Below, piece after piece: positions 1 through 64,000 of a stretch of 64,000 bases of DNA (position 1 is its first letter; every line of letters begins with the position of its first letter). Below the pieces are notes generated by a model. It ran no database searches. It had not been told where the DNA came from and saw nothing but the letters and a program-made list of their open reading frames with translations. Both the position numbers and the translations under genes were made by a program. The stretch is from IMG/VR virus record IMGVR_UViG_3300044632_001003, positions 1 through 64,000 of that record; one strand, given 5' to 3'.

Positions 1-1
1 C

Positions 2-1876
2 ACGACCTTCCAGAACACGAATGCCAATGAAGTTAATATCGGCAAACTTGTCCCGCAGGTTGCGAAGAAAAACATCAGTCATATGATGCCATTCACAGTC
101 CAAAGAATAGGTACTTCCAGTCTTACGGTCACGCAAGAATGAACCAAACCCAATGCCAGCAGTTCCCATAAAAGGACCATCTTCCCAATTACGCTTGACT
201 TCACGGTGATACTTAATACCACACGCTTCACCATCAGTCAGAATGACACACTGAACTTTCTGAAGTTTGTTTTCCTTCTGAAACTTAGGCAGAATCTGGT
301 GAAGAGAAATAAGTGCCTCATTCAGGGGAGTGCCAGAAAGAGAAAGACCCAGAGGAATAGAATAACGGGTATAGCAGTTACGCCCAAAAGAATAAGCAAG
401 GCGGAAGATGTTCTTCATCTGTTCTTCCAAAGTCTTACCATTCACCTGACTGGTCAGCAGGTTCATCATCGAAAACCATTCACCGACTTGAATCAGACCA
501 TCCTTCTTTTGATAGGCAAGTTCCCGAATGGTTGCCTTACCATTCTCATCATAAGAAACCAAAGGATAGTCAGTCGTGAAGGCATAAACCTCAAACGGAA
601 TCGCAACTTTCTTGCAGAACCAAACAAGGTTGAAGAGTTGCTTGACCGTATCCAACATCACATCACACATCGAACCAGACCAGTCAAGAATGAACACCAG
701 ACCGTGATTCTTGCCGTTGGCAAGAGTAGTGACTTTCTTGAAGAGGTCTTCGTTGTATTTGTAGGTGTGAAGTTTGGAGCAGTCCAAAACACCAGTACGA
801 GCAGTTGTGGCACGGGCATAGGAGTCTGCTGCCTTACGACACTCAAACTCTTTCACCAGATAATTAACTTCCTTCTGAGCAGAACGCTTGAACTCTACAA
901 ACTGCTTATCCACCTCACCAAAGAGATCTTCATACTTATATCCAGTATTTTCCGAATAAGAGTCCCAAGACTCTTTACAATTAGAATGAATATCAGCATT
1001 TGGGACAATCACCCTTTTCAAGTCAAGTTTAGGCAGTTCCAGATAAACATTTTCAGGACCACTATTGTTAACAAGATCTTTCAGTGCTTCCTCCAAAGAA
1101 TCCATTGTCTTCACTTCAGGTTCCTCATTCTTCTCACCACCCCGTTCTTGAGTGGTATCACCCATTTCTGGGGTGGTTTCACTAGAAGCAGAACCTTCAG
1201 AATCATTAGACTCAGGTTGGTCATTCTCACCTTCCTGCTGATCACTAAAGTCGGAGGCAGGTTGATTATCAGCACCACTCTGCTGGGACTCAAGATTATC
1301 CAGAGAAATCTTAGTCTCTTCCTGCTGCTTTTGTTTGCAATACTTATAAAGTTCTTCTGCAGCAATCAGAACATCAGCAAAAGTCTCAGTATCAGCAATC
1401 AAATTAATAATCTCAGTTTCTTCACCACGCTCAATGGGAATATCAATATAGTTTCCGATCTTAAACCACAGGTTTGCACGGTCGGCAAGATTATAAGTTT
1501 CCAGTTTATCATCACCAATCTGGAAGAAATCATCATCGGCAAGTTCCTTGTAACCGTTATAGAAGGTCTTGGTGAGACCAGCATAACGACGCTTCATCAG
1601 TTTCTCAATACGAGCATCCTCTACCACATTCACAAACTGCGGGGGAACTTTTACCTTCTCCAACCAGTCTTCATCAGGAGTATAGAGAGCGTGTCCGACC
1701 TCGTGACCCACCAGAAGGTCATACACAGTGTTGCTTGCCTTCTCCCACATCGGCAGAGTCAGCACACGGGTATGAACGTTAAAGCAAGCGGTCTCCACCT
1801 TCTTGTGCTCAACCACAAGGTCTTCAGTGGCAAGAAGTTTAGCAAGTTGAGACTTGATTTCGTGGCGGACGGTCAT
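2..1876 (-). CDS. CobT-like metallopeptidase-vWA protein (usual partner of a CobS/MoxR AAA+ ATPase); 3' end runs off the window
   Basis: Not in the ORF track; I translated it by hand from the ATG at 1876: MTVRHEIKSQLAKLLATEDLVVEH..., HExxH motif GHEVGHALYT, vWA MIDAS ILDWSGSM, LSGTPLNEA, VILTDGE. No stop before the window edge. Confidence 0.85.
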   Translation of the reverse strand, partial: MTVRHEIKSQLAKLLATEDLVVEHKKVETACFNVHTRVLTLPMWEKASNTVYDLLVGHEVGHALYTPDEDWLEKVKVPPQFVNVVEDARIEKLMKRRYAGLTKTFYNGYKELADDDFFQIGDDKLETYNLADRANLWFKIGNYIDIPIERGEETEIINLIADTETFADVLIAAEELYKYCKQKQQEETKISLDNLESQQSGADNQPASDFSDQQEGENDQPESNDSEGSASSETTPEMGDTTQERGGEKNEEPEVKTMDSLEEALKDLVNNSGPENVYLELPKLDLKRVIVPNADIHSNCKESWDSYSENTGYKYEDLFGEVDKQFVEFKRSAQKEVNYLVKEFECRKAADSYARATTARTGVLDCSKLHTYKYNEDLFKKVTTLANGKNHGLVFILDWSGSMCDVMLDTVKQLFNLVWFCKKVAIPFEVYAFTTDYPLVSYDENGKATIRELAYQKKDGLIQVGEWFSMMNLLTSQVNGKTLEEQMKNIFRLAYSFGRNCYTRYSIPLGLSLSGTPLNEALISLHQILPKFQKENKLQKVQCVILTDGEACGIKYHREVKRNWEDGPFMGTAGIGFGSFLRDRKTGSTYSLDCEWHHMTDVFLRNLRDKFADINFIGIRVLEGR

Positions 1877-1897
1877 AGGTTTGATTCGTATGAAACC

Positions 1898-1955
1898 ATC
1901 ATACAAAAAAAGAGGGTGGTTAGACCCTCTTGTGTGCCAGTTTGGAAAGTGGTTC
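1898..1955 (-). promoter_or_regulatory. Promoter of the cassette class: TATGAT -10 (1903-1898) with palindrome-like site GAACCA-N10-TGGCAC (1955-1934) 30 bp upstream
   Basis: Direct reading; same spacing as the 59-64 kb cassette promoters. Confidence 0.6.
1905..1931 (-). terminator. Rho-independent terminator
   Basis: 8-bp stem AAGAGGGT/ACCCTCTT, 6-nt loop, T-tract on the minus strand, downstream of ORF 1954..2328. Confidence 0.75.
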
Positions 1956-2328
1956 AGACACCTTCAATAATGGACTTCTTCCACTCTTCACTCATATTTG
2001 CCATAATAGCAAGAGCTGCCTTATTGTTATCAGCATAACCTTCGGCAACTAGATGCTCAAGAATGAAGTCGAAGAGGTCGGCACTCTCTTTCATTTCCTT
2101 TTCAGTTTCTTTACCTTCCTTTTCAGTTACCTTTTCACCCTTCTCTTCTTTACCTTTAGGGTGCTTACCTTCTTTATGCTTTCCACCTTCGTCTTTTCCA
2201 GATTCACCTTTTTCAGACTCGCCTTTTTCAGACTCCTTCTTTTCACCAGATTCAATTTCTACTTCTTCTTTCTTTTCGTAGATAGAAGAATATGCCTCTA
2301 AAAGGTCTTTAACTTGCTTTACTTCCAT
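1954..2328 (-). CDS. Hypothetical late protein, E/K/G low-complexity linker; possible internal head protein
   Basis: ORF track; late promoter ATAAATA at 2355-2349; N-terminal LLEAYxxIYE and C-terminal DFILEHLVAEGYA motifs shared with the neighbouring ORF; 14-nt direct repeat at 2207-2235. Confidence 0.75.
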   Translation of the reverse strand: MEVKQVKDLLEAYSSIYEKKEEVEIESGEKKESEKGESEKGESGKDEGGKHKEGKHPKGKEEKGEKVTEKEGKETEKEMKESADLFDFILEHLVAEGYADNNKAALAIMANMSEEWKKSIIEGV

Positions 2329-2348
2329 TTTATGAATAGTTTTTTAGT

Positions 2349-2355
2349 TATTTAT
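2349..2355 (-). promoter_or_regulatory. T4-type late promoter ATAAATA
   Basis: Motif 21 nt upstream of the ATG at 2328. Confidence 0.6.
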
Positions 2356-2357
2356 CA

Positions 2358-3239
2358 TTATGCAACTTTATAAGATTTGTTTCTCCAAGTAAAGGTAGAT
2401 CCCACTCCACTTTTTTCTTTTGCTGTCTTATATGCTTTATCAAAAGATTGAGCCCTAGTTAAACCCTCATCTGGATTTTTTGGTCCTTGTTTTGGTCTAT
2501 AATCTCCTCTTTTAAGAGCGCCAGTTAATGTAGCATCGCCAGTTGGTCTGGGTGCCATTACAGCAGCAGCAACACCAGCAGGAGTTATATTTTTCAACGC
2601 AGCAGCAGCACCAATAGTTTTAGCAGCTGGTTCAGCAACACGTCTTGCTTGACCAGCAAATCTTTGAAGTTCTGGAAACTTATCCATATTTGGTCCAGTT
2701 GCTCTAACTGTAGCACCAGGTCTATATGGATTTGGTTTTGTCGGTGCTGGTGGTTTTGCTGCTGGAGAAGCAACTCTTGTTAGTTTAAGAGTAGGTGGTT
2801 TTGGAGCCTTAACTTGCTGTGGTTTATTGGGATAAAGCATTTTTCTCAATCCCTGAGCAAAAACTTGGGTTGGATTGGGTTTATCAAATCCAAGAATATT
2901 TGCAATTCCTCTACCGATTACTTCTTGTGGATGCATTCCTTGCTCCACAACATAATTCATAATATACTTTGACTCCTCTAAAGTACACCCTTCACTAGTA
3001 AGATAATTTAAAACTCGATCATAAACATCTTCACCAAGATTATCACCTTCTGGTTCATAATGTGCTTTTTGTAGCGTGGACTTGAACGTATGAACTTTTT
3101 CTCCCTTAGGTATCATCTTCTCAAGTTGTTCTTTTGCGGCGCGATCGGTTGGTTCCCTTAAAGGAACTCCAATTTGCTGCTCATAAACTTTTTGATATGC
3201 TTCAACTAAATTTTTATATTCTTCCGATCTCATTTGCAA
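2358..3239 (-). CDS. Hypothetical late protein, Pro/Ala/Lys-rich; possible internal head protein
   Basis: ORF track; TATAAATA upstream; LVEAYQKVYE, HYEPEG and DRVLNYLTSEG motifs. Confidence 0.75.
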   Translation of the reverse strand: MQMRSEEYKNLVEAYQKVYEQQIGVPLREPTDRAAKEQLEKMIPKGEKVHTFKSTLQKAHYEPEGDNLGEDVYDRVLNYLTSEGCTLEESKYIMNYVVEQGMHPQEVIGRGIANILGFDKPNPTQVFAQGLRKMLYPNKPQQVKAPKPPTLKLTRVASPAAKPPAPTKPNPYRPGATVRATGPNMDKFPELQRFAGQARRVAEPAAKTIGAAAALKNITPAGVAAAVMAPRPTGDATLTGALKRGDYRPKQGPKNPDEGLTRAQSFDKAYKTAKEKSGVGSTFTWRNKSYKVA

Positions 3240-3246
3240 AGACTTT

Positions 3247-3390
3247 TTAGATATTTATAAATGAAGAAGCGCCCCCAGAGAGGCGCTTCTTGAGTGCTTG
3301 GCGACGTGCCTTTGCTTGTCGGAGTGCTTGCGGTTTAAGTTTCCGCTTCTGCTCCTTCTTGGAATGGTGATAGCGGTTGGGGACTTGCAT
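3247..3390 (-). CDS. Small basic protein, 47 aa (MQVPNRYHHSKKEQKRKLKPQALRQAKARRQALKKRL...)
   Basis: Hand-translated; the ATG overlaps the gp46 stop (TAATG); below the ORF-track cutoff. Confidence 0.7.
   Translation of the reverse strand: MQVPNRYHHSKKEQKRKLKPQALRQAKARRQALKKRLSGGASSFINI
3252..3259 (-). promoter_or_regulatory. T4-type late promoter TATAAATA
   Basis: Exact T4 late consensus 12 nt upstream of the ATG at 3239. Confidence 0.8.
3264..3291. terminator. Perfect 10-bp hairpin, probable terminator of the 55-47-46 transcript
   Basis: AAGAAGCGCC (3264-3273) / GGCGCTTCTT (3282-3291), 8-nt loop; only a weak U-tract follows. Confidence 0.55.
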
Positions 3391-5117
3391 TAGTCTTGTG
3401 CTGATGTGGACATCATACGAGAAAAACCTTTGACTTTCTCAAACCTTATGACACTTTCAAATTTGTCATGCAGTTCAGACTTATGGGAAATCACAAAGAT
3501 ATTAGCATCCTTAATGACATAACGGATAATCTTAAGAAACTCATCAGTTCCAAATCCATCAAGTGAGGAATCAAATACTTCATCCATAATCAGCAGATTG
3601 GTATTGACGGAATTTTTGACTCGGGCAACTTCTCTCCAGGTGAAGAGTAGGGCAAGGTCGATTCTCATTTTTTCACCCTCACTGAAAGAACTATAAGAAA
3701 AGTCTTCGTGAATGGGTGACTTTACCGTTTCGTTAAACTCTTCATCAAGATGGAAGTTAATATAAAAATCCATCATCTGAAGATAACGATTCACCTGCTG
3801 ATTTATGAACGGAAGATACTTCTTGATTATCTTCGTTTTAACGCCATCGTCCTTGAGTAAGGAATAGGCAAAATCGTAATAAACGATTTCTTCTTTTTTC
3901 TTTGAAAGGTCTTCGAATGTTTTTTGGAGATTGGTTTGAAATTCTTCTAACTTCTCATGCTCAGTATTTCTGTTTGCAAGGTTTTGGGTAATAGTTTGAA
4001 TTTCAGATTCAAGGTCTCGTATTTGTCTCTGGTTGAGGGAAATCCGAGTATTGTTTTGAGAAATCTCATGGTTGAGTTTCGTAATCTCCTTAGATAGAAC
4101 TGTGAATTGACGCTCTCGTTCCTGTTCTAACTTTATAGTCTCCTCAAGTTCCTGAAAACCTTTCTGGAGTTCCTTTGCCTTATTTTGAGCGTCTGCTATT
4201 CTATTTAACCGAAACTCTTCTTCTATAGTTTGAGTACAGGTAGGGCATACCGTATTTTCTGTGAAAAACTTATGTTCTTTCGTAATCACAGATACTTTCT
4301 GAGAAATCTTACCCTTTAGATTGTTAAGCTTTACTAACTTATCATCAGCACCAATGACTTCTTCCTGTTCCTTAGTGTAAGCAAAAATCTGCTCTTCGGT
4401 CTTAGAGTTTTCAGTCATATAAATGCCAACTTCGGCATCTAAATTGGCAATCTTTTCTTTATTGACATTAATATTGGCATTACCACGATTCTCAAGTTCC
4501 TCAATAAACTCCTGCTGCATCTTCATCTTATCCTTAAGAGTTTCTTTCTTAAGTTCAAGAGATTTAATCTGATCCTTTTTCTCACGAATCTTATCCTTAA
4601 TGAGATTATTCATCGCAGAGAAAATACGAATATCCAGAAGGTCCTCAATCACTTCCCGACGATTCGCAGTGGTCAATTGCATAAAGGGTACAAAAGTGCT
4701 AGAACCCAGAATCACAATCTGAGTAAAAGACTTGTAATTAACCTTGAGGATATTTTCTTCTAAAATACGTTGATTTGCTCTATCATCTGCTTCTTTATGC
4801 AGAGAAACGCCATTCACTTCAATGTCAAAAATATTTGGTTTGATGCCACGACGGACAAGATAGTCCCTACTATTCACAGAGAACTCAATCTCGACAAGAC
4901 AATCTTTCTCATTCGTAGTATTAACCAATTGAGGTTTGTTGATCTTACGAAATGGTTTATTAAAAAGTGCAAACGTTAGAGCATCAAGAACTGTCGATTT
5001 ACCAGCACCATTTGTACCAATAATCAAATTAGTATGATTTTTCTGAAAATCAATTTCGCTCCAATGATTTCCAGTGCTTAAAAAGTTTTTCCAACGAATT
5101 TTTTTAAAAGTTATCAT
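3390..5117 (-). CDS. 46: Recombination endonuclease subunit gp46 (Rad50/SbcC-like ATPase)
   Basis: Walker A GTNGAGKST, coiled coil with CPTC zinc hook, signature FSEGEKMRIDLAL, Walker B LIMDEVFDSSLD. Confidence 0.97.
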   Translation of the reverse strand: MITFKKIRWKNFLSTGNHWSEIDFQKNHTNLIIGTNGAGKSTVLDALTFALFNKPFRKINKPQLVNTTNEKDCLVEIEFSVNSRDYLVRRGIKPNIFDIEVNGVSLHKEADDRANQRILEENILKVNYKSFTQIVILGSSTFVPFMQLTTANRREVIEDLLDIRIFSAMNNLIKDKIREKKDQIKSLELKKETLKDKMKMQQEFIEELENRGNANINVNKEKIANLDAEVGIYMTENSKTEEQIFAYTKEQEEVIGADDKLVKLNNLKGKISQKVSVITKEHKFFTENTVCPTCTQTIEEEFRLNRIADAQNKAKELQKGFQELEETIKLEQERERQFTVLSKEITKLNHEISQNNTRISLNQRQIRDLESEIQTITQNLANRNTEHEKLEEFQTNLQKTFEDLSKKKEEIVYYDFAYSLLKDDGVKTKIIKKYLPFINQQVNRYLQMMDFYINFHLDEEFNETVKSPIHEDFSYSSFSEGEKMRIDLALLFTWREVARVKNSVNTNLLIMDEVFDSSLDGFGTDEFLKIIRYVIKDANIFVISHKSELHDKFESVIRFEKVKGFSRMMSTSAQD

Positions 5118-5383
5118 GATTTAGGAATAGGAGGAATAACAATGTCATTAGATGTAATCACAGCATATTTGTAATTATGCATTTTACAAGTCTTTATTGC
5201 AATATCATCATCAACTTCAACGACTTCCATTTCTTTAGAATAATTGGCATCGTCTTCTAACATTAAGGCGTATCTTACTGCATCATCTTCTTCTTCAAAC
5301 ATAAAAAGAACTTTTTCTCCATACTTGTCATGGACTGCATAGGCACCATCATCCTTTCTATCTTTAAGAGTTAGAAGATACAT
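5114..5383 (-). CDS. Conserved hypothetical protein between 47 and 46
   Basis: ORF track 5114..5398; start moved to the ATG at 5383, which overlaps the gp47 stop (TAATG). Confidence 0.75.
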   Translation of the reverse strand: MYLLTLKDRKDDGAYAVHDKYGEKVLFMFEEEDDAVRYALMLEDDANYSKEMEVVEVDDDIAIKTCKMHNYKYAVITSNDIVIPPIPKS

Positions 5384-6420
5384 TACTCGACTTCGCAAGC
5401 TTGCTTATACAAATCTTGAAATATTCCTTTGATAATGTTTTTATCAAAATCAAATTCTGCCTCATCAATATAGCGGTTCAGAATTGAAATGGTACTCTCT
5501 TCTTCATCAATGTCAAACTCTTCATTTTCTTGAATCTCAAAGTTCTCAACAATCTTGAGTTCTTGAATTCCAGCAGTATAGAGTTTATCAATAAACTTTT
5601 CAAAGTCTTTTGGTTTTGTCTTTTTACGAACAATCACCTTGACAATTTTATTCTCATATTCAGAAGCATCGAACAACTGATACGGAGTATCCTCATAATA
5701 AACATTATAAAACAATTTATAAGGATTATTAATTGGAGTGTGAGTGAGGGTTTCCGTATCAAAGATATGAAATCCGCGAGTATCATTCACATCTGTCCAG
5801 TACATTTCATAAGGATTACCGAGATAGAAAATGCGTCCATTATCAGAACGAGTGTGGTAATGCCCAGAAAATACTTTTGTGAAGTTCTTAAAAATATCTG
5901 CTTCCAGTCCATGCTCCTCCATAATCAAATTTCGATTCACACGAAAACCTTGAAGTTCCAAATGACCCATAGCAACTTTTGCTTTGGTCTTCTTGATCTG
6001 AACTAAAGACTCTTCATAATTCTCACTGCAAATCCATGGCAGCATCATGATATCAAGATTTCCAACTTTAGCAGTTTGAGGAGAACTATAAGTACGAATA
6101 TTAGGATAAGTCTGAAGTAGAAGGTTTGGAGAATTTACACTATTGGTATTCTTGTAATAACAATCATGATTACCAATAATCATATGGACTTCATACTTAC
6201 GCATGGGTTCAAATACAACACGCTTTGCCCACTCTAAACTTTGATAATCGATTGACTTACGACTATCAAAAGCATCTCCCATATGGATGACTGCTTCTAC
6301 CCCATGCTCCTCAAGGGCAGGGAAGAAGACATTCTTATAGAAGAGTTCAAAGTGATCATGAAGATACTTAGAACCCTTCCTTGCCCCATAATGCGTATCT
6401 GTAATGATGGCAACCTTCAT
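5383..6420 (-). CDS. 47: Recombination endonuclease subunit gp47 (Mre11/SbcD-like nuclease)
   Basis: Phosphoesterase motifs DTHYG, GDAFD, GNHD, GHLE, SGHYH. Confidence 0.97.
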   Translation of the reverse strand: MKVAIITDTHYGARKGSKYLHDHFELFYKNVFFPALEEHGVEAVIHMGDAFDSRKSIDYQSLEWAKRVVFEPMRKYEVHMIIGNHDCYYKNTNSVNSPNLLLQTYPNIRTYSSPQTAKVGNLDIMMLPWICSENYEESLVQIKKTKAKVAMGHLELQGFRVNRNLIMEEHGLEADIFKNFTKVFSGHYHTRSDNGRIFYLGNPYEMYWTDVNDTRGFHIFDTETLTHTPINNPYKLFYNVYYEDTPYQLFDASEYENKIVKVIVRKKTKPKDFEKFIDKLYTAGIQELKIVENFEIQENEEFDIDEEESTISILNRYIDEAEFDFDKNIIKGIFQDLYKQACEVE

Positions 6421-6890
6421 CGGTTCCTGTATGTAATGTTATCTTTAATGGTATTATAGTCGCTACTGTGCCCAGAAAGCAAGCTATCATCAACCATCAT
6501 AACCTCATCAAACCCTGTTCTCTCAATAATTTTAGATTTGATATCGAGTTGCTTCTTCTCTTTCTGGATCCTACGGAGAAAAGCGTAGTGAATGATTTGA
6601 GTAAAATATGCAAAAGGATTTTGAGATTTCTCTGGATTAAAATTGTGAATATACTGAACACAGTTTTCTATGCCATCAGAAATCATATCATCCCGAAACA
6701 TATAATTCACAAAATTTGGTTTGTATGACAAATGAGTTGCAATCTTTAGAAAGCATTCGCCCAGATAGTTTGTAATGCGAGGTTTGGGTAATCCCTTTTC
6801 CTTGGCATCGGCAACTTTGTTCCTATAGACGATAAGTGCTTCTAATAACTCTTTGTTATTCACATAATGTTCTGATTTCTTCTTTGGCAT
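6417..6890 (-). CDS. 55: Late-transcription sigma factor gp55
   Basis: HYVNNKELL, DMISDGIENC, NPFAYFTQIIHYAFLRRIQKEKKQ. Confidence 0.96.
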   Translation of the reverse strand: MPKKKSEHYVNNKELLEALIVYRNKVADAKEKGLPKPRITNYLGECFLKIATHLSYKPNFVNYMFRDDMISDGIENCVQYIHNFNPEKSQNPFAYFTQIIHYAFLRRIQKEKKQLDIKSKIIERTGFDEVMMVDDSLLSGHSSDYNTIKDNITYRNR

Positions 6891-6925
6891 TGCTTGTCAT
6901 CTTTATCCTAATATTAATTTTCTTA

Positions 6926-6954
6926 ATTATAGCACAAACACAGAGTCTTGACAA
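6926..6954 (-). promoter_or_regulatory. Sigma70-like promoter for gene 55
   Basis: TTGTCA-N17-TATAAT with an extended -10 TG. Confidence 0.7.
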
Positions 6955-7004
6955 ATTAGAAAAATATGACTAGACTACGTTTGTTAAGGTTGAAGATAAT
7001 AATA

Positions 7005-7418
7005 TTAAAGATCTTTAGATTCCTTATTTTGATTAAAGAGTTTTTCAAGTTTCTTACGGGCTTCATCGACAGTAGAGACATATCCCATGTCTGTTGATAC
7101 TCCTACTTGACCAGAAGGTTTATAGACATCAATACTATCATCATCAATATAATCATTATAGATATCTATCATCTTTTTATCTCTTGTTTCAGTCATTGTA
7201 ATGACCTTATCATATTTGATTAGAAATACATCATCATCTGTCAATTCCATCCATGGTTTAACTTTGATAAATGAACCATGGGGACTATGAACGATTTTAA
7301 AACTTAGTGGATTTTGTGCGACTATGATGGGATCTCCATCGTTTTCATCAATGGAAATTAGTGAAAGAATTTCTTCTCCAGAAACTAATTTAATAACACA
7401 ATAAAACTCTTCTCCCAT
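7005..7418 (-). CDS. Conserved hypothetical protein, possible Sm-like fold
   Basis: IKLVSGEEIL...NPL...PWM pattern; start overlaps the uvsW stop. Confidence 0.7.
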   Translation of the reverse strand: MGEEFYCVIKLVSGEEILSLISIDENDGDPIIVAQNPLSFKIVHSPHGSFIKVKPWMELTDDDVFLIKYDKVITMTETRDKKMIDIYNDYIDDDSIDVYKPSGQVGVSTDMGYVSTVDEARKKLEKLFNQNKESKDL

Positions 7419-8881
7419 TAGTTTTTAAGCGGTATGTTTACAATATCATAATTAAAGTTTTCTTCGTTATAAACTTTGATTCTTTCTATTAGATGATTGA
7501 GTGTATAATTTTTTCTTGACTTGTAACTAATATCATCGGCAATGTCATATAGAGTTGCCTTTGTTTTATTGTCACCTTTTCTTAGGACTCTTCCGATTGA
7601 TTGGAGGTTTCTGATTCTTGATTTACTAGGGGAAGCAAAGATGACATTATGTAGATTTCTTATGTTAATACCAGTAGAAAAAGTCCCGTAAGAAGCAACT
7701 ATTATTGCATTGTTTTCTTTTTCAGTAATTTCTCTGACTTTTTCTCGGTCCTCAGTATCTACACCGCCATGAACAAAGAAGACATGACGTTCTTCAACTG
7801 TGCTACTATTTATGAGTTCGTACAAAGGTTGTCCATGACCCTCTACTCTTGAAAATAGAATTAAAGTATTACCTTTAAGATCAATGGCAAGGTTTCTTAT
7901 AAACTTATTGCGCTTTTCATGGTTGATAATATACTGAACTTCTTCTTCAAAGTTTTCAAACTTATTTGGTGGATGTTTCAATAGAAGAATATTAATATCC
8001 AGTTTGGCAACGTGACCCTTCTGCATCAGTTCCTCTGTTCTGATGATTTTGTATGAAGGACCAAATAAACCTTCTAAAACCCACTTATGTGTTTGTGTGC
8101 CGTCTAGGGTTCCTGTAAAACCGTAACGATATTTTGCATCTGAAAGTTTTGTCATTATAGATACTAATGACTTTGATTTAAACTGGTGTGCTTCATCTCC
8201 AACGACCACATTAAATCTTGAGAAATATTGTCGGGGAAGTTTGTAGATGGACTGCCAGGTCGTAATGATTACCTGAGAGTCTGTTTCTCTTTCTTTACCT
8301 GCATAAATCTTGTGGCAATATGAACCCACATCCCACCCATAATCTGCAAAGTCTTTATACATCTGCTCTACAAGGGATGTCGTCGGCACGACTATCAGAG
8401 TATTTTGTCCTTTCTCAACGTAATATCTCACAATCGAATATATCATCAACGACTTTCCAGAGGCAGTTGGAGATATCAACAACTTTCGATTATGTTTTAA
8501 AGCGTCGTATACTCCCTCAACTTGGTATTCGCGGGGAGCATACTTGCAAATAGAAGTCATATAATCCTTGACTCCCTCTTTTGAGATCATATCATTGACT
8601 TCAAAAGGAAGACCATAAAACTTATTGTTTGTAAACTCATAAGTGTATTCATGAGTTTCACAGAAACGGGTAAGTTTATCTAATAGACCGACATAGATTT
8701 CGCCCGTCTGTGTATTGAATAAACGTATCTTTCCGTCCCAGTGTCTATTGCGAAACTGAGGCATGAATTTTGCTCCAGGCACATCAAATGTGAACTGATC
8801 CGCAAGTTCATAATAGACGTGTGGTTCTGCTTTTATCTGAAGATATACCTCATTCTTTTTCGATATAACCAAGTGTGACAT
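7418..8881 (-). CDS. uvsW: SF2 DNA helicase UvsW
   Basis: SPTASGKS, GDEAH, GFTGT, QSIGRVLR. Confidence 0.96.
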   Translation of the reverse strand: MSHLVISKKNEVYLQIKAEPHVYYELADQFTFDVPGAKFMPQFRNRHWDGKIRLFNTQTGEIYVGLLDKLTRFCETHEYTYEFTNNKFYGLPFEVNDMISKEGVKDYMTSICKYAPREYQVEGVYDALKHNRKLLISPTASGKSLMIYSIVRYYVEKGQNTLIVVPTTSLVEQMYKDFADYGWDVGSYCHKIYAGKERETDSQVIITTWQSIYKLPRQYFSRFNVVVGDEAHQFKSKSLVSIMTKLSDAKYRYGFTGTLDGTQTHKWVLEGLFGPSYKIIRTEELMQKGHVAKLDINILLLKHPPNKFENFEEEVQYIINHEKRNKFIRNLAIDLKGNTLILFSRVEGHGQPLYELINSSTVEERHVFFVHGGVDTEDREKVREITEKENNAIIVASYGTFSTGINIRNLHNVIFASPSKSRIRNLQSIGRVLRKGDNKTKATLYDIADDISYKSRKNYTLNHLIERIKVYNEENFNYDIVNIPLKN

Positions 8882-8902
8882 AAGTTCATATCAATACAAA
8901 AA

Positions 8903-8909
8903 TATTTAT
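8903..8909 (-). promoter_or_regulatory. Late promoter ATAAATA upstream of uvsW
   Basis: Motif 21 nt upstream of the ATG. Confidence 0.6.
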
Positions 8910-8915
8910 TGACAT

Positions 8916-8939
8916 AAAAAAGGGGGTCAATTGAACCCC
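8916..8939 (-). terminator. Rho-independent terminator after uvsY
   Basis: GGGGT/ACCCC stem followed by T6 on the minus strand, overlapping the stop codon. Confidence 0.65.
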
Positions 8940-9358
8940 GCTTGGAACCTATGCCATTCAATAGCATTTTTGATTTGATATGTGCGATTAGAAATTGTCT
9001 TGATAACTTCCTCAAGAAACTTCAACATAATGTCATAGTATCTTATCTTGAGTTCTACCTTAGAAAGTTTTTCATCGCCATCCATATGCCTCTGTAATGC
9101 CTCTTTGTCCCTAACTTTATATGGAAAGGGTTCTTCTTCATACACCTCTATAGGTGCCTTTCCTGTGTAGTAATTATGACGTTCTAATTTAACTCTGTTA
9201 TAAGTCTCCCTTGCCCTTTCACGCAATAAAGTAATTGTGTTGTAGATTGTATAATACTTAGCATGAAGTTGCGGTATTTTTAAAGACTCATCATGTAAAT
9301 TGTCAGGGTCGATGACAGAATCTCTCTGCCACATCTCCTGAATTTCATCAAGATTCAT
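8927..9358 (-). CDS. uvsY: Recombination mediator UvsY
   Basis: MNLDEIQEMWQRDSVID, IPQLHAKY, RTYQIKNAIEW; position next to uvsW. Confidence 0.9.
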   Translation of the reverse strand: MNLDEIQEMWQRDSVIDPDNLHDESLKIPQLHAKYYTIYNTITLLRERARETYNRVKLERHNYYTGKAPIEVYEEEPFPYKVRDKEALQRHMDGDEKLSKVELKIRYYDIMLKFLEEVIKTISNRTYQIKNAIEWHRFQAGFN

Positions 9359-9900
9359 AGGGGTTTGCCGTTTTTATCCAGGATATTATAGACAGTATAC
9401 TTGAAAGTGGCATCTGCTGTAAAGTAGGAATAGTCCTGTTCCTTCGCATCAAAAGTCAAAGAACTTAAAGACACTGGGTATAAATCTTTAAATTTAATTA
9501 TAGCAATATCTCTAAAGTTGCTATTTAAAATATGAAGAGAACCATCACTGAAAACAAGATTTGGATCTCTTATATCATCTTCATTTGTTGTCAGTTCTTT
9601 ATATTGACTTGTGGATTCTGGAAATCCGATTCCAGTTAACCAATTATGTACAGAAGAATAATTTTCTAGATTTTCATCAACTATAAATGATAAACGAAGA
9701 TCTCCGTATGTTAATTTTTCCCCTGGAATATCAATATTTTTTAGGTATGATGGTTGTATTGCAGTTGCTAAGCTAATTTCTGGGATATTTGCGGAAGACG
9801 AAAAGAAATCAACCTTTGGATATTTTGCTAATGAAAATTTAAATCCAATTGGCGATAAAAAATTCCTATTCGAAATTTGTTTAGCAAAAGGTGATGCCAT
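9355..9900 (-). CDS. 3: Tail completion/terminator protein gp3
   Basis: NFLSPIGFKF, LSFIVDENLENY, DLYPVSLS; located between 23 and uvsY. Confidence 0.85.
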   Translation of the reverse strand: MASPFAKQISNRNFLSPIGFKFSLAKYPKVDFFSSSANIPEISLATAIQPSYLKNIDIPGEKLTYGDLRLSFIVDENLENYSSVHNWLTGIGFPESTSQYKELTTNEDDIRDPNLVFSDGSLHILNSNFRDIAIIKFKDLYPVSLSSLTFDAKEQDYSYFTADATFKYTVYNILDKNGKPL

Positions 9901-9922
9901 TGTGTTTTATTTTTATTTAGAT

Positions 9923-9948
9923 AAAAAAAGAGGGTCTTGCGACCCTCT
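9923..9948 (-). terminator. Terminator after major capsid gene
   Basis: AGAGGGTC-GCAA-GACCCTCT followed by a T-tract. Confidence 0.85.
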
Positions 9949-9968
9949 GAGTGATATGTGAATCGAGA

Positions 9969-11390
9969 TCACATTAGGTTGGTTACCTTTACTCTTCTGT
10001 AGTAACGGTTTGCGTTTGCCTTGAGGCGTCCTAGACCCGCAGTGGTTCCCTCAGCGAATGGGTTGGCAACTAGACCATAACGGGTCTTAAAGCCAATCTT
10101 AGGCTGGAAGGTGTTCTCACCAACGGCACGTACCATTTGGAGAGGAACATATGGGCAATAGAACAGACCAGCATCGTAAGGTGAAGAACCCTTATAACCG
10201 ACAACGTAGTACTGGTTAGCAGATACGTTTGCCGAATATGGGTCAATATATACACGATACTTGCCTTGGAGAACACCAGCGAAGGTGTTACCAGTGTCAT
10301 CAACGTTGAGGTTAGCGTTGAGTGCAGGGGTGTAATCAAGAACACCTGCCATGGTGAGTGCCGAAGCAACGTCAGCAGAGCAGAGGATCATGTTACCCTT
10401 GCCACGACGAGTTCTCTGGGCGATAGCGTTTGCATCACGCTCGATCTGGAAGATCAGACCCTTGAACTTCTCAACTGACCAACGACCGTTGGAGTCAACG
10501 TCGAGGTCGAAAGTACCAGCGGTTGCAGTATTAACAGCAGCACCAGACTCAGCAATCTTGTAGATGGTACGAATAACTTCGCGGTTGATTTCAGCAAGAA
10601 TCTCAGTTGAGAGAATGTTTGCTAATTCAGCCTCAGCATTCAGACCGTGGATTGCCTTGAGGTCTTGAGCGAGTTCTAGTGAGTACTCAGCTTTCAGAGC
10701 TCTTGACTTAGCGGTAACGGTGACTTTCTCGATCGAGAATGCCATCTGGTTGAACTGGTCGCCAGAGCCATCACCTAGGTCTTCTGCATAATCGGTACGC
10801 ATACCCTGACCAACAGGATATGTAGTAGCGGTTTGTGAACCTTCTGGGTTCAGGAGACCTGGGTTAGCAGCACTTGCGTGACCAGCGGTAGTACCGAAAC
10901 CAACGGAAGCACCGTCAGAACCAGCAACATAAAGACCAGACTCAAGATCGAATCCGTCGTTCTGACCTGAATATGCGGTATTTGCTTCGTCGAAGAATGC
11001 TTCGCCGTTAGCAGCAGCATCCATGGTTCCGTACTTGGAACGCATTGCGAAGATGAGTCCAGTAGGACCGTTCATTGGTTGAACGCCTGCGAGGTCATAA
11101 GCGACCAGGTTAGGCATTGAACGTCTGATTAGGGAGATCAGAACAGGGTCGAAACCTGCGACAGGTGAAGAAGCAGCACCACCAAAACCAGCATTACCAG
11201 TGCTTGAGAAGGTGTTTACGGTTGGAGCTTCATAGAGAAACTGACGCTCTTCGCGGAGAGCGGTCTCTTGGTTCTCTAGCAGGATAGCGGTAACAGCTCT
11301 ACGATGAGAATCTTTGATTGGATCAAGACCTTCGTAATCGAGAACTGGACTCCACTTCTCCTGCAATTGTTCTGCATTGAACATTTGCAT
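9969..11390 (-). CDS. 23: Major capsid protein gp23
   Basis: LQEKWSPVL, GVQPMNGPTGLIFAMR, KSRALKAEYSLELAQDLKAIHGL, FQPKIGFKTRYG. Confidence 0.99.
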   Translation of the reverse strand: MQMFNAEQLQEKWSPVLDYEGLDPIKDSHRRAVTAILLENQETALREERQFLYEAPTVNTFSSTGNAGFGGAASSPVAGFDPVLISLIRRSMPNLVAYDLAGVQPMNGPTGLIFAMRSKYGTMDAAANGEAFFDEANTAYSGQNDGFDLESGLYVAGSDGASVGFGTTAGHASAANPGLLNPEGSQTATTYPVGQGMRTDYAEDLGDGSGDQFNQMAFSIEKVTVTAKSRALKAEYSLELAQDLKAIHGLNAEAELANILSTEILAEINREVIRTIYKIAESGAAVNTATAGTFDLDVDSNGRWSVEKFKGLIFQIERDANAIAQRTRRGKGNMILCSADVASALTMAGVLDYTPALNANLNVDDTGNTFAGVLQGKYRVYIDPYSANVSANQYYVVGYKGSSPYDAGLFYCPYVPLQMVRAVGENTFQPKIGFKTRYGLVANPFAEGTTAGLGRLKANANRYYRRVKVTNLM

Positions 11391-11439
11391 GGGGGTTTAC
11401 CTCTTTTGAAGTTTAAGTTTGACTGGTATTATCTAAAAA

Positions 11440-12546
11440 TCACTTTTTAGCGACTCTACCAAGAGTCTGAAGATAAGCTTCCATCATTGTCGAAACTGAT
11501 TGAGTCTCTTCAGTAATGGTTTCTTCAGTAATGTGGTCAGAATCGTCTTTTTGAGCACCAGCATTTGATGGGAAGTATGATTCCCTCAGGGTTACTAGTT
11601 TCTCACGATAGGTATCTTCACTATCAAACTCAACATTTTCGGCAAGAGAAGCGAGCTTGTCCTTCTGAGAAAGTGCAAGACCTTCAGCGACATCTGCAAA
11701 GATTACATCAGCAACTGACTCGGCTAATCTTCTATTAAGAGCAACATTCTTTTCGATTTGCTCGTTGAGTTTAGACTCCATTTCATCTAGTTTATCTACC
11801 ATACTCTCTAAAACATCATATTTATCTTCAGGGATTGTTACATAATGATCTTCAAAAAGACTCTTCATTCCAGTGAGGAATGATTCAGTCATTTCGGTCT
11901 TCAGACCGTGCTCAACTGCGAGTTGATTTTCTTTAATCCACTCGTCAGCAACATACTCTAGGTAAGCATCAACTCTTTCAGTGAGTGATACTTTGATTTC
12001 TTCGATCTCTTCTACGATAGCAGCTTCATATGCTGCTTGCATCTCTTCTTTGACCGTGGCAACTTTTGCCTTGATTGCAGCTTCGAAGATTGTACGTGCT
12101 TTCTCTTGGAATTCCTCAGAAAGCTCTTCACCAGCAAGAAGGGCATTGACATCCTCTTCAATGTCATACTCTTCTTCGGTTTCTTCTTCAACAACTTCTT
12201 CAGCAGCCTCTTCAGACTCACCTTCAGCTTCGACTTCGGTTTCTGCTTCTGCTTCAACTACTTCAGCATCTTCCTCATCTTCTGCTTCTTCCTTCATCGC
12301 CTTCATAGGCTCAGCAGGCTTAGCACCACGATTAACGATATCATGAACAGTTTTGACTCTTGGTTCAGCAAGTTTTGCTGAATCGTCGTCTGCACGATAG
12401 TTATCTGGGGTAGGGCCACCTAAATCTTCCCAATTGCCAGTTTGCCCAGGTGCAATACCTGTGGTTAGCTTTGGCATTGGTTCGGCGGGGGCGGCTCCTT
12501 TGGTTACTACGTTTTCCATTTCTTGTAAATTGCTACCAACGGACAT
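11440..12546 (-). CDS. 22: Prohead core scaffold gp22
   Basis: Acidic coiled coil, EEFQEKARTIFEAA, VDAYLEYVADEW. Confidence 0.93.
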   Translation of the reverse strand: MSVGSNLQEMENVVTKGAAPAEPMPKLTTGIAPGQTGNWEDLGGPTPDNYRADDDSAKLAEPRVKTVHDIVNRGAKPAEPMKAMKEEAEDEEDAEVVEAEAETEVEAEGESEEAAEEVVEEETEEEYDIEEDVNALLAGEELSEEFQEKARTIFEAAIKAKVATVKEEMQAAYEAAIVEEIEEIKVSLTERVDAYLEYVADEWIKENQLAVEHGLKTEMTESFLTGMKSLFEDHYVTIPEDKYDVLESMVDKLDEMESKLNEQIEKNVALNRRLAESVADVIFADVAEGLALSQKDKLASLAENVEFDSEDTYREKLVTLRESYFPSNAGAQKDDSDHITEETITEETQSVSTMMEAYLQTLGRVAKK

Positions 12547-12572
12547 TTGTTTAGATATTTGGATATAATCTA

Positions 12573-12584
12573 TATTTATTTATA
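12573..12584 (-). promoter_or_regulatory. Overlapping tandem late promoters TATAAATAAATA
   Basis: Exact consensus upstream of gene 22. Confidence 0.8.
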
Positions 12585-12586
12585 AA

Positions 12587-13237
12587 TTATAGATTTGAAA
12601 GAAATTCCTGGAACAATTCAATTTTGTTTTCCTGGAGTCTTTTTTCATCAACAAGAGTGTTGATTCTTTTCTGAGTTTGTTCGGCAAGTCTTTCACGAAG
12701 AATTCCACCTTCCCAAACCCACTCTTTACCTTCCATAATTCCCTGAACAAAAGCATCAGGAGCAGAAGGGTCGGCAACGATATCTGCCGCAGTTGCAAGC
12801 ATGAAATCTTCGCCAACAATTTTGTGACCTTCGTTGGTCATTTTTAATGAACCAACACCACGAGAAGAAACGCCGAGACAAACACCTTCACCAATGAGGG
12901 ACTTTGCAATCTTACCCATTGGAGTTTCTAGGAGTTGTGCCTTACCAATAAAATTAGTTCCCTTTTGCTCAAGAGAAACAATCTTATGAGAAACACGGTC
13001 AAGATTGACGGTAGGACCATCAGGATGGCCAAGTTCTCCTAAAGCACGACCTTTAGCAACAAAGGCTTCATTATATCTTTCGACTTCTCTTGAAAGAGTT
13101 GCCATTGGATACATTCTTCCATTGCGATTGCAAATATCACCTTGAAGGAAAATACCCTCAATATACATTTTCTTTTCAGCACCTTTTCCTTCGGTGATGA
13201 ATTTTACCTGTTGTACTTCTTCTGTGATGAGTTTCAT
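12587..13237 (-). CDS. 21: Prohead protease gp21
   Basis: MKLITE, NRNGRMYP, ALGELGHP, GVSSRGVGSL, DIVADPSAPDAF. Confidence 0.97.
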   Translation of the reverse strand: MKLITEEVQQVKFITEGKGAEKKMYIEGIFLQGDICNRNGRMYPMATLSREVERYNEAFVAKGRALGELGHPDGPTVNLDRVSHKIVSLEQKGTNFIGKAQLLETPMGKIAKSLIGEGVCLGVSSRGVGSLKMTNEGHKIVGEDFMLATAADIVADPSAPDAFVQGIMEGKEWVWEGGILRERLAEQTQKRINTLVDEKRLQENKIELFQEFLSNL

Positions 13238-13238
13238 T

Positions 13239-13502
13239 TTAGTTTGTAAATGCTACTTTATTTGCTTTAATTGCACTGCTAGACCAAATAACATCAGAAG
13301 GTGGTTTTGCTAAAAACTCAACAGATCCCCCTGGCATTGCAAAATAATTTGTTGATGCAGCACCAACTAAGGTACTAATTCCAACTGTCACAATTCCTGC
13401 AGTATTGTTATACAAACGAACGCAAGTTGCATCACTGATACTTGATGCAGCCCCTGCTGTCGTTGGTGTTGTTACTTCTGTTGCAACGATTTTGGTAAGC
13501 AT
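13239..13502 (-). CDS. Hypothetical protein in head operon
   Basis: ORF track; translationally coupled on both sides. Confidence 0.7.
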   Translation of the reverse strand: MLTKIVATEVTTPTTAGAASSISDATCVRLYNNTAGIVTVGISTLVGAASTNYFAMPGGSVEFLAKPPSDVIWSSSAIKANKVAFTN

Positions 13503-13675
13503 TATGCTTTTTCCTCTTCTGAATCTACTTCTTCCATACTGAATAAAGAGTTAGCTACTTCTGGGCGAAGTGCTTCAATCTTTTCCCCAGCTTTTGCAAA
13601 AAGTGCATCTTTAATTTGTGCTGAAATATCTGAGGGGGAAGCATCAGACACTACCATGTTAATAAGGTCTTCCAT
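13502..13675 (-). CDS. Small acidic protein, 57 aa, at the position of T4 prohead core genes 67/68
   Basis: Hand-translated MEDLINMVVSDASPSDISAQIKDALFAKAGEKIEALRPEVANSLF...; own late promoter; TAATG overlap with the next gene. Confidence 0.75.
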   Translation of the reverse strand: MEDLINMVVSDASPSDISAQIKDALFAKAGEKIEALRPEVANSLFSMEEVDSEEEKA

Positions 13676-13697
13676 TTTTTTAATATAGTAATATGAT

Positions 13698-13705
13698 TAT
13701 TTATA
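13698..13705 (-). promoter_or_regulatory. Late promoter TATAAATA
   Basis: Exact consensus, overlapping the end of gene 20. Confidence 0.8.
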
Positions 13706-13707
13706 TT

Positions 13708-15396
13708 TTAGATCTTCCCGCCTTTTGGTTCTGGTAAAACCCCTGCTTCAGTTGCATCACCACTTGGAGCTGGCGGTTCAATTGGAACTTCTCCCATTTG
13801 ACCATTTATTTGATCTCCACCTGCAGGTTGTTGAGGTAGAGGTTCTCCAGTAATTGGATCAACTTGAGATGGGTCTGGAAGAATTCCTTTTTTAATTTCA
13901 TCCTCAATTTGCTCATCAATCTCAATAATTTCAGAATCAGTTTGGCGAAGAATTCTTTTTCTTACATATTCTGTTGAGTAATACTTACCAATGTAAGGTT
14001 CTACTGTTGCAAGAATGCCAAGTCTATTTTGAATAAGTTCTGCTTCTTTAAGTTCAGCAAACTGATTATCATATAAAAAGTCATACTGAATATGATCACT
14101 GATTTTTTCCCAATCTTCTGCTGCAATAATGTTCTTGAGAATCAATTGCGTCTTCAATAAATCATTGAATAAATTTGCAAATCTTTTTCTAAGTCTTCCT
14201 ACAAATTTAGAGAAATTGAGTTCATCTCTGAGAATCTCTGATGAACGACCAAGATTGAATCCATCCCCACCGCCAGGTAGTCTTGATTCTGGAACACCTA
14301 ATGAACGATACAATTTCTTTTGGAAATATTCAATGTCAGAAAGTTCTCCAAGATTTTGCCCGCCAGGAAGAGTTGTGATTTCTGTACCACGACCACCCTC
14401 TCTTCTTGGAAGCCAAAAGTCTTCAAGCATGGACATCATTTTTTTATCATCACGAATCTCACCTGTATTTGCATCATAGACCATTTTATTTCTATAACGC
14501 ATCATCACATCTTTAAGGTATTGCTCTGCCTTTACCTTTGGAAGATTACCAACATCGATGTAGAAAATTCTGCGTTCTGGAGCACGAGATAATCTATAGA
14601 TAACCAAAGAGTCCTCAATCATTCTTAGTTGATTGAGTGCTTTGATTGCCTTATGTAGATATGAAAGAACTGTACTTTTATTTCTATCGATTAATCCAGA
14701 AGTACAATATGTAATTGAATCTTTTGCAATTTTGATTGTACCTTTTTGTCCAGTGAATCCTGAAAATCCACCAGGACCTTTCATACTATCTTGAGTATAT
14801 ACAAAATACTCTTCGATTTCAGGATAAGTAATACTTTCTTTAGTATAATTAAGATTGGCAGTTTGAAGTTTATTTGGATCTCTTTTCTTTTCTTGTCTAA
14901 TGTGCTTAATTTTTAGTGGGTCAATGTATCTTAATTCCTTGATGCCATCTGTTGGATTTTTAAGATCAATAACCTTTAGATAAAAAATTCTTCCATCAAC
15001 ATACCAATTTCTAAAAATTTCGTGACATTTTTTGTCAAAGTCTAAAATTTCTTTGATATATTTAAACTCTTCTCTAATTGCAGATTTTAATCTATCACTA
15101 GCATTCAAATTTGAAAGTTCAATCTCTACAGGGGAATCATACAAATCGCTAACGATTGCTTCATTTACAACATCTTCAATGGCTTTATCACATTCTGGGT
15201 GTAAAGCCATTTCACGATATCTTTTGATTAAATCAAACTCAGTTCTATATACCCCTTCTATATCAACATACTGACCATAAAATCCAGATTGGAGATAGAA
15301 ATCAACCCCGTCCTCATTATTAGGGGGGACGGGGGATGCTATGGATTTGGATTTTTGTTCTGAATCTTCAATCGAAAAACCAAAAAGTTTCGCCAT
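13708..15396 (-). CDS. 20: Portal protein gp20
   Basis: WYVDGRIFY, IEDSLVIYRLSRAPERRIFYIDVGNLPK, EDFWLPRREGGRGTEITTLPGG. Confidence 0.99.
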   Translation of the reverse strand: MAKLFGFSIEDSEQKSKSIASPVPPNNEDGVDFYLQSGFYGQYVDIEGVYRTEFDLIKRYREMALHPECDKAIEDVVNEAIVSDLYDSPVEIELSNLNASDRLKSAIREEFKYIKEILDFDKKCHEIFRNWYVDGRIFYLKVIDLKNPTDGIKELRYIDPLKIKHIRQEKKRDPNKLQTANLNYTKESITYPEIEEYFVYTQDSMKGPGGFSGFTGQKGTIKIAKDSITYCTSGLIDRNKSTVLSYLHKAIKALNQLRMIEDSLVIYRLSRAPERRIFYIDVGNLPKVKAEQYLKDVMMRYRNKMVYDANTGEIRDDKKMMSMLEDFWLPRREGGRGTEITTLPGGQNLGELSDIEYFQKKLYRSLGVPESRLPGGGDGFNLGRSSEILRDELNFSKFVGRLRKRFANLFNDLLKTQLILKNIIAAEDWEKISDHIQYDFLYDNQFAELKEAELIQNRLGILATVEPYIGKYYSTEYVRKRILRQTDSEIIEIDEQIEDEIKKGILPDPSQVDPITGEPLPQQPAGGDQINGQMGEVPIEPPAPSGDATEAGVLPEPKGGKI

Positions 15397-15429
15397 TTTA
15401 TAACTTGAATTTATCTATTATTCTATTAT

Positions 15430-16020
15430 TTAGTTGATGTTTTCTCCACCCGCTTGAGGAGCATTACCCTTGATAGCTTCCCACCAATGCACTTGCATCT
15501 CAACTGTGAATTCCTGAATGCCCTCAGTATCATACGAAAGGTTAATTGGAGCAATATTAGTTGGGAAGATATCATAGAAATGATATGCTCTCAGAGTTTC
15601 TCCACTACGATCTAACTGATAGACAAATGCATCTGCTTGATAAGATGCAGGATCAGTTGAACCAGTGTTATCAGATACTCTGTTGATTGAATTCATCCAC
15701 TTCTCAAATGCCGAACGAATTGCAAAATCAGTATCGTTGATAACGGTGATTGTCCAACTATCAAAGGTTCTGTCGCCAGCAACATGAAGAACACGACCTC
15801 TAAATGGAACGGTCACATCCGAAATGTTCGAAGCAGGTAAGTTTGCTGCTTTAACTAAGAATCTTGCTTTATCAAGAACTTCTGAACTTGCTGGAGCAAT
15901 ATCTGGGAATGAAAGTACAACCTCAAACAGGTTGCTTCTAGCACCACCACCAGTCAGCTTACTCTTGAAGTCGGTAATCTTTCTTAATGGGGGTGGATTT
16001 AATTGGGTTCTGGTAGCCAT
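15430..16020 (-). CDS. 19: Tail tube protein gp19
   Basis: GGARSNLFEV, AGDRTFDSWTITVIND. Confidence 0.96.
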   Translation of the reverse strand: MATRTQLNPPPLRKITDFKSKLTGGGARSNLFEVVLSFPDIAPASSEVLDKARFLVKAANLPASNISDVTVPFRGRVLHVAGDRTFDSWTITVINDTDFAIRSAFEKWMNSINRVSDNTGSTDPASYQADAFVYQLDRSGETLRAYHFYDIFPTNIAPINLSYDTEGIQEFTVEMQVHWWEAIKGNAPQAGGENIN

Positions 16021-16042
16021 AGTTTTAAAACCTCTAAGTTAA

Positions 16043-18214
16043 TTAAACAGTACCGATTACTTCTTCAAAAGCAACACCAGTTCTGGTGGCAACAAAAGTT
16101 AGTCCGATGAAATTGATAGAACGAGCAGGTTTGATGTATATATCAGCAACAAACTCATTTGCATCAATGACAGCGGCAGTGTTGTTTGTTTCGTCACAAA
16201 CAACAACATAATCAAAGATTCCTCTCTTGGCTTGAACATCACGAAGGAATGGTTCAACAATATTTACAAAGTTAGTTCTTGTAATTTCATCGTTGAATTC
16301 AAAAAGTTGATCTCTAGCAGCTGCTGAGATTGCATCTTCCAGATAGAGGAATAGTCTGCGAACATTGATTCTATCAAATGCAGATGCTCTTGCGAGAGCA
16401 GTCTTATCACCAAAGAGAATGATTCCAGAACCAGGTGAGAAGATTACTGGATTAATTCTTGCAGAGTAGAGACGATCTCTCTGTGCCTTAGATGGATTAT
16501 ATGCTAGTTTAATAGCATTCAGGATAGTTCCTCTAGAAGTACCCGCTGGTGAGAACCATGGGAAATTGTTGATATCATTTCTGGCGCAGAGTCCAGCCAT
16601 GTCTCCATTTAGTGGAACATATCTAAATGTATTATTAAATCTATCAAACATGTACTTATATCCACTATCAAATACAGCATATGATGAAGAAGTCAGTGGA
16701 GCGTAGAAACTAAGTACATTATCTGTAATTGTTGAAGCAGAATTTACAGTAGCACTTCCAACTGCAGTTTCTGTAAGGAATGCACCCCTATATGGTGAGA
16801 TGAATGCAATGGCATCTTTTCTAATTTCAGCAACAGAAATTAGTTTGTTTGCTAATGCTTGTGCGTTTTCTTTTCCATATCCAGCTGAACCCATGATTAG
16901 GAAATTAATATTATATTCCTCAGTATTTTCAAATAAATCATATCCACCACTGATATCTGCAATCGAAGAACTTAAAGCACCTGTCGTTGCAATTCCACTG
17001 CTATAGTCATAGTTATATCCTTTTTCAAGAGTTAATGTGTTATTTCCAGTTGCTGAGAAAATAATACCCTCAGCTTCTTGGTCCCATGCATTATCTGATT
17101 GTAGAGTAAATCCACTGCTGAATCCAGTTGTAACGATTCCAGCAGGTTGGGAACCACCAAAGATATATGCTGAGTTATCTGCAAGATATCCTCTCCAATA
17201 TGATGGAGAACCTACAGAGAACTCTGCATCTTTTGCTTTGGAAAGTGAAAGATGCTTCTCAAGAATTGTCCCAACAGTGCCAGTAACTTCTCCAGTACCA
17301 TCAATTACAACCACATGAATTTCATCATGTCTTGCATTTCTAGTTTCTGCATATGCAGTTGTACCAGGTCTGCTTGCAATTGAATTCCATGCAATTGTTA
17401 CAGTTGTAATTCCAGCAGAAGAAATTACAATATTTTGATTGTCGAACCAATCTGAGACTCCACTATAAGAGGATGATGCATATGCGACGGACGAACCATT
17501 TGTGTGGAAACCAACCGATCCTGTTGCATTAAATGCATAAACTCCGCTTGGAGTATAATCTATTGGTGTTACAACTGATGTGGATGAGACTTTGCTCTGA
17601 ATCTTAACGCTAACGGTACTTTGTCCAATTCCAGTAACAACCCCTCTTAACGTAAATCCAGTTAATGAAGAAGTTGTACCAGCACCAATATCGGTTTTAC
17701 CATCAAGACCTTGAGTTACTCCGTAACCAACTGCAAGACCTGCAGTGCTAATTCCTGTCAGAATTTGGTCTGCTCTTGAGTCGATAAGTGCAACCTTTAG
17801 ACCATTTCCCCATGAACCTGGGTTTTTAGCTACCACAGTTACATTGGGAATGACATTCTCATCATATTGCTTATTTGTATAGTCGTCAAGACTATTAATT
17901 GTAACGCTAGTTGCTGCTCCTGCTAGAGCATTAGTTAAAGATGTTCCTGATGCTCTTACAACTCTTAGGGCTCCACCATATGCCAAATAAGATGAAGCAG
18001 TTAGCCACTGCTCATAGTGCTTATCAATTGTATATGGCTTACCAAAAACATTGAGTAGCTCCTGCTCATTTTGAATTAGTGTTGGCAAATTAACAGGGCC
18101 TTTGGCAAAAGGTGCAACAATAGCACCAACTTTATCAGAGGTTGGGTCTATCCTTCCATTAGTAAGATCAACCTCTCTTACTACAATTCCAGGAGATGCT
18201 AAATTTATAGGCAT
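16043..18214 (-). CDS. 18: Tail sheath protein gp18
   Basis: SPGIVVREVDLT, PWFSPAG, FGDKT, FDRINVRRLF, KPARSINFI. Confidence 0.98.
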   Translation of the reverse strand: MPINLASPGIVVREVDLTNGRIDPTSDKVGAIVAPFAKGPVNLPTLIQNEQELLNVFGKPYTIDKHYEQWLTASSYLAYGGALRVVRASGTSLTNALAGAATSVTINSLDDYTNKQYDENVIPNVTVVAKNPGSWGNGLKVALIDSRADQILTGISTAGLAVGYGVTQGLDGKTDIGAGTTSSLTGFTLRGVVTGIGQSTVSVKIQSKVSSTSVVTPIDYTPSGVYAFNATGSVGFHTNGSSVAYASSSYSGVSDWFDNQNIVISSAGITTVTIAWNSIASRPGTTAYAETRNARHDEIHVVVIDGTGEVTGTVGTILEKHLSLSKAKDAEFSVGSPSYWRGYLADNSAYIFGGSQPAGIVTTGFSSGFTLQSDNAWDQEAEGIIFSATGNNTLTLEKGYNYDYSSGIATTGALSSSIADISGGYDLFENTEEYNINFLIMGSAGYGKENAQALANKLISVAEIRKDAIAFISPYRGAFLTETAVGSATVNSASTITDNVLSFYAPLTSSSYAVFDSGYKYMFDRFNNTFRYVPLNGDMAGLCARNDINNFPWFSPAGTSRGTILNAIKLAYNPSKAQRDRLYSARINPVIFSPGSGIILFGDKTALARASAFDRINVRRLFLYLEDAISAAARDQLFEFNDEITRTNFVNIVEPFLRDVQAKRGIFDYVVVCDETNNTAAVIDANEFVADIYIKPARSINFIGLTFVATRTGVAFEEVIGTV

Positions 18215-18249
18215 CTTTATTCTCCGTGCTATCCAGAATTATCTGAAAT

Positions 18250-18256
18250 TATTTAT
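18250..18256 (-). promoter_or_regulatory. Late promoter ATAAATA upstream of gene 18
   Basis: Motif 35 nt upstream of the ATG. Confidence 0.65.
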
Positions 18257-18298
18257 TAAAAAGTCTATTTTGAATGGGGAAGCCATGCATGAGTATGA

Positions 18299-18529
18299 TC
18301 ACCAGTCAGGATATTCCCACTTTATTATTCCCCTTGGTCTCTTTCTAGTTTCTGTAGTCCTCTTAACAGTACATTCTTTGCATTCATAAGAATATGCAGA
18401 TGGAAAAGAACCTCTATCCTTGCGAGTTAAGTAAAAGTCTTCTAATAAATTTTTAACTTTTCCACAAACTCTACATCTCCTATCGAAAAATAATAAATGT
18501 TCTAATTCTATCTCCTTATCTAAATCCAT
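18299..18529 (-). CDS. Small zinc-ribbon protein (CxxC...CxxC)
   Basis: CRVC and CKEC; start at MDLDKEI overlaps the gp17 stop (TGATG). Confidence 0.7.
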   Translation of the reverse strand: MDLDKEIELEHLLFFDRRCRVCGKVKNLLEDFYLTRKDRGSFPSAYSYECKECTVKRTTETRKRPRGIIKWEYPDW

Positions 18530-20223
18530 CACATGTAGTCCCACATGTAGGACCTATCCCCATATTCATCAACATTCCATATTTCCAAAGTTTCCTGTCT
18601 ATTTGATTTGCTTGCAATCATCCAACGATCACCAGTATCTTGATCAATAATACTTTCCATATCATCTAAACCATCTGAAAGAAATCCAAATGGTGACATA
18701 TCTTGTTCTATCTGATTTTTTTGCTCCTCATAAATTCTTTTTCTTATATCATTGTCTGTCATCTCTTTAAAATAGTCTTGAGCAACAAGCCATGCAAAAA
18801 TAACCAAACACATTGCTAAGTCATCATTGCAACCTTCTTCTGCTTCGAACGATCTATTTTTTTGTATAAATGTTGTCAATTCTGAAATAACATCATAATC
18901 ATAAATCATCAACTTATCATCTTCAATAAGAGTTTTCAAGTTGGAGCATCCTAATTTTTTAACGGATGCAGTCATTCGAACTCCCAGCTGAGATTTCTTG
19001 CCACTAAATCCCGAACCAACAATCTGTCCCGCCCTACCTCTCATAGAGCACATAAGAATGTTGTCATATTCTAAATCAAAGTGAAGAATATTTGATACTT
19101 GGTCCCCAATATCATTTACTTCAATTAAAACCCAAGAATCATTATAACCTTTTGCTACTTCATGTATGATACTTGGAAATAGCATTGGTTTGATTTCATT
19201 ATTTTTATACTTACCAACAACTCGATAAGGAAACTCTGTAATATCAAAGATTACAAATGCAGAATAGTCATTGCCAATTCCACGAGCCACATCGACAGTC
19301 ATTAAATAGTTGTGCTCTTCTATTGGTTCTTCATAGATATCAAGACCTTTATTTCTTTTTATTGGGTCATTATATACTAAAGTTTTTAACTTACTTGGAT
19401 TAACTAGAGTATCAACAGATCCTAAGAATTCACACTCGAACTCAACTTTAAACTGTTGTTCTGAGGTGTTAGCAATCGTCTGCTCTTTCCATACAGCGTC
19501 TCTACCAGGTACTTCGGACCAATGAACGTCTGTTGGCACATATTCATTTCTACCGCGTTCAGAGTCATGCCACATACGGTAGAAGTGATTCATACCGCGT
19601 GGTGTAGAAACAATAATTACCTTTGTGCTTTGTCCAGAAGAAATAGTAGGATAAACAGAGGCAAAGAAGTCATCAGCAATGTGATTCGGGATGAAAGCGA
19701 ACTCGTCAAGAAAGATGATATTATAGGATCCGCCTCGGACAGCAGATGAAGAAGTAGAGTTAGCCGAAATCTTGGAGCCATTTTCTAGTTCTAAAGATCC
19801 TTTATTCCATGATATGATACCCTGTTGCATCCATTTAGGTAAGTTTTCATAAGCAAGTTGTAATCTTTGAAGTAAGTCTCTTGCTGTAGATGCTTTGTTC
19901 GCTAGAATAGCTATATTAACATTATCGTTGAATACTGCATAATGTAACAAATATGAAACACAAGTCGTAGATTTACCCGTCTGGCGGGGCATCTTACAAA
20001 TATTAAATCTGTTCTTGTGGAAATTATCAATTAATTTTTCTTGAAACGGATACATCTTAAATGGCACAAGACCGTGATCCAGAGAAACAATTTTAATATA
20101 ATTTCTGGCAAAATAAACAGGATTTTCTTTACACTTTAAGAACTCAATAATTTGTTCTTCGGTAAATTCAATTTGTGTATTTGCTTTTTTTAGATTAGGA
20201 TTACCAAGATAAACTTCACTCAT
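18529..20223 (-). CDS. 17: Terminase large subunit gp17
   Basis: YLGNPNLK, MPRQTGKST, IFLDEFAF, TVDVARG, NDDLAM. Confidence 0.98.
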   Translation of the reverse strand: MSEVYLGNPNLKKANTQIEFTEEQIIEFLKCKENPVYFARNYIKIVSLDHGLVPFKMYPFQEKLIDNFHKNRFNICKMPRQTGKSTTCVSYLLHYAVFNDNVNIAILANKASTARDLLQRLQLAYENLPKWMQQGIISWNKGSLELENGSKISANSTSSSAVRGGSYNIIFLDEFAFIPNHIADDFFASVYPTISSGQSTKVIIVSTPRGMNHFYRMWHDSERGRNEYVPTDVHWSEVPGRDAVWKEQTIANTSEQQFKVEFECEFLGSVDTLVNPSKLKTLVYNDPIKRNKGLDIYEEPIEEHNYLMTVDVARGIGNDYSAFVIFDITEFPYRVVGKYKNNEIKPMLFPSIIHEVAKGYNDSWVLIEVNDIGDQVSNILHFDLEYDNILMCSMRGRAGQIVGSGFSGKKSQLGVRMTASVKKLGCSNLKTLIEDDKLMIYDYDVISELTTFIQKNRSFEAEEGCNDDLAMCLVIFAWLVAQDYFKEMTDNDIRKRIYEEQKNQIEQDMSPFGFLSDGLDDMESIIDQDTGDRWMIASKSNRQETLEIWNVDEYGDRSYMWDYM

Positions 20224-20226
20224 AAT

Positions 20227-21657
20227 TTAGTAAATCTCCCTCCACTGAAGAGCAGCAGCAACGCTAGCAGTGGCATTACCAGTAGTAGTGATGGTTCTTA
20301 CAACAAGCACATAAATTTCAGAGTTTGATGAATCTATATTTTGAACAATAATATTTTTCTTTGCCTGACTTAACGTACCAGAAGCAACTGGTGAAAGTGA
20401 GTTTTGTGATGCACCAGAAGGAACATAACCAGATGCAAAAACATCACCATTATTGTAAGTTGTTGCATTAATACAAAACTCAACACCACTATTATCAGAA
20501 GCAGAAGTCCAAGTTAAAGTTCCCGCATTACTCAAATAAGCAGAACTTGGAAGTTTTATAACTTTATAAACAATACTATTTGTTTCACAGAATAATGAAA
20601 TATTATTCAATTTAACTGATATTCTATTTGGATATCCCTGAAAAATATTTTTGAGACGAATGGCAACCAAAGGAAGTTCTGTTCCTGCTGGTGTTGGTGT
20701 GGTTCTTGTAGCAGTCATTGTATAAGCAAAGTCAATACCACTTTCTACATATCCACCTTCTGACATTACAGAAGAACAAATCTGATCAAATGATGCTCCA
20801 ATACCTACACCAGTATTTCGGAGTTCGCAACGAACTGGTAGGTTTGGATTTGCAATATAAACTGTGCTCTGATAGTTGGAATGGTTGAATTCGTGTGCGG
20901 TGATGAGTTGTCCATTATGAGCAAATCCACAACGAACTCTACCAACACCTAACCACTGAAAATCTATAAATGCAAGTTGAGTTTTTGTAATATCTAAATT
21001 GAACCCAGAAGTTCCCGTTCCATCACATTTATCTCTGTTCCATTGTGATTGTGGAATCCTGGTTTCGGTTGCAATACCACTTACAAAAGTTCTGATTACC
21101 CAATTGTTTGTTCCAATACCAGTATTTATTCCATCAGAAGTATTAAGACCCACCTGTTCAAAATAAATTCCGTCTCTATCATCAAAATATCCAGTTCTTT
21201 TAGTTGCATTTCGTTGAGGAGCATAGAAGTTAAAAGAACTAAAAATTAGTTGTCCTTTTCCTGGTTGATAGTGATGATAAAACTTCGTTTGATGAACACT
21301 AAATGCAGTTGTTCCAATACCAGTTTGTAATCTTGCACACGCTTGGTTTTGCAAAAATGATACTGTTGAACCTGCACCAGAAACACTATCCAAAAAGTTT
21401 GGGTCAATAGCATATAAGTGCTTGTAGTCGCCAAGAGTAAATGGTTCAGAAACTCTACTCCTACCAAATGCATCAACAGCATTTGTATCTGGGTTGATAG
21501 TAATAAGAGTATCTGATGAAATTCCAACAGTTCCAGTAACTGGAAATGGGTTGTCAAGTGTAACTACCTCGCCATTTTTATTGGCGATCATATTAACTTC
21601 AAAAAGAGTTCTCTCTTGATTTAAAAAATCTTGAGTACTTTTATTAAATTGTGCCAT
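20227..21657 (-). CDS. Beta-rich probable virion protein
   Basis: ORF track; G/T/S/N-rich composition; lies between genes 16 and 17. Confidence 0.7.
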   Translation of the reverse strand: MAQFNKSTQDFLNQERTLFEVNMIANKNGEVVTLDNPFPVTGTVGISSDTLITINPDTNAVDAFGRSRVSEPFTLGDYKHLYAIDPNFLDSVSGAGSTVSFLQNQACARLQTGIGTTAFSVHQTKFYHHYQPGKGQLIFSSFNFYAPQRNATKRTGYFDDRDGIYFEQVGLNTSDGINTGIGTNNWVIRTFVSGIATETRIPQSQWNRDKCDGTGTSGFNLDITKTQLAFIDFQWLGVGRVRCGFAHNGQLITAHEFNHSNYQSTVYIANPNLPVRCELRNTGVGIGASFDQICSSVMSEGGYVESGIDFAYTMTATRTTPTPAGTELPLVAIRLKNIFQGYPNRISVKLNNISLFCETNSIVYKVIKLPSSAYLSNAGTLTWTSASDNSGVEFCINATTYNNGDVFASGYVPSGASQNSLSPVASGTLSQAKKNIIVQNIDSSNSEIYVLVVRTITTTGNATASVAAALQWREIY

Positions 21658-21660
21658 AAA

Positions 21661-21969
21661 TCACTGACCCCAAGACAATCTCTCTGGTTGATATCTTTGT
21701 GCGTTTTTAATTCTTGAAGTATTTACCTGATTTGGATAAACGTTATGAACGATTGCTCCAGGATATTCTCCTTGGATTTGTTCTGCAAGTTCATTTTTGG
21801 GAAGCATCTTGCCTTCCACTTCCAAACGATACATCTTCCCTTCCCAAACAACGTCGGCAAAGAAAGACTCGGTTGCTTGTTCTGGTTGAGAGGAACCTAC
21901 ATTTAGAGTTCCATTGAAATCACCATTGATAGTGATACTTTCTGAAATAAATTGTTGAAAAGATTTCAT
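21661..21969 (-). CDS. Hypothetical protein with N-terminal capsid-targeting-like sequence
   Basis: Starts MKSFQQFISE, resembling the T4 IPIII CTS MKTYQEFIAE. Confidence 0.7.
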   Translation of the reverse strand: MKSFQQFISESITINGDFNGTLNVGSSQPEQATESFFADVVWEGKMYRLEVEGKMLPKNELAEQIQGEYPGAIVHNVYPNQVNTSRIKNAQRYQPERLSWGQ

Positions 21970-21970
21970 T

Positions 21971-24019
21971 TTAGTTACAGTTCCAACGACGTAGTGCTTT
22001 GTTAATTCTTGAATCTGGGTCTCTTGCAGTTTTTGCAGAAGTCAGTTTTGATTTCATGCCTTTCATTCGACGGCAGAAGTTAGCACGGCGTTTCGCTCTT
22101 TTACCTTTTGGTTTCTTCTCAGTTACTGCAGTCTGAAGTTTTGAACCAGGATTCTCACGACGATAAGCATCTACTGCTGCTTGACTCAATCCATCAGTTT
22201 TATCCTGACGATTGACTTTCTGCCAATCTTCCATAAACTGTTGGAAGGTTTTTAAGTCTGGTTCATAATGTGCAACCTGCATCTCTTTTTTAGGTTCTTT
22301 TTTAGCAAGTGGTGAATTGATTCCTTGTCTAATCTGTTGATATTTTTGATCTATTTTTCCAGCAGCACCAGGATTCCCTTGCTTCAGTCTATCAACATCT
22401 TGTGGAGTCATTCCACCCATACCTGTTGTCTTTTTACCACCAATTTCAAAACTAGGACCTTCACCAAGTAAGTCACTACCAATACCTTTAGTTGGTTTTA
22501 ATGGTTCTGGTTTGATGATATCAATAAACTCTGCGTAATGATTTCCATTAGCATCTTCAATAGATACGCTCTCCTTATTCATTTCACCACTATCAACATA
22601 ATCTGCTGCAGTGTCGATGTAATCAGCTGCTTTTGTAATCTTTGACTGAACCCATGCTTCTATCTCACCTTCACCTTTCTTCATTTTTTTCTTAAGTCTA
22701 TTTGCAGCCTTAATGATTGTTGAAAGTTCTGAACGAGCCATTGAATACTCGTGGTCATAGGCTTCATTAGCAGGATGGACCGTTGCAATATTAAATTTTT
22801 CTTGATTTGATGGTTCGTATGGTATTGAAAACATGGACCAATATTTTGGACCATATCTGCACTCACGCATCTTTTCCATTTTTTTGCACTTTGGACAATA
22901 TCTCATTTCATTTTCAAAAATTGGACCATCCCAATCATATGCAAGTGCATTAGTACTCTCTGATTTTGTTCCCCAGTTATCAGCACCTTTTTTGCGGCAT
23001 TGAACAAGTGCTCCAGATGCATATGCACTTGGCCAAACCTTAAATCTTGCTTTTACTTTGTGATAACAGGCATCTTTGTTACCACTACCTTTGCCTGGTT
23101 TATCTTTCGATGCTTCGTTGAGTTCCATTGCTTCTTTGATTCCTGGTTCTGCTTTGACGTAATTTTTATCTTTTTTGCCTTTAGCAAAAGTTGGAACATT
23201 TGTTGGTTTTGCTGCTCCAGATTTTTGTTGCTGCCCCTTATCTTTTTGACGCTTACGGCGAATTGCTGATCTAATTAACGCTTCACCTTTTTTACCTTTT
23301 TTCTTTAAAGACTTTAATCTTCCGCTACTAAAACATTTAGGAGTTTTAGTTTCACCTGGTTCATTTGCACATGGAGAACCATCTGCCTGAACCCATCCTG
23401 GTTTTCCACTTTTAGATTTGGAACCTTTAAACCAATGGTGAAGGGTTCCTTCATTAATCCAATCATCTGGAGTTTTTTGATGCTTATCAACAAATGCATT
23501 ATGCAATTGTTTAGCAGTCATATCATGCTTTTTCATAATTTTTCTCATGAGACCATCAATAGAATCATAAGAAGTATCATCTAATTTTTTTAATCCTGAT
23601 TCGAGTTCTTCAACAGCATCATCCTCACAACCACAATGCTCCTTTACATCTTTAAATTTCTTATGATGTTTTTTAGCATCTGCCTCCATTTTTTTCAAAC
23701 GAGTATAATAATCTGGAATTTCATCTAGATGCTGAAGAGCAATATCTGTTGCAAGATCTTTATCCTTTGTGTGTTCATGCTCGATTGGAATTCCCATTTC
23801 AAGTTGCTTTTTTATAAAAGAAACTTCAAGGCGATGTTTCTTTGCAATTTGTTCAACTGTCTTATGGGACTTTACTTCGTGCATTTCATTGAATGGAGAT
23901 TCGGATTTAGTCTCTTCACCACGTTGTCTTTTTTTACGAGCAGCACAATGAGCCTTTTGAGAAAATCCACTAGGATTATCACAATTTATTGATCTTTTAT
24001 ATTTGTCAGACCAACTCAT
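21971..24019 (-). CDS. Modular basic protein, probable internal head (poly)protein
   Basis: Distinct modules: EHEHTKDKDLATDIALQHLDEIPDYY, WVQADGSPC, DACYHKVK...WPSAYASG, NPGSKLQTAV...ALRRWNC; late-like promoter CTAAATA at 24049-24043. Confidence 0.75.
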   Translation of the reverse strand: MSWSDKYKRSINCDNPSGFSQKAHCAARKKRQRGEETKSESPFNEMHEVKSHKTVEQIAKKHRLEVSFIKKQLEMGIPIEHEHTKDKDLATDIALQHLDEIPDYYTRLKKMEADAKKHHKKFKDVKEHCGCEDDAVEELESGLKKLDDTSYDSIDGLMRKIMKKHDMTAKQLHNAFVDKHQKTPDDWINEGTLHHWFKGSKSKSGKPGWVQADGSPCANEPGETKTPKCFSSGRLKSLKKKGKKGEALIRSAIRRKRQKDKGQQQKSGAAKPTNVPTFAKGKKDKNYVKAEPGIKEAMELNEASKDKPGKGSGNKDACYHKVKARFKVWPSAYASGALVQCRKKGADNWGTKSESTNALAYDWDGPIFENEMRYCPKCKKMEKMRECRYGPKYWSMFSIPYEPSNQEKFNIATVHPANEAYDHEYSMARSELSTIIKAANRLKKKMKKGEGEIEAWVQSKITKAADYIDTAADYVDSGEMNKESVSIEDANGNHYAEFIDIIKPEPLKPTKGIGSDLLGEGPSFEIGGKKTTGMGGMTPQDVDRLKQGNPGAAGKIDQKYQQIRQGINSPLAKKEPKKEMQVAHYEPDLKTFQQFMEDWQKVNRQDKTDGLSQAAVDAYRRENPGSKLQTAVTEKKPKGKRAKRRANFCRRMKGMKSKLTSAKTARDPDSRINKALRRWNCN

Positions 24020-24031
24020 TGAAAAAACACA

Positions 24032-24445
24032 TTACTCTTTATTATTTAGAAAACCTTGTTTAAGTAGTTTTGACAAATCGGCAGTTGATCCAACAAATAG
24101 TGCATTATTGTTAGTAACATTTGTTGTTTTAACCTTATCTTCTTCTACTTCCTTAAGTTTCTTTTGAAGGTCAATCAACTTATCAGTTGTATCAGCAACA
24201 CTTTTAATGAGTTGTCCAGCAACTTCATATGCCCTAGGACTACCACCTTCTCCCGCAAGCTCCATAATGCCATTGATGGCCTCTTGACCTTTTTCAATCA
24301 AAGAATACAAATTGGCACGAGTATATTCATAATCTTTTTTAATATCATCTTTATTTCCACCAACAATTTCAACATCTGTTGGTTGTTTTTCAACGATGCT
24401 AGAATCTGTATTAAAGGTCAAATCTAAATTTTCATATCCAGGCAT
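24032..24445 (-). CDS. 16: Terminase small subunit gp16
   Basis: DYEYTRANLY, SPRAYEVAGQL, NNALFVGSTADL. Confidence 0.92.
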   Translation of the reverse strand: MPGYENLDLTFNTDSSIVEKQPTDVEIVGGNKDDIKKDYEYTRANLYSLIEKGQEAINGIMELAGEGGSPRAYEVAGQLIKSVADTTDKLIDLQKKLKEVEEDKVKTTNVTNNNALFVGSTADLSKLLKQGFLNNKE

Positions 24446-24451
24446 GATATT

Positions 24452-25297
24452 TTATACATCTCCACCTTGAACAATATTGTATCTTCTAGAGTCTGTAAAG
24501 AATTCCGTTGTCTCTGAGAATCCAAAGTCATCATCTGGTCCAAGAAGTGCATCATCAATTTGTGTTATGACTCCATCATTGTTCAGATCTTCAAGTGCCT
24601 TTGGAGTGACAGTATATCTCATTTCCCTCTTAGCAGAGGTTGTATTTGTACCACTATATGTATCAACTTGAACTTTTCTGATAAGACCGTCTGTTGTATC
24701 GGAAATGGCACCAAACAGATATGTTTTAACAGTAAATGATAGTGTATAAATTAAAGCTCTTCTTGTACTGAAATCACCTTCATAATCATCTGTAAATGAA
24801 ACATTATTCAGAATGATTGGCATATCTCTTTTTTCTCCAATTGAATCCACTAAGTCAATTGTTAGATTCAATGCTGGTTGAAAGCATGGTAAAATTTGCT
24901 CAACGATTTGAAGAGCATCATCATTTAGTTTGCAATAAATTGATAAATCGAATCCAATATTATATGGAACTGGCATAAAAACTTTCTTCAAATTAGTTCC
25001 ATCAGAAGCTTTAAATGATTGGGTTACGCCTGCTTTTCTACTTGCATCATAACTTAGAGAAACCATTTCAAATGACATTCTTGGTAGAGTCATTGCAATT
25101 GGTTTATTCAATTCCGATTGCTCAGTCAATCTAGCAAGAAACTTTTGTCTAGGACCATATGATAAAGGAACTCTAAGTTCATCAACTACATTAACATCAT
25201 TTTTATCATAATGCCTAATGTAAATTTGATTAAACAGGGTTCCAAATCCTATAATAGTTTTTCTAATAATTTCGTGATAATAGTAAGTACCTAACAT
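24452..25297 (-). CDS. 15: Tail sheath stabiliser/completion gp15
   Basis: YYYHEIIRKTIIGFGTLFN, VPLSYGPRQKFL, LPRMSFE, EQILPCFQP. Confidence 0.95.
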   Translation of the reverse strand: MLGTYYYHEIIRKTIIGFGTLFNQIYIRHYDKNDVNVVDELRVPLSYGPRQKFLARLTEQSELNKPIAMTLPRMSFEMVSLSYDASRKAGVTQSFKASDGTNLKKVFMPVPYNIGFDLSIYCKLNDDALQIVEQILPCFQPALNLTIDLVDSIGEKRDMPIILNNVSFTDDYEGDFSTRRALIYTLSFTVKTYLFGAISDTTDGLIRKVQVDTYSGTNTTSAKREMRYTVTPKALEDLNNDGVITQIDDALLGPDDDFGFSETTEFFTDSRRYNIVQGGDV

Positions 25298-28200
25298 TAG
25301 TAATTTCCAAATGGATTCGATTCTGAGAAGTCTATAATTTGATCTGCTTCAAATTCAATTTCATCATTTTCTTCATAGTCATCTAAGTTTCTCAATGAAG
25401 CTGCAGCAGGAACTTCGCTGAGAGTTAAATATTCATCAACAACATATATAGCCGATGAAGCGGCGCCAACTAAAAGTTCGCCAGGAACAAACTTGCCATT
25501 TTCAATAGAAATCTGAATAATCCTATCATCAGCATCCCAACGCTTAACCCTTGCAGTGGTGCTTGAAATTGATCCAGTCACAACTTCATTAAACCAATAC
25601 GTACCAACTCCAATGATTACTGGAGGTGATCCAATCGTAACCGTTGGTGGTGATTGATATCCAGAACCTGGGTCATCAATCAAGATATAATCAATTTCAT
25701 TAGTAACAGAATTCAATACCGCTCTTCCTCTTGCAGTTGTAAATCCAGCGGTAAAGTCTCTATCTGTTACAGTATTTGCAATGCTTACCGTAGGAGCAAC
25801 TGTGTATCCAATACCTGGTTTTGTGATGACAACAGAAGTTATAGTGCCACTGACTCCAACAACGCCATAACCTTCTGGAATTTGTCCAAGAGGTCCAGAA
25901 ATAGTTACTGAAGGTGTTGCCGTATATCCAAGACCAGGATTTGTTATTAAAATCTGATTCAGTCTTCCTGAAGATCTTAGGTTTGCAATAGCAGTTGCTC
26001 TAAAGTTTGAACCAACTCCAGTTGGACCAGATACAGTTACATTTGGATTGGTTAGGTATCCATATCCACCATAAGTTAGAGTTACTGAAGTAAGAACTCC
26101 AGACGTGACGCTTGCTATTCCAGTTGCTCTGAAATCTGAAGGTGTTCCTGTTGGCGCTTCAATTGCAGCAGAAACAATTGATGTTACAATACCAGAAAGA
26201 GTAGTACTATTATTATCTAGAGATATTACTCTTCCGTTTGATATTGAGCATCCAATACTAATTGAATTCAATGTTCCAATACTATTTTCAAAATCATCAA
26301 ATAATACTGTATTGGAGTTTGGAACTGGAGTGGATGTTGGAACTGCAGATGTTCCTGTCGAAACCTTTGTCCCAAAAATATCGTCCAATAAAATTCCACT
26401 ATTTGTAGAATTTTTAATAACGGGTGGAGTTATATCTGCATTTGTTACCAGTTCAATAACAGTTACTGTTGGGAATGAGTATCCGCTAGTATCTGTTCCA
26501 TCAACGGTAAGTGTAACTGTCTGTACTGGAGGTGGATCATAGTCAGATGATAAGTATAGATAATGCCAAGTATCGTCAAGAGCATAGACATTTGAAGTTA
26601 ATGATATTGTTCCGATACCAACTTCAAAATATCCTGAAGAATTAACTCTCATATCAACATTGTTAGCATACCCACCATTGGATAATCTGTTCAGTTCTAT
26701 GAAAGTTGAAACACCTGATAATGTAGATGGAACTTTAACAAACATTTGAATAGAACCAGTTATTCCAATAGAGACGACACCTGCTCCAGAAATTGCTGGT
26801 CTAGTAATATTTCTATTCGGTTCTGTTGAAATTATTTTCCAAGAATTTGAACCAAATTTTGGTTGATTGACAAATCCAGGACTTAATACTAAGAAATCAA
26901 TATTTAATGATGGCTCAGTTGTATAGTACCTACCTGAGCTCAATAGTGAATATGAAATTGTAGATATACCACCAGATGAGACTAGTGAAGAAGATACTCT
27001 GGCAGTTGATGCTATACCTGTAGGGTTATCAAAGGTTAATGTTGGATTTGTGATGTAGAATTGTCCAGAAGATGCTATCGAAATGCTAGAGACAGTCTCT
27101 CCATAAACTAGCCCACCAACTGCGATAACTGTTGCAGTTGATCCAACTCCTGTTGGACTATCAATTGTAATAGTTGGAGCCTGACTATATCCTATACCAA
27201 TATTTGCAATATTAAATGAGGATAACTGCTCATTTTGAATATTTGCAGTGGCAATTGCCGTTACAAAACCAATTGGATTTGGGGGACTAAAAGTAACTCC
27301 TATACTTAGTTTTGGAGAGTAACTAGAACCACCATTATTAATTACTACTCTATCTAACGCTGTGTCTGCTATAACTGCGGTTCCTGCTGCACCAATAAAT
27401 GTGGGACCAGAGAAAGTAACACTTGGTGATGTGGTGTATCCTTGCCCACCAGAAGTTACAGGCACAAAAGATACCCCCTTTCGATAAACATCTATAGAGC
27501 AAGTTGCTGCCGCACCCGTACCACCTCCACCGCTAATTGTTATAGTAGGTATTGAAGTATATCCCCAACCAGCGTCTTTTAATACAATTTCTTTGATTGA
27601 ACGGACTCCAGCAACTGAAGTTGTAATTGCAACTGCTTGTGCAGTTCTTCCGAATGCAGGAGCATTAGAAAATGTTACAGTTGGAGTCGATGTATATCCA
27701 TATCCATCATTATTCAAATAGATTTTTCTAACATAATTGCTGTTTATATCTGCACCAAGAACTGCTGTTTGACCATAACCCACTAATCTGAGTGATAGAA
27801 TTTCTCCTTGATTTGCGATTACAGCATCTACATCTTCATTACCAGTATCAAAGACTTCATTCTCATATTCAAAGAGTTCGCATGATAACTCATACACATA
27901 ACCTTTTCCAAGTTGATAAAATGGTTTTTCATGCTCAACAAATTTAACTTCAAATAATCTTTGACCAAGTGGAAAATAAATTACATCACCTTCTCTAGGT
28001 CTTAAAGCTACTTCTACTTCATATGCATCTTCTTCCTGTAAAAATGGACTAATAAATTCTTCAAATCTTTCTCTTGAAATAACTAAATTCAATTCATCCT
28101 TTAAACTCATCCCAAATTTAGTTAAAATATCTCCAGCACCAGTATATCCCTCATAATTATTTACATATGCTTCTAGTAAATAAGAATCATCGAATTTTGA

Positions 28201-28356
28201 AGTTTGAACTTCTTCGATAATTGTTTTTTTATTAACAAAAAATCTAGGAACATATACAACTTCAACACCATACATTCTTAACTGTTCATTGATTAAATCC
28301 TGAACAAGTCTTTGTTCAGCAGCGGATCCTTGTAAGAAAAAGGGATTTAATGCCAT
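25297..28356 (-). CDS. 14: Neck protein gp14 with large internal expansion
   Basis: N-terminal gp14 core (GDILTKFG, RPREGDVIYFP, YELSCELFEY), repeated GxGY..PTVT modules, C-terminal FSESNPFG. Confidence 0.9.
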   Translation of the reverse strand: MALNPFFLQGSAAEQRLVQDLINEQLRMYGVEVVYVPRFFVNKKTIIEEVQTSKFDDSYLLEAYVNNYEGYTGAGDILTKFGMSLKDELNLVISRERFEEFISPFLQEEDAYEVEVALRPREGDVIYFPLGQRLFEVKFVEHEKPFYQLGKGYVYELSCELFEYENEVFDTGNEDVDAVIANQGEILSLRLVGYGQTAVLGADINSNYVRKIYLNNDGYGYTSTPTVTFSNAPAFGRTAQAVAITTSVAGVRSIKEIVLKDAGWGYTSIPTITISGGGGTGAAATCSIDVYRKGVSFVPVTSGGQGYTTSPSVTFSGPTFIGAAGTAVIADTALDRVVINNGGSSYSPKLSIGVTFSPPNPIGFVTAIATANIQNEQLSSFNIANIGIGYSQAPTITIDSPTGVGSTATVIAVGGLVYGETVSSISIASSGQFYITNPTLTFDNPTGIASTARVSSSLVSSGGISTISYSLLSSGRYYTTEPSLNIDFLVLSPGFVNQPKFGSNSWKIISTEPNRNITRPAISGAGVVSIGITGSIQMFVKVPSTLSGVSTFIELNRLSNGGYANNVDMRVNSSGYFEVGIGTISLTSNVYALDDTWHYLYLSSDYDPPPVQTVTLTVDGTDTSGYSFPTVTVIELVTNADITPPVIKNSTNSGILLDDIFGTKVSTGTSAVPTSTPVPNSNTVLFDDFENSIGTLNSISIGCSISNGRVISLDNNSTTLSGIVTSIVSAAIEAPTGTPSDFRATGIASVTSGVLTSVTLTYGGYGYLTNPNVTVSGPTGVGSNFRATAIANLRSSGRLNQILITNPGLGYTATPSVTISGPLGQIPEGYGVVGVSGTITSVVITKPGIGYTVAPTVSIANTVTDRDFTAGFTTARGRAVLNSVTNEIDYILIDDPGSGYQSPPTVTIGSPPVIIGVGTYWFNEVVTGSISSTTARVKRWDADDRIIQISIENGKFVPGELLVGAASSAIYVVDEYLTLSEVPAAASLRNLDDYEENDEIEFEADQIIDFSESNPFGNY

Positions 28357-29198
28357 TATCCAATAAAGTCGTAAGGTGGAAGTTCGTAATCCATTGACAT
28401 TCTCTTTGTTATTTCATCAATTTCTCTTTCTGCATCTTCATAAATCTCTCTACCATTTAATTCAATTCCACCAGGTAACTTAACGCCACGGAACTTGATT
28501 AGATTTTGTCCCCATTGTCTTTTGATCAATGCAGTTAAGTATCTTTTAACAAAACTATCATTATATACTTTAGAAAAATCTGTTGGGTCAAGTGCTCTAT
28601 AACAATCCATAACTAACCAAGTATCAACTGTTTTTGCCCCCCAATCAATATCTAAATATAATCTATTTTGCCTTTTATTAAATCTTATTTGCTTATCTGT
28701 TGAAAGTAAAAAATCAATATCTTCTAGATATGTTTTTACCATTGCATACTGTAAGAGTTCAACTGAATTAAAGTAGTATAAATCATTCAAGAATAGTTGA
28801 TACTTAATACTCCACATTCCAGATGAAACGGAACTCGTATCAAACTTATATATTTTTTCAATCCCAATTACAGAGTCTGGAACTTGAATATAGTTTGAAT
28901 TTTCGTAAAAGTTAAAAGATGTGGATCCATAACCCGTAATTGTAGAACTCGCAGTTGTAGTTACAATTCCAACACCATTGTCATTTTTTGCTCTTCCTCT
29001 ATCAATATCCGCTTGCGTTATCTTGTACTTTAAGTACATTCTTTCAACACCATCAAAATGACGCTCATTAAAAAATTGAATTGCATCATCAACCAGATCA
29101 TCAATCTGATCATCATCTACGTTTATTTCTAAAACAGGAGCTCCTAATTTTCTTAAACAATAGTCAATCAATTGTTGGCGTGTTGATGGTTTTGCCAT
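28356..29198 (-). CDS. 13: Neck protein gp13
   Basis: LIDYCLRKLGAPVLEINVDDDQI, ALIKRQWGQNLIKF. Confidence 0.95.
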   Translation of the reverse strand: MAKPSTRQQLIDYCLRKLGAPVLEINVDDDQIDDLVDDAIQFFNERHFDGVERMYLKYKITQADIDRGRAKNDNGVGIVTTTASSTITGYGSTSFNFYENSNYIQVPDSVIGIEKIYKFDTSSVSSGMWSIKYQLFLNDLYYFNSVELLQYAMVKTYLEDIDFLLSTDKQIRFNKRQNRLYLDIDWGAKTVDTWLVMDCYRALDPTDFSKVYNDSFVKRYLTALIKRQWGQNLIKFRGVKLPGGIELNGREIYEDAEREIDEITKRMSMDYELPPYDFIG

Positions 29199-29563
29199 TA
29201 GAGTTCTCCCTCATTAGGTTTAGTATCTTCTATCAACTCAACATCCTCACTCGTAACTGTCTTTTTGATCTTTTTCTTTGGTGGCATAGAAACCAATCCA
29301 AATTGCATTTCTGACTCTACAGTTTCTAATAACTTCCTTTCTTCCTCCTCTAATCTTTCCATTTCAGCAATTTTCAATTCGGCAATAATTGCTTTTGCCT
29401 TTTCCAATTCAGCAATTAAATCTTGAACTCTTTTATTTAATCCATCAATAATTTGATTACTAGAAGAAACACGAGCTTCTAAAGCAATCACTTGATTTAA
29501 TAAATCAAAAGATTTCTGTTGATAAGAACCTAATAAAATTTTATAATCTACGTCTGAAGCCAT
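29198..29563 (-). CDS. Hypothetical coiled-coil protein
   Basis: ORF track; late promoter upstream. Confidence 0.7.
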   Translation of the reverse strand: MASDVDYKILLGSYQQKSFDLLNQVIALEARVSSSNQIIDGLNKRVQDLIAELEKAKAIIAELKIAEMERLEEEERKLLETVESEMQFGLVSMPPKKKIKKTVTSEDVELIEDTKPNEGEL

Positions 29564-29585
29564 ATTAATGATTCCATAATAAAGT

Positions 29586-29592
29586 TATTTAT
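29586..29592 (-). promoter_or_regulatory. Late promoter ATAAATA
   Basis: Motif 22 nt upstream of the ATG at 29563. Confidence 0.6.
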
Positions 29593-29595
29593 CTA

Positions 29596-31719
29596 TCAGA
29601 ATGCACCACCATCGATTGTGATATTTTGAAGGAATCTTTCTCCACCTACGCATGTAATAACTTGAGATTGACCAGCACAATCATTAACCCAAAGAGAACC
29701 AATTTCAATCGGTGCATAAACAACATCCGACATAACGCTTGAAGTTTCTGTTACAGATGATGCAACAGCAACTCTATTTACAGATTCATCCCAATAAATT
29801 GCAGCTTTTTTCGCTGATGTTGTGTAATAATGCATTACAACACCAACATCAATATTTTGATCGGTTGATGGTGGTACTAAGCTGCCTCCACTATTAACTA
29901 ATCCAAGTTCAATAATACTATCTTCAACTTTAAGTTGTTCAGTATTAACAATTGTTTGGGTTCCAAGTACAGTAATATCGCCTGTGATTGTGACACTACT
30001 TGCAAAACTTACATTACCAGTAGTATTTGAAACTGTGATTGAAGGAGACCCATCAGCAGCATTAATAGTTCCTGTTCTAATAATGGGAGCTGATAATGTA
30101 GTTGTATTTGCATTATATGATAGAGTTGGATCTACATATGCAGTTTGTCCTGCTCCAGCGGTTGATGAATCAACAAAGGTTAGATATCTTGTATTGGAAT
30201 CAACTACGGATGAGACATCAATTGATGATGATCTAGTTGCTGTTGAAATTGTACCTGTAATTGTACCAGTGATTGTACCAGTGACTACAAGGTCATCTTC
30301 AACACGAACTGTAGTTGCAACTTCTCCAGACTTAAGGATTAAGTTTCCAGAGTTTGTACTAATAATATTAGTACCTTCAGTTCCAACACCAATATTACCA
30401 ATTAATGCACCACCAGATGTTACCTTGATACCAGAAGTAAATGTTGCAAATCCAGTTGTATTTGTCTGTGCAGTAATATCAACTGTATTTGTTGCAGCAT
30501 CAAGTCTTAGATTACCTGAAGATGTATCAATTTGAGTTGTACTATTAACTCCTATTTGAATATTTTTGACGGTCTCGCTACCAACAATCGTAGAATTACC
30601 TTGAACATCAAGATTTCCTAATACACTAGCATCACCAACTGTTACTACTCTTGAATCTGCACCTGTTAAGAATAGAGACCCTGATGTTGTATTAATGGTT
30701 CTCGCTGAAGTAATACCAATAGTAACATTGGCACCCCTTAATCCACTAGTAGCCGATACAATTCCACTAAAGCTACCATTTAACCAGGTTTTTCCCTGAG
30801 TTGCATCACCAATATTATAAGCATTGTCGATATTTGGAAGCCAGTTTCCTTCTACATCAGCATTAACAATAATATTATCTGTCTCAGCATTTCCAAGAGT
30901 AATGTCACCATTGAAAACTGCATTACCCTCAAAAGTCGATGCTTGAGATACACTTAGAGCAGCACCAACATAAAGGTTTTGTGCAATACTAGCACCACCC
31001 TTAACATCTAACGCACCTTGACCAAGGTTTGTTGTGTTGGCAGTGCTAGCAATCGTTGTAACACCTGTAATAGAAGCACCAGCACCAACGAAAAGATTTC
31101 TCGCTAATCCTACCCCACCGTTAATAACAACTGCTCCAGTGCTCGTAGAAGTCGAGTCTGTGGTGCTTGTGACTCTAAGACCAGATACAAAAGTTCCTAA
31201 CCCAGAAACTTGAATCTGACCACCGATATTTGTATTCTTTTCTACTCCAAGACCACCATCTACAACTAAAGAACCAGTATCTTTATTAAATGAATCTGTA
31301 GTATCCGAAACATAAACTGCAGACTGGAATGTACTAAATCCAGTAACATATAGACTTGATAAATTAACTTGTGTTAATGCACTTGACCAGGATAACTGAC
31401 CATTTGCATCAGATTGCAGCAGACCACCAGCTACTGGTGTTGCTGGTAGTACATAAGTAGTTACACCTGCTAGTACATTGGGTGCCTTAAGACTTATTCT
31501 GTTCGAACCGTTTCTATCTACTAAGTTTAAATATGCAGACTCAATTCCGTCTTCTCTAGTCCAATATCTTTGACTTCCGAAGAATTTATTATTACCAATC
31601 GTATCATCAAGACCAATGTAGAAATCATAAAAGTCAGTTGTAAATCCTGGTTCCCCCGCTCCAAGTGCTGGCAATCCAGCGTAATTACCTCTTTTAAACT
31701 GAATTACGGCGGCTGTCAT
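29596..31719 (-). CDS. Fibre-like virion protein with Mtd-N-like N-terminus
   Basis: IQFKRG...GEPGFTTD N-terminus, repeated GALxVxGGxG(I/V) units, C-terminal IDGGAF. Confidence 0.75.
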   Translation of the reverse strand: MTAAVIQFKRGNYAGLPALGAGEPGFTTDFYDFYIGLDDTIGNNKFFGSQRYWTREDGIESAYLNLVDRNGSNRISLKAPNVLAGVTTYVLPATPVAGGLLQSDANGQLSWSSALTQVNLSSLYVTGFSTFQSAVYVSDTTDSFNKDTGSLVVDGGLGVEKNTNIGGQIQVSGLGTFVSGLRVTSTTDSTSTSTGAVVINGGVGLARNLFVGAGASITGVTTIASTANTTNLGQGALDVKGGASIAQNLYVGAALSVSQASTFEGNAVFNGDITLGNAETDNIIVNADVEGNWLPNIDNAYNIGDATQGKTWLNGSFSGIVSATSGLRGANVTIGITSARTINTTSGSLFLTGADSRVVTVGDASVLGNLDVQGNSTIVGSETVKNIQIGVNSTTQIDTSSGNLRLDAATNTVDITAQTNTTGFATFTSGIKVTSGGALIGNIGVGTEGTNIISTNSGNLILKSGEVATTVRVEDDLVVTGTITGTITGTISTATRSSSIDVSSVVDSNTRYLTFVDSSTAGAGQTAYVDPTLSYNANTTTLSAPIIRTGTINAADGSPSITVSNTTGNVSFASSVTITGDITVLGTQTIVNTEQLKVEDSIIELGLVNSGGSLVPPSTDQNIDVGVVMHYYTTSAKKAAIYWDESVNRVAVASSVTETSSVMSDVVYAPIEIGSLWVNDCAGQSQVITCVGGERFLQNITIDGGAF

Positions 31720-31755
31720 CTAGATTGCCTCGCTTTTGATACTCTTTCCTTTAGG

Positions 31756-31763
31756 TATTTATA
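31756..31763 (-). promoter_or_regulatory. Late promoter TATAAATA
   Basis: Exact consensus upstream of the fibre gene. Confidence 0.8.
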
Positions 31764-31767
31764 TTTT

Positions 31768-32082
31768 TTACCAAGTTCCACCATCTAAATCAATATTATT
31801 TGCTCTAGATTGATCTGTATCCAAAGCATCGATAAAAGAACCTGGTAATCCAGCAGCAGAAGCTGTATTTACCGTTGCAGCGGCTGCTACTAAAATTTGA
31901 TCTGGATCTACAAATACATATTTGTTCAGAGCAGCATTATAAACCATAACAAACTTATCAGCTCTACCCGAGATATCTATATCTGATATATCAGATAATT
32001 TAATTCCAGATCCAGCAAATGAGTTGGATGCAATTACTCTAATTGTGTTTTGTTGTCCTACTCTAGCCTTTATAGATGTCAT
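31768..32082 (-). CDS. Small fibre-associated protein
   Basis: LSDISDID repeat-like segment, C-terminal LDGGTW. Confidence 0.65.
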   Translation of the reverse strand: MTSIKARVGQQNTIRVIASNSFAGSGIKLSDISDIDISGRADKFVMVYNAALNKYVFVDPDQILVAAAATVNTASAAGLPGSFIDALDTDQSRANNIDLDGGTW

Positions 32083-32420
32083 TAAGTTGTTACTCCTTCT
32101 CTGACTAAAGCGTTTCCTTCGATAACCCTTGTTTTGTATCCAGTAGAGCTAGTAATTACTATATCGTAAACATATCTACCTGGTTTTAAATCTGCGGTTT
32201 GACCAGAAGTTAAGGCAATTCCAACTGTACCATTAGCAGCATTACTTATTGTTGCTGTAAATGCTGTAGAAGAAGAACTGGCAGGATGTTTTTTAAGTTT
32301 GGATGCTATGGAATAATTTGTCAGATTAAAAGAAGTATCACCTTGAGTGTTAGTCAGATTAAATGTTTGGAAAAAGTCAGTACCACAATTAATCACTAAA
32401 TTTGATACATATACTGCCAT
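32082..32420 (-). CDS. BppU-like baseplate/fibre adaptor
   Basis: GTDF...FNLTNYSIASKLKKH...LTSGQTADLKPGRYVYDI...RVIEG pattern. Confidence 0.65.
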   Translation of the reverse strand: MAVYVSNLVINCGTDFFQTFNLTNTQGDTSFNLTNYSIASKLKKHPASSSSTAFTATISNAANGTVGIALTSGQTADLKPGRYVYDIVITSSTGYKTRVIEGNALVREGVTT

Positions 32421-32448
32421 CTACTTTTTGAAATAACATCTCATGTTA

Positions 32449-32631
32449 TTATTTAGTTCCGATAGACTCTAAAGAAATAATAGTCTCCTGGGTTTTCAAA
32501 AATAATTTGACATAGCATTTTGCAACATCTCGCATTTTCTCTAAATCATTACACGCATCAATTTCTCTTGAGATTTTTGCATATTCAAAATTTTTGTTTA
32601 GATTTTCTAAAGTAATTTCGTCAGGATTCAT
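32449..32631 (-). CDS. Small helical protein, possibly NblA-like
   Basis: 60 aa, two-helix pattern FEYAK...I....EKMRDV...YVKLFL. The ORF is well supported; the family call is tentative. Confidence 0.55.
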   Translation of the reverse strand: MNPDEITLENLNKNFEYAKISREIDACNDLEKMRDVAKCYVKLFLKTQETIISLESIGTK

Positions 32632-32830
32632 TTTTTAAAAGTTGTACTAATAGAGTTTTAATTTCACTTAATTCATTTTTCAATTCCAATATTTCTTGTT
32701 TTTCTTTATTCCTTCTTTCCCTTTGTTTAATATACTGCGAATATTCATATTCATCTGTATTAATTATTGCACCAGAACTTGTATCTCTGTACAAGTTCTT
32801 TTCGCCTTCAACACGAATCATTTTTTTCAT
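32621..32830 (-). CDS. Conserved hypothetical protein with C-terminal coiled coil
   Basis: ORF track 32621..32893; start moved to MKKMIRVEG just after the upstream stop. Confidence 0.7.
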   Translation of the reverse strand: MKKMIRVEGEKNLYRDTSSGAIINTDEYEYSQYIKQRERRNKEKQEILELKNELSEIKTLLVQLLKNES

Positions 32831-32831
32831 A

Positions 32832-35800
32832 TTAAGCCAATGCAATAGCACGAATATCCTTAAATTTAGGAGATTTTGCCTCATTGGTTCCACTCATAAC
32901 AATTTTAATAGAATATCCAGTAAATTGCTCTAAATCATCAACACTGAATTGATATTCAATGAATTCATTTTCCCTACTAGAGCGAACTAGTTTATCTGGT
33001 TTTCCATTATTGTTTGCTTCATTAACAATAGTATCCCCAAAACCATCGTTATTTGTATCAGTTAAGTTATCATAACCAGGGAACAGATTATATGATTGTG
33101 CAATTTCACTAGAGTCTGCTTTAAAGAGTCTATAAAGAACTCTAAAATCTGCAGAGGAGTCTCTGTATGCTGAAACAAAGACTTTAAGTGAAGTTGCTGG
33201 TTGAGATAAATTAACTCTCTGAGACACATAGATAGCAGAATGAGGGTCTCCGCTTAGTTGATTAACTCTAGAGTCATTTGCATAGTCAAGTATTGGATTA
33301 TTGAGACGATTTCTTCCAAGAGCAACAAATGCTGTCTGAGTATCGATCGCAGGGGAAAGATTTGGATCATTAGACTTCATTGAAACATTAACAGTTAGAG
33401 ATCTGTTCTTTGGAAGTGTGGTTAATCTTGTTGTCTCATTGATTCTTGAACATACAATTCTTGGAGATGAAAGGTCATTAATTTGATTGAGTTGAACTGC
33501 TTCAAATCCATTATCCAAGAATGATACCTCTGAACCACCTGCACTTGTGCCAGAAACTGTTCTAATTGAACCAGAAACTGATGAAGACTGACCTGGTGTA
33601 ATTACATTGAATTGTGGGATAATAGAATTATACTGAATATTTTGAGAAACCGAAATATCATCTCCACCAACTTGAGACTCAAGTGAGAAGTTCAATTGCG
33701 ATTCTCCAGTGGAACGAGAACCCCTATCAATTTCAATATTATAACTATCGATATCATTGAGACTTCTTAACGTTGCATCAGAGGACATGTCATGGGTTTT
33801 ATTTACTCTTGTTAAAGAAACATCTCCAATTTCATACTTATAAACAGGGTCATTTACATAGTGTTTTCTAATAGCAGTTCCATCAACACCTCTGGTTGCA
33901 ATTCCAAGTACGCCACTGCCAATGCTATTATAGTAGATAACTTCATTATTAACTTTTAGATATCCAAATGCTGTAGTTATTCCTTCAAATCTTGAAAATC
34001 CAGTGGTATTAGCTAATGAAATTGTAGTATCTGTTATATCTAAATCAACGGTTAGGGAAGTTGGATTTGTATTTGGTTTAACTCCACTAATAGTAACTTT
34101 ATTATTATTGGAAGTCATGCCATGATTAAACTGAGTAACTTCTAGAACATTTCCAGAATATTGACCACCAACAGCTGTTGATGTAATAACTACAGTATTC
34201 GCATATGAAACTTGAGTTGTATCATTAGTATAAACTTGAAGACTGCCACCTAAAAGGAAATTGTCACCCTGTACATTAGTCAAATATAGTGTATCATATC
34301 CATCAATTCCACTGATAGACAGTCTAGCACCTGTACCAGAATTGCCAACATCTGCTGTAACAACTCCAACAACATCACCAACAGAAAATCCTTTTCCAGT
34401 TGCAATACCAGTTGTATTGATTACGACTTGATTAAGTTTTCCTGTATTGAAGAATGAAACTGATTGTGCAATTAAATCACTACCATTTCCTGTAATTGGG
34501 TATAGGCGAACATTTGGATATGAACCGCCAGAATAACCAGCACCAGTAGAAATCGTTGTAATTCCAGTGAATGAAACACCACCTCCAACTCTTTCAATGT
34601 ATCCATTAGCCAGAGAAGTGCTTGCCTTAACTCTCTTACCAGGTACTAATTGTTGTTTGATAGAGTTTAAATAAACAGTTGTAATACCAACATTAATTTT
34701 TCTTGGGAAGATTCTTATTGAATCTGGAATTAATTTTTGAATATTGGAGTCACCAACTTCTAACTTTGGATTGTAGAAGAATGCAGATCCAGATTGGGAA
34801 GTAAATTTCGCTTTATAAAGTTTGAATTTCAAATCTTCAAATTGGCTCGCTGTCCAAATAGTACCATTTTGGGATTTAAATAGACTTCCTCCAATATATT
34901 GTTTCGTTACCATTACAGACTCTGCATCTGGTAAATTCTGCCCATTTACAGTCTTTTCACCCATTCTCGCAACCCAAAGTTCATAATTATTCGTTGTAGG
35001 TGCAAGAACAACAATTGCATATTCTCTTTGTGGTTGTAAGTATATTGGTGATGGGAAAGTTACTTTTGTTGCAACAGATGCATCTGAAGATATTCCAATT
35101 TGACTTGGTTCTAAAATTACTCTCGCAAAATCTTGTACAAGTCTATCAGTAGGTGTTCCAAGTTCAACATCTCTAACTTCAACATAGCATTTTTCATTTT
35201 CATCTTTGCTTGCAAAGTATAAATCTACTGCAGTTAAGAAAGCACCCGTCTCATCAACAGTGAATGATTGTGCAAGTGGATCCTTTCCACCACCTCTATT
35301 AGGTGGTGGTGGGGGTGGAGTTCTTACAATAACAGTATCTTGTCTGTAAGTATCTACTATTCCGCTAGCAGAATATGTTGTTTCACCACTACTGATCAGC
35401 AAACTACCAGGAAGTGGAGTTGCATTTGTTGAGCTAGTTGTTAGTTTAAATGTTCTACTACCAGTTTGAATTCTTATTGATGGTGGAGGAGTTGTTAGTG
35501 GATCTCTAATGAAGAATGAACCAATTAAATCACCAAAAGTGTCAGCTACTAATCTAATATTCGAAACTATGCAGGTGGCACCACTAGTTTGTCCAACAAG
35601 AGTCATTCCACTTGTAACATAACCACTATATTTGCCTAGAACTTCTTCCGAGAGTGAAGCAATATCAATATTTAAAACCGTTGCAGATGCTGAATATTGA
35701 GTACTTAATGATAATGAGGTATTATATGGATTTGAATTGTACGTTGTTGTTGGTGTTAAATATGGTCCAGATTTGTGATCGGGTCTAGATGTTCTAAAAG

Positions 35801-38800
35801 TAATGAGTTTAGATGCACCTACAAACCCATCTACAGTCTCTCCGACTGAGAAAGTTCCAGATTGCATTTCAATTTCAAGTAGTTTGGGAACAACATCAAT
35901 ACCCGATATTCCATCAAGGAATGGGTAGTATCTTCCTAATGGTTTTAATCCACCAGATGCAAATTGTACGTTTCTAGAACGCATGTACGTGTCTGGTTCT
36001 GAACTAATTAGAACATTATCGATGTAGGAACCATTCCATCCACCAGTTATTGTTCTAGTTCCACCAGGGACATATACGTTTCTAACCCAGTTATCCGAAG
36101 CTGGTGAGAGAATAACTCTTCCAATATATTCAACCATTTGGAATGGATTTACATTTTCAACTCTTGAAGCTAATGGTTGCTGAATCCATTCCTTTTCTTC
36201 ATAATTGAGAGTGATTAAATCTCCAGTCTTCTTGACATTTGGATCTAGAAGTGCCAAATTGCTGCTAAAGTCTGCAGTATCGGAGTTAATGGAATCTGAT
36301 AATGCTGGTTCTAATTTTAATGAATAGAAATCAGTTGGTGTCTTTAATTCTTTGCTTTCAGTATCAACATCAGACTTTGAATCAAAGTTTGTCAAATCCA
36401 TTCTTCCATTATCAGAAAAATCATCTACAAAGAATCCTGACTTAAACCTTGATAGTCCATCAGCATCTTGTATTTGAAGACTCTTTGTATTAAGTTCTAA
36501 CAAACTTAAAGATGTTACTGTTTCTAAGGTTTCTATTCTGTCCTCTAGTTTTCCAATATCTCTCATCGTATATCTTCTATTATCAATTAAATTAATAGAA
36601 GCATCTTTTACATTGTATAAGTATGGTGGGTAAGATATTGTAGCGATTGTCATCGCTTCTTCAACATTTACTGGTTCTTTAGGTGGAGTTGAAGAAGTTC
36701 CTTTAACTACACTGATATTTCCTTGTTTATCTAAAACAACTTTATCAACTCTTGATAGATAATACTTATATCCTAAAATGGAACTTTCATTTGGAGAAAC
36801 AACCAAATTGGTATTTACTGATGACGAACCAAATGTGCGACTAGAAAAATCAAATGGGGAACTTGAAGTTGAAGTAAAATCGGAAACCCTTGGTCTAAAG
36901 TCAATTACATCAGAAGCTCTTGTATTATTTGCTAGTATTGGAATATCTTTTGTATATCTTTCTTTATCATAAGAATTTACTGTGTAGAAGTCACCAGTAT
37001 CGTTTGATGGGACAACATACTTATCAAATATAATCAGTAGCTTTCTGGAAGGTGATACAGTACCTCTATTTCTAACAATTCTAGAGTAATCGTAATATTG
37101 CTCTTTTTGACCCTTATCTAGAGAATATCTATCTGTAATGTTTAAATAACTTCCAGATGTAATTGCTTGAATTGATGATTGAATATTTGATTCACTAAAA
37201 GTAACTAACTCACCGACAACAAATTTATTTGAGTTTAGATAAACAAATTGAATATCTGTTGAAGATGGTTTATTTACAATTTGAGCAACAGATCCACTTT
37301 CAGAACCTGTAATTTTTTCACCAATAATTGCATTAATGTCAAGTCCTAACCCACTAACAAATTGTAAAGTATCTAAAGTTGGTGTTGAAGTTGATAAAGA
37401 CTCATAAACTGCAATCAGTTTTACAGCGTCTGGGACATTCAGTGATATTTCTCTATCTTCAACTCTTAGACCATAATAAGGACTCGTTGATAGTCCAGAA
37501 ATTGATGTTGAAACTCCAGAAGAAGTAGAACTTACGATTATCTGAGCACTTCTAATATAATCCTTTCTTTTACTTTTTACAGCCTGCCTCTTGATTGTTG
37601 TATTAACTGTTACGCTACCAATTCCAGATCTTAATCCAGTAAAGTTTATTTGTGAATTATTTGCAGATAACGATACTTGGTCTGAAGTTAGTTGTTCAAC
37701 TGCACCATCATTATAAATTATCGAATATCTATCGCTATCATAAGGTTCAAAAAATGCACTACTAAATCCTAAAGTATTTGTATTGAGACTTAAATTTCCA
37801 GAGGGGCTTGTAGATTGTCCATTTACTTGCTTTACAATTGTTACCGTAGATGAATTTAAATCTACAGTGGAAACATTTGGAGAAGATAATTTAGCATATA
37901 AAAATGCGTTATCTTCATTTTGAACTTTTGGAAGTCCGATGGTAAAAGTAGCATCAACTGTTCCCGATCCTGGAACTCCACCATCACATACTCCAAAAAC
38001 TGTGCTAACTCCAGTCAGATACAAATATTGTAAATCTGTTGATACTGCTGTTACTCTATTATATGTTTCAGTTGTGAATCCAGGTCTTTGATATCTAATT
38101 ATCGTATTGGTTGATATTCCACTGAAGGTTTTTCCAGCACATGTTGCAATACCAATGGAATTAACAGTAATTGTATCAGTTATTGAAAATCCTGTTGGGA
38201 TTTTTCTATCTAAAATAGTATCTGCAGAAAAATCTGTGGTTATTCCAGATGCAGTTGTATATGATTGATAAACCGATTTTATGTCCTTAATACTATTTGT
38301 TTCTACAGCAACAATGGATCTTCTATATTCAGAAGATTCATTAATTAAAACTTGCTCTCCAACAATAAAGTTTCCAGAAGTTTGAGAAAGATAGATTCCT
38401 GTGGTCCCAGATGGTCCTGGAGCTTGTACAAGATAACCTGAAGCTCCACTACTTAAACCTCTAATATAACTTGTCGCTGGACAAAATCCAGAAAATACAA
38501 GTTCATTTAAAGTTATTTTTGTATAAGTTTGGATATCAAAAAGATATAGATTAAATGCTGAGCTTTCATTTACATAATCTGAATTTGCTGAAAATGAATA
38601 AACTCTCGCTCTACCAATTGTTTCACCAGATGCTGCATTATTAGAAGTTTTTCTATATGTTTGTAGATCAACATAGTTATTATTATTATTTAATCCAACA
38701 AATGGGCATCCACGAACGTTATTGACTTTTACTAGATTTCCCATTTCAAATGGGATTGAAGCAGATGTTACTGTTTCTAAATCTCTAGGTTTTTCTACAT

Positions 38801-39920
38801 CTAAGATTGTTGTTCCTGGAAAATCAATATCATATCCTCTAACATAAGCTTTTCCTGGAGAAATTTTTACGCAAACTAAGTCATCAGATGGGGTATTATT
38901 TTGCTCTGTTTTTTGATCAGAATTATAAATTCCACCATTGGATAACCTATCATTTAAAGATTCTGCTAATTCAACGCCAAAAGCCCCAACGGAATAATCT
39001 CCAGATTCTTCAAAAGTTCTCTTTGCGAAATAATCTTTGATTATTGAATATGTTGATTTATCCTGCAGTTTTTTAATTTCACCATTATCAATTCTTACTA
39101 GTTCAATAAAATTCTTATCATCAAAATCTGTTAATACTTTTTTTGCTAAAACAGTTGAAATTTTTAATCTATCTGCTCCAGGAGCGGCATAGTTGGAAAA
39201 TCCACGAGCATTATCATAAAGGGAAGAATCATCGCCAGAAGAAATTAATTCTTCAGAAATATTAAATCCAACTCTATATGAAGATGAATTTGAGTATGGA
39301 TCTAATATAATAGTGTCTTTTTGTACTTGTACAAAAGTTCCTCTAATAAAATAAACACCCTCACTAACATGAACGGCTGAGGATACTGAAGTTGCACTGC
39401 TATCTACGCAAGAAGCAAAACTATCACCAACCTGGAGAGTTGTATTGCCATATGTTATAGATTCTTGAAGAATTAGAGTTTCCCCATCATTAAATGGTGC
39501 TGGTTCTAAATCTATATTTGCGTTTATATATTTTACATATATTGTAGGATATTCAATATCTAAATCTGGTGGAAGTAGAATCTTTTGTACAGATGCAGTT
39601 ACTCCAGATTCAGCACCTGTGATTTTTTTACCAACAATACTATTCAAATAAATTGAAATATCAATTCCAAAATGTTGTGGGTTTAATTTGACTGCATTGT
39701 AAAGTCTATCATATGTGACTCCACCAGGAATCACCATTGATCCATCTTTGAAAATATGACTACCAAAAGATTCAATTTGATTCTGTAGAATAGACTGTAG
39801 AGTCGTTAATTCTCTAGCTTGTACAGGATATCCTGGTTTAAATAAGACACGATAAAAATTATCATTCTTATCAAAATCATCATAATATGGATTGATATTT
39901 AAATTAGTTTTTTGTGGCAT
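32832..39920 (-). CDS. Large virion structural protein (VrlC-like, DUF4815-like), 2362 aa
   Basis: MPQKTNLNINPYYDDF, FKPGYPVQARELTTLQS, RFKSGFFVDDF, DPLAQSF; position after gene 8. Confidence 0.88.
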   Translation of the reverse strand: MPQKTNLNINPYYDDFDKNDNFYRVLFKPGYPVQARELTTLQSILQNQIESFGSHIFKDGSMVIPGGVTYDRLYNAVKLNPQHFGIDISIYLNSIVGKKITGAESGVTASVQKILLPPDLDIEYPTIYVKYINANIDLEPAPFNDGETLILQESITYGNTTLQVGDSFASCVDSSATSVSSAVHVSEGVYFIRGTFVQVQKDTIILDPYSNSSSYRVGFNISEELISSGDDSSLYDNARGFSNYAAPGADRLKISTVLAKKVLTDFDDKNFIELVRIDNGEIKKLQDKSTYSIIKDYFAKRTFEESGDYSVGAFGVELAESLNDRLSNGGIYNSDQKTEQNNTPSDDLVCVKISPGKAYVRGYDIDFPGTTILDVEKPRDLETVTSASIPFEMGNLVKVNNVRGCPFVGLNNNNNYVDLQTYRKTSNNAASGETIGRARVYSFSANSDYVNESSAFNLYLFDIQTYTKITLNELVFSGFCPATSYIRGLSSGASGYLVQAPGPSGTTGIYLSQTSGNFIVGEQVLINESSEYRRSIVAVETNSIKDIKSVYQSYTTASGITTDFSADTILDRKIPTGFSITDTITVNSIGIATCAGKTFSGISTNTIIRYQRPGFTTETYNRVTAVSTDLQYLYLTGVSTVFGVCDGGVPGSGTVDATFTIGLPKVQNEDNAFLYAKLSSPNVSTVDLNSSTVTIVKQVNGQSTSPSGNLSLNTNTLGFSSAFFEPYDSDRYSIIYNDGAVEQLTSDQVSLSANNSQINFTGLRSGIGSVTVNTTIKRQAVKSKRKDYIRSAQIIVSSTSSGVSTSISGLSTSPYYGLRVEDREISLNVPDAVKLIAVYESLSTSTPTLDTLQFVSGLGLDINAIIGEKITGSESGSVAQIVNKPSSTDIQFVYLNSNKFVVGELVTFSESNIQSSIQAITSGSYLNITDRYSLDKGQKEQYYDYSRIVRNRGTVSPSRKLLIIFDKYVVPSNDTGDFYTVNSYDKERYTKDIPILANNTRASDVIDFRPRVSDFTSTSSSPFDFSSRTFGSSSVNTNLVVSPNESSILGYKYYLSRVDKVVLDKQGNISVVKGTSSTPPKEPVNVEEAMTIATISYPPYLYNVKDASINLIDNRRYTMRDIGKLEDRIETLETVTSLSLLELNTKSLQIQDADGLSRFKSGFFVDDFSDNGRMDLTNFDSKSDVDTESKELKTPTDFYSLKLEPALSDSINSDTADFSSNLALLDPNVKKTGDLITLNYEEKEWIQQPLASRVENVNPFQMVEYIGRVILSPASDNWVRNVYVPGGTRTITGGWNGSYIDNVLISSEPDTYMRSRNVQFASGGLKPLGRYYPFLDGISGIDVVPKLLEIEMQSGTFSVGETVDGFVGASKLITFRTSRPDHKSGPYLTPTTTYNSNPYNTSLSLSTQYSASATVLNIDIASLSEEVLGKYSGYVTSGMTLVGQTSGATCIVSNIRLVADTFGDLIGSFFIRDPLTTPPPSIRIQTGSRTFKLTTSSTNATPLPGSLLISSGETTYSASGIVDTYRQDTVIVRTPPPPPPNRGGGKDPLAQSFTVDETGAFLTAVDLYFASKDENEKCYVEVRDVELGTPTDRLVQDFARVILEPSQIGISSDASVATKVTFPSPIYLQPQREYAIVVLAPTTNNYELWVARMGEKTVNGQNLPDAESVMVTKQYIGGSLFKSQNGTIWTASQFEDLKFKLYKAKFTSQSGSAFFYNPKLEVGDSNIQKLIPDSIRIFPRKINVGITTVYLNSIKQQLVPGKRVKASTSLANGYIERVGGGVSFTGITTISTGAGYSGGSYPNVRLYPITGNGSDLIAQSVSFFNTGKLNQVVINTTGIATGKGFSVGDVVGVVTADVGNSGTGARLSISGIDGYDTLYLTNVQGDNFLLGGSLQVYTNDTTQVSYANTVVITSTAVGGQYSGNVLEVTQFNHGMTSNNNKVTISGVKPNTNPTSLTVDLDITDTTISLANTTGFSRFEGITTAFGYLKVNNEVIYYNSIGSGVLGIATRGVDGTAIRKHYVNDPVYKYEIGDVSLTRVNKTHDMSSDATLRSLNDIDSYNIEIDRGSRSTGESQLNFSLESQVGGDDISVSQNIQYNSIIPQFNVITPGQSSSVSGSIRTVSGTSAGGSEVSFLDNGFEAVQLNQINDLSSPRIVCSRINETTRLTTLPKNRSLTVNVSMKSNDPNLSPAIDTQTAFVALGRNRLNNPILDYANDSRVNQLSGDPHSAIYVSQRVNLSQPATSLKVFVSAYRDSSADFRVLYRLFKADSSEIAQSYNLFPGYDNLTDTNNDGFGDTIVNEANNNGKPDKLVRSSRENEFIEYQFSVDDLEQFTGYSIKIVMSGTNEAKSPKFKDIRAIALA

Positions 39921-39922
39921 CT

Positions 39923-41497
39923 TTAAAATTCCAGGATAATTTTAACGTCTTCTTTTTGTCTAGAATTTCTTGAAACAAGAGGTCTATTATCTAAGTAAAT
40001 AATATCCCCTGTTCCTTTATTTATCTCAGATGCTGCAAGACCATTTGTAAATTGTATTCCAAGATTTATATTTTTATTTCCAGTTGGATTTGTAGTGATT
40101 CCAGTATATCCAGTATCAACAGAACCAGAGAACCCATCAGTAGTGGTTATTGTTCCTCCAGATGATGAGAATTCGTATCTTCTACCTAAGCTACTAACTC
40201 CAACATAATCCTGCTGATCATAAGTTGATGGGTGGTAGAATAAAGATCTATCTGTAAAGTATTTGATTACTTTAGTCTCTTCATCATATGAAGCAACATA
40301 ACCAACCGCAGTAACATTATTACCATCAACAACTACACTTTGGGATATTTCTTTTCCAATCGTTAAATAATTTTCACCACTGATAGTACCATCATTTCTC
40401 AACTTAATCGCATTTGTTGCAGAAAATTGACTTTCATCATAAACATTAGTTGAATTGACTCTTAATGGATTTTTTACAACTGAAACTTGGGCAAATGCAG
40501 TATCAGTTGGAAAATCTTTATTTGAATCATCAAATCTAGCATAAAGCAATACTCTATCAGTCCCTAATTCCTTATAGATATCATATCCATGACCTCTAGA
40601 TGGTGGAATAATTGGAATTAGTTTTGCTGGGTTGCTGATATTACCTGCTGGTTGTAGAGGTCCCAAATCTACCATAGCATAAGTATAATTCTTTCCTCCA
40701 GCAGATACAACAGCAGAAGTTATTTTTCCACCACTATCTACTGAAATAACTGCTTTACCACCAGTTCCATCTCCAACTATATTTACTTCACCTGAACTAT
40801 AATTTTGTCCAGGGTTATCGATATAGATTTTTTTAATTTGATTTTCATTAACAGTGGAATCACCGTTTTCTCTGACAGATTGGATTTGGGAATCTGTACT
40901 GGTGCTCCAATTTGAAGGAACAGAAATATATTCTGTAGAATCAAATTTTATAATATCACTTGGGGATACAGTAAATAAGTATTTCCAGGTATATCCATCA
41001 CCACTATTTCCAGCTACTGATGGTTCTAAATCAGTAAAAAGTGGTTCATCTTGAGATGCATTTCCAGTTGTATTGATTCCACTCGATCCATTATCAATGC
41101 AAATATAGACTCTATAATCACTATTCATTACATAATAATTTGCATCGTATAAACGACTTGATGAAGTTACTGGAGATAGGTTTGTTGTGCTATAATCATG
41201 TCTGTAGATTTCATATCTGCTTCCTCTAGTCCAATCAATTCTCCTTACCAATCTCCTAACATTTGAAGAAGTAACTTTTTTCCCAAAGAGAGAAGTATCT
41301 TGAACATGGGACAAATAACTAAAATTATCTGTTGGGGTTTCTACATTATCATTCCAGTTAGTCACTCTACCAAAACCGACTTGTGTTGGGTTTGGCAGTC
41401 CAACAACAATGTAATAGGAATTATTGGTACTATCTACCGATTCAACAAAATTGTTTGCATTTAATATTCTAAATTGATCAGTTATAATTGCCGACAT
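39923..41497 (-). CDS. 8: Baseplate wedge gp8
   Basis: IITDQFRILNA, VYICIDN, DGYTWKYLFT, GDIIYLDNR, QKEDVKIILEF. Confidence 0.92.
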   Translation of the reverse strand: MSAIITDQFRILNANNFVESVDSTNNSYYIVVGLPNPTQVGFGRVTNWNDNVETPTDNFSYLSHVQDTSLFGKKVTSSNVRRLVRRIDWTRGSRYEIYRHDYSTTNLSPVTSSSRLYDANYYVMNSDYRVYICIDNGSSGINTTGNASQDEPLFTDLEPSVAGNSGDGYTWKYLFTVSPSDIIKFDSTEYISVPSNWSTSTDSQIQSVRENGDSTVNENQIKKIYIDNPGQNYSSGEVNIVGDGTGGKAVISVDSGGKITSAVVSAGGKNYTYAMVDLGPLQPAGNISNPAKLIPIIPPSRGHGYDIYKELGTDRVLLYARFDDSNKDFPTDTAFAQVSVVKNPLRVNSTNVYDESQFSATNAIKLRNDGTISGENYLTIGKEISQSVVVDGNNVTAVGYVASYDEETKVIKYFTDRSLFYHPSTYDQQDYVGVSSLGRRYEFSSSGGTITTTDGFSGSVDTGYTGITTNPTGNKNINLGIQFTNGLAASEINKGTGDIIYLDNRPLVSRNSRQKEDVKIILEF

Positions 41498-41516
41498 TTT
41501 TAAACGGTTTTCTTTC

Positions 41517-41523
41517 TATTTAT
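41517..41523 (-). promoter_or_regulatory. Late promoter ATAAATA
   Basis: 19 nt upstream of gene 8. Confidence 0.65.
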
Positions 41524-41528
41524 TAAGG

Positions 41529-44500
41529 TTAATCTGGTAGAATTTTTCTAATAGCTCCATTATCTCTCAATCCATACCCTCTTCTTTGAATTGTTGGGAA
41601 CGTTGATAGTCCAGAATTAATTGTTCTTCCAGATACACCAATAGATATTGGATTACTTGCTCTGGATAGAGAAGATAATCTACCCCATGAATAATATCCA
41701 TTAGGATTATAAATTGATGTTCCTAATGTTTGGATTCCAGTTGTCACTGTATTAGATCTGATATTACAAACAATTTCATTCAATGCTGGTAAAGCACTTA
41801 CTCTGTAAATGTTATCAACGTATTGAGTTCCTACACCAATAACATCATTATTATTTGAATAAATTGATGTAACTCCACTACCAACATTTGTACCAGATAC
41901 AAATATATGATATCCAACTTGAAGATCAGTATATGCATTAACAAAGAACTTGAGTGCAAGGGCAGTTCCAATTCCAGCGGTAGTTGTAATTCCAGTTATG
42001 ATTCCAGAGAAACCTTGAACTATAGAAATATCTTTTACTAGTTCTGAAATTACTTTTGGTTGTTCAACGAGAATTTGTGGTGGATTCGTGCTTGTATAAC
42101 CAAATCCAGGTTTTACCAAAGTTACTGAAGACACAGAACCATTTACAATTGTTGCAGTAGCACTTGCAATTGAAGTAGAATTTTGTGGTCCAGCAGTTGT
42201 GCCAACACCAACTGAAGATCTCTTAGGAGCTGAAAACTTAACAGAAACTGTTGCAGTTGTGTATCCAAATCCCGCATTGGTTATCGTTAATCCAGATATA
42301 GTACCAGCGACTGATACTGTTGCAGAAATTGCAGCAGCAACTGGAGACTTATCTTCAATTATTAATGCATCAAATGATGGAATGTTAATACTGGATTCAT
42401 CCTCTTCATAATTAAAGAATCTAGCGTTATCGACAAATATTTCATTATCTCCAGATTGAATTGTTTTAATAACTCTTGCTGTTGGATAAATTTGACCCTC
42501 TAAAGAATCCCTATCTTTATAAACAATATCACCATTAATAATTAAGTCTCTTTTCTGCTTAGACCAATCTATAGAGCGATAATTAAATTCATCAATTCCA
42601 ATATTTTGATAAAGATCTGTCTCTAGTGTATCTGAAGTTGGGATATCATAAACAGTTCTTTGAGAAATTTGAGACAATGACGTTGAAATTCCATTTGCCC
42701 TATTAACAAATACTGAATCTCCAATTTTTATCGTCTCTAAAATATCAGTCTGTTCGCTATCAACACCTCTAGTTCCATTATAGAAGAATATGGAAATATT
42801 ATCTTCAACTTTAGGTGCTGAAATAAACTGAATTGAAGAACCACCATCAAATATATAAGCAGATTTTGGTTCTTGTAATACACCATTTAAGAATACTAGT
42901 AAGACAGCATCTAAATCTATGAGTGCGGAATCATTATTTTTCTCATCTTTTTCAAAACTCACTAGCTCGGAATTGTATCTGAGTGGGAATACGGAGCGAG
43001 TTCCATTTTGAAGTGGTTTAATTGAATCAATAAAGTCTAATTGTCCAAATTGCCATGATGCAAATTTATCATAATAAACATCAAGGACTGTTAATTGAAA
43101 ATCTGCTACTGGAGAAACCAAACCTTTCGCGGTAACTAGACCAACTGGTTTAAATACATCTCCAATTTCAAATGCATATCCAGGTCTATTAATAATGAAT
43201 TTGGAAACTTCAAATAGTGATCCTGGCGCGATAGTTCTTGAACCAGGTATTGTTCCTAGACCGACAGCATATGTTACAATACCAACAAATGTTGTGATTG
43301 CTGAGGCAACATCAGCACAATCTCCAGGGTTATATACTCCAGGTAATTCAGAAATATCACCTTCAATAGTATAATCAAAGACTTGAGTTTCACTAGAGTA
43401 CCCACCAATGGTTATAGACTCATTTCTCATGGCTTGAATTGCCATATCTCTTGCTTGTTGGAATGCATAGATTGATTCTGCTTCCTCTCCAGCAAGGTAC
43501 GCATTGTCGATATAAATCTTACCAGCATCATATACTGAGTCATTACCACCATATTGGAGATTGTATGTAATACACTCTAAAACATCAACAATATCATCAA
43601 TACAATTTTGATTTCCACCTGGAACTGTAAATGCTGGGAATGCCGCTAACATTCTACCTACAGCAACTTCACCAATTAACGTCTTATTTGCAAGAATCAA
43701 TCTTGCAGCATCTGCATTTCTTCCAGAAGTTATTGGATTTGAATTTGGACCGACTTCTAAAGAAATTAATGCATTTAGTCCAGTAGTGGTAGTAGATCCA
43801 ATTCCTAATCTAGAAACCCCAGTGATTTGTAGATTTTCATAAGTTGGTTCGGAAACTAAAATATCAGGATTTGCTGTATATCCATTTCCACCAACAATAA
43901 CAGTAAATGATAGACTTCCACCAGCTCCAACATTGGCTCTAATTGAAGCTGCTACTCCAGTATGTCCAGGTTGATAAACACTAACACCAATTGCTGTAAG
44001 TCCATTATATCCAGATCCAAGAATATCTGTACTACCCAATCCAACAGATACAATCGAACCACCTGCACCAACCACAGCAGTCACAGAAGCACCAACAAGG
44101 GGTGCAAAACCTAATCCATTTGTTGATCCAAGAGAAACAATCAAACCGCCTCTTGGGAATTGATTTTGATTTACATCCGAAATAGATGTAACTTTTGTTC
44201 CATCAGTAGATGTAATACCAGTAAATGTTATACTGGATATTCCAGCACTTTCTCCATATAAGAAATTATTACCCGCATTATTTACAGTTGTTGGTGTCTG
44301 GAATAATCCATTGATTAAAACTAATCCACTTCCAGTCTCAATACCACTAGTATTGACGCCAGCAATAGTAAGTCTAAAAGTCTGCCCAATACCAGTGAAG
44401 TCTTGGGAAATATCATCATATATTAAATTATTTTCATAATTTTGTCTTAAGAAAACTCTACCATTAAATTTAGAAAATGGTCTTGGAAGTCCGCTATCAT

Positions 44501-47500
44501 CTAAAGTTACTAATCCACTTCCTTTTGGTGGATCTGTAAAGAATACTTTGTTTCCAACAATGTTGTAAGAACCTTTATAAACTCTAGCTGTTGAAGCATC
44601 CATATGACTGGTAGCTACTGTACCAACAAATCCCCTTTCAACATTGACTAATTTAATCATGCCCGTAGATATTGGACCAGTGCTGGTAGTTCCTAGTCCA
44701 ACTCCAGCGACTTTCATATACTCATCTTCAACTCTAATAATATCACCAGTCACAATTGAAGAAATTCCACTGATTGAGAAAACAGTTTCTCCTGTTCCAA
44801 TGAAACCACCATTACCATCAACTGTATATACTATTGGGGTCCAAGCGAGTGGAGACTGAATGACATCATCAACTGCAATTATGGTTTTTTCATTTTTCTT
44901 AACCATCTCAAATATATGTGCATTTCCACTACCTAAAGTCGTGAAAGTTACAGAAATTCCAGCGGTTGCATATTCTGGTCTTGTTGCAATTCTAAATTCG
45001 GTGTTATTATCTTTAATAGCCCACACTCTATATGGAAGTCTGTTTGTCACTACTCCAACAGAATCTGCAGTTAAACCAATGCCAACAGGCGCAGAAGAAA
45101 CTCCAGCAATAGTAGAACCAGGTTTATAAATTAAAGCTTCTCCAGTACTAAAGAAGTGATTTGGAATTGTGAATTTACCTGTTGCTGGGTTTAAAATTGA
45201 ACTATCTTGAGGATTAAATTCTTTTGTAAAAATTGGAGTGTTATTATACTCTAGTTCAAATTCCGTTTTATTGATTCTCTTACTATTAAATGAATCAAAT
45301 AATCCTATTCCGATACTTTGTGTTCTATTAAATCCATAGGTTATTTCTGGGTAAGAATTTTCTAAATCTAAATCGGTATAAATTATTTCATTATATGACT
45401 TAATAGTAACTATACCAGTTACTGATGCATCTGGGAAAAATCTTACTCGAACATTGCCAGATGAAATATCTGCACCAAAAGTACCAATACCCGTGGTACT
45501 TCCAACCGATAAGAAAGGATACTGTGTAGAAAATACATCGGTTCCATCGGCATTGATTGTTAGTATCTGATGTAGTGCATATGTTGAACCATAGCTAACA
45601 CTAACTAAAGATTTGATTGATGTAATCTCTGAGGATGTACATGTTAGGATAGTTGTAACACCAGTACCAACAACATAATTGGATTGGTATTTTGCACTTC
45701 TCTCCGTACCTTCTGGTTGGAAATCATTTATAAATCTAATTGTTCCAATTCCAGCAGATGTTGAACCAAATCCAACTGCATTAGTTAATACTCTAACTTG
45801 AGACGTAGTTGGATTTGTATATTTTAATGTTAATGTCCCACCCACTAAAGAAGCATCAAATTCTCCAAAATCATTAAAAGATATTCCTTCAGAAGAATTA
45901 GAATCAAAGTAATAATCTGCTAGATAAGTATTTGTTCCATCATGACTCAAATAAACTTCCACAAAATTCATTGTATTATCATTCAAGTTAGAAATATGGA
46001 ACATTGAATGGACAGCATCATATTGATTAGCTGGATATTCAAAAATAGTTGCAGTAGAACCAGCAGAAACTAAAGTATTTGTAGATAGGTTTTTAACCAG
46101 ACCAATAGAAGTTGATGCAACTCCAACAACATTTGGATTTAAAACTTCCTTAATAAATTTTATGTCATAATCAGTATCATATGGATCATTTGGTGTAAAT
46201 CTCAGGGAAAGAACATCAAATGTATCAATATTTCCAGTTACATCAGCAAATTCCTCTTCTTTCCATATAGTAGTTAATGCATCAGTTTCGAATCCAGGAG
46301 AGAATGTTATACCAAGTCCAGTATTTGATAAATATCCCTTTCTTAGAGTAAATACTGATTCCTGGTTATTATCATACATCAGCAATAATTCATATAGTGC
46401 TATTTGAGTTCCTGAGGTATTTCTAATCTGAACTAAGAATCTTGCAAAGGAATCTGTATATTCATCCAAATCAATAAATGTATCTGATACATTTTCTTTA
46501 TTTGTAAATTGATCGCTAACATCATCTATTGATAGAACTCTATTTGTTTTGCAAATCAAACCATCTACAAACTTTTTATTAAAAGTCTTTAAGAACTTAG
46601 ATGTCCCATTTTGAGTAGAAGTATCTTTTGATAATGCAAATCCGTAGATTGTATCAACTCTCTTATCTTCACTTACATCATAAATTATTAGACCATCTAC
46701 AGAAGTAGATCCGATCGAGACTTTTTTATTAGATATAATTTCAGTATCTACAAAGTTTTTAAGTCCAGTTGTATGTAAAAGTCTATTGATTGTATCAATT
46801 GAGTCTTTATATTGGATTGTACTCTTTACAGAATATGAGAGATTTTGGTAATAGTCATTATCTGGTAAAACCTGAATATCATTATTTAATTGCCCACTAT
46901 TTGTTTTCCAACCAAGAGAAGCAGTTACTCCATATCCAACATTGAATTTACCTCTACTATGGATAATTTCCGAAATAGTTCCCACAGAACCAGATTCTGT
47001 TCCCCTAACAATGTCAGATTCTTTAAATGAATCTCTACCAGATATTTTGATATAATCTTTTAGAACTGCAGAAATGTAAAGATCTGAAGGTAGATTATTT
47101 AAATATAAATTCTCCCCTACTAAAAATTCAGTTCTCTTTTGATTTACTTTGAATTTTGGATAGTTTGAGTATTTTGTAATTGTCGCATAAGAACCTTGTA
47201 TTGTATCAGCAATTCCTGGATTTGCTGTATATCCAGATAGATTAAATCTAACTATAGCTGGTATAAGATTTTCATAAGAAGAAACAGTGAAGAATGTATA
47301 TCCATAATCTTCGGAATTAAATCCAGATCCACCTACTCCATTTTTTGTAATACCCTCTACAAAAATTAAGTCTCCCGCATTAAACACGTTAGTCGTAAAT
47401 CCAACTAGAGGTGTAGTTAAGAAACAAGTTACTATGCCAGAAGCAGATGATTGTATGGTGGAAATACCGACTCCATTTGAGTTATTAGTCGTAAATAAAG

Positions 47501-50500
47501 TTTTTGAGTTGAAACTAAGTCCAGTTGGAGATTCAAAAATTTCAACAGATGATATTGAATTTGAATTTATTTTTGGAACTAATATTCCACTATTAACCTT
47601 TTCCCCAGTTTCGTCATCAACAATCACAATTTCTGGTGCGGAGCTATAATTTCTACCACCATCAATAACTTCAATGCTATCAATTGTTAATGAATCTTTT
47701 AATTTAATCGTTGGTGGAATATTTGCTTCAGGTCTAAGAGTATTATCAGAAGGATATTCAAAAGATTGTTCTATAATTCTTATATCTCTTACTTTACCTA
47801 TTTCATTAGATTTTACAAATAAATTAGCATCTCTTCCATTATCAGTGATGATACTTGTTATGCCAGGTAAAGTTTTATAAGTTTTTGTACTAAAATTAAC
47901 AGAAATTTTGTCAATAGGTCCAGATGCTGTTTTTGAGGTGGTAGAATACTCTAGAGCAGAAGTATTATTTTGGTTATATAAAGTATTTTCTGGTTGTGAT
48001 GATAGTGAGACAATAAACGTAGTTGTTCCTACACCAACAACAGAATAATTTTGATTATAGTAACTATTAATGAAAGAAATCTCACAATAATTTCTTACAC
48101 TAACATCAGCTGTAGAAATATATCCAGATTTTTCAATATTATAAAATAGAGAATTTGGAAGTAACTCTGAATAATTTAAAGTAAGTTTAGCAGTGCTAGT
48201 CACCCCAACTGTTCCAACACCAATTGTTGATATGATTGAAGTATTTGCTATTGATACAAATTTGTTATTAAAGTCTTTATCTGAGTATAGATTAAAATTG
48301 TAACCACTCAATGAAGAATCGCTTAGATCAAATACTAAATTATTTCCTTTGATTGGTTGTAATTTTGGATTAACTAAGGACAATGCTTGATTAGAACCAC
48401 CAGTAGATGCAATTGAAACTATTACTGGTGGGTTGGATACGGAGTCTTCATAAGTTATTGTTAATTTGATATTGTCTTTATCTACTCTATAAACATAATA
48501 AACTCCCGTCGATAGCCCAGAAGATACTAAATCAGATGCTGAATAATAAACTTTATCACCAGTTTTATATGAATGTGATGTTATGTTTATTGTATCTAAT
48601 GCTGGATTAACACGATATGAATTGAAACCTACTGGATTAACCAATAACTTTTGAATATCTGACGCAAATTTTAATTTAACCGCAGTAGAAGTTCCAATAC
48701 CTACAGATTGGTTAGGAACAACATTTAAAGTAACTGAATCACCTGGAATAAGTCCATGTGCTGTGGATACTGATACAACGGCATCATTTTTTTGAATGGT
48801 GCATGTTATTTGATTATATGTTGGTTCAAATGAATATTCAAAATTATTAGAACCATTTGTTCTAAAGAACAAACCCTTAGTATTTGTCGTTAGACCAACT
48901 TGAGTTACTATACCAATGTAGTCTTTTGATTTGTTAATAGCATAGACATATTCAAATGAAGAGTTTAGCAAATTAAATGGTGATGAAGTTTCTGTATTTG
49001 AAACAGAAATAGGATCTCCACTCTTCTTCCTAATGATAAGTCTTTGATTTGTTTTAAATGGGTGATCTGGTAAATAAATGCTTTGTGTAGGAATATCTAT
49101 TTGATAATTTAATTCTCCTAGAGAATAAGTAACTGCTACTCCAACTCCAGATGTTGTACCAACACCAACAGACTGATTTGGATTGAAATATACCTTTGAA
49201 TTTAAATCCGAATCAAAATATTGTAATGGTAATCCAATTTCAATAAAGTTGGGATATACAAATCCCAAAGTGCTAGTTGTGTGAGAAGTCCCACTTACAC
49301 CCCTTTTAACTCTTAATAATTTTCTTTCCGAAAAAATATTTAGTACTGACATTATTTCAGTACCTATTCCTATACTTGAACCTATAGAAAGGGTATTTGG
49401 TATAGTAGAAATATAAATGTCTGTTACTAAACCAGATTGAGTAACTGGATTTGATGGAATATCTTTAAATACGGTAAATCTATCTGTTGATATTGATACC
49501 TGTCTATTTCCAGCTATTTTTGGAACAAATGTTGATAGACCAGATATTGATACAATATCACGATTATTTAATACATGGAATGGTGTAATATAAACTCTTG
49601 CTTTATTTTTATCTTCCCAGGTTAGAACCGCATTAGAATATTCTATAGTTGATGATGCAATAGATGTTATTGTCTTACCCTTTAGAGAAGAAACTACAGC
49701 TGATGCACCTTCAGCATTTGAATTCGAATTATCAAATACTAATGCATCATTTAATTTATAGTCAATGCCGTTTTTTGTAACCTCAACTGTTTTTATTTGA
49801 CCCTTTTCAATAGATGTAATTATCGACTCTTGATTAAATTGTGAGTCATCTTCAATAATAAAATCATTTTGAGAGTATTCATCTGAAATTTTATATGGAT
49901 AAGTATTTCTAACTAGATCTGATTTTGAAAAATCAAAGTCTTGATCTAAATTATTTTCAGCATATAGAGACCTAAATCTATTGCCAATAAAATATGGGAA
50001 TTTTGGTTGATATAATCCATCCGTTGTTATTCCAGCAAAATATGCATATGTTCCATTTGGAAAGTCTGGAGTTTTGCAAAATCTTCCATTGTGTATATCT
50101 AAGTCTCCAGAATTATCAAATTTATAGTCTTCAACAAAGAATCCTGGCACAAATCCAGATGGTCTATCAACGATAACTGAAGTATCTTCAACATATCCTG
50201 GTTTTAATATGACTATACCTTGTGCTGAATTAATTGGATTTCTATATCCATATGGTCCATATATTGGATTTCCATCATATGCCCACCCAATAATTGGTGA
50301 ATGAGAAGACCCGTTATCATTGAATTCATTTGTTGCAAGTTCATTTAAGTAGGAAATATTGCAATATTCTAACCCAGTGTTTAATTTTGGATGTAGATAT
50401 TCAGATCCATATCTCTTTGCATCATTTAAAGTTAAATCTCTAACCTTTGTTTCTAGTTTTACATTTCTTCCAGCAGAAACTACCTTGATAGATGTTGTTG

Positions 50501-53500
50501 ATTGTGTATATCCTATTCCAGAATTAATTACAACAACATTAACAATTTGACCATTATTAATTATTGGGCGTAAGACTGCTCCACTACCTTCACCAACTAC
50601 CGTTAATGATGGGGTTGAATAATACTCAGTTCCCTTATTTCTTATATCTACTCTGACAATTTTTCCTGCAAGAACAACTGGATAAAGAGTAGCATCTTTA
50701 CCATTTTTAATTGATATGTTGGGTTTTCTTTCAAAGTTTAAAACTGTACTACCATATCCACTACCAGATTCATATAGGTACAAATCAACAATACTACCAC
50801 GAACAATGGGTGTGCATGTAATTACACCAACATTCGTCGATCCATATGCAACATTAACTGTGACACTGACATCTGGATATTTAAAAATATGATATCCACT
50901 TCCAGTATTTGAAAATTTAGTAAAAATATTTCTAGTATAATTTGTTGATATTGTTGCACCTATTCCAGCATCTGCCAATCTAAAGGAATCATTATCTTTC
51001 TTTATAATATAGTATCTGTTTGATGTTGATAGACCAGAAATTGGGGTGCCAGTATATTGATATTCAACAATATCACCCTCTTTAAAATTATGATCAGTAA
51101 AACTAATTGTATGCTCTATTGTAGAAATTCCTACTGGTTTAACATATAGTTTTCTATTTTGATATCCAGACCCAGAATCTAAGACTTTAATTGACTTTAA
51201 AGTCTTTTTACCGAGATAAGTTCTAAACTTATGGATTCCTGTATTTGACGCTGTTGTGAATCCAACTGTATTAATTCCAGTTATGTAATCATTAAAAGAT
51301 GGATACAATCTAACAGTTTTATTATTTAAAACCCTTACAAAATAAGTTGCATTTTCCAGCAGGAATCTATTTTGATCAGCATTTGAACCAAGATATGTTC
51401 CGATACTAACTGGAGAATTTCCGTTAGATTTATATACTACAGCTTCACCATTTGAAAATTCGTGATTCGATAGAAATGTTATTGTTTCTGCAGTTTCGCC
51501 AACGCCACCAAAATTACTCAGAAGTCTCGCATCAAAATCAACTTCTCTAAAAGTTTTTTCTACAATAGGTTCTAATAAACATCCACTACCATTACCACCT
51601 TGAATACTTAATGAAATAACTTTTTCAAGTTCAATATTTTGCGGATCTACTAGTACTTCTTTAACAGAACCACTTATAACTGGTTGAACAAGTGAAGTTG
51701 TACCAGATCCAGTTGGTGGTCCAGATACAATTATTTGTGGTGGATTAACTACATCATAATCAATTCCAGAGTTTAAAATGCTTATAGATTTTAATGGTCC
51801 ATAATAAATCTTATCTTGAGATTTATAATTTTTTATTTCGACACCATTGACCAACATTCCAATAAACTCTTTATCATTCTCTACTCCATCATTATCTTTG
51901 ATGACTTCTCTAAGTGGAAATTTCCTTAATAATTTTTGTGGTTCAATATTTTTATTAAATTTAGATTCCACTACAAAACTATGCTTTCCACCAACTCCAG
52001 GAGAAAGAGGATTGAATGTAATATAATCATCTATTTGAATAAATGAATTTGATGCATATAATTTTATTTGTTTTGGATCAGTTAATACTTTTACAAAATA
52101 TTTCCCTGTAGCAAGTCCAGATATTGGTGTTGTTTCTGGACTATAGATTACAGCATCTCCTGTCAAAAATGGTATAGAAGTTGGGAATGAAATAATAGAA
52201 TAATCATCATCTGATAGTTCTTTTTGAATTGCACCGCTTTGAGTAGTTGCTGCGCCAATAAAAGTCGAAGCTGTACCAACTCTTATTGATGGTTTGGATG
52301 GTGTTGCATCAAGTCTGAAAGTGTATGATGGCAAAGAATTCGATGCCACATACATAAATTCATTTGCATCATCGGAATACACATTCTGAACATCTGCAAA
52401 TAAAGTATCATTACCATACTTCAACGGTACTAATTCACTAGATGTTTTCTTAATGATTCTTCTTAATAGATGTGGTATCGAAGTCGAAGTGGTATATCCA
52501 ACATAACTTAAGGTAACTTCTTTTGTTCCCCCATCAATACCTGTTACTTTTGCATTGGAAATTCTAACAGAACCAGTAACAGCATTAATAATATCAACTC
52601 TATCATTAACCTTTAAACTAGAAGAATCTATATCAGATTTTAAAGTAAAAACTTTAGATGATAGATTAAAAGAATCAACTTCAAAAGTACAGCTAGTATT
52701 ATATACCCAAGAATTTGCAAAAATTTGCTTATAAGTTCTGTCGTTGGGGTTGCTTGGATTTTTTATTAAGTCACCTAGGTGTTTGATATAAATTTTTTCA
52801 TTTTCAAGATTTAAAGCTTTATCTTCAATCATCTGTAAATTTGAAATTATGGAACATACTTTTAATTCTACTTTCTTATCTAAATTTCCATTTTCAAATC
52901 CAAAAATTGTCTGATTTGATCTTATCGAATCTTTGTTCGAAATATTTTCAGATATACCTGAACAATTTAAAAGTTGATTTACAGTTTTATCTGTATATAC
53001 AATAGTATTATTTCCAGATATTGCTGTCCCAGATTTCTCAAATCCAATTGTCGAATCTACAGTAATAATTGAAGATCCTATTGAAACATCACCAATTACT
53101 TTAGTATTTGCTGTTACTGTAAGGTCACCTTCAATTAAGTCTTGATCGCTATACCCAATGAATAAACCTAGTTTATAATATACTTTATTTTTTCTGGTTA
53201 AAATTTCTACTTCAGATACAGCTGCACTTGTTTTAGTATCTAAAGAACTATAAATTGTTTGCCCAACTAAATTATTTGGATTTCCAGAAATTGCTTCGGT
53301 TAAAATAATAACTCTTCTAATGTACTCTGAATCAGATGGTTTAAAAAGAAATTGCTCTAGGTCAATTACTTTTGGAGTAACTCCATACAAAACTTTATAG
53401 AGGATTTTAAAAGATTCTTCAGTACCTTTTGACTGATAGAATGATCTTGCTTCTTTTAGAAAATTGCCAACATTTAAATCGGAAACAAAATCAACATTTT

Positions 53501-54038
53501 CCAAACCTGGAGCAATAGAATATTTGATTTTATTATAAAATTCTTTTAAAAATAGAGAGCTTAGATTTTGTACAGAAGAATATTGCGTATGTGAAGATGC
53601 GGTTGTTTCTGAAAAAACTAATTCTTCTGGATTATTTGAATCTCTATAACTAGTAATTCCACTAAATCCTCTAACACATCCAGTGAAAGAGTTTGTTGTA
53701 ATTCCAGTATATGTAATAATTTCATCATCAATCTTTAGCAAACCATAATATTGGGGAAATCCCTTTGTACTCAAAACATTGATTGTTGAGCTAGTAGAGG
53801 TGATTGAAGAAGTTATTGAAGTGAATCCAACAATAACTTCTGGAGTTAAGTTGTCAAGATTAATGTAAGAATTAAAATTCTCAGAAATATCCGATGGACC
53901 ACTTGGATATTCTTGAGAAATATAATATTGTTTTAAAAATTCAGATGCCTTTGGGCTTTCATCTAATATGAATGCAGGTAACTGATTTTCAATAATTTGA
54001 TATGCCTTTACCTTTGATTCGATACCAGTTTGAATCAT
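41529..54038 (-). CDS. 7: Baseplate wedge initiator gp7, 4169 aa
   Basis: FYQSKGTEESFKILYKVLY, HSPIIGWAYDGNPIYGPYG, DNDYYQNLSYSVKS, LLHTTG; lies between genes 6 and 8. Confidence 0.9.
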   Translation of the reverse strand: MIQTGIESKVKAYQIIENQLPAFILDESPKASEFLKQYYISQEYPSGPSDISENFNSYINLDNLTPEVIVGFTSITSSITSTSSTINVLSTKGFPQYYGLLKIDDEIITYTGITTNSFTGCVRGFSGITSYRDSNNPEELVFSETTASSHTQYSSVQNLSSLFLKEFYNKIKYSIAPGLENVDFVSDLNVGNFLKEARSFYQSKGTEESFKILYKVLYGVTPKVIDLEQFLFKPSDSEYIRRVIILTEAISGNPNNLVGQTIYSSLDTKTSAAVSEVEILTRKNKVYYKLGLFIGYSDQDLIEGDLTVTANTKVIGDVSIGSSIITVDSTIGFEKSGTAISGNNTIVYTDKTVNQLLNCSGISENISNKDSIRSNQTIFGFENGNLDKKVELKVCSIISNLQMIEDKALNLENEKIYIKHLGDLIKNPSNPNDRTYKQIFANSWVYNTSCTFEVDSFNLSSKVFTLKSDIDSSSLKVNDRVDIINAVTGSVRISNAKVTGIDGGTKEVTLSYVGYTTSTSIPHLLRRIIKKTSSELVPLKYGNDTLFADVQNVYSDDANEFMYVASNSLPSYTFRLDATPSKPSIRVGTASTFIGAATTQSGAIQKELSDDDYSIISFPTSIPFLTGDAVIYSPETTPISGLATGKYFVKVLTDPKQIKLYASNSFIQIDDYITFNPLSPGVGGKHSFVVESKFNKNIEPQKLLRKFPLREVIKDNDGVENDKEFIGMLVNGVEIKNYKSQDKIYYGPLKSISILNSGIDYDVVNPPQIIVSGPPTGSGTTSLVQPVISGSVKEVLVDPQNIELEKVISLSIQGGNGSGCLLEPIVEKTFREVDFDARLLSNFGGVGETAETITFLSNHEFSNGEAVVYKSNGNSPVSIGTYLGSNADQNRFLLENATYFVRVLNNKTVRLYPSFNDYITGINTVGFTTASNTGIHKFRTYLGKKTLKSIKVLDSGSGYQNRKLYVKPVGISTIEHTISFTDHNFKEGDIVEYQYTGTPISGLSTSNRYYIIKKDNDSFRLADAGIGATISTNYTRNIFTKFSNTGSGYHIFKYPDVSVTVNVAYGSTNVGVITCTPIVRGSIVDLYLYESGSGYGSTVLNFERKPNISIKNGKDATLYPVVLAGKIVRVDIRNKGTEYYSTPSLTVVGEGSGAVLRPIINNGQIVNVVVINSGIGYTQSTTSIKVVSAGRNVKLETKVRDLTLNDAKRYGSEYLHPKLNTGLEYCNISYLNELATNEFNDNGSSHSPIIGWAYDGNPIYGPYGYRNPINSAQGIVILKPGYVEDTSVIVDRPSGFVPGFFVEDYKFDNSGDLDIHNGRFCKTPDFPNGTYAYFAGITTDGLYQPKFPYFIGNRFRSLYAENNLDQDFDFSKSDLVRNTYPYKISDEYSQNDFIIEDDSQFNQESIITSIEKGQIKTVEVTKNGIDYKLNDALVFDNSNSNAEGASAVVSSLKGKTITSIASSTIEYSNAVLTWEDKNKARVYITPFHVLNNRDIVSISGLSTFVPKIAGNRQVSISTDRFTVFKDIPSNPVTQSGLVTDIYISTIPNTLSIGSSIGIGTEIMSVLNIFSERKLLRVKRGVSGTSHTTSTLGFVYPNFIEIGLPLQYFDSDLNSKVYFNPNQSVGVGTTSGVGVAVTYSLGELNYQIDIPTQSIYLPDHPFKTNQRLIIRKKSGDPISVSNTETSSPFNLLNSSFEYVYAINKSKDYIGIVTQVGLTTNTKGLFFRTNGSNNFEYSFEPTYNQITCTIQKNDAVVSVSTAHGLIPGDSVTLNVVPNQSVGIGTSTAVKLKFASDIQKLLVNPVGFNSYRVNPALDTINITSHSYKTGDKVYYSASDLVSSGLSTGVYYVYRVDKDNIKLTITYEDSVSNPPVIVSIASTGGSNQALSLVNPKLQPIKGNNLVFDLSDSSLSGYNFNLYSDKDFNNKFVSIANTSIISTIGVGTVGVTSTAKLTLNYSELLPNSLFYNIEKSGYISTADVSVRNYCEISFINSYYNQNYSVVGVGTTTFIVSLSSQPENTLYNQNNTSALEYSTTSKTASGPIDKISVNFSTKTYKTLPGITSIITDNGRDANLFVKSNEIGKVRDIRIIEQSFEYPSDNTLRPEANIPPTIKLKDSLTIDSIEVIDGGRNYSSAPEIVIVDDETGEKVNSGILVPKINSNSISSVEIFESPTGLSFNSKTLFTTNNSNGVGISTIQSSASGIVTCFLTTPLVGFTTNVFNAGDLIFVEGITKNGVGGSGFNSEDYGYTFFTVSSYENLIPAIVRFNLSGYTANPGIADTIQGSYATITKYSNYPKFKVNQKRTEFLVGENLYLNNLPSDLYISAVLKDYIKISGRDSFKESDIVRGTESGSVGTISEIIHSRGKFNVGYGVTASLGWKTNSGQLNNDIQVLPDNDYYQNLSYSVKSTIQYKDSIDTINRLLHTTGLKNFVDTEIISNKKVSIGSTSVDGLIIYDVSEDKRVDTIYGFALSKDTSTQNGTSKFLKTFNKKFVDGLICKTNRVLSIDDVSDQFTNKENVSDTFIDLDEYTDSFARFLVQIRNTSGTQIALYELLLMYDNNQESVFTLRKGYLSNTGLGITFSPGFETDALTTIWKEEEFADVTGNIDTFDVLSLRFTPNDPYDTDYDIKFIKEVLNPNVVGVASTSIGLVKNLSTNTLVSAGSTATIFEYPANQYDAVHSMFHISNLNDNTMNFVEVYLSHDGTNTYLADYYFDSNSSEGISFNDFGEFDASLVGGTLTLKYTNPTTSQVRVLTNAVGFGSTSAGIGTIRFINDFQPEGTERSAKYQSNYVVGTGVTTILTCTSSEITSIKSLVSVSYGSTYALHQILTINADGTDVFSTQYPFLSVGSTTGIGTFGADISSGNVRVRFFPDASVTGIVTIKSYNEIIYTDLDLENSYPEITYGFNRTQSIGIGLFDSFNSKRINKTEFELEYNNTPIFTKEFNPQDSSILNPATGKFTIPNHFFSTGEALIYKPGSTIAGVSSAPVGIGLTADSVGVVTNRLPYRVWAIKDNNTEFRIATRPEYATAGISVTFTTLGSGNAHIFEMVKKNEKTIIAVDDVIQSPLAWTPIVYTVDGNGGFIGTGETVFSISGISSIVTGDIIRVEDEYMKVAGVGLGTTSTGPISTGMIKLVNVERGFVGTVATSHMDASTARVYKGSYNIVGNKVFFTDPPKGSGLVTLDDSGLPRPFSKFNGRVFLRQNYENNLIYDDISQDFTGIGQTFRLTIAGVNTSGIETGSGLVLINGLFQTPTTVNNAGNNFLYGESAGISSITFTGITSTDGTKVTSISDVNQNQFPRGGLIVSLGSTNGLGFAPLVGASVTAVVGAGGSIVSVGLGSTDILGSGYNGLTAIGVSVYQPGHTGVAASIRANVGAGGSLSFTVIVGGNGYTANPDILVSEPTYENLQITGVSRLGIGSTTTTGLNALISLEVGPNSNPITSGRNADAARLILANKTLIGEVAVGRMLAAFPAFTVPGGNQNCIDDIVDVLECITYNLQYGGNDSVYDAGKIYIDNAYLAGEEAESIYAFQQARDMAIQAMRNESITIGGYSSETQVFDYTIEGDISELPGVYNPGDCADVASAITTFVGIVTYAVGLGTIPGSRTIAPGSLFEVSKFIINRPGYAFEIGDVFKPVGLVTAKGLVSPVADFQLTVLDVYYDKFASWQFGQLDFIDSIKPLQNGTRSVFPLRYNSELVSFEKDEKNNDSALIDLDAVLLVFLNGVLQEPKSAYIFDGGSSIQFISAPKVEDNISIFFYNGTRGVDSEQTDILETIKIGDSVFVNRANGISTSLSQISQRTVYDIPTSDTLETDLYQNIGIDEFNYRSIDWSKQKRDLIINGDIVYKDRDSLEGQIYPTARVIKTIQSGDNEIFVDNARFFNYEEDESSINIPSFDALIIEDKSPVAAAISATVSVAGTISGLTITNAGFGYTTATVSVKFSAPKRSSVGVGTTAGPQNSTSIASATATIVNGSVSSVTLVKPGFGYTSTNPPQILVEQPKVISELVKDISIVQGFSGIITGITTTAGIGTALALKFFVNAYTDLQVGYHIFVSGTNVGSGVTSIYSNNNDVIGVGTQYVDNIYRVSALPALNEIVCNIRSNTVTTGIQTLGTSIYNPNGYYSWGRLSSLSRASNPISIGVSGRTINSGLSTFPTIQRRGYGLRDNGAIRKILPD

Positions 54039-54039
54039 A

Positions 54040-55947
54040 TTATCCTCTCTTTAGCTCTCCGTTTGAATAACTTGAAGTTACTTTAAATCCTACTCCTGAA
54101 ATCTTCTCACCAGAAGAAATAGTATCCTTTACCATATTTATGGTGCTCTTTGAAACATCAAAATCCAAATACAAATCTTTTAATCCAATAACATCATTCG
54201 ATTCTGGATATGCTTGAATCTCAATAATATTGTTTTCTAGTTCAGTTTCTGTAATAACTGTAGTTGAAAGCATTATTTCTCCAGTAACATAATCAACAGT
54301 TCCAGCAGATTTAATAATTACTCTATTTGTATTATTTTCTTTGATTTGCTTTACGATTGATAAAATTCCAGTCTTCTTATCTGCATTTGGAACATCTGTT
54401 AAATAAACTGTTTCCAATTCTCCAGAAATTTTAAATCCAGTGGATTTAATATTAAATCCAGCAGAATCCACATGGAAAGCATTTCCAAAGCAAAGTTCAT
54501 ATTGAGCAGATTGATTAACTAATGCTTTTAAATTCCTTCTAATTCTTACTCGGGTAATATTTGAAGTAATTGATCTATCTACATTATCAATTACATTCAA
54601 AATTTTACTATACTTAAATCTACCACCAAACTTATTAACCTCAACAGAATTAGAATAAGATTGTAGTGAATTGGTAATATTAGTTTTTAAATCATTGACA
54701 TTATTAACTTGTGAAGAATTATAATAGACATATGAATCAATCTCAACATAAAGAACCTTCAGATCTATAATTTTTTGATTGATACCTGTCAGTGAATAAT
54801 TTTTTAATCGACTTAAAATAAAATCTTTATCGAAGTCAGATATAAAATCTCCATTTTTTGGTTTAATACTTATCTGAACTGTTCCAAATTGAGGTGGATT
54901 TAATTCTTCACCCCCAACAACAGATACTGATTCTGTATTTGGATAGATTGATTGAATAATCGCTTCATAATCTCTAGCTGTTACTGCCCTATATTGTGCT
55001 GAGTACAATCTTGGTGCAAAATATTTAATTGATTCTACTGGTTCAATGCTTGTTCCATTAGAAGACTTATTAACTGTAGTTAAGGTTGTAGAAGATACCG
55101 TTGCAGATCCTCCTAGAGAATCAACAAATGTACCTGCAAAAGCAAAATTTGTAGCTCCATTCCCCTCTTCACCATCAGTAACAATATAAGTTACTGTGAT
55201 GATTGTGCCATTTTCAAGTTTTTTACCAAAGTAACCATCACCAAAAAGTAATTCATACTTCTCATCCTGTATCTCTTGAATTAAATAAATTTCAGAAGTT
55301 GAATTAATGCTCAGAATATTATCAACTCTTTGATATTCTCTACCTACCCCTGTATCTGATGTACCTTTTACTTTAACTATAATAGTCTGAGTATCAATAT
55401 ATGAGTTATCTAAGATAAATCTTTGGTCTAAACTACCATCAACTGTAAAGGTCTTTTTCAGTAAAGTTCCTTGGTAAATCTCAATTGGTTCGTCAGCAGT
55501 TCCAAAAGTTGCTGTCTGATTTGTGACTGTGGTAGTTATATTTTCTGGGATTGAAAAGATATATGAATTCTCATTTGATGCCGTTCCAACGCACACAGGA
55601 CCCCTTGCTTCAAGAGTTAGGGTAGGGCTGGTGAATGAACTACTAACGCCCACCTGAAGCGTTACAGACGCTCTGGAGCATGTCCTAGAGCGAGGAACAT
55701 ATCCTATCGTTCTGGCAAGAGATACGACGTTTTCACGAAGAGTTGCTGAGTCAAGAAATGCCTCATTGGCTGCCATATTCGTGTTAAATGCATTAATATA
55801 AGTGTTATATGCTAGGGCATTTAACAAGACAGAGAAATTAGAACCTTCAAAATCAAAGTCCGTGAAGTTGCTGTTCGCACGGAGATAATCCTTGATTGAA
55901 GTCTTGATTTGATCGAAGTCTAGATTCGTAAATTTAGTGAAAGGCAT
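54040..55947 (-). CDS. 6: Baseplate wedge gp6
   Basis: LDFDQIK, DFDFEGSNFSVLL, QYRAVTARDYE. Confidence 0.95.
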   Translation of the reverse strand: MPFTKFTNLDFDQIKTSIKDYLRANSNFTDFDFEGSNFSVLLNALAYNTYINAFNTNMAANEAFLDSATLRENVVSLARTIGYVPRSRTCSRASVTLQVGVSSSFTSPTLTLEARGPVCVGTASNENSYIFSIPENITTTVTNQTATFGTADEPIEIYQGTLLKKTFTVDGSLDQRFILDNSYIDTQTIIVKVKGTSDTGVGREYQRVDNILSINSTSEIYLIQEIQDEKYELLFGDGYFGKKLENGTIITVTYIVTDGEEGNGATNFAFAGTFVDSLGGSATVSSTTLTTVNKSSNGTSIEPVESIKYFAPRLYSAQYRAVTARDYEAIIQSIYPNTESVSVVGGEELNPPQFGTVQISIKPKNGDFISDFDKDFILSRLKNYSLTGINQKIIDLKVLYVEIDSYVYYNSSQVNNVNDLKTNITNSLQSYSNSVEVNKFGGRFKYSKILNVIDNVDRSITSNITRVRIRRNLKALVNQSAQYELCFGNAFHVDSAGFNIKSTGFKISGELETVYLTDVPNADKKTGILSIVKQIKENNTNRVIIKSAGTVDYVTGEIMLSTTVITETELENNIIEIQAYPESNDVIGLKDLYLDFDVSKSTINMVKDTISSGEKISGVGFKVTSSYSNGELKRG

Positions 55948-55948
55948 T

Positions 55949-56350
55949 TTATCTTGCTGCCTCTAATATAAATGTGTATTCTTGTGTTGGTATTTCTTGA
56001 CCAATAATATCAAAATTAACGGTTACTTCAAAAGCATTATCATCTGGTCTTGCTTCTACAATAACAACTAAATTAGAAATTCTTGGTTCATAATTAGAAA
56101 TTGCTTCTGCAATTTCATTTTCAAGAACTGATGCTGTACCTGCATCAACAAATTCAAATAATGTAGAATAAACGTCAGATCCAAAGAGAGAGTCAAAAAA
56201 TCTCTCTCCTTGGATCGTTTCAACAATATTTCTCACTGAGCGACGAATAGCAGCTTCATTTTTCAATACAGGCAAGTCCTTTGTAACAGGGTGAGGTTCA
56301 AAGGACAAACTTATATCTTTAAATCCGCGTGAAATGCGTTGAACTGCCAT
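55949..56350 (-). CDS. 25: Baseplate wedge gp25
   Basis: FKDISLSF, IRRSVRNIVET..GERFF...FG, YEPRI. Confidence 0.95.
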   Translation of the reverse strand: MAVQRISRGFKDISLSFEPHPVTKDLPVLKNEAAIRRSVRNIVETIQGERFFDSLFGSDVYSTLFEFVDAGTASVLENEIAEAISNYEPRISNLVVIVEARPDDNAFEVTVNFDIIGQEIPTQEYTFILEAAR

Positions 56351-56371
56351 TTAATGATTATTTCTTCACTT

Positions 56372-56379
56372 TATTTATA
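56372..56379 (-). promoter_or_regulatory. Late promoter TATAAATA heading the baseplate operon
   Basis: Exact consensus 21 nt upstream of gene 25. Confidence 0.8.
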
Positions 56380-56380
56380 C

Positions 56381-56626
56381 CTATTGCCAGGGAGAACCAT
56401 AGTTTGGTTCTGTTCCATATTCCCAATCATCGTAACTTTCATCATTTCGAATTTTCTTATGTAAATCACTCTGTTCTTTAAGATGATGTTTTTTTCCAAG
56501 TTCATCATGCATAATTTCTTGAATGACTTTTGGTTTTTCAGTTGAAGAATAATCTGTAACCAATTTAGTTGTACCCCACATGTGGTACATGTAATTTTCG
56601 TCTCTATCTACTGGTAGATTTGACAT
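56381..56626 (-). CDS. Hypothetical protein
   Basis: ORF track; SD AGGAG upstream. Confidence 0.7.
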   Translation of the reverse strand: MSNLPVDRDENYMYHMWGTTKLVTDYSSTEKPKVIQEIMHDELGKKHHLKEQSDLHKKIRNDESYDDWEYGTEPNYGSPWQ

Positions 56627-56693
56627 TTTAGCTCCTGTTTTAATGAATAAAACAGAACTTTTATAAAGGAGGTTGCTATCTCCTTGTTTTTAT

Positions 56694-57035
56694 TTAACGA
56701 TCTATCTCTCTAATCTTATAATCATCCGAATTTAAGTATTTTAAAATCTCTAAAGCAATTAATTTTGGGTTTCCTTCACCACAAGTATAGACATCTACAG
56801 CAATGCACCCATTTTCTGGCCAAGTATGGCAAGAAACATGACTTTCTGATAGGGCAATCACGACCGTACATCCTTGTGGAAGGAAACAATGTGAAAAAAT
56901 GTTTAAAATTGTCATTTTTGCTCTCTTTACTCCACTCTCCATCGCATTTTGGAGTGAAGTAACATCATTTAAAAGAGAGAAATCAACACCATGCACCTCT
57001 AACAGCAGGTGCTTGCCCATCGAAAAGTGTTCCAA
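56694..57035 (-). CDS. speD: Pyruvoyl-dependent S-adenosylmethionine decarboxylase family proenzyme
   Basis: GKHLLLE, self-cleavage motif LSESHVSCHTWPE, VDVYTCG; start is TTG 57035 or ATG 57020. Confidence 0.9.
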   Translation of the reverse strand: MEHFSMGKHLLLEVHGVDFSLLNDVTSLQNAMESGVKRAKMTILNIFSHCFLPQGCTVVIALSESHVSCHTWPENGCIAVDVYTCGEGNPKLIALEILKYLNSDDYKIREIDR

Positions 57036-57058
57036 TTCAGTTTTAGCAACAAAAAATG

Positions 57059-57065
57059 TATTTAT
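57059..57065 (-). promoter_or_regulatory. Late promoter ATAAATA upstream of speD
   Basis: Motif right after the upstream stop codon. Confidence 0.55.
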
Positions 57066-57572
57066 TTACGATTTCCAGTGGTTATTTGGTTGCTCCCACC
57101 AAAAATGAAGGTCCTCTACAGTGTCGTCATAGTACAAACTGACAAAATCACTCTTGAAAGCACTATGAACGTTCTCACAGAGGGCAACTGTATAGATGTT
57201 TCCACCTGTCATACGACTCATGATCTCTGTAATCCAGGTATAATTACCTCCACGAATGACTCCTGCTTCAATCAAGACGAAATTATCCCATCTTGTCTGC
57301 CATTTCATGAAGTTTTGAGTAAATTCTAACTTATAATCACGTACCTCTTCATCAGGGAAAGGTACATTAACTGCTTCAATATGAAAAATCTCCCCATCCA
57401 TGGTCAATGAATGAGAGAGATGTTGTGTAACGATTGCTGAGTAGTCAGGAGAGACCATTAGAAAGCAAGTATTAGACGGATGAATGTCTAAATTTGCCAT
57501 TTTGAGTCTATAGGTCATCTCCTGAATTAAAGACTTTTCCTTATCTTCCGAGATAAAGAGGAGTTGTTTCAT
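57066..57572 (-). CDS. Type I phosphoribosyltransferase-fold protein with atypical PRPP loop
   Basis: FVLIEAGVIRGGNY at the position of VLIVDDxxxTGxT; N-terminal IS.....LI helix; C-terminal DF...HFWWE as in purine PRTases. Confidence 0.6.
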   Translation of the reverse strand: MKQLLFISEDKEKSLIQEMTYRLKMANLDIHPSNTCFLMVSPDYSAIVTQHLSHSLTMDGEIFHIEAVNVPFPDEEVRDYKLEFTQNFMKWQTRWDNFVLIEAGVIRGGNYTWITEIMSRMTGGNIYTVALCENVHSAFKSDFVSLYYDDTVEDLHFWWEQPNNHWKS

Positions 57573-57724
57573 CCTTTTCCTTGTCCTCTATACTTTTTAC
57601 GAGCCGAGTTACGCGAGGTAGCGGCATATTTAGTTCCTCCACCTTGTCCTTGCCGAGATCTTTTAGGAGGACCTGGAATATAAGTCTTACCTTTACTTAA
57701 TCCGCCTACTTTGGGTTTTGCCAT
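57569..57724 (-). CDS. Small basic G/K/R-rich protein, 51 aa, ending KKYRGQGKG
   Basis: Hand-translated; ATGA overlap with the downstream gene. Confidence 0.7.
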   Translation of the reverse strand: MAKPKVGGLSKGKTYIPGPPKRSRQGQGGGTKYAATSRNSARKKYRGQGKG

Positions 57725-57896
57725 ATCGTGTGACTCCTATAATTTCAGTTTCAAGTTCGTCGGGACTTGGAGAACCTGTCTGATAGAATTGAATCGCCAG
57801 GCCCTCCATAATATCGAAGTACTCTTCCTCTGTGAGGTCTGAGTAAATCTTACGACCTTTACAAAGTATATTGTAAGTTTCGTAAGTTTCTTCCAT
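57693..57896 (-). CDS. Hypothetical protein, 67 aa
   Basis: ORF track 57693..57977; start moved to MEETYETY after the upstream stop. Confidence 0.65.
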   Translation of the reverse strand: MEETYETYNILCKGRKIYSDLTEEEYFDIMEGLAIQFYQTGSPSPDELETEIIGVTRYGKTQSRRIK

Positions 57897-57900
57897 TGTA

Positions 57901-58656
57901 TCAGATGATGCGGGATTTTTCATGGCCAACACGAATACGAGGATCACACCAGATTTCAAATCCTGCCTCTTTTGCATCTAGACAGAATGAAACGTCCTCA
58001 CCGCACATATCCTGCACTTCTCCTGATTCGAAGACTTGCATCTTGGGTGCGAACCAGGGATACTTCATTTCAGGGTGCTCAAAGACACCGTGCTTAATCA
58101 GCAACCATCCGAAACCAGTGTAATCAACAGTGAAGGGACTACGACGCTTTTGAATGCTGTCAAGAGTTTCATGATTCATCACGCCACCATTGGAGCGGAA
58201 GTCATCTTCTTCCAGCCAATGTGCAACTGATGTAGTGTGACCATCTTCAGTACAATACCAACCAGCAGCGATATCTTGCTCCATCAGAACGAGTTGATAG
58301 AACTTCTCTGTATTGAAGACAATATCAGAGTCAATCCAAAGTTGCCAATCATATTGTAGTTTTCCATCCCAAGGAAGTTGGTCTGGACCACGAAGAACGT
58401 TTGCACCAAGACACTTACAGCGGGCGAAATTCACCATTGAACTGTAGTCTTGGGAAATTTGAATACTTGCACCTGCTTGTACAAGATCGAAACAGAGTTG
58501 TACAAATGCTTTCAGAAAGATATAAGATACCCCACGTCCAGGCAGACAAAAGACTACGGTTTTACCTCTGACTAGTTCTTTTGCCTTATCATAATCCCAC
58601 TCAGGTTCTTGAGACTTAACAGGTGTTTTTGCTTTTACTGTGAATCCTTTAGCCAT
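57901..58656 (-). CDS. GT-A fold (GT2-like) glycosyltransferase
   Basis: WIDSD (DxD motif), TGFGWLLIK, GEDVSFC, RVGH. Confidence 0.8.
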   Translation of the reverse strand: MAKGFTVKAKTPVKSQEPEWDYDKAKELVRGKTVVFCLPGRGVSYIFLKAFVQLCFDLVQAGASIQISQDYSSMVNFARCKCLGANVLRGPDQLPWDGKLQYDWQLWIDSDIVFNTEKFYQLVLMEQDIAAGWYCTEDGHTTSVAHWLEEDDFRSNGGVMNHETLDSIQKRRSPFTVDYTGFGWLLIKHGVFEHPEMKYPWFAPKMQVFESGEVQDMCGEDVSFCLDAKEAGFEIWCDPRIRVGHEKSRII

Positions 58657-58679
58657 AATTGTGTTGAGTTTTCAATCGA

Positions 58680-58708
58680 ATCATAACATATTATATAGAG
58701 ACTGTCAA
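58680..58708 (-). promoter_or_regulatory. Canonical sigma70 promoter for the glycosyltransferase operon
   Basis: TTGACA-N17-TATGAT. Confidence 0.75.
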
Positions 58709-58881
58709 TGAGAAGAGATTGTGAATTCTTCATAACTTAAGTCCTCTACATTATACTCTGTTTGAATCAATCCGACCATATGTGTTAAGGTACTCCAAGT
58801 TGAAGAAAAGTCCTCTTCCGCCACCGAATCAAACAAACACTTATCCTTAGCGTAGATACGATATCTTTTTAGATTAGCCAT
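58705..58881 (-). CDS. Hypothetical protein, 58 aa
   Basis: Hand-translated MANLKRYRIYAKDKCLFDSVAEEDF...; overlaps the upstream stop. Confidence 0.65.
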   Translation of the reverse strand: MANLKRYRIYAKDKCLFDSVAEEDFSSTWSTLTHMVGLIQTEYNVEDLSYEEFTISSH

Positions 58882-59053
58882 TTTTTGCGTCTTCTGTAAT
58901 GATTAACTCATTCCCTTCGATAGTTAATCTTACAGAAGTATCTTCATACCACTCCAATTCATTAACTACAGATTCTGGTAAAGTGATATAATATTCTCCC
59001 GTAATTGGATCGACCTGTACAGACTGAAAATTTTCCGCGAAATTTTTTTTCAT
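58874..59053 (-). CDS. AbrB/MazE/SpoVT-like DNA-binding protein, 59 aa
   Basis: Hand-translated; swapped-hairpin pattern YYITLPESVVNELEWYEDTSVRLTIEGNELII. Confidence 0.7.
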   Translation of the reverse strand: MKKNFAENFQSVQVDPITGEYYITLPESVVNELEWYEDTSVRLTIEGNELIITEDAKNG

Positions 59054-59240
59054 CTCATGTAAATTGATTCCTAATTTTCATTTATATAGGAATCGATAGA
59101 TCTCTCGCGTTTTCAAAGTTTTGTAGGTTAGGGGGACCCATTGATTTTATATAGGGGGGGGGTAACGCTTAACGCGCCCGCGAGGGCGCACCCCCCGCGC
59201 AGGGGGACTGCTGCCCCACGCACGAACGCACAGGGGGGCG

Positions 59241-59432
59241 TCACCGCCACTGCACCCCCCGCCCCTCATCAGCGTGTGCCTCAGCGTACTGGGCGGCGAT
59301 GGTGGTGGCGGGCAGTCCCCAGTGAATGTAGGAGGAGGGGCGGGAACCGTTCTTCAACTGGTCAGCGCGGGAGATCCATTTGATTTGGCGGGTCTCCAGG
59401 TCAGAGCACATGGCGAGCGGGAAGATGGTCAT
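59241..59432 (-). CDS. Cassette gene A, hypothetical 63 aa
   Basis: Start MTIFPL set by the cassette leader; -10 TACACT at 59461-59456. Confidence 0.7.
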   Translation of the reverse strand: MTIFPLAMCSDLETRQIKWISRADQLKNGSRPSSYIHWGLPATTIAAQYAEAHADEGRGVQWR

Positions 59433-59493
59433 GGGGTGTCGGTTGAACTGCTGATAGTGTAGCACGTACCGTGGCACACGAACGGGGTAGGGG

Positions 59494-59682
59494 TCAATAC
59501 CCCAACCACACCAGGAACTCACCCGTATCGACAGGACCGAAGCGGGCGGTCACCCCATAGTCGGTGCGGAAGTCATCCCACAGACCGTGCTCCTTTGCTG
59601 CCTGGCAGGCGGTGCTCCAGGGGATGGTCCCGTTGCTGGGGTCGGTGCAGTTCCAGAGGATGTCGGAGAATGTGGCGTTCAT
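59494..59682 (-). CDS. Cassette gene B, hypothetical 62 aa
   Basis: ORF track; TACAAT plus leader. Confidence 0.75.
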   Translation of the reverse strand: MNATFSDILWNCTDPSNGTIPWSTACQAAKEHGLWDDFRTDYGVTARFGPVDTGEFLVWLGY

Positions 59683-59721
59683 CGGGTCGGTTGGTTGAAC
59701 TGAGAGAATTGTAGCACGGGG

Positions 59722-60069
59722 TCAGACGGCACACCAGGCACAGTAGCGGTCGGCGTAGACCTGCTCCAGGCGGTACGCTTCGGATTCGCGGGCGTCGTCG
59801 TCGTGGTTGCCCTCCAGGGATTGGCGGCAGTGAATCAACTCATGGATCAGGGTGGTGACATACTCCAGATGGGGCAGGTCGCGCTCAACATCAATCAGGA
59901 ACTCATGAGCATCCTCCTGCTGCTGCCACCCCACCACACCCTCAGCGTTCAGGCGGCGATGATGGACGGTGACGGTAGCAGCGCCCAGGAGCGGTTCCTG
60001 ATCCAGCATGAAGCGATAGACCTGCTGGGCGAGGCGGGGGCGTTGCTTCTGTCCTGAGGTGAGCAGCAT
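59722..60069 (-). CDS. Cassette gene C, minimal zincin metallopeptidase
   Basis: TLIHELIHCRQ (HExxH) with downstream ESEAY third-ligand motif. Confidence 0.75.
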   Translation of the reverse strand: MLLTSGQKQRPRLAQQVYRFMLDQEPLLGAATVTVHHRRLNAEGVVGWQQQEDAHEFLIDVERDLPHLEYVTTLIHELIHCRQSLEGNHDDDARESEAYRLEQVYADRYCAWCAV

Positions 60070-60113
60070 GGGTCCGTTGCGGTTGAGAGTATTCTACAGG
60101 GTCGCCGCGGCCA

Positions 60114-60320
60114 TCAGGCGGGCAGGCAGTGCCAGTTGATCCATTGACCCTTGCTGCCCTTGCTGTTCCACAGGAGCGACAGAATCTCACGGCGCGATGC
60201 CACGTAGCGGTAGCAGGTCGTGGGGCTGTTGAACCAGCGGACGCGAACGCTGCCCGTGATGGGGTTGGCGCTCAGGCTCCAGACGCTGGTGGAATCGTTG
60301 CAGTTGATGGGGTAGCGCAT
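60114..60320 (-). CDS. Cassette gene D, KTSC-like domain protein
   Basis: DSTSVWSL...VRVRW...YRY...LL....SKGQWIN pattern; start MRYPIN set by the leader. Confidence 0.55.
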   Translation of the reverse strand: MRYPINCNDSTSVWSLSANPITGSVRVRWFNSPTTCYRYVASRREILSLLWNSKGSKGQWINWHCLPA

Positions 60321-60360
60321 CGGGTCGGTTGCTTTGAGAGTATTGTAGCAGGTCGGGGGC

Positions 60361-60528
60361 TCACTGCCCGTTGGTGTAGTCTCCGATGATGATGCCCGTC
60401 TCATTGTGGCGGACCTGGGCGTAACCGAATTCCTCAGACAGGGAGAGGCAGAGGTCCCAGGCGCGGTCCTCATCGGTGGTGGTGTTCTCCCAGGGAGCGG
60501 AGGGGCAGATCACGTCGTAGCGGGTCAT
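60361..60528 (-). CDS. Cassette gene E, hypothetical 55 aa
   Basis: Hand-translated MTRYDVICPSAPWENTTTDEDRAWDLCLSLSEEFGYAQVR...; TATACT plus leader. Confidence 0.75.
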   Translation of the reverse strand: MTRYDVICPSAPWENTTTDEDRAWDLCLSLSEEFGYAQVRHNETGIIIGDYTNGQ

Positions 60529-60596
60529 GGGTCGTTTGCTTGTGTCCCCATAGTATAAGACCCCCAGCGGCGAACCGTGGGGGGCAGTGGTCAGAT

Positions 60597-60740
60597 TCAG
60601 AATTGGATGGGTTCGGCAGTCGGTTCGGCGTCACCCTCCTGGGCGATGCGTTGGCCGTCTGCCAGTCCGTCCAGGATGCTCAGAATCTGGGAACCGTTGC
60701 GACCCTGGCGGAGCAGGGAGAGGGCAAGGTCAAGGGTCAT
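60597..60740 (-). CDS. Cassette gene F, hypothetical 47 aa
   Basis: Hand-translated MTLDLALSLLRQGRNGSQILSILDGLA...; TACAAT plus long leader. Confidence 0.7.
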   Translation of the reverse strand: MTLDLALSLLRQGRNGSQILSILDGLADGQRIAQEGDAEPTAEPIQF

Positions 60741-60803
60741 GGGTCGTTTGAATCAGTGTGGTTTGGTGTGGGTGTCTTTCAGGGCGCACCCGCTCCCATT
60801 GTA

Positions 60804-60980
60804 TCAGGCAGCGATCAGCAGGTCATCCTCCCAGCGGGCAGTGGTCAGAATCTCATCGTAGATCCGATCGGCAACCTGATCAACGTAGCGGCGCTCATCC
60901 GCTTTCAGGATGGCAGCGCGGCACTGGGCGGCAATCTCATCAATGCTCAGGGCGCGGTCGGTGGCGGGGTTGTAGCGCAT
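60804..60980 (-). CDS. Cassette gene G, hypothetical 58 aa
   Basis: Hand-translated MRYNPATDRALSIDEIAAQCRAAIL...; the stop is immediately followed by the next TACAAT. Confidence 0.75.
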   Translation of the reverse strand: MRYNPATDRALSIDEIAAQCRAAILKADERRYVDQVADRIYDEILTTARWEDDLLIAA

Positions 60981-61049
60981 GGGGTTCGTTTGAACTGAGA
61001 ATATTGTAGAGCAGTTTAGGGTCGGTGCTCAGGACATTGTGCCAGTGCC

Positions 61050-61232
61050 TCAGGCGGCACAGAGGGCGGATTCCAGGCAGACCTCCCGCACTTCCAGGCG
61101 GGAGTAATCATAGAGACCCCGCTGCAGCTCCAGTTCATAATCCTCAGCGGTGGAGCGGCAATCGAACAGGCGCAGGGAATCGAAGTCGGTGCCTTCATAA
61201 TCCCAACCACCGATCACAGCATAGACTTTCAT
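61050..61232 (-). CDS. Cassette gene H, hypothetical 60 aa
   Basis: Start MKVYAVIGGWDYEG set by the leader. Confidence 0.75.
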   Translation of the reverse strand: MKVYAVIGGWDYEGTDFDSLRLFDCRSTAEDYELELQRGLYDYSRLEVREVCLESALCAA

Positions 61233-61305
61233 GGGCGGGTCGTTTGAACTGAGAGTATTGTAGGGGATGGAGGTGGGGGGTTGGTGCCCCCCGTGTGCCA
61301 GTGCC

Positions 61306-61482
61306 TCAATCGGCATAGAGGGAGATGAAGTCCTCCACAAACTCCCGCGCCTCATCGCCTGACATGCGGGAGATCATCTCACGGGCGACGGTCTCCCAGG
61401 AGAAGTCGTCTGCCAGGTCAAAGATGGCGACCCGTGCCTCAGAGGCGGAGAGTTCGGAGGCGGTGATCTGGGCGTAGGTCAT
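61306..61482 (-). CDS. Cassette gene I, acidic helical 58 aa
   Basis: Start MTYAQIT set by the leader. Confidence 0.75.
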   Translation of the reverse strand: MTYAQITASELSASEARVAIFDLADDFSWETVAREMISRMSGDEAREFVEDFISLYAD

Positions 61483-61522
61483 GGGGTTGTCTGAACTGAG
61501 AGTATTGTAGGGGGTCAGGGGG

Positions 61523-61711
61523 TCAGAATCCTGCCTGCTGTTCCAGTTCCTCAAGTGTCACACGGTTCCAGGCACTGAACAGGGTAACGTGATCCAGGAC
61601 GCGGCCCATCGTCTCAGGACCAGTCTGGGGGTCGTCCAGGACCTGATCCATGCCAATGCTCATCAGGCGGTGGATCACGGCGTAGGTCTCCTGGCTGATG
61701 GTGATCTCCAT
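61523..61711 (-). CDS. Cassette gene J, hypothetical 62 aa
   Basis: Start MEITISQ; TATAAT plus leader. Confidence 0.7.
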   Translation of the reverse strand: MEITISQETYAVIHRLMSIGMDQVLDDPQTGPETMGRVLDHVTLFSAWNRVTLEELEQQAGF

Positions 61712-61753
61712 AGGGTCCGTTGCGGTTGATCCTATTATAGGGGGTGGCACCCC

Positions 61754-61993
61754 TCAGAATGCCACCAGTTGGTCCAGATCCCATTGTGGCACAGTCTGGA
61801 CGGTGCCCCCGCAGTTCTTCCGCAACCATGCGTTGATGTGCTTGCTGGTGGTGGCGCTCCACTGCTGGGCGGTGCGGATCCAACCCTTGCCAGGCACCAG
61901 GGCGGCAACGGGAGTCACGTAGGAGAACAGGATGCAGGTCCCGTCTGCCAGTTGAACCTCAGTCTGGTTGCTGCCGATCTGTTGAACGATCAT
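61754..61993 (-). CDS. Cassette gene K, conserved phage hypothetical 79 aa
   Basis: GSNQTE...LFSYVTPVAA...WSATTSKHINAWL; leader present. Confidence 0.8.
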   Translation of the reverse strand: MIVQQIGSNQTEVQLADGTCILFSYVTPVAALVPGKGWIRTAQQWSATTSKHINAWLRKNCGGTVQTVPQWDLDQLVAF

Positions 61994-62026
61994 GGGGTTC
62001 CTTCGAACTGAGAGTATTGTAGCAGG

Positions 62027-62242
62027 TCAGCGGCGGGCAGCGGCTAGCAGCAGGTCCAGTAGGACAACTGCCACAACCGCCTTCCAAAAGCCCAGGGCGG
62101 TGATTCCAAACCACCCCAGCACCAGCACCAGGAGCCACGCTTTCAGGGCAACGACGCCAGCGACGCCAACGATCAGGATACCTGCCAGAGCCACCATCTG
62201 CGGGGTGCTGAGGTCCTCAATCCAGGGGTAACGCTTGCTCAT
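62027..62242 (-). CDS. Cassette gene L, small membrane protein
   Basis: Almost entirely hydrophobic, at least 2 TM segments; leader present. Confidence 0.75.
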   Translation of the reverse strand: MSKRYPWIEDLSTPQMVALAGILIVGVAGVVALKAWLLVLVLGWFGITALGFWKAVVAVVLLDLLLAAARR

Positions 62243-62311
62243 GGGTGCCTTGCGGTTGAGAGTATTGTAAGGGGTCAGCGGTGCCCTTTGGGGCAGGGAG
62301 TGGACAGTGCC

Positions 62312-62470
62312 TCAGGTGTCCTCATCCTCCCCCAGAATGAACCCATCAACCCATCCTGCTGTGTATCCGTCATCTTTGGTGAACAGGCGGATCTTAAGAA
62401 GTTTGGCGATTGCAAAGGGCAAACCGATCACCAGGGCTCCAGGGATGAGAATGGCAAGCAGTTCGGTCAT
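62312..62470 (-). CDS. Cassette gene M, single-TM protein with acidic tail, 52 aa
   Basis: Hand-translated MTELLAILIPGALVIGLPFAIAKLL...GEDEDT. Confidence 0.7.
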   Translation of the reverse strand: MTELLAILIPGALVIGLPFAIAKLLKIRLFTKDDGYTAGWVDGFILGEDEDT

Positions 62471-62503
62471 GGGGTTCCTTTGAACTGAGAGTATTGTAGC
62501 GGG

Positions 62504-62671
62504 TCAGCGGGCGATCAGGTCGCCTGCAGTGTACAGTGCCTGAGCTGTCACATGGCGGACGGGGCGAATCGGTTCCCATAGTATCCAGAGCAGCAGAGCG
62601 GCAACGGTCAGGCGAAGCATGGTAGCACGGTGGAACTCAGGGGAACGGGAACGGGTCAGGGAGCGGATCAT
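62504..62671 (-). CDS. Cassette gene N, single-TM protein, 55 aa, coupled to gene O
   Basis: MIRSLTRSRSPEFHRATMLRLTVAALLLWILW...; ATGA overlap with gene O. Confidence 0.65.
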   Translation of the reverse strand: MIRSLTRSRSPEFHRATMLRLTVAALLLWILWEPIRPVRHVTAQALYTAGDLIAR

Positions 62672-62811
62672 GCGATGTGAGCAGGGGAACCACAGGAACG
62701 GTAGAATTCTACCATACGTTCCGCCTCTGCCAGGGTGGGGAACCATTGCGACCGCCACTCACAGTGGTTGTAGGGGACCTGGTAGCGGACTTCGTAGCGG
62801 GTCAGTGCCAT
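62668..62811 (-). CDS. Cassette gene O, hypothetical 47 aa
   Basis: Hand-translated MALTRYEVRYQVPYNHCEWRSQWFPTLAEAERMVEFYRSCGSPAHIA. Confidence 0.75.
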   Translation of the reverse strand: MALTRYEVRYQVPYNHCEWRSQWFPTLAEAERMVEFYRSCGSPAHIA

Positions 62812-62968
62812 GGGTCAGTTGAAAGACTTTGGGGTGGCGGGTCCGTGACCTCCCGCCTACGGGGTCAAGGGGTCTGTGGGGTTGCCCCCGCCGTTCCTCC
62901 CCTTGTTGAACATAGTATGGCACGGCAGAGGGGGCAGGTCTATGGGGTGTGTGCCACATTCTGAACTG

Positions 62969-63553
62969 TCACAGCACCTCTTTGCCGAACTTGCCACACA
63001 GGTAGAATGCCATTCCTTTATCTTTCAGGGTGCAACCTGCAAAGGTGAGAGGAACATAGGCGCCGTTAGTTTTAGATGCTTTGGTGCGAATTTGCAGCAG
63101 TCCGTTAGGACCAGTGATGGTGCTCAGTTGCTCACCAGCATTGAACTTAGCACGAATGGTATCACAAATGTGGTTGTAATCCTCCGCCAGTTCCTGATAG
63201 TGTTCGGGGTGAGTTTCAGGGTTCAGAACCTCAGTGCCCACATAATCGTTGGAGCGGGTGAAACCAACGTAGATGGTTTGAGAGAGTTTCTCACCGACTT
63301 TGCTGTCAGCGAAACTAACACTATCCTCCAGAATCTCAGAGAGGCAATGCTTCAGTTGGGTGACAGCGATAGACTCACCAACCGTGAAGGTCTTCAGTTC
63401 TCCATCCACCAGATCTTTCAGGTTGGAACTGTTAGGAATGCCCAGGGCAGTTTCAATCAGTTGCCCACGGGATCCTTTGTTCTTCCCAGGTTTGGCGAAC
63501 GCAGCGAAGTTAGTTACCTTCAGTTGGGCAGCGACTTGCAGGGTGTTGAGCAT
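62969..63553 (-). CDS. Cassette gene P, MutH/Sau3AI-like PD-(D/E)xK endonuclease
   Basis: NKGSRGQLIETALGI...DLVDGELKT, LQIRTK; start MLNTLQ set by the leader. Confidence 0.7.
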   Translation of the reverse strand: MLNTLQVAAQLKVTNFAAFAKPGKNKGSRGQLIETALGIPNSSNLKDLVDGELKTFTVGESIAVTQLKHCLSEILEDSVSFADSKVGEKLSQTIYVGFTRSNDYVGTEVLNPETHPEHYQELAEDYNHICDTIRAKFNAGEQLSTITGPNGLLQIRTKASKTNGAYVPLTFAGCTLKDKGMAFYLCGKFGKEVL

Positions 63554-63619
63554 CGGGTGCGTTGCTGATGAGATTAGTATAGGGCACCAGGGGCACCCCA
63601 CAAGGGGGTCTGTGCCACT

Positions 63620-64000
63620 TCAACGATTGGCACACTGGAAGCGACCGCTGTTGAAGTTAGCGTTAGAAAAGACCTCACGATTCACCAGTTTGAACATACC
63701 AAACTGATTCACCAGAACGTAACCCTCAGCGTCGATTCTGTTACCGTACAGATAAGCAGCAGGACCATCATTGCGGCAGAGGAACAGGCAGTCATCTTTG
63801 ATAGACTTCACCAATGCCCACAGACGCAGCAGGTTAGCATCACAATCAAAGTCCTCAGGATTCACCTCTTCACCAGCACGAATGCAGGCATTGATCTGTT
63901 GTTTGATCTTTGCCGCTTCCTTCTCACTCACAAAGGTGGCAGTTTGTGCCATCTGACGGGCGAACTTGCACACCTCTTCAACATCAGCGAACGACTCCTG
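63620..64000 (-). CDS. 3' part of a conserved cyanophage hypothetical protein (5' end outside window)
   Basis: The frame stays open to the window edge; C-terminal EGYV...FKLVNREVFSNANF. Confidence 0.7.
   Translation of the reverse strand, partial: QESFADVEEVCKFARQMAQTATFVSEKEAAKIKQQINACIRAGEEVNPEDFDCDANLLRLWALVKSIKDDCLFLCRNDGPAAYLYGNRIDAEGYVLVNQFGMFKLVNREVFSNANFNSGRFQCANR

What the first reader, a model, noticed from the sequence alone, without database searches (positions are those of the whole stretch)
59241..63633. Periodic array of self-contained promoter-microgene cassettes
Fifteen units, each with its own -10 box, conserved leader and gene(s). ATGs are at 59432, 59682, 60069, 60320, 60528, 60740, 60980, 61232, 61482, 61711, 61993, 62242, 62470, 62811 and 63553; eleven of the 14 spacings are 208-282 bp. 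The genes are mutually unrelated while the regulatory DNA repeats, and I saw no terminators between units. Inference: a host-takeover module in which repeats allow shuffling by recombination and stacked promoters boost downstream genes. It is analogous to the PeSL cassettes known from some T4 relatives but has a different architecture (no stem-loop, an upstream palindrome, no -35). I cannot check whether it has been described for cyanophages.
Basis: partly seen in the sequence, partly recalled or inferred. Interest (0 to 1): 0.85.

Follow-up and report, generated by a model that had tools for sequence, protein, structure and literature searches.

The report
Shuffled early-promoter gene cassettes in cyanophage
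A T4-like cyanophage carries a GC-rich run of tiny unrelated genes, each behind its own copy of a repeated promoter and leader, and related phages have reshuffled these units by recombining within the repeats, which is a cyanophage version of the known PeSL cassettes.

Summary
On the minus strand of window 59241-63633 there are 16 small ORFs in 15 units. Thirteen units have a TAnnnT box 28-31 nt before the ATG, followed by a conserved leader, and the proteins are mutually unrelated.

The array runs past the window end to about 67,400, roughly 26 cassettes in all. It lies in the variable region upstream of the late baseplate genes of a T4-like cyanomyovirus.

- The full module is a strict 22-bp palindrome (GTGNCA-N10-TGNCAC), 8 nt, a -35 TTGnnn bracketed by G-run/C-run arms, 17 nt, the -10, the leader and the ATG. 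So a stem-loop equivalent and a -35 do exist.
- The same module occurs in the isolates S-SRM01, S-PM2, S-BM3 and P-HM2. In P-HM2, four of the five genes behind it are experimentally early.
- The cassettes are about 60% GC (GC3 up to 0.88) inside a 30-40% GC genome, and this holds in about 100 related contigs.

Gene order differs widely among relatives. One very recent crossover lies inside a -10 box.

Verdict: a PeSL-type early-promoter cassette array, and a new variant of a known kind. The palindrome's binding partner and the cause of the GC-richness are unexplained.

The parts
62969..63633 (-). Cassette K, the most complete module in the window. Palindrome 63612-63633, -35 TTGTGG 63598-63603, -10 TATACT 63576-63581, ATG 63553, ORF 62969-63553 (194 aa, PHROG 15364, function unknown).
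62504..62972 (-). Cassette 1+2. Palindrome 62951-62972 spans the stop codon of K. The spacing is 8 nt, a hexamer, 17 nt, then -10 CATACT 62914-62919, followed by a leader of about 100 nt. ORF 62668-62811 (47 aa) overlaps ORF 62504-62671 (55 aa).
62312..62498 (-). Cassette 3. -10 TACAAT 62493-62498, canonical leader, ORF 62312-62470 (52 aa, hydrophobic).
62027..62269 (-). Cassette 4. -10 TACAAT 62264-62269, ORF 62027-62242 (71 aa, hydrophobic). The L001/L077 crossover lies in this -10 box.
61754..62021 (-). Cassette 5. -10 TACAAT 62016-62021, ORF 61754-61993 (79 aa, PHROG 5643; DUF8033 in the precomputed Pfam annotation).
61523..61765 (-). Cassette 6. Palindrome GTGGCA-N10-TGCCAC 61744-61765 spans the stop codon of the upstream gene. 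-10 TATAAT 61734-61739, ORF 61523-61711 (62 aa).
61306..61561 (-). Cassette 7. Degenerate palindrome 61540-61561, -10 TACAAT 61504-61509, ORF 61306-61482 (58 aa).
61050..61316 (-). Cassette 8. Degenerate palindrome 61295-61316, G6-loop-C6 hairpin about 61275-61292, -10 TACAAT 61257-61262, ORF 61050-61232 (60 aa, PHROG 17343).
60804..61060 (-). Cassette 9. Degenerate palindrome 61039-61060, -10 TACAAT 61003-61008, ORF 60804-60980 (58 aa).
60597..60803 (-). Cassette 10. TACAAT 60798-60803 lies 63 nt before the ATG. Only the 3' end of the leader is conserved. ORF 60597-60740 (47 aa).
60361..60557 (-). Cassette 11. C6/G5 hairpin upstream, -10 TATACT 60552-60557, ORF 60361-60528 (55 aa, PHROG 17176).
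60114..60347 (-). Cassette 12. -10 TACAAT 60342-60347, ORF 60114-60320 (68 aa, PHROG 7365).
59722..60150 (-). Cassette 13. Degenerate palindrome 60129-60150, -10 TAGAAT 60091-60096, ORF 59722-60069 (115 aa, HExxH motif, PHROG 10499). Orthologues elsewhere keep this promoter and leader but have different upstream neighbours.
59494..59713 (-). Cassette 14. -10 TACAAT 59708-59713, ORF 59494-59682 (62 aa).
59241..59461 (-). Cassette 15, the last one. -10 TACACT 59456-59461, ORF 59241-59432 (63 aa).
59100..59240 (-). 3' boundary of the array. A non-coding spacer of about 74% GC, rich in G and C runs, after which GC falls abruptly to about 35%. It includes a 49-nt element (59104-59152) that is 96% identical to the marine phage S-BM3.
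58874..59095 (-). First conserved gene after the array (X, 59 aa, AbrB/MazE-like). It is preceded by a T4-late-promoter-like TATAAAT, which marks the switch from the early array to the late genes.
63620..64000 (-). 3' part of conserved flank gene J (299 aa in the parent contig, DUF6267). Its stop codon lies inside the palindrome of cassette K. The class-A cassettes continue upstream of it, beyond the window.

Best explanation
**What it is.** This is the early-gene hyperplastic region of a T4-like cyanomyovirus, probably a freshwater one. It is built from autonomous cassettes. In its complete form each cassette reads:
- a 22-bp palindrome GTGNCA-N10-TGNCAC centred near -54.5, often spanning the stop codon of the preceding gene;
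- 8 nt;
- a -35 TTGnnn flanked by a G-run and a C-run;
- a 17-nt spacer;
- a -10 TAnnnT;
- a conserved leader of about 24 nt with no Shine-Dalgarno sequence;
- the ATG and a microgene of 47-115 aa.

In the GC-rich units inside the window the palindrome and the -35 have largely decayed, while the -10 and leader are kept.

**How it works (inferred).** Unmodified host RNA polymerase with its primary sigma factor starts at each -10 directly after infection. An unidentified dimeric factor at the palindrome may help. This would give short-leader mRNAs. Because no U-tract terminators separate the units, transcripts probably read through into downstream units.

**What is shown.** The 45-90 bp of repeated regulatory DNA are the places where relatives have exchanged, lost, moved and duplicated cassettes. 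The unit that moves is promoter + leader + gene. The machinery is inferred to be the phage's own homologous recombination system.

**Not explained.** The cause of the 60% GC composition is not established.
For: **Anatomy**
- Searches give the repeats and coordinates.
- 131 unique palindromes, all exactly 22 nt; 53% have TTG exactly 9-11 nt downstream, and a TAnnnT column follows 17 nt after the -35.
- 9 palindromes in the 20.6-kb locus against about 0.005 in shuffles, and none in window 1-58000.

**The -10 is conserved in its own right**
- of 375 unique upstream regions of array-gene homologues, 266 have TAnnnT at -40 to -24 (shuffles: mean 58, maximum 79), with a peak at -30.
- orthologues of gene 13 vary in the interior of the hexamer (TACAAT, TAGGAT, TATAAT, TATACT, TAGACT) but always keep T1, A2 and T6.

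**Early expression in a relative**
- P-HM2 has the module upstream of PHM2_053, 060, 064, 066 and 068, in the small-gene region before gp25/gp6.
- (Thompson 2016, PMC5082946, S2 Table): 060, 064, 066 and 068 are Early (A) and 053 is Mid (B).

**The palindrome acts at the DNA level**
- one P-HM2 palindrome (39293-39314) sits at the same distance from two divergent promoters.
- the variable arm positions do not co-vary (only 55 of 131 are complementary).

**Shuffling**
- the order and presence of genes 1-15 differ among about 100 loci, while flank genes J and X/Y/Z stay in place. Examples: J 11 2 5 7 9 1 10 14 15 X, and one locus with three copies of gene 14.
- L077 is 100% identical to the window's locus for about 5 kb and diverges inside the -10 hexamer of cassette 4.
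- a relocated gene-4 block in L088 runs from the -10 box of unit 4 into the leader of unit 5.
- 79 of 114 homology-block ends fall outside the coding cores, against 31% expected (p=3e-17).

**Context**
- a T4-like structural module (gp23, gp18, gp17, gp8, gp6, gp25) plus a gp46-like recombination ATPase.
- the same locus is indexed in about 200 blocks of the assembly collection and seen intact in several independent samples.

**PeSL definition:**
Against: - There are no transcript data for this phage. Promoter activity of the GC-rich '-10 only' units is inferred.
- Most window units lack a recognisable -35.
- Hairpin stabilities are only modestly better than shuffles (z from +0.9 to -3.8), and no hairpin is followed by a U-tract. 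The terminator half of the PeSL model is therefore not supported here.
- The strongly conserved leader could reflect an RNA-level function, or simply recent common descent and gene conversion.
- Block ends at gene borders are partly what any gene-wise mosaic would give.
- The P-HM2 genes behind the module are neighbours, so their early timing is not five independent observations.
Confidence: 0.72

Rival explanations
1. One polycistronic early transcript. On this reading the repeated 30 nt are not promoters. They are a reiterated translation-initiation or RNA-processing leader: an AU-richer, unstructured landing pad in GC-rich RNA, used by a host that makes little use of Shine-Dalgarno sequences.
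For: - The leader downstream of the -10 is as conserved as the -10 itself.
- The 31 nt before each ATG are 52% GC, against 67% in the rest of the spacers.
- There is no -35 in most window units.
- There are no terminators between units.
Against: - The T1/A2/T6 pattern survives even when the leader family changes (TACAAT+ACTCTCAGTTCAAA versus TACATT+ACATTCGTNCCTGAGA).
- Sister units have a -35 at exactly 16-17 nt.
- The module drives divergent genes in P-HM2 from a shared palindrome, which a leader alone cannot explain.
- The two readings are not exclusive. The leader may well serve translation in addition.
Confidence: 0.15
2. The GC-rich block is a recently imported foreign island, from the GC-rich host or from a GC-rich co-infecting phage. 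The repeats would then simply be the donor's promoters rather than a device of the T4-like phage.
For: - GC rises from about 35% to about 60% and falls abruptly at 59100.
- GC3 is 0.58-0.88 in the array, against 0.16-0.40 in the neighbouring genes.
- Non-coding spacers are also GC-rich, at 0.67.
- Cyanomyoviruses are described as constitutively low-GC (PMC3152331).
Against: - The same GC-rich array sits at the same genomic position in about 100 distinct viral contigs, whose orthologues are only 75-90% identical. This is old and maintained, not a recent import.
- Every contig with the class-B motif that had measurable flanks is AT-rich outside the island; no uniformly GC-rich donor contig was found.
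- The module grades into the lower-GC class-A units and into modules of marine isolates at 35-40% GC.
- Homologues of genes 5 and 13 occur in AT-rich marine cyanophages and in other phages.
Confidence: 0.2
3. An integron-like system. The palindromes at the gene 3' ends would be site-specific recombination sites (attC-like), and the cassettes would move as circles through a dedicated recombinase.
For: - There is an array of small unrelated genes, each followed by an imperfect palindrome that spans the stop codon.
- Cassette order is permuted among relatives.
Against: - No integrase or recombinase domain is recorded among the called genes of the 20-kb locus.
- The resolved crossover lies in the -10 box, not in the palindrome.
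- The unit that travels is promoter + gene, and its left border lies downstream of the palindrome.
- Only some palindrome spacers fit the attC GTTRRRY core (reading).
- The palindrome keeps a fixed distance to a promoter and serves two promoters in P-HM2.
Confidence: 0.04
4. An assembly artefact: a chimeric join of an AT-rich phage contig with GC-rich DNA of another organism.
For: The change in composition at 59100-59160 is abrupt and lies next to a G10 run.
Against: - The junction with both flanks is identical in independent assemblies from different samples and pipelines, JGI and ENA.
- The upstream side of the island is also flanked by T4-like phage genes.
- Diverged relatives show the same layout.
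Confidence: 0.01

Closest known systems
PeSL (promoter-early stem-loop) cassettes of T4-type phages RB49/phi1, T4/PST and KVP40/nt-1 (Arbiol 2010, PMC2839356; Comeau 2014, PMC4122927)
   Same: - Short composite regulatory repeats lie in the intergenic spaces of a hyperplastic region of a T4-like genome.
- Each sits in front of a small ORFan.
- The promoter is of the sigma-70 type.
- There is an inverted repeat with G-run/C-run arms next to the promoter.
- The repeats coincide with insertions, deletions, replacements and displacements between relatives.
   Different: - The host is a cyanobacterium and the phages are Kyanoviridae, which neither PeSL paper covers.
- An extra, strictly spaced 22-bp palindrome takes the place of the AT-rich upstream region.
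- The G/C arms bracket the -35 instead of lying upstream of it.
- There is no Shine-Dalgarno sequence; a conserved leader of about 24 nt takes its place.
- Most units in this window have lost the -35.
- No U-tract follows the hairpins, and terminator activity is untested.
- The cassette genes are about 25 percentage points richer in GC than the genome.
S-PM2 'ORFanage' region (Puxty 2015, PMC4503421)
   Same: - It is a roughly 10-kb run of small genes of unknown function in a T4-like cyanophage.
- It is dispensable, its synteny is poorly conserved in metagenomes, and its homologues are enriched in freshwater.
- S-PM2 carries the same palindrome-promoter module nearby, at 20.1-20.7 kb.
   Different: - The S-PM2 ORFanage genes are packed stop-to-start without individual promoters, and GC is ordinary at 0.35-0.46.
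- Its authors judged PeSL-mediated shuffling unlikely there.
- Here every unit has its own promoter and shuffling is evident.
Early gene cluster of Prochlorococcus phage P-HM2 (Thompson 2016, PMC5082946)
   Same: - It occupies the same genomic position, a small-gene region just upstream of gp25/gp6.
- It has the same palindrome / -35 / -10 module, in front of early-expressed genes.
   Different: - P-HM2 has only about five modules, at low GC.
- Genes lie on both strands, with one shared palindrome between divergent promoters.
- It has no class-B leader.
Integron gene-cassette arrays
   Same: Arrays of small unrelated genes are each bounded by an imperfect palindrome, and cassette order varies between relatives.
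   Different: - Integron cassettes have no promoter of their own and depend on an integrase and attC sites.
- Here each cassette has a promoter, no integrase is present, and the crossover seen lies in the promoter.
Halovirus HF2 intergenic repeats that carry promoters (PMC8707807; abstract only)
   Same: Repeated intergenic sequences in a tailed virus act as promoters.
   Different: The host is an archaeon with a different promoter type. I read only the abstract, so no role in shuffling was assessed.

Membership tests
PeSL cassettes (Arbiol 2010; Comeau 2014) | Lies in intergenic spaces of a hyperplastic region of a T4-like phage, upstream of small ORF(an)s. | tested here: met
   The flanks are T4-like structural and recombination genes. 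The array holds 16 ORFs of 47-194 aa, mostly without a family. The region varies among relatives between conserved flanks.
PeSL cassettes (Arbiol 2010; Comeau 2014) | Sigma-70-like early promoter with -35 and -10 boxes about 17 nt apart. | tested here: inconclusive
   A -10 TAnnnT is present in all 15 units, in 13 at -28 to -31, and is conserved across 375 upstream regions. A -35 TTGnnn at 16-17 nt is present in unit K, in the class-A units beyond the window and in isolates, but is absent from most GC-rich window units. Early timing is shown only in the relative P-HM2.
PeSL cassettes (Arbiol 2010; Comeau 2014) | Stem-loop, often polyG...polyC, just upstream of the promoter. | tested here: inconclusive
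   An inverted repeat (the 22-bp palindrome) lies upstream of the promoter, and G-run/C-run arms are common. However, the G/C arms bracket the -35, fold z-scores are modest, and the palindrome arms do not co-vary.
PeSL cassettes (Arbiol 2010; Comeau 2014) | [quoted passage not shown] | tested here: not met
   The upstream position is taken by the GC-containing palindrome. No GGAG-type motif precedes the ATGs; the conserved leaders ACTCTCAGTTCAAA or ACATTCGTNCCTGAGA are found instead.
PeSL cassettes (Arbiol 2010; Comeau 2014) | The repeats coincide with insertions, deletions, replacements and displacements between related phages. | tested here: met
PeSL cassettes (Arbiol 2010; Comeau 2014) | Measured promoter and terminator activity, and excised mini-circles. 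| not testable with these tools
   This needs reporter assays and inverse PCR on infected cultures.
Integron cassette array | An adjacent tyrosine-recombinase integrase, attC sites, and cassettes without their own promoter. | tested here: not met
   No integrase domain is recorded among the called genes. Each cassette has its own -10. The crossover lies in the promoter.
Sigma-54 promoters (TGGCAC-N5-TTGC) | GG and GC elements exactly 10 nt apart. | tested here: not met
   The right arm TGGCAC is followed by TTGC after 8 nt, not 5. A sigma-70-type -10 follows 17 nt later. From general knowledge, cyanobacteria lack sigma-54.

The most novel reading that the evidence does not exclude
Two linked possibilities remain open.
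1. The 22-bp palindrome GTGNCA-N10-TGNCAC, fixed at about -54.5, may be the operator of a still unidentified host or phage factor that controls early transcription across Kyanoviridae, in Prochlorococcus, marine Synechococcus and freshwater Synechococcus phages alike.
2. In one freshwater lineage the early cassettes may be held at host-like GC by a regional force. One candidate is GC-biased gene conversion in a recombination hotspot next to the array's G/C-run boundary. Another is selection for translation from the host's tRNA pool before phage functions act. Either would be an exception to the rule that cyanomyoviruses stay uniformly low-GC.
Probability: 0.3. Interest if true: 0.75.

Novelty: new variant of a known kind. 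Interest (0 to 1): 0.6.

Why it matters
- **Reach of the PeSL mechanism.** PeSL-type cassettes are the proposed mechanism by which T4-like phages gain and lose accessory genes. They have been documented in coliphage, Yersinia and Vibrio relatives. The one cyanophage study that considered them judged them unlikely there.
- **What this locus adds.** It shows a dense array in cyanomyoviruses, with a crossover resolved to a -10 box and about 100 natural variants of gene order. It is a ready-made data set for measuring how phage accessory genes are shuffled in nature.
- **A testable regulatory element.** It exposes a conserved early-promoter architecture with a strict palindrome, shared by cultured model cyanophages (P-HM2, S-PM2, S-SRM01). 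This makes the regulation of cyanophage early genes directly testable.
- **An unexplained composition.** The host-like GC of the cassettes inside a low-GC genome is unexplained and bears on how phage genome composition is set.

Tried and rejected
- **RNA families and tRNAs.** Rfam on the 20.6-kb locus found nothing relevant. No tRNA or tmRNA was found.
- **Protein function.** Pfam, PADLOC and PDB sequence searches for K and gene 13 gave no function for the microgenes. My first impression that K resembles a MutH/Sau3AI-type nuclease found no support. PHROGs gave only 'unknown function' families, except an anti-restriction hit for gene f, which lies outside the window.
- **Similar isolates.** Megablast of the island against 50,697 phage records matched only a 49-nt piece. 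Blastn with one regulatory repeat found no isolate carrying the class-B leader.
- **Phage-type single-subunit RNA polymerase promoter.** I considered this for the 20-30-nt conserved block and dropped it, because the only invariant part across leader families is a TAnnnT with a -35 at 17 nt.
- **Other readings.** Sigma-54, integron attC and an assembly chimera were each considered and rejected (see the membership test and the rival explanations).
- **RNA hairpin as terminator.** There are no U-tracts, the z-scores are modest, the stop codon usually sits in the loop, the arms do not co-vary, and the palindrome is used bidirectionally in P-HM2.
- **Literature.** The library yielded no description of this palindrome or of dense PeSLs in cyanophages. 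The Syn9 transcriptome paper (Doron 2016), which maps cyanophage promoters, is not held, so prior description there cannot be excluded.
- **Not done.** I did not test protein homology between the S-PM2 ORFanage genes and these cassettes.

Full report
**1. What the window is**

The window equals the first 64 kb of a 205-kb metagenome contig (JGI 3300044632, Ga0453722_0000007). Its large ORFs, all on the minus strand, are T4-type late and replication genes:
- major capsid protein gp23, scaffold, tail sheath, large terminase, gp8 and a gp46-like ATPase;
- gp6, gp25 and an S-adenosylmethionine decarboxylase.

The nearest isolates are cyanomyoviruses: S-SRM01 from a freshwater reservoir, S-CAM7 and P-SSM2, at 71-81% nucleotide identity over short stretches.

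The finding lies directly upstream of these late genes and runs in the same direction. Locus L001 is the reverse complement of contig 52969-73553 (L001 x = window 73554 - x). It let me read 9.5 kb beyond the window end.

**2.

- All 15 ATGs are start codons on the minus strand. Eleven of the 14 spacings are 208-282 bp.
- The repeat is far beyond chance. The 20-mer TACAATACTCTCAGTTCAAA occurs 6 times with up to 3 mismatches against 0 expected. The 13-mer core occurs 9 times in the array and once elsewhere in 64 kb.
- Thirteen units carry TAnnnT 28-31 nt before the ATG. Two carry it 63 and 108 nt away. One extra ORF (62504-62671) overlaps its neighbour and has no box of its own.
- The 16 proteins are unrelated to each other. 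Their codon-position GC (GC3 0.58-0.88, above GC2 in every ORF) marks them as real genes.
- No U-tract terminator lies on the gene strand.

**3.

The array continues upstream to L001 about 6,100-6,300, which is window-equivalent about 67,400. There the units are better preserved. The complete module reads:
- a palindrome GTGNCA-N10-TGNCAC, always exactly 22 nt;
- 8 nt;
- a -35 TTGnnn;
- 17 nt;
- a -10 TAnnnT;
- a leader of about 24 nt;
- the ATG.

Among 131 distinct palindromes collected from related loci, 53% have TTG exactly 9-11 nt downstream, and the T-A---T columns follow 17 nt later. A G-run before the -35 and a C-run after it often form a hairpin with the -35 in its loop. The palindrome usually spans the stop codon of the preceding gene, in different reading frames.

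Within the window:
- Unit K (ATG 63553) has the whole module, and unit 1 keeps its spacing.
- Three palindromes are strict and about six are degenerate.
- Most units have no -35.

Two leader families exist. Class A (TACATT ACATTCGTNCCTGAGA) sits in the 42-50% GC part. Class B (TACAAT ACTCTCAGTTCAAA) sits in the 60% GC part.

The palindrome is confined to this region. There are 9 copies in L001 against about 0.005 in shuffles, and none in window 1-58000.

**4. It is a promoter module, and an early one**

Three lines of evidence show that the -10 is conserved for its own sake.
- In 375 distinct upstream regions of homologues of the array genes, 266 have TAnnnT at -40 to -24 (shuffles: mean 58, maximum 79), peaking at -30.
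- Orthologues of gene 13 change the interior of the hexamer but never T1, A2 or T6.
- The hexamer is the one element shared by both leader families.

The same module occurs in cultured phages:
- five copies in S-SRM01, in the equivalent region;
- S-PM2 at 2186, 20117, 20398 and 20655, and S-BM3 at 6053;
- P-HM2 upstream of PHM2_053, 060, 064, 066 and 068, in the small-gene region before gp25/gp6.

In the published P-HM2 time course, 060, 064, 066 and 068 are Early (A) and 053 is Mid (B). The early cluster is essentially PHM2_056-074 (PMC5082946, S2 Table). The genes just before gp25 are late in P-HM2. This matches the TATAAAT late-promoter-like box in front of gene X here.

One P-HM2 palindrome (39293-39314) sits equidistant from two divergent promoters. 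The variable arm positions do not co-vary. I therefore read the palindrome as a symmetric DNA site, centred near -54.5 where PeSLs have an AT-rich stretch, and not as an RNA stem. What binds it is unknown.

At least 81 of the 129 distinct modules had a TAnnnT at 16-18 nt.

**5. Shuffling**

The class-B motif is present in 103 IMG/VR stretches. Mapping the window's genes onto them shows conserved flanks (J upstream; X, Y and Z downstream). Between the flanks there are many different orders and subsets of genes 1-15, with relocations of genes 1, 4, 11 and 12 and a triplicated gene 14.

- Locus L077 is 100% identical to the window's locus for about 5 kb. It then drops to 79-86% identity and lacks gene 4. 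The switch occurs inside the -10 hexamer of cassette 4.
- A relocated gene-4 block in L088 runs from the -10 box of unit 4 into the leader of unit 5.
- Of 114 internal homology-block ends in the array, 79 fall outside the coding cores, against 31% expected (p=3e-17). Part of this is what any gene-wise mosaic would give.
- Orthologues of gene 13 keep their own promoter and leader while the upstream neighbour changes. The join lies at the neighbour's TGA stop, about 6 nt before the -10. The mobile unit is therefore promoter + leader + gene.

The exact arrangement in the window is nevertheless stable within its population. It recurs in independent assemblies.

**6. The composition anomaly**

- GC is 29-44% over nearly all of window 1-59000 (one 1-kb bin, at gp23, reaches 0.50), 59-61% from 59,000 to 63,000, and 50% to the window end.
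- In the parent contig GC rises gradually from about 42% through the class-A units to 60-66%, then falls within about 100 bp to 35%.
- The same profile recurs in nearly all of the ~100 motif-bearing loci (island 0.53-0.63 in most, flanks 0.29-0.50) and in loci found through gene 13.
- Spacers are even richer in GC than the genes (0.67, and 0.74 at the boundary), so this is not codon selection alone.
- Homologues of genes 5 and 13 exist in AT-rich marine cyanophages and in unrelated phages. No uniformly GC-rich carrier of the motif was found.

Cyanomyoviruses are described as keeping constitutively low GC and compensating with tRNAs (PMC3152331). No tRNA gene lies in this window. I cannot explain the island. 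Possible explanations are a maintained regional bias such as GC-biased gene conversion in a recombination hotspot, selection for early translation from the host tRNA pool, or continuing import from GC-rich phages.

**7. Comparison with known systems**

PeSLs are defined as a stem-loop, often G-run/C-run, just upstream of a sigma-70-like early promoter with an AT-rich upstream region, a Shine-Dalgarno sequence and an ATG. They are concentrated in hyperplastic regions and associated with indels and gene exchange. Promoter activity, terminator activity and mini-circles have been shown experimentally.

- **Met here:** location, promoter type, an adjacent inverted repeat with G/C arms, and association with rearrangements.
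- **Not met:** the AT-rich upstream region and the Shine-Dalgarno sequence.
- **Decayed or unsupported:** the -35 is lost in most window units, and terminator function is unsupported.

Neither PeSL paper mentions cyanophages. The S-PM2 ORFanage paper looked for PeSLs and judged the mechanism unlikely in that phage. S-PM2's ORFanage genes are indeed packed without individual promoters.

I file this array as a new variant of the PeSL kind. It works like a PeSL array, and it is not a sequence relative of the described ones.

**8. Limits**

- There are no expression data for this phage.
- The function of every cassette gene is unknown. Gene 13 has an HExxH motif, and gene f, outside the window, resembles anti-restriction proteins.
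- 'Host takeover' is therefore a reasonable guess, not a result.
- The freshwater origin is inferred from the nearest isolate only.
- One key paper on cyanophage promoters could not be read.

Noticed in passing
window 59104-59152 (minus strand, upstream of gene X): A 49-nt non-coding stretch is 96% identical to the marine Synechococcus phage S-BM3 (3426-3474). There too it lies upstream of a small hypothetical gene. This is far better conserved than the surrounding genes, so it is probably a regulatory element next to the late-promoter-like TATAAAT.
   Followed up: partly
window 59150-59240: This is a non-coding boundary of about 74% GC with G and C runs, including a run of nine or ten C on the gene strand. 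Its predicted fold is -57 kcal/mol, but z is only -1.0. It marks the abrupt end of the GC-rich island. Its function is unknown.
   Followed up: partly
L001 5990-6260 and 7740-7830 (window-equivalent about 67,300-67,560 and 65,720-65,810): A second repeat family, ATCTCGACGAG, occurs both in spacers and inside gene a, where it encodes Asp/Leu/Glu-rich repeats. The same repeat appears in S-SRM01.
   Followed up: no
L001 5800-5840, 7855-7890 and 7998-8030 (beyond the window end): Three copies of an AT-rich hairpin (TTCTCAATAA ... TTATTGAGAA) lie at the start of the array and in a gene-free gap of about 700 nt between genes f and g. They may be terminators or another regulatory element.
   Followed up: no
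window 62504-62560 (3' end of ORF 62504-62671): A decayed palindrome lies inside the coding sequence. The position that is the TGA stop in sister units reads TCA here, so the ORF appears to have been extended through the old regulatory element to the next TGA.
   Followed up: no
L269 (P-HM2) 39293-39314: A single palindrome is shared by two divergent early promoters, PHM2_064 and PHM2_066, each at the standard distance.
   Followed up: yes
L001 7265-7738 (window-equivalent about 65,816-66,289): Cassette gene f (157 aa) matches PHROG 36653, annotated as an anti-restriction protein (E=3e-13). It is the only cassette gene with a functional hint.
   Followed up: no
window 41529-54038 and 32832-39920 (minus strand): Two giant ORFs of 4169 aa and 2362 aa lie next to gp6 and gp8. 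The 4169-aa ORF carries a YHYH domain in the precomputed annotation. They are presumably baseplate or fibre proteins of gp7 type.
   Followed up: no
L114 (S-SRM01) 10,000-15,000, record 86-91 kb: The equivalent region of the cultured phage S-SRM01 is also raised in GC (0.41-0.52 against 0.29-0.38 in the flanks), though far less than here. The GC enrichment of this region may therefore be graded across the group.
   Followed up: partly

What the first reader, a model, noticed from the sequence alone, without database searches (positions are those of the whole stretch)
60129..63633. Palindromic operator GTGCCA-N10-TGGCAC written into the last codons of each upstream gene
Minus-strand sites, 30-32 nt upstream of the -10: 63633 GTGCCA ATCGTTGAAG TGGCAC; 62972 GTGACA GTTCAGAATG TGGCAC; 62551 GTGACA GCTCAGGCAC TGTACA; 62322 AGGACA CCTGAGGCAC TGTCCA; 62074 GTGGCA GTTGTCCTAC TGGACC; 61792 GTGCCA CAATGGGATC TGGACC; 61561 GTGACA CTTGAGGAAC TGGAAC; 61316 ATGCCG ATTGAGGCAC TGGCAC; 61060 GTGCCG CCTGAGGCAC TGGCAC; 60150 GGGTCA ATGGATCAAC TGGCAC. 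Weaker copies are at 60609 and 60856, and none is clear for three units. The sites overlap coding sequence or stop codons of unrelated genes (VTLEELE, VPQWDLD, VAVVLLD, VTAQALY). The six -35 positions I checked lack TTGACA. Inference: a dimeric activator bound near -54 replaces the -35 (a different solution from T4 MotA), or the site is a recombination target. I do not recognise it as NtcA, CRP or RpaB.
Basis: partly seen in the sequence, partly recalled or inferred. Interest (0 to 1): 0.8.

Follow-up and report, generated by a model that had tools for sequence, protein, structure and literature searches.

The report
Conserved palindrome upstream of cyanophage promoters
The palindrome is real and under selection, and it is the local form of a 24-base element found at a fixed distance upstream of early-type promoters in many cyanobacterial viruses, probably the docking site of a still unidentified DNA-binding protein, most likely a host one.

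Summary
Confirmed. Ten of 15 small-gene promoter cassettes in a 60% GC island (about 59150-63650, minus strand) of a 33% GC T4-like cyanomyovirus carry GTGmCA-N10-TGkCAC, ending 29-32 nt before the -10. The full element is 24 bp: TGTGmCA-sTT-N4-AAs-TGkCACA. It is specific for spacer and position. Its half-sites change about three times more slowly than the spacer or the flanks, and it is read in all three frames, so it is a DNA signal. It shows no RNA-stem covariation.

It is not special to this window. The same palindrome lies 29-30 nt before a -10, 6-7 nt before a -35 where one exists, in over 100 viral and metagenomic contigs, in cultured cyanomyoviruses including Syn9, and 47 times in the early region of the unrelated Microcystis siphovirus Mic1.

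Best reading: an upstream promoter element centred near -54.5, bound by a dimeric protein. The binder is probably host-encoded, because Mic1 and the myoviruses share no regulator. In this island the element occurs where -35 and extended -10 are missing.

Recombination between cassettes is real (PeSL-like), but it breaks in the -10/leader core, not in the palindrome. A conserved early-gene element in T4-like cyanophages has probably been published (Doron 2016; I could not read it).

The parts
63611..63634 (-). 24-bp palindrome, unit 1 (18/20 to extended consensus). The stop codon of the DUF6267-family gene lies at motif position 13.
   Evidence: Half-sites are 12/12 conserved in orthologues of 76-81% identity (L003, L013) whose spacer differs at 6-7 of 10 positions.
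62950..62973 (-). 24-bp palindrome, unit 2 (19/20). The stop of the MutH-like gene lies inside the left half.
62529..62552 (-). Palindrome, unit 3 (14/20; right half TGTACA). The upstream ORF reads through it.
62300..62323 (-). Degenerate palindrome, unit 4 (12/20; arms GGACA/TGTCC). Stop TGA at motif position 10.
62052..62075 (-). Palindrome, unit 5 (15/20). Read through by a membrane-protein ORF.
61770..61793 (-). Palindrome, unit 6 (15/20). Read through.
61539..61562 (-). Palindrome, unit 7 (19/20). Read through.
61294..61317 (-). Palindrome, unit 8 (16/20). Stop TGA at motif position 10.
61038..61061 (-). Palindrome, unit 9 (17/20). Stop TGA at motif position 10.
60128..60151 (-). Palindrome, unit 13 (14/20). 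Read through in a third frame.
60834..60857 (-). Weak copy at the right offset (10/20).
60587..60610 (-). Weak copy at the right offset (10/20). A relative (L020) has TGGCAC here.
63557..63594 (-). Core promoter (-13 to -1, -10 TATACT) and leader of unit 1, ahead of the MutH-like gene.
62812..62930 (-). -10 (CATACT/TACTAT) and a 100-nt leader, unit 2.
62471..62511 (-). Conserved core (cTGACCcgc, TACAAT) and leader ACTCTCAGTTCAAAGGAACCCC, unit 3.
62243..62282 (-). Core and leader, unit 4. Also one junction of a cassette insertion or deletion relative to L009.
61994..62034 (-). Core and leader, unit 5. The other junction of the same insertion or deletion.
61712..61752 (-). Core (TATAAT) and leader, unit 6. 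One end of the joint 61507->61738 seen in metatranscriptome contigs.
61483..61522 (-). Core and leader, unit 7.
61233..61275 (-). Core and leader, unit 8.
60981..61021 (-). Core and leader, unit 9.
60741..60816 (-). Core and a long leader, unit 10 (no clear palindrome).
60529..60570 (-). Core (TATACT) and leader, unit 11.
60321..60360 (-). Core and leader, unit 12 (no palindrome).
60070..60109 (-). Core (TAGAAT) and leader, unit 13.
59683..59726 (-). Core (TG-extended TACAAT) and leader, unit 14 (no palindrome).
59433..59474 (-). Core (TG-extended TACACT) and leader, unit 15 (no palindrome).
59150..63000 (.). GC-rich (59-61%) hyperplastic island of small ORFs in a genome of about 33% GC. It sits at the same syntenic place, with a mosaic gene content, in related viral contigs.
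1933..1956 (-). One further palindrome of the same class outside the island (18/20). The upstream stop TGA lies inside its left half.
   Evidence: Syntenic with the Syn9 site at 127492.
1877..1932 (-). Hairpin with a T-run, then -10 TATGAT and a leader, ahead of a large gene that starts at 1876.

Best explanation
The site is the upstream half of a composite promoter class used by cyanophages for genes transcribed by host RNA polymerase. Where expression has been measured (Mic1), these are early genes.

The element is a 24-bp dyad, TGTGmCA-sTT-N4-AAs-TGkCACA. Its proximal end lies 29-31 bp before the -10 hexamer, which is 6-7 bp before the -35 position, so its centre is near -54.5.

Shown:
- It is a DNA-level signal.
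- Its half-sites are under purifying selection.
- It keeps a fixed distance from the core promoter, on either side of itself.
- It is shared by unrelated cyanophage families.

Inferred:
- A dimeric DNA-binding protein sits on it and contacts RNA polymerase, in the manner of a class I activator, to boost initiation.
- The protein is most likely host-encoded and conserved among cyanobacteria.
- In this GC-rich island, where -35 and extended -10 elements are absent from exactly the promoters that carry it, it would supply the missing upstream contact.

The site overlaps the ends of the upstream genes only because genes here are packed one promoter cassette apart. The cassette itself brings TGA stops. 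The roughly 40-bp -10/leader core of the cassettes, not the palindrome, is where relatives have gained and lost genes by recombination (PeSL-like).
For: Position and spacer:
- Specific for position and spacer within the cassette family.
- Enriched in the window.
- Ten units show a constant 29-32 nt gap although the intervening sequence is unrelated.

Selection:
- Against diverged orthologues, half-site substitution is 4.8% and 5.4%, and 0/31 for the A that follows the right half. N10 shows 14.2%, the upstream coding flank 15% and the downstream spacer 17.9%.
- The motif is read in three frames, with stops inside or after it.

Not an RNA stem:
- The usual pair, left GTGACA with right TGGCAC, keeps an A.G clash.
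- Folding z-scores are mostly near 0.

Generality:
- 142 non-redundant viral-contig sites have -10-like hexamers peaking at +29/+30 (77 on one side, 39 on the other) and TTG at +7.
- 131 of 150 metagenome sites have a -10 at +27 to +33.
- Syn9 has about 8 clear sites, all ahead of genes on the coding strand.
- Several cultured cyanomyoviruses carry it.
- Mic1 has 47 sites, all in its early region. These include the promoters of gp69-73, reported as immediate-early, and of gp52 and gp59, reported as early (PMC11237433).

Host link:
- A Mic1 36-mer finds only cyanophages among 50,697 phage genomes.
- Mic1 shares only PhoH, Dam and NrdA with Syn9 or the window, and no regulator.

Compensation:
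- In the island family, cassettes with the motif have 0/22 TTG at -35 and 1/22 extended -10 TG. Cassettes without it have 11/43 and 30/43 (p = 2.5e-7).
Against: - No binding protein is identified and no transcription data exist for this phage. The RNA runs found hold only short contigs of relatives.
- Five of 15 units here, and 43 of 65 in the family, lack the site and presumably still work.
- The anticorrelation with the TG-extended -10 could partly reflect descent, because the -13 to -1 segment is inherited together with the palindrome.
- Two orthologues of unit 1 (L026, L041) have a 3-nt deletion in the spacer (N7) yet keep both half-sites.
- Mic1 has a second spacing class (16 nt before the -35) and long arrays with a 57-58 bp period that are not each next to a gene. 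That would suit a repressor or an architectural protein equally well.
- Half-site centres 16-20 bp apart are unusual for a simple dimeric helix-turn-helix protein.
Confidence: 0.6

Rival explanations
1. The site is an operator for a phage-encoded repressor that shuts the early promoters off (or autoregulates them) once the early proteins have been made. On this reading the dyad is a negative rather than a positive site.
For: - Multi-copy arrays in the Mic1 early region lie next to small DNA-binding genes (an XRE-like ORF in the Mic1-like contig L123, and KTSC proteins).
- In the window, a MazE/AbrB-like small gene lies directly beside the island at 58874-59053. Its Pfam PF04014 match has E = 7.9e-4, below the family cut-off. 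Its S-SRM01 homologue is annotated as DNA-binding.
- Mic1 immediate-early transcripts fall quickly after 0.5 h (PMC11237433).
Against: - A site centred at -54.5 does not overlap the core promoter, so simple occlusion is unlikely.
- The strict helical register with the -10 points to contact with polymerase.
- tblastn finds no regulator shared between Mic1 and the myoviruses.
- The site occurs preferentially on promoters that lack other recognition elements, which suits activation better.
Confidence: 0.2
2. The site is a recombination target: a site-specific or hotspot sequence at which gene cassettes are exchanged.
For: - The island is a mosaic of cassettes in related contigs.
- Whole-gene gains and losses exist: L009 lacks 62027-62242, and RNA-library contigs join 61507 to 61738.
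- PeSL authors speculated that their stem-loops might be recombinase targets (PMC2839356).
Against: - Homology breakpoints fall in the -10/leader core, about 45-70 nt downstream of the palindrome.
- The palindrome stays attached to the upstream gene.
- The same dyad precedes single conserved genes with stable synteny (window 1933-1956, Syn9 127492).
- Its fixed distance to the -10, on either side of itself, has no rationale for a recombination site.
Confidence: 0.07
3. The site is an RNA hairpin at the 3' end of the upstream message: a terminator, attenuator or stabiliser, like the stem-loop of PeSLs.
For: - Perfect copies can fold (unit 63581).
- The site lies at gene ends.
- Many cassettes of the family, and the site at 1933-1956, do have separate G-run/C-run hairpins between the dyad and the -10.
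Against: - There is no covariation. The usual combination, GTGACA with TGGCAC, places an A.G mismatch in the middle of a 6-bp stem.
- Most units fold no better than shuffles and do not pair the two halves.
- No U-tract follows the dyad.
- In Mic1 arrays and at the first promoters of clusters the site lies upstream of the start points.
Confidence: 0.04
4. The site has no function. The resemblance would be inherited from one ancestral cassette, or arise by chance in GC-rich coding sequence.
For: The cassettes are clearly related by descent: the core and leader are nearly identical.
Against: - The half-sites are conserved islands within a diverged spacer and diverged flanks.
- The same dyad and distance recur in low-GC marine phages and in Mic1, whose surrounding sequences are unrelated.
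- Shuffle controls exclude chance.
Confidence: 0.02

Closest known systems
PeSLs (promoter-early stem-loops) of T4-type phages (Arbiol et al. 2010, PMC2839356; Comeau et al. 2014, PMC4122927)
   Same: Both are repeated composite regulatory cassettes (upstream element, host-type promoter, leader, ATG) that lie between small ORFans in a hyperplastic region of a T4-like genome. In both, gene gains and losses between close relatives are bounded by the cassettes. Poly-G/poly-C hairpins are present in many cassettes of the family.
   Different: Most cassettes here have no -35 and no AT-rich UP region. The conserved dyad is not an RNA stem and lies further upstream than the PeSL stem-loop. It is also found outside shuffling regions and in a siphovirus. 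Mini-circles were not tested.
Class I activator sites of bacterial promoters (for example CRP centred at -61.5); established textbook knowledge
   Same: Both are dyad-symmetric sites upstream of the -35, at a fixed helical register. Both work in either orientation and occur on promoters with weak core elements.
   Different: The centre is at -54.5 (and about -63.5 in part of Mic1), not -61.5. The outer TGTG/CACA tetramers are 16 bp apart, against 6 bp between TGTGA and TCACA for CRP. No protein is known for this site.
The novel early-gene regulatory element of T4-like cyanophages reported for Syn9 and P-TIM40 (Doron et al. 2016, ISME J 10:1437). Recalled from its abstract; the paper is not held in the library.
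   Same: That element is said to control early genes and to be abundant and conserved among T4-like cyanophages and in metagenomes. The dyad found here is present ahead of small-gene clusters of Syn9 and is abundant in cyanophage contigs.
   Different: I could not compare the published logo with this one, so identity is likely but unverified. Three points may go beyond it: the extension to Mic1, the variant without a -35, and the embedding in coding ends.
T4 MotA box of middle promoters (Hinton 2010, PMC2988021)
   Same: Both are a phage promoter class in which an extra element accompanies a normal -10.
   Different: The MotA box is a non-palindromic 9-mer at -30 that replaces the -35 and needs the phage proteins MotA and AsiA. 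Cyanomyoviruses lack both (PMC2984593).
UP elements of strong bacterial and T4 early promoters (alpha-CTD sites, -40 to -60)
   Same: Both occupy the same region of the promoter. In low-GC phages the centre of the dyad is AT-rich.
   Different: UP elements are A/T tracts without dyad symmetry. Here the conserved positions are the G/C-containing arms.

Membership tests
PeSL (T4-type promoter-early stem-loop cassette) | Sigma-70-like early promoter with both -35 and -10 | tested here: not met
   The -10 TAnAAT is present in all 15 units. There is no information at the -35 position across 65 cassettes. Only 2 window units have a -35-like hexamer.
PeSL (T4-type promoter-early stem-loop cassette) | Stable stem-loop just upstream of the promoter that acts as a terminator | tested here: inconclusive
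   A G-run at -29 to -25 and a C-run at -16 to -9 are enriched in the family, and hairpins occur in some units. Most window units fold no better than shuffles, and the palindrome itself is not a stem.
PeSL (T4-type promoter-early stem-loop cassette) | Clustered between small ORFans in hyperplastic regions of T4-like genomes | tested here: met
   Fifteen cassettes lie in 4.2 kb between 47-195-aa ORFs, at one syntenic locus with variable content in relatives.
PeSL (T4-type promoter-early stem-loop cassette) | Insertions, deletions and replacements between close relatives are bounded by the cassettes | tested here: met
   L009 lacks window gene 62027-62242, with the junction in the -10/leader. 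Contigs join 61507 to 61738.
PeSL (T4-type promoter-early stem-loop cassette) | Formation of mini-circles by recombination between neighbouring cassettes | not testable with these tools
   Needs inverse PCR or long reads from phage DNA.
Class I transcription-activator site | Dyad symmetry with conserved half-sites and a free spacer | tested here: met
Class I transcription-activator site | Fixed distance and helical phase to the core promoter, upstream of -35 | tested here: met
   The gap is 29-32 nt in the window and peaks at 29-30 nt in 142 independent sites.
Class I transcription-activator site | A protein binds the site and raises transcription | not testable with these tools
The only evidence is indirect: the link to early genes in Mic1 (PMC11237433) and the anticorrelation with other promoter elements.
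CRP / NtcA (CRP-family) binding sites | TGTGA-N6-TCACA or GTA-N8-TAC geometry | tested here: not met
   The outer TGTG and CACA are 16 bp apart, and there is no GTA-N8-TAC.
Sigma-54 promoter (-24 TGGCAC / -12 TTGC) | GG-N10-GC with TGGCAC 5 nt before TTGC, close to the start point | tested here: not met
   TGGCAC is followed by unrelated sequence and lies 30 nt before a sigma-70-type -10. From general knowledge, cyanobacteria lack sigma-54.
Integron attC / other site-specific recombination sites | Crossover inside the conserved inverted repeat at the 3' end of each cassette | tested here: not met
   Breakpoints lie in the -10/leader core, and the palindrome stays with the upstream gene.
Cyanophage early-gene regulatory element (Doron et al. 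2016) | Match to the published early-promoter logo and to mapped early transcription starts of Syn9 | not testable with these tools
   The paper is not held. The dyad is present ahead of Syn9 gp55, 68, 73, 75, 78, about gp91, 150 and 183.

The most novel reading that the evidence does not exclude
The 24-bp dyad is the recognition site of a still unidentified DNA-binding protein common to cyanobacteria as distant as marine Synechococcus and Prochlorococcus, freshwater picocyanobacteria and Microcystis. The protein could also be a cyanobacteria-specific surface of RNA polymerase. Unrelated phage families (T4-like myoviruses and the siphovirus Mic1) have each recruited it to fire their first genes. 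It can stand in for both the -35 and the extended -10, which lets promoters be written into GC-rich coding ends.
Probability: 0.35. Interest if true: 0.7.

Novelty: new member of a known kind. Interest (0 to 1): 0.45.

Why it matters
T4-like cyanophages lack the T4 proteins Alt, Mod, MotA and AsiA (PMC2984593), so how they win the host polymerase for their first genes is unresolved. This element is short, highly specified and countable, and it marks such promoters in cultured and uncultured cyanophages from sea and lakes.

It has three practical uses:
- It gives a direct handle for DNA-affinity purification of the factor that binds it.
- It offers a way to annotate early genes in metagenomic phage contigs.
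- It provides a natural series of promoters with and without -35 and extended -10 elements for dissecting the mechanism.

The cassette array also extends PeSL-type modular shuffling to cyanophages.

Tried and rejected
- **Rfam and tRNA scans of the window:** no hits.
- **RNA hairpin or terminator reading of the dyad:** rejected. It shows no covariation and no folding excess.
- **Sigma-54, CRP, NtcA, RpaB (HLR1), LexA and MotA-box readings:** the geometry does not fit. The consensus sequences used for comparison come from general knowledge.
- **A hidden second sigma-70 promoter using GTGACA or TGGCAC as its -35:** no -10 at the right distance.
- **Host origin of the cassette:** a scan of 185,579 species genomes with the -10/leader core found only small, probably mis-binned MAG contigs and chance hits. 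No cyanobacterial chromosome was hit.
- **Plasmids:** nothing.
- **Transcript evidence:** no RNA run holds this DNA. Contigs of relatives are too short to show starts or ends.
- **Pfam and PHROG searches of island proteins for a DNA-binding candidate:** only unknown-function phage families, a MutH-like nuclease and an HExxH protein.
- **High-GC soil-type metagenome contigs with perfect dyads** (L220, L255 and others): no regulator next to them, and their number fits chance.
- **Literature:** seven of the nine full-text searches run, and several papers read, gave no description of this dyad. The three most relevant papers are not held: Doron 2016, Mann 2005 and Weigele 2007.

Full report
**What the window is.**
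Most of the 64 kb has about 30-40% GC. It aligns weakly with T4-like cyanomyoviruses (S-SRM01, S-CAM7, P-SSM2; baseplate wedge, SpeD and glycosyltransferase genes). From about 59150 to about 63000 the GC content jumps to 59-61%.

This island holds about 15 ORFs of 47-115 aa plus a 195-aa MutH-like gene, all on the minus strand. Each ORF is preceded by a nearly identical promoter/leader cassette: cTGACCcgc, then TACAAT, then ACTCTCAGTTCAAAsGAmCCCC, then ATG.

**The observation.**
Two more are weak and three are blank.

- The pattern is enriched in the window: 14 hits against 5.2 +/- 2.4, with 8 of them in the island.
- With an extended consensus the island has 7 hits against 0.16 in shuffles.
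- The cassette core retrieved 36 related viral contigs. In the resulting 65 non-redundant cassettes, strong matches occur only with a 10-nt spacer and only at offsets -54 to -52: 15 hits against 1 anywhere else in 120 nt.
- The dyad is one base longer on each side, TGTGmCA...TGkCACA.
- All 15 upstream ORFs end in TGA. The stop falls inside the dyad in four of the ten listed sites (motif positions 3, 10, 10, 13) and in one weak copy (position 12). In the other six listed sites the ORF reads through the dyad, in two different frames.

**Is it functional?**
I compared window units with diverged orthologous units in other contigs. The two hexamers differ at 4.8% and 5.4% of positions, and the following A at 0 of 31. 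The N10 differs at 14.2%, the upstream coding sequence at about 15%, the downstream spacer at 17.9% and the -10 at 7.8%.

For unit 63581, orthologues of 76-81% identity keep all 12 half-site bases while 6-7 of the 10 spacer bases differ.

The sequence between the dyad and the -10 is unrelated among units, yet its length stays at 29-32 nt. This argues for selection on the half-sites and on their distance to the promoter.

**Not an RNA stem.**
The usual left arm GTGACA and right arm TGGCAC would place an A.G mismatch in the middle of a 6-bp stem, and that combination is the conserved one. Minimum-energy folds of the 15 upstream regions are heterogeneous, and most are no better than shuffles. Rfam finds nothing.

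**Not the recombination point.**
The island sits at one syntenic place in many contigs but with mosaic content. Blocks of homology end at the -10/leader core. L009 goes directly from the gene ending at 62312, through its dyad and spacer, into a -10/leader and the homologue of the gene at 61993. It therefore lacks the whole gene 62027-62242.

Contigs from lake RNA libraries join 61507 to 61738, from one -10 to the next. The shuffled unit is therefore leader, ORF, dyad and spacer, exchanged through the roughly 40-bp conserved core.

This is the behaviour described for PeSLs of T4-type phages (PMC2839356, PMC4122927). However, the -35 and the AT-rich region of PeSLs are missing here, and the stem-loop is present only in some cassettes.

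**The dyad is widespread.**
- In 142 non-redundant sites, -10-like hexamers peak sharply 29-30 nt after the 24-mer: 77 on the TGGCACA side and 39 on the other side. TTG peaks at +7, the -35 position. The spacer reads S-T-T/C-nnnn-A-A-S.
There, 131 of 150 sites have a -10 at +27 to +33.
- Cultured cyanomyoviruses carry it: ACG-2014f with up to 11 places per genome, S-H9-1, ACG-2014h, S-IOM18 and, at weaker E-values, S-CAM22, S-SM1 and S-SSM4.
- In the complete Syn9 genome, clear sites precede gp55, 68, 73, 75, 78, about gp91, 150 and 183. All are on the coding strand, 29-31 nt before TATTCT, TATACT or TATAAT. Their leader (AGAGTCAAAGG) resembles the window's.
- The window has one further site outside the island, at 1933-1956. 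It is followed by a hairpin with a T-run, TATGAT and a large gene. It is syntenic with the Syn9 site after the gp46-like gene.
- The unrelated Microcystis siphovirus Mic1 has 47 sites, all between 57.3 and 72.1 kb. Gene-proximal copies are followed by 7 nt, T(G/A)GACA, 17 nt and CATAAT ahead of gp68-73. Copies ahead of gp51, 52, 59, 62, 64 and 66 lie 16 nt before TTGACA. Further copies form arrays with a 57-58 bp period.
- Transcriptomics has assigned Mic1 gp69-73 to the immediate-early cluster, and gp52 and gp59 to the early cluster (PMC11237433).
- A Mic1 36-mer finds only cyanophages among 50,697 phage genomes, and nothing relevant in plasmids.

**Mechanism.**
The features are:
- a dyad with 7-10 specified bases per arm;
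- an orientation-independent position;
- a fixed distance to the -10, giving a centre near -54.5 if transcription starts about 7 nt after the -10;
- an association with early genes where expression is known.

These fit a dimeric protein that contacts RNA polymerase from just upstream of the -35.

In the island cassette family the dyad and the other recognition elements are almost mutually exclusive. Of 22 cassettes with the dyad, none has TTG at -35 and one has a TG-extended -10. Of 43 cassettes without it, 11 have TTG and 30 have the TG (p = 2.5e-7). This looks like compensation. Shared descent of the -13 to -1 segment with the dyad may contribute, though.

Early promoters must fire in a freshly infected cell. 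Mic1 and the myoviruses share only PhoH, Dam and NrdA. A host-encoded binder conserved among cyanobacteria is therefore the simplest inference. I could not identify the binder. The geometry does not match CRP, NtcA, RpaB, LexA or sigma-54 sites as I know them.

A phage-encoded shut-off repressor remains a serious rival. Small DNA-binding genes lie beside the Mic1 arrays, and a MazE/AbrB-like gene lies next to the island.

**Novelty.**
From memory of its abstract, Doron et al. 2016 reported a novel regulatory element controlling early genes of Syn9 and P-TIM40, abundant and conserved among T4-like cyanophages. The dyad found here is very probably that element or part of it, but the paper is not held, so I could not check.

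Nothing in the searchable library describes the dyad.

I therefore file the finding as a new member of a known kind. It is a freshwater, GC-rich instance that mostly lacks a -35, is embedded in coding ends, and is arranged in a PeSL-like cassette array.

Three things may be new: its presence in Mic1, the anticorrelation with extended -10 and -35 elements, and the inference that the binder is a host factor.

Noticed in passing
window 59150-63000 (and the 50% GC stretch up to 64000): An island of about 4 kb with 59-61% GC lies inside a phage genome of about 33% GC. It sits at the same syntenic locus (between the SpeD/glycosyltransferase side and a DUF6267-family gene) in many IMG/VR contigs, each time with a different gene set. 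The source of the high-GC DNA is unknown. No cyanobacterial genome matched the cassette core.
   Followed up: partly
window 59433-63594, cassette cores: All 15 ORFs of the island end in TGA. The cassette carries conserved TGA triplets in different frames (cTGAggcac inside the dyad, G-TGA-CA in its left arm, gcTGAcc just before the -10). Any ORF recombined in front of a cassette is therefore soon terminated.
   Followed up: partly
window, leaders of about 19-25 nt before each ATG (for example 62471-62492); Syn9 (L175/L176): The leader ACTCTCAGTTCAAAsGAmCCCC is as conserved as the -10 and mostly lacks a Shine-Dalgarno sequence. Syn9 promoters of the same class have a similar leader (ATAAGAGTCAAAGG). 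It may be a conserved translation or RNA-binding signal.
   Followed up: no
window 61744-61765 (minus strand): A second palindrome with perfect arms, GTGGCA-N10-TGCCAC, lies directly against the -10 of unit 61739, in addition to the one at 61770-61793. It contains the stop codon of the upstream gene.
   Followed up: no
window 58874-59053 (minus) and 59080-59160: The first low-GC gene after the island encodes a 59-aa protein with a weak MazE/AbrB-type match (PF04014, E = 7.9e-4, below the cut-off). Its S-SRM01 homologue is annotated as DNA-binding. It is preceded by two T4-late-like TATAAAT motifs. It is a possible regulator candidate.
   Followed up: partly
window 59104-59152: A 49-nt stretch at the island border is 96% identical to an unannotated intergenic place in the marine Synechococcus phage S-BM3. 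It was the only megablast hit of the whole island among phage genomes.
   Followed up: no
window 62969-63556 (minus): A 195-aa protein of PHROG 15364 is shared with many marine cyanomyoviruses (68% identity to S-CAM7) and is annotated in one record as MutH. It looks like a MutH/Sau3AI-type nuclease. Pfam gives no hit.
   Followed up: partly
window 59722-60069 (minus): A 115-aa ORF with an HELIH motif has a weak match to a putative metallopeptidase family (DUF6782) and to PHROG 10499.
   Followed up: no
Mic1 MN013189 65.9-72.1 kb (L179 about 20900-27200); L123 690-2360: The dyad forms arrays of up to 6 copies with a 57-58 bp period. On the opposite strand each repeat carries TTGACA, 17 nt, then a weak -10 that overlaps the next dyad. 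These could be divergent or decoy promoters, or a nucleoprotein array.
   Followed up: partly
window 1877-1956 (minus): Outside the island the dyad is combined with a classical hairpin and T-run terminator squeezed between the dyad and the -10. This is the most PeSL-like arrangement in the window.
   Followed up: partly
L026 and L041, orthologues of unit 63581: Two relatives have a 3-nt (one codon) deletion in the spacer, giving N7 with both half-sites intact. This is an exception to the otherwise strict N10.
   Followed up: no
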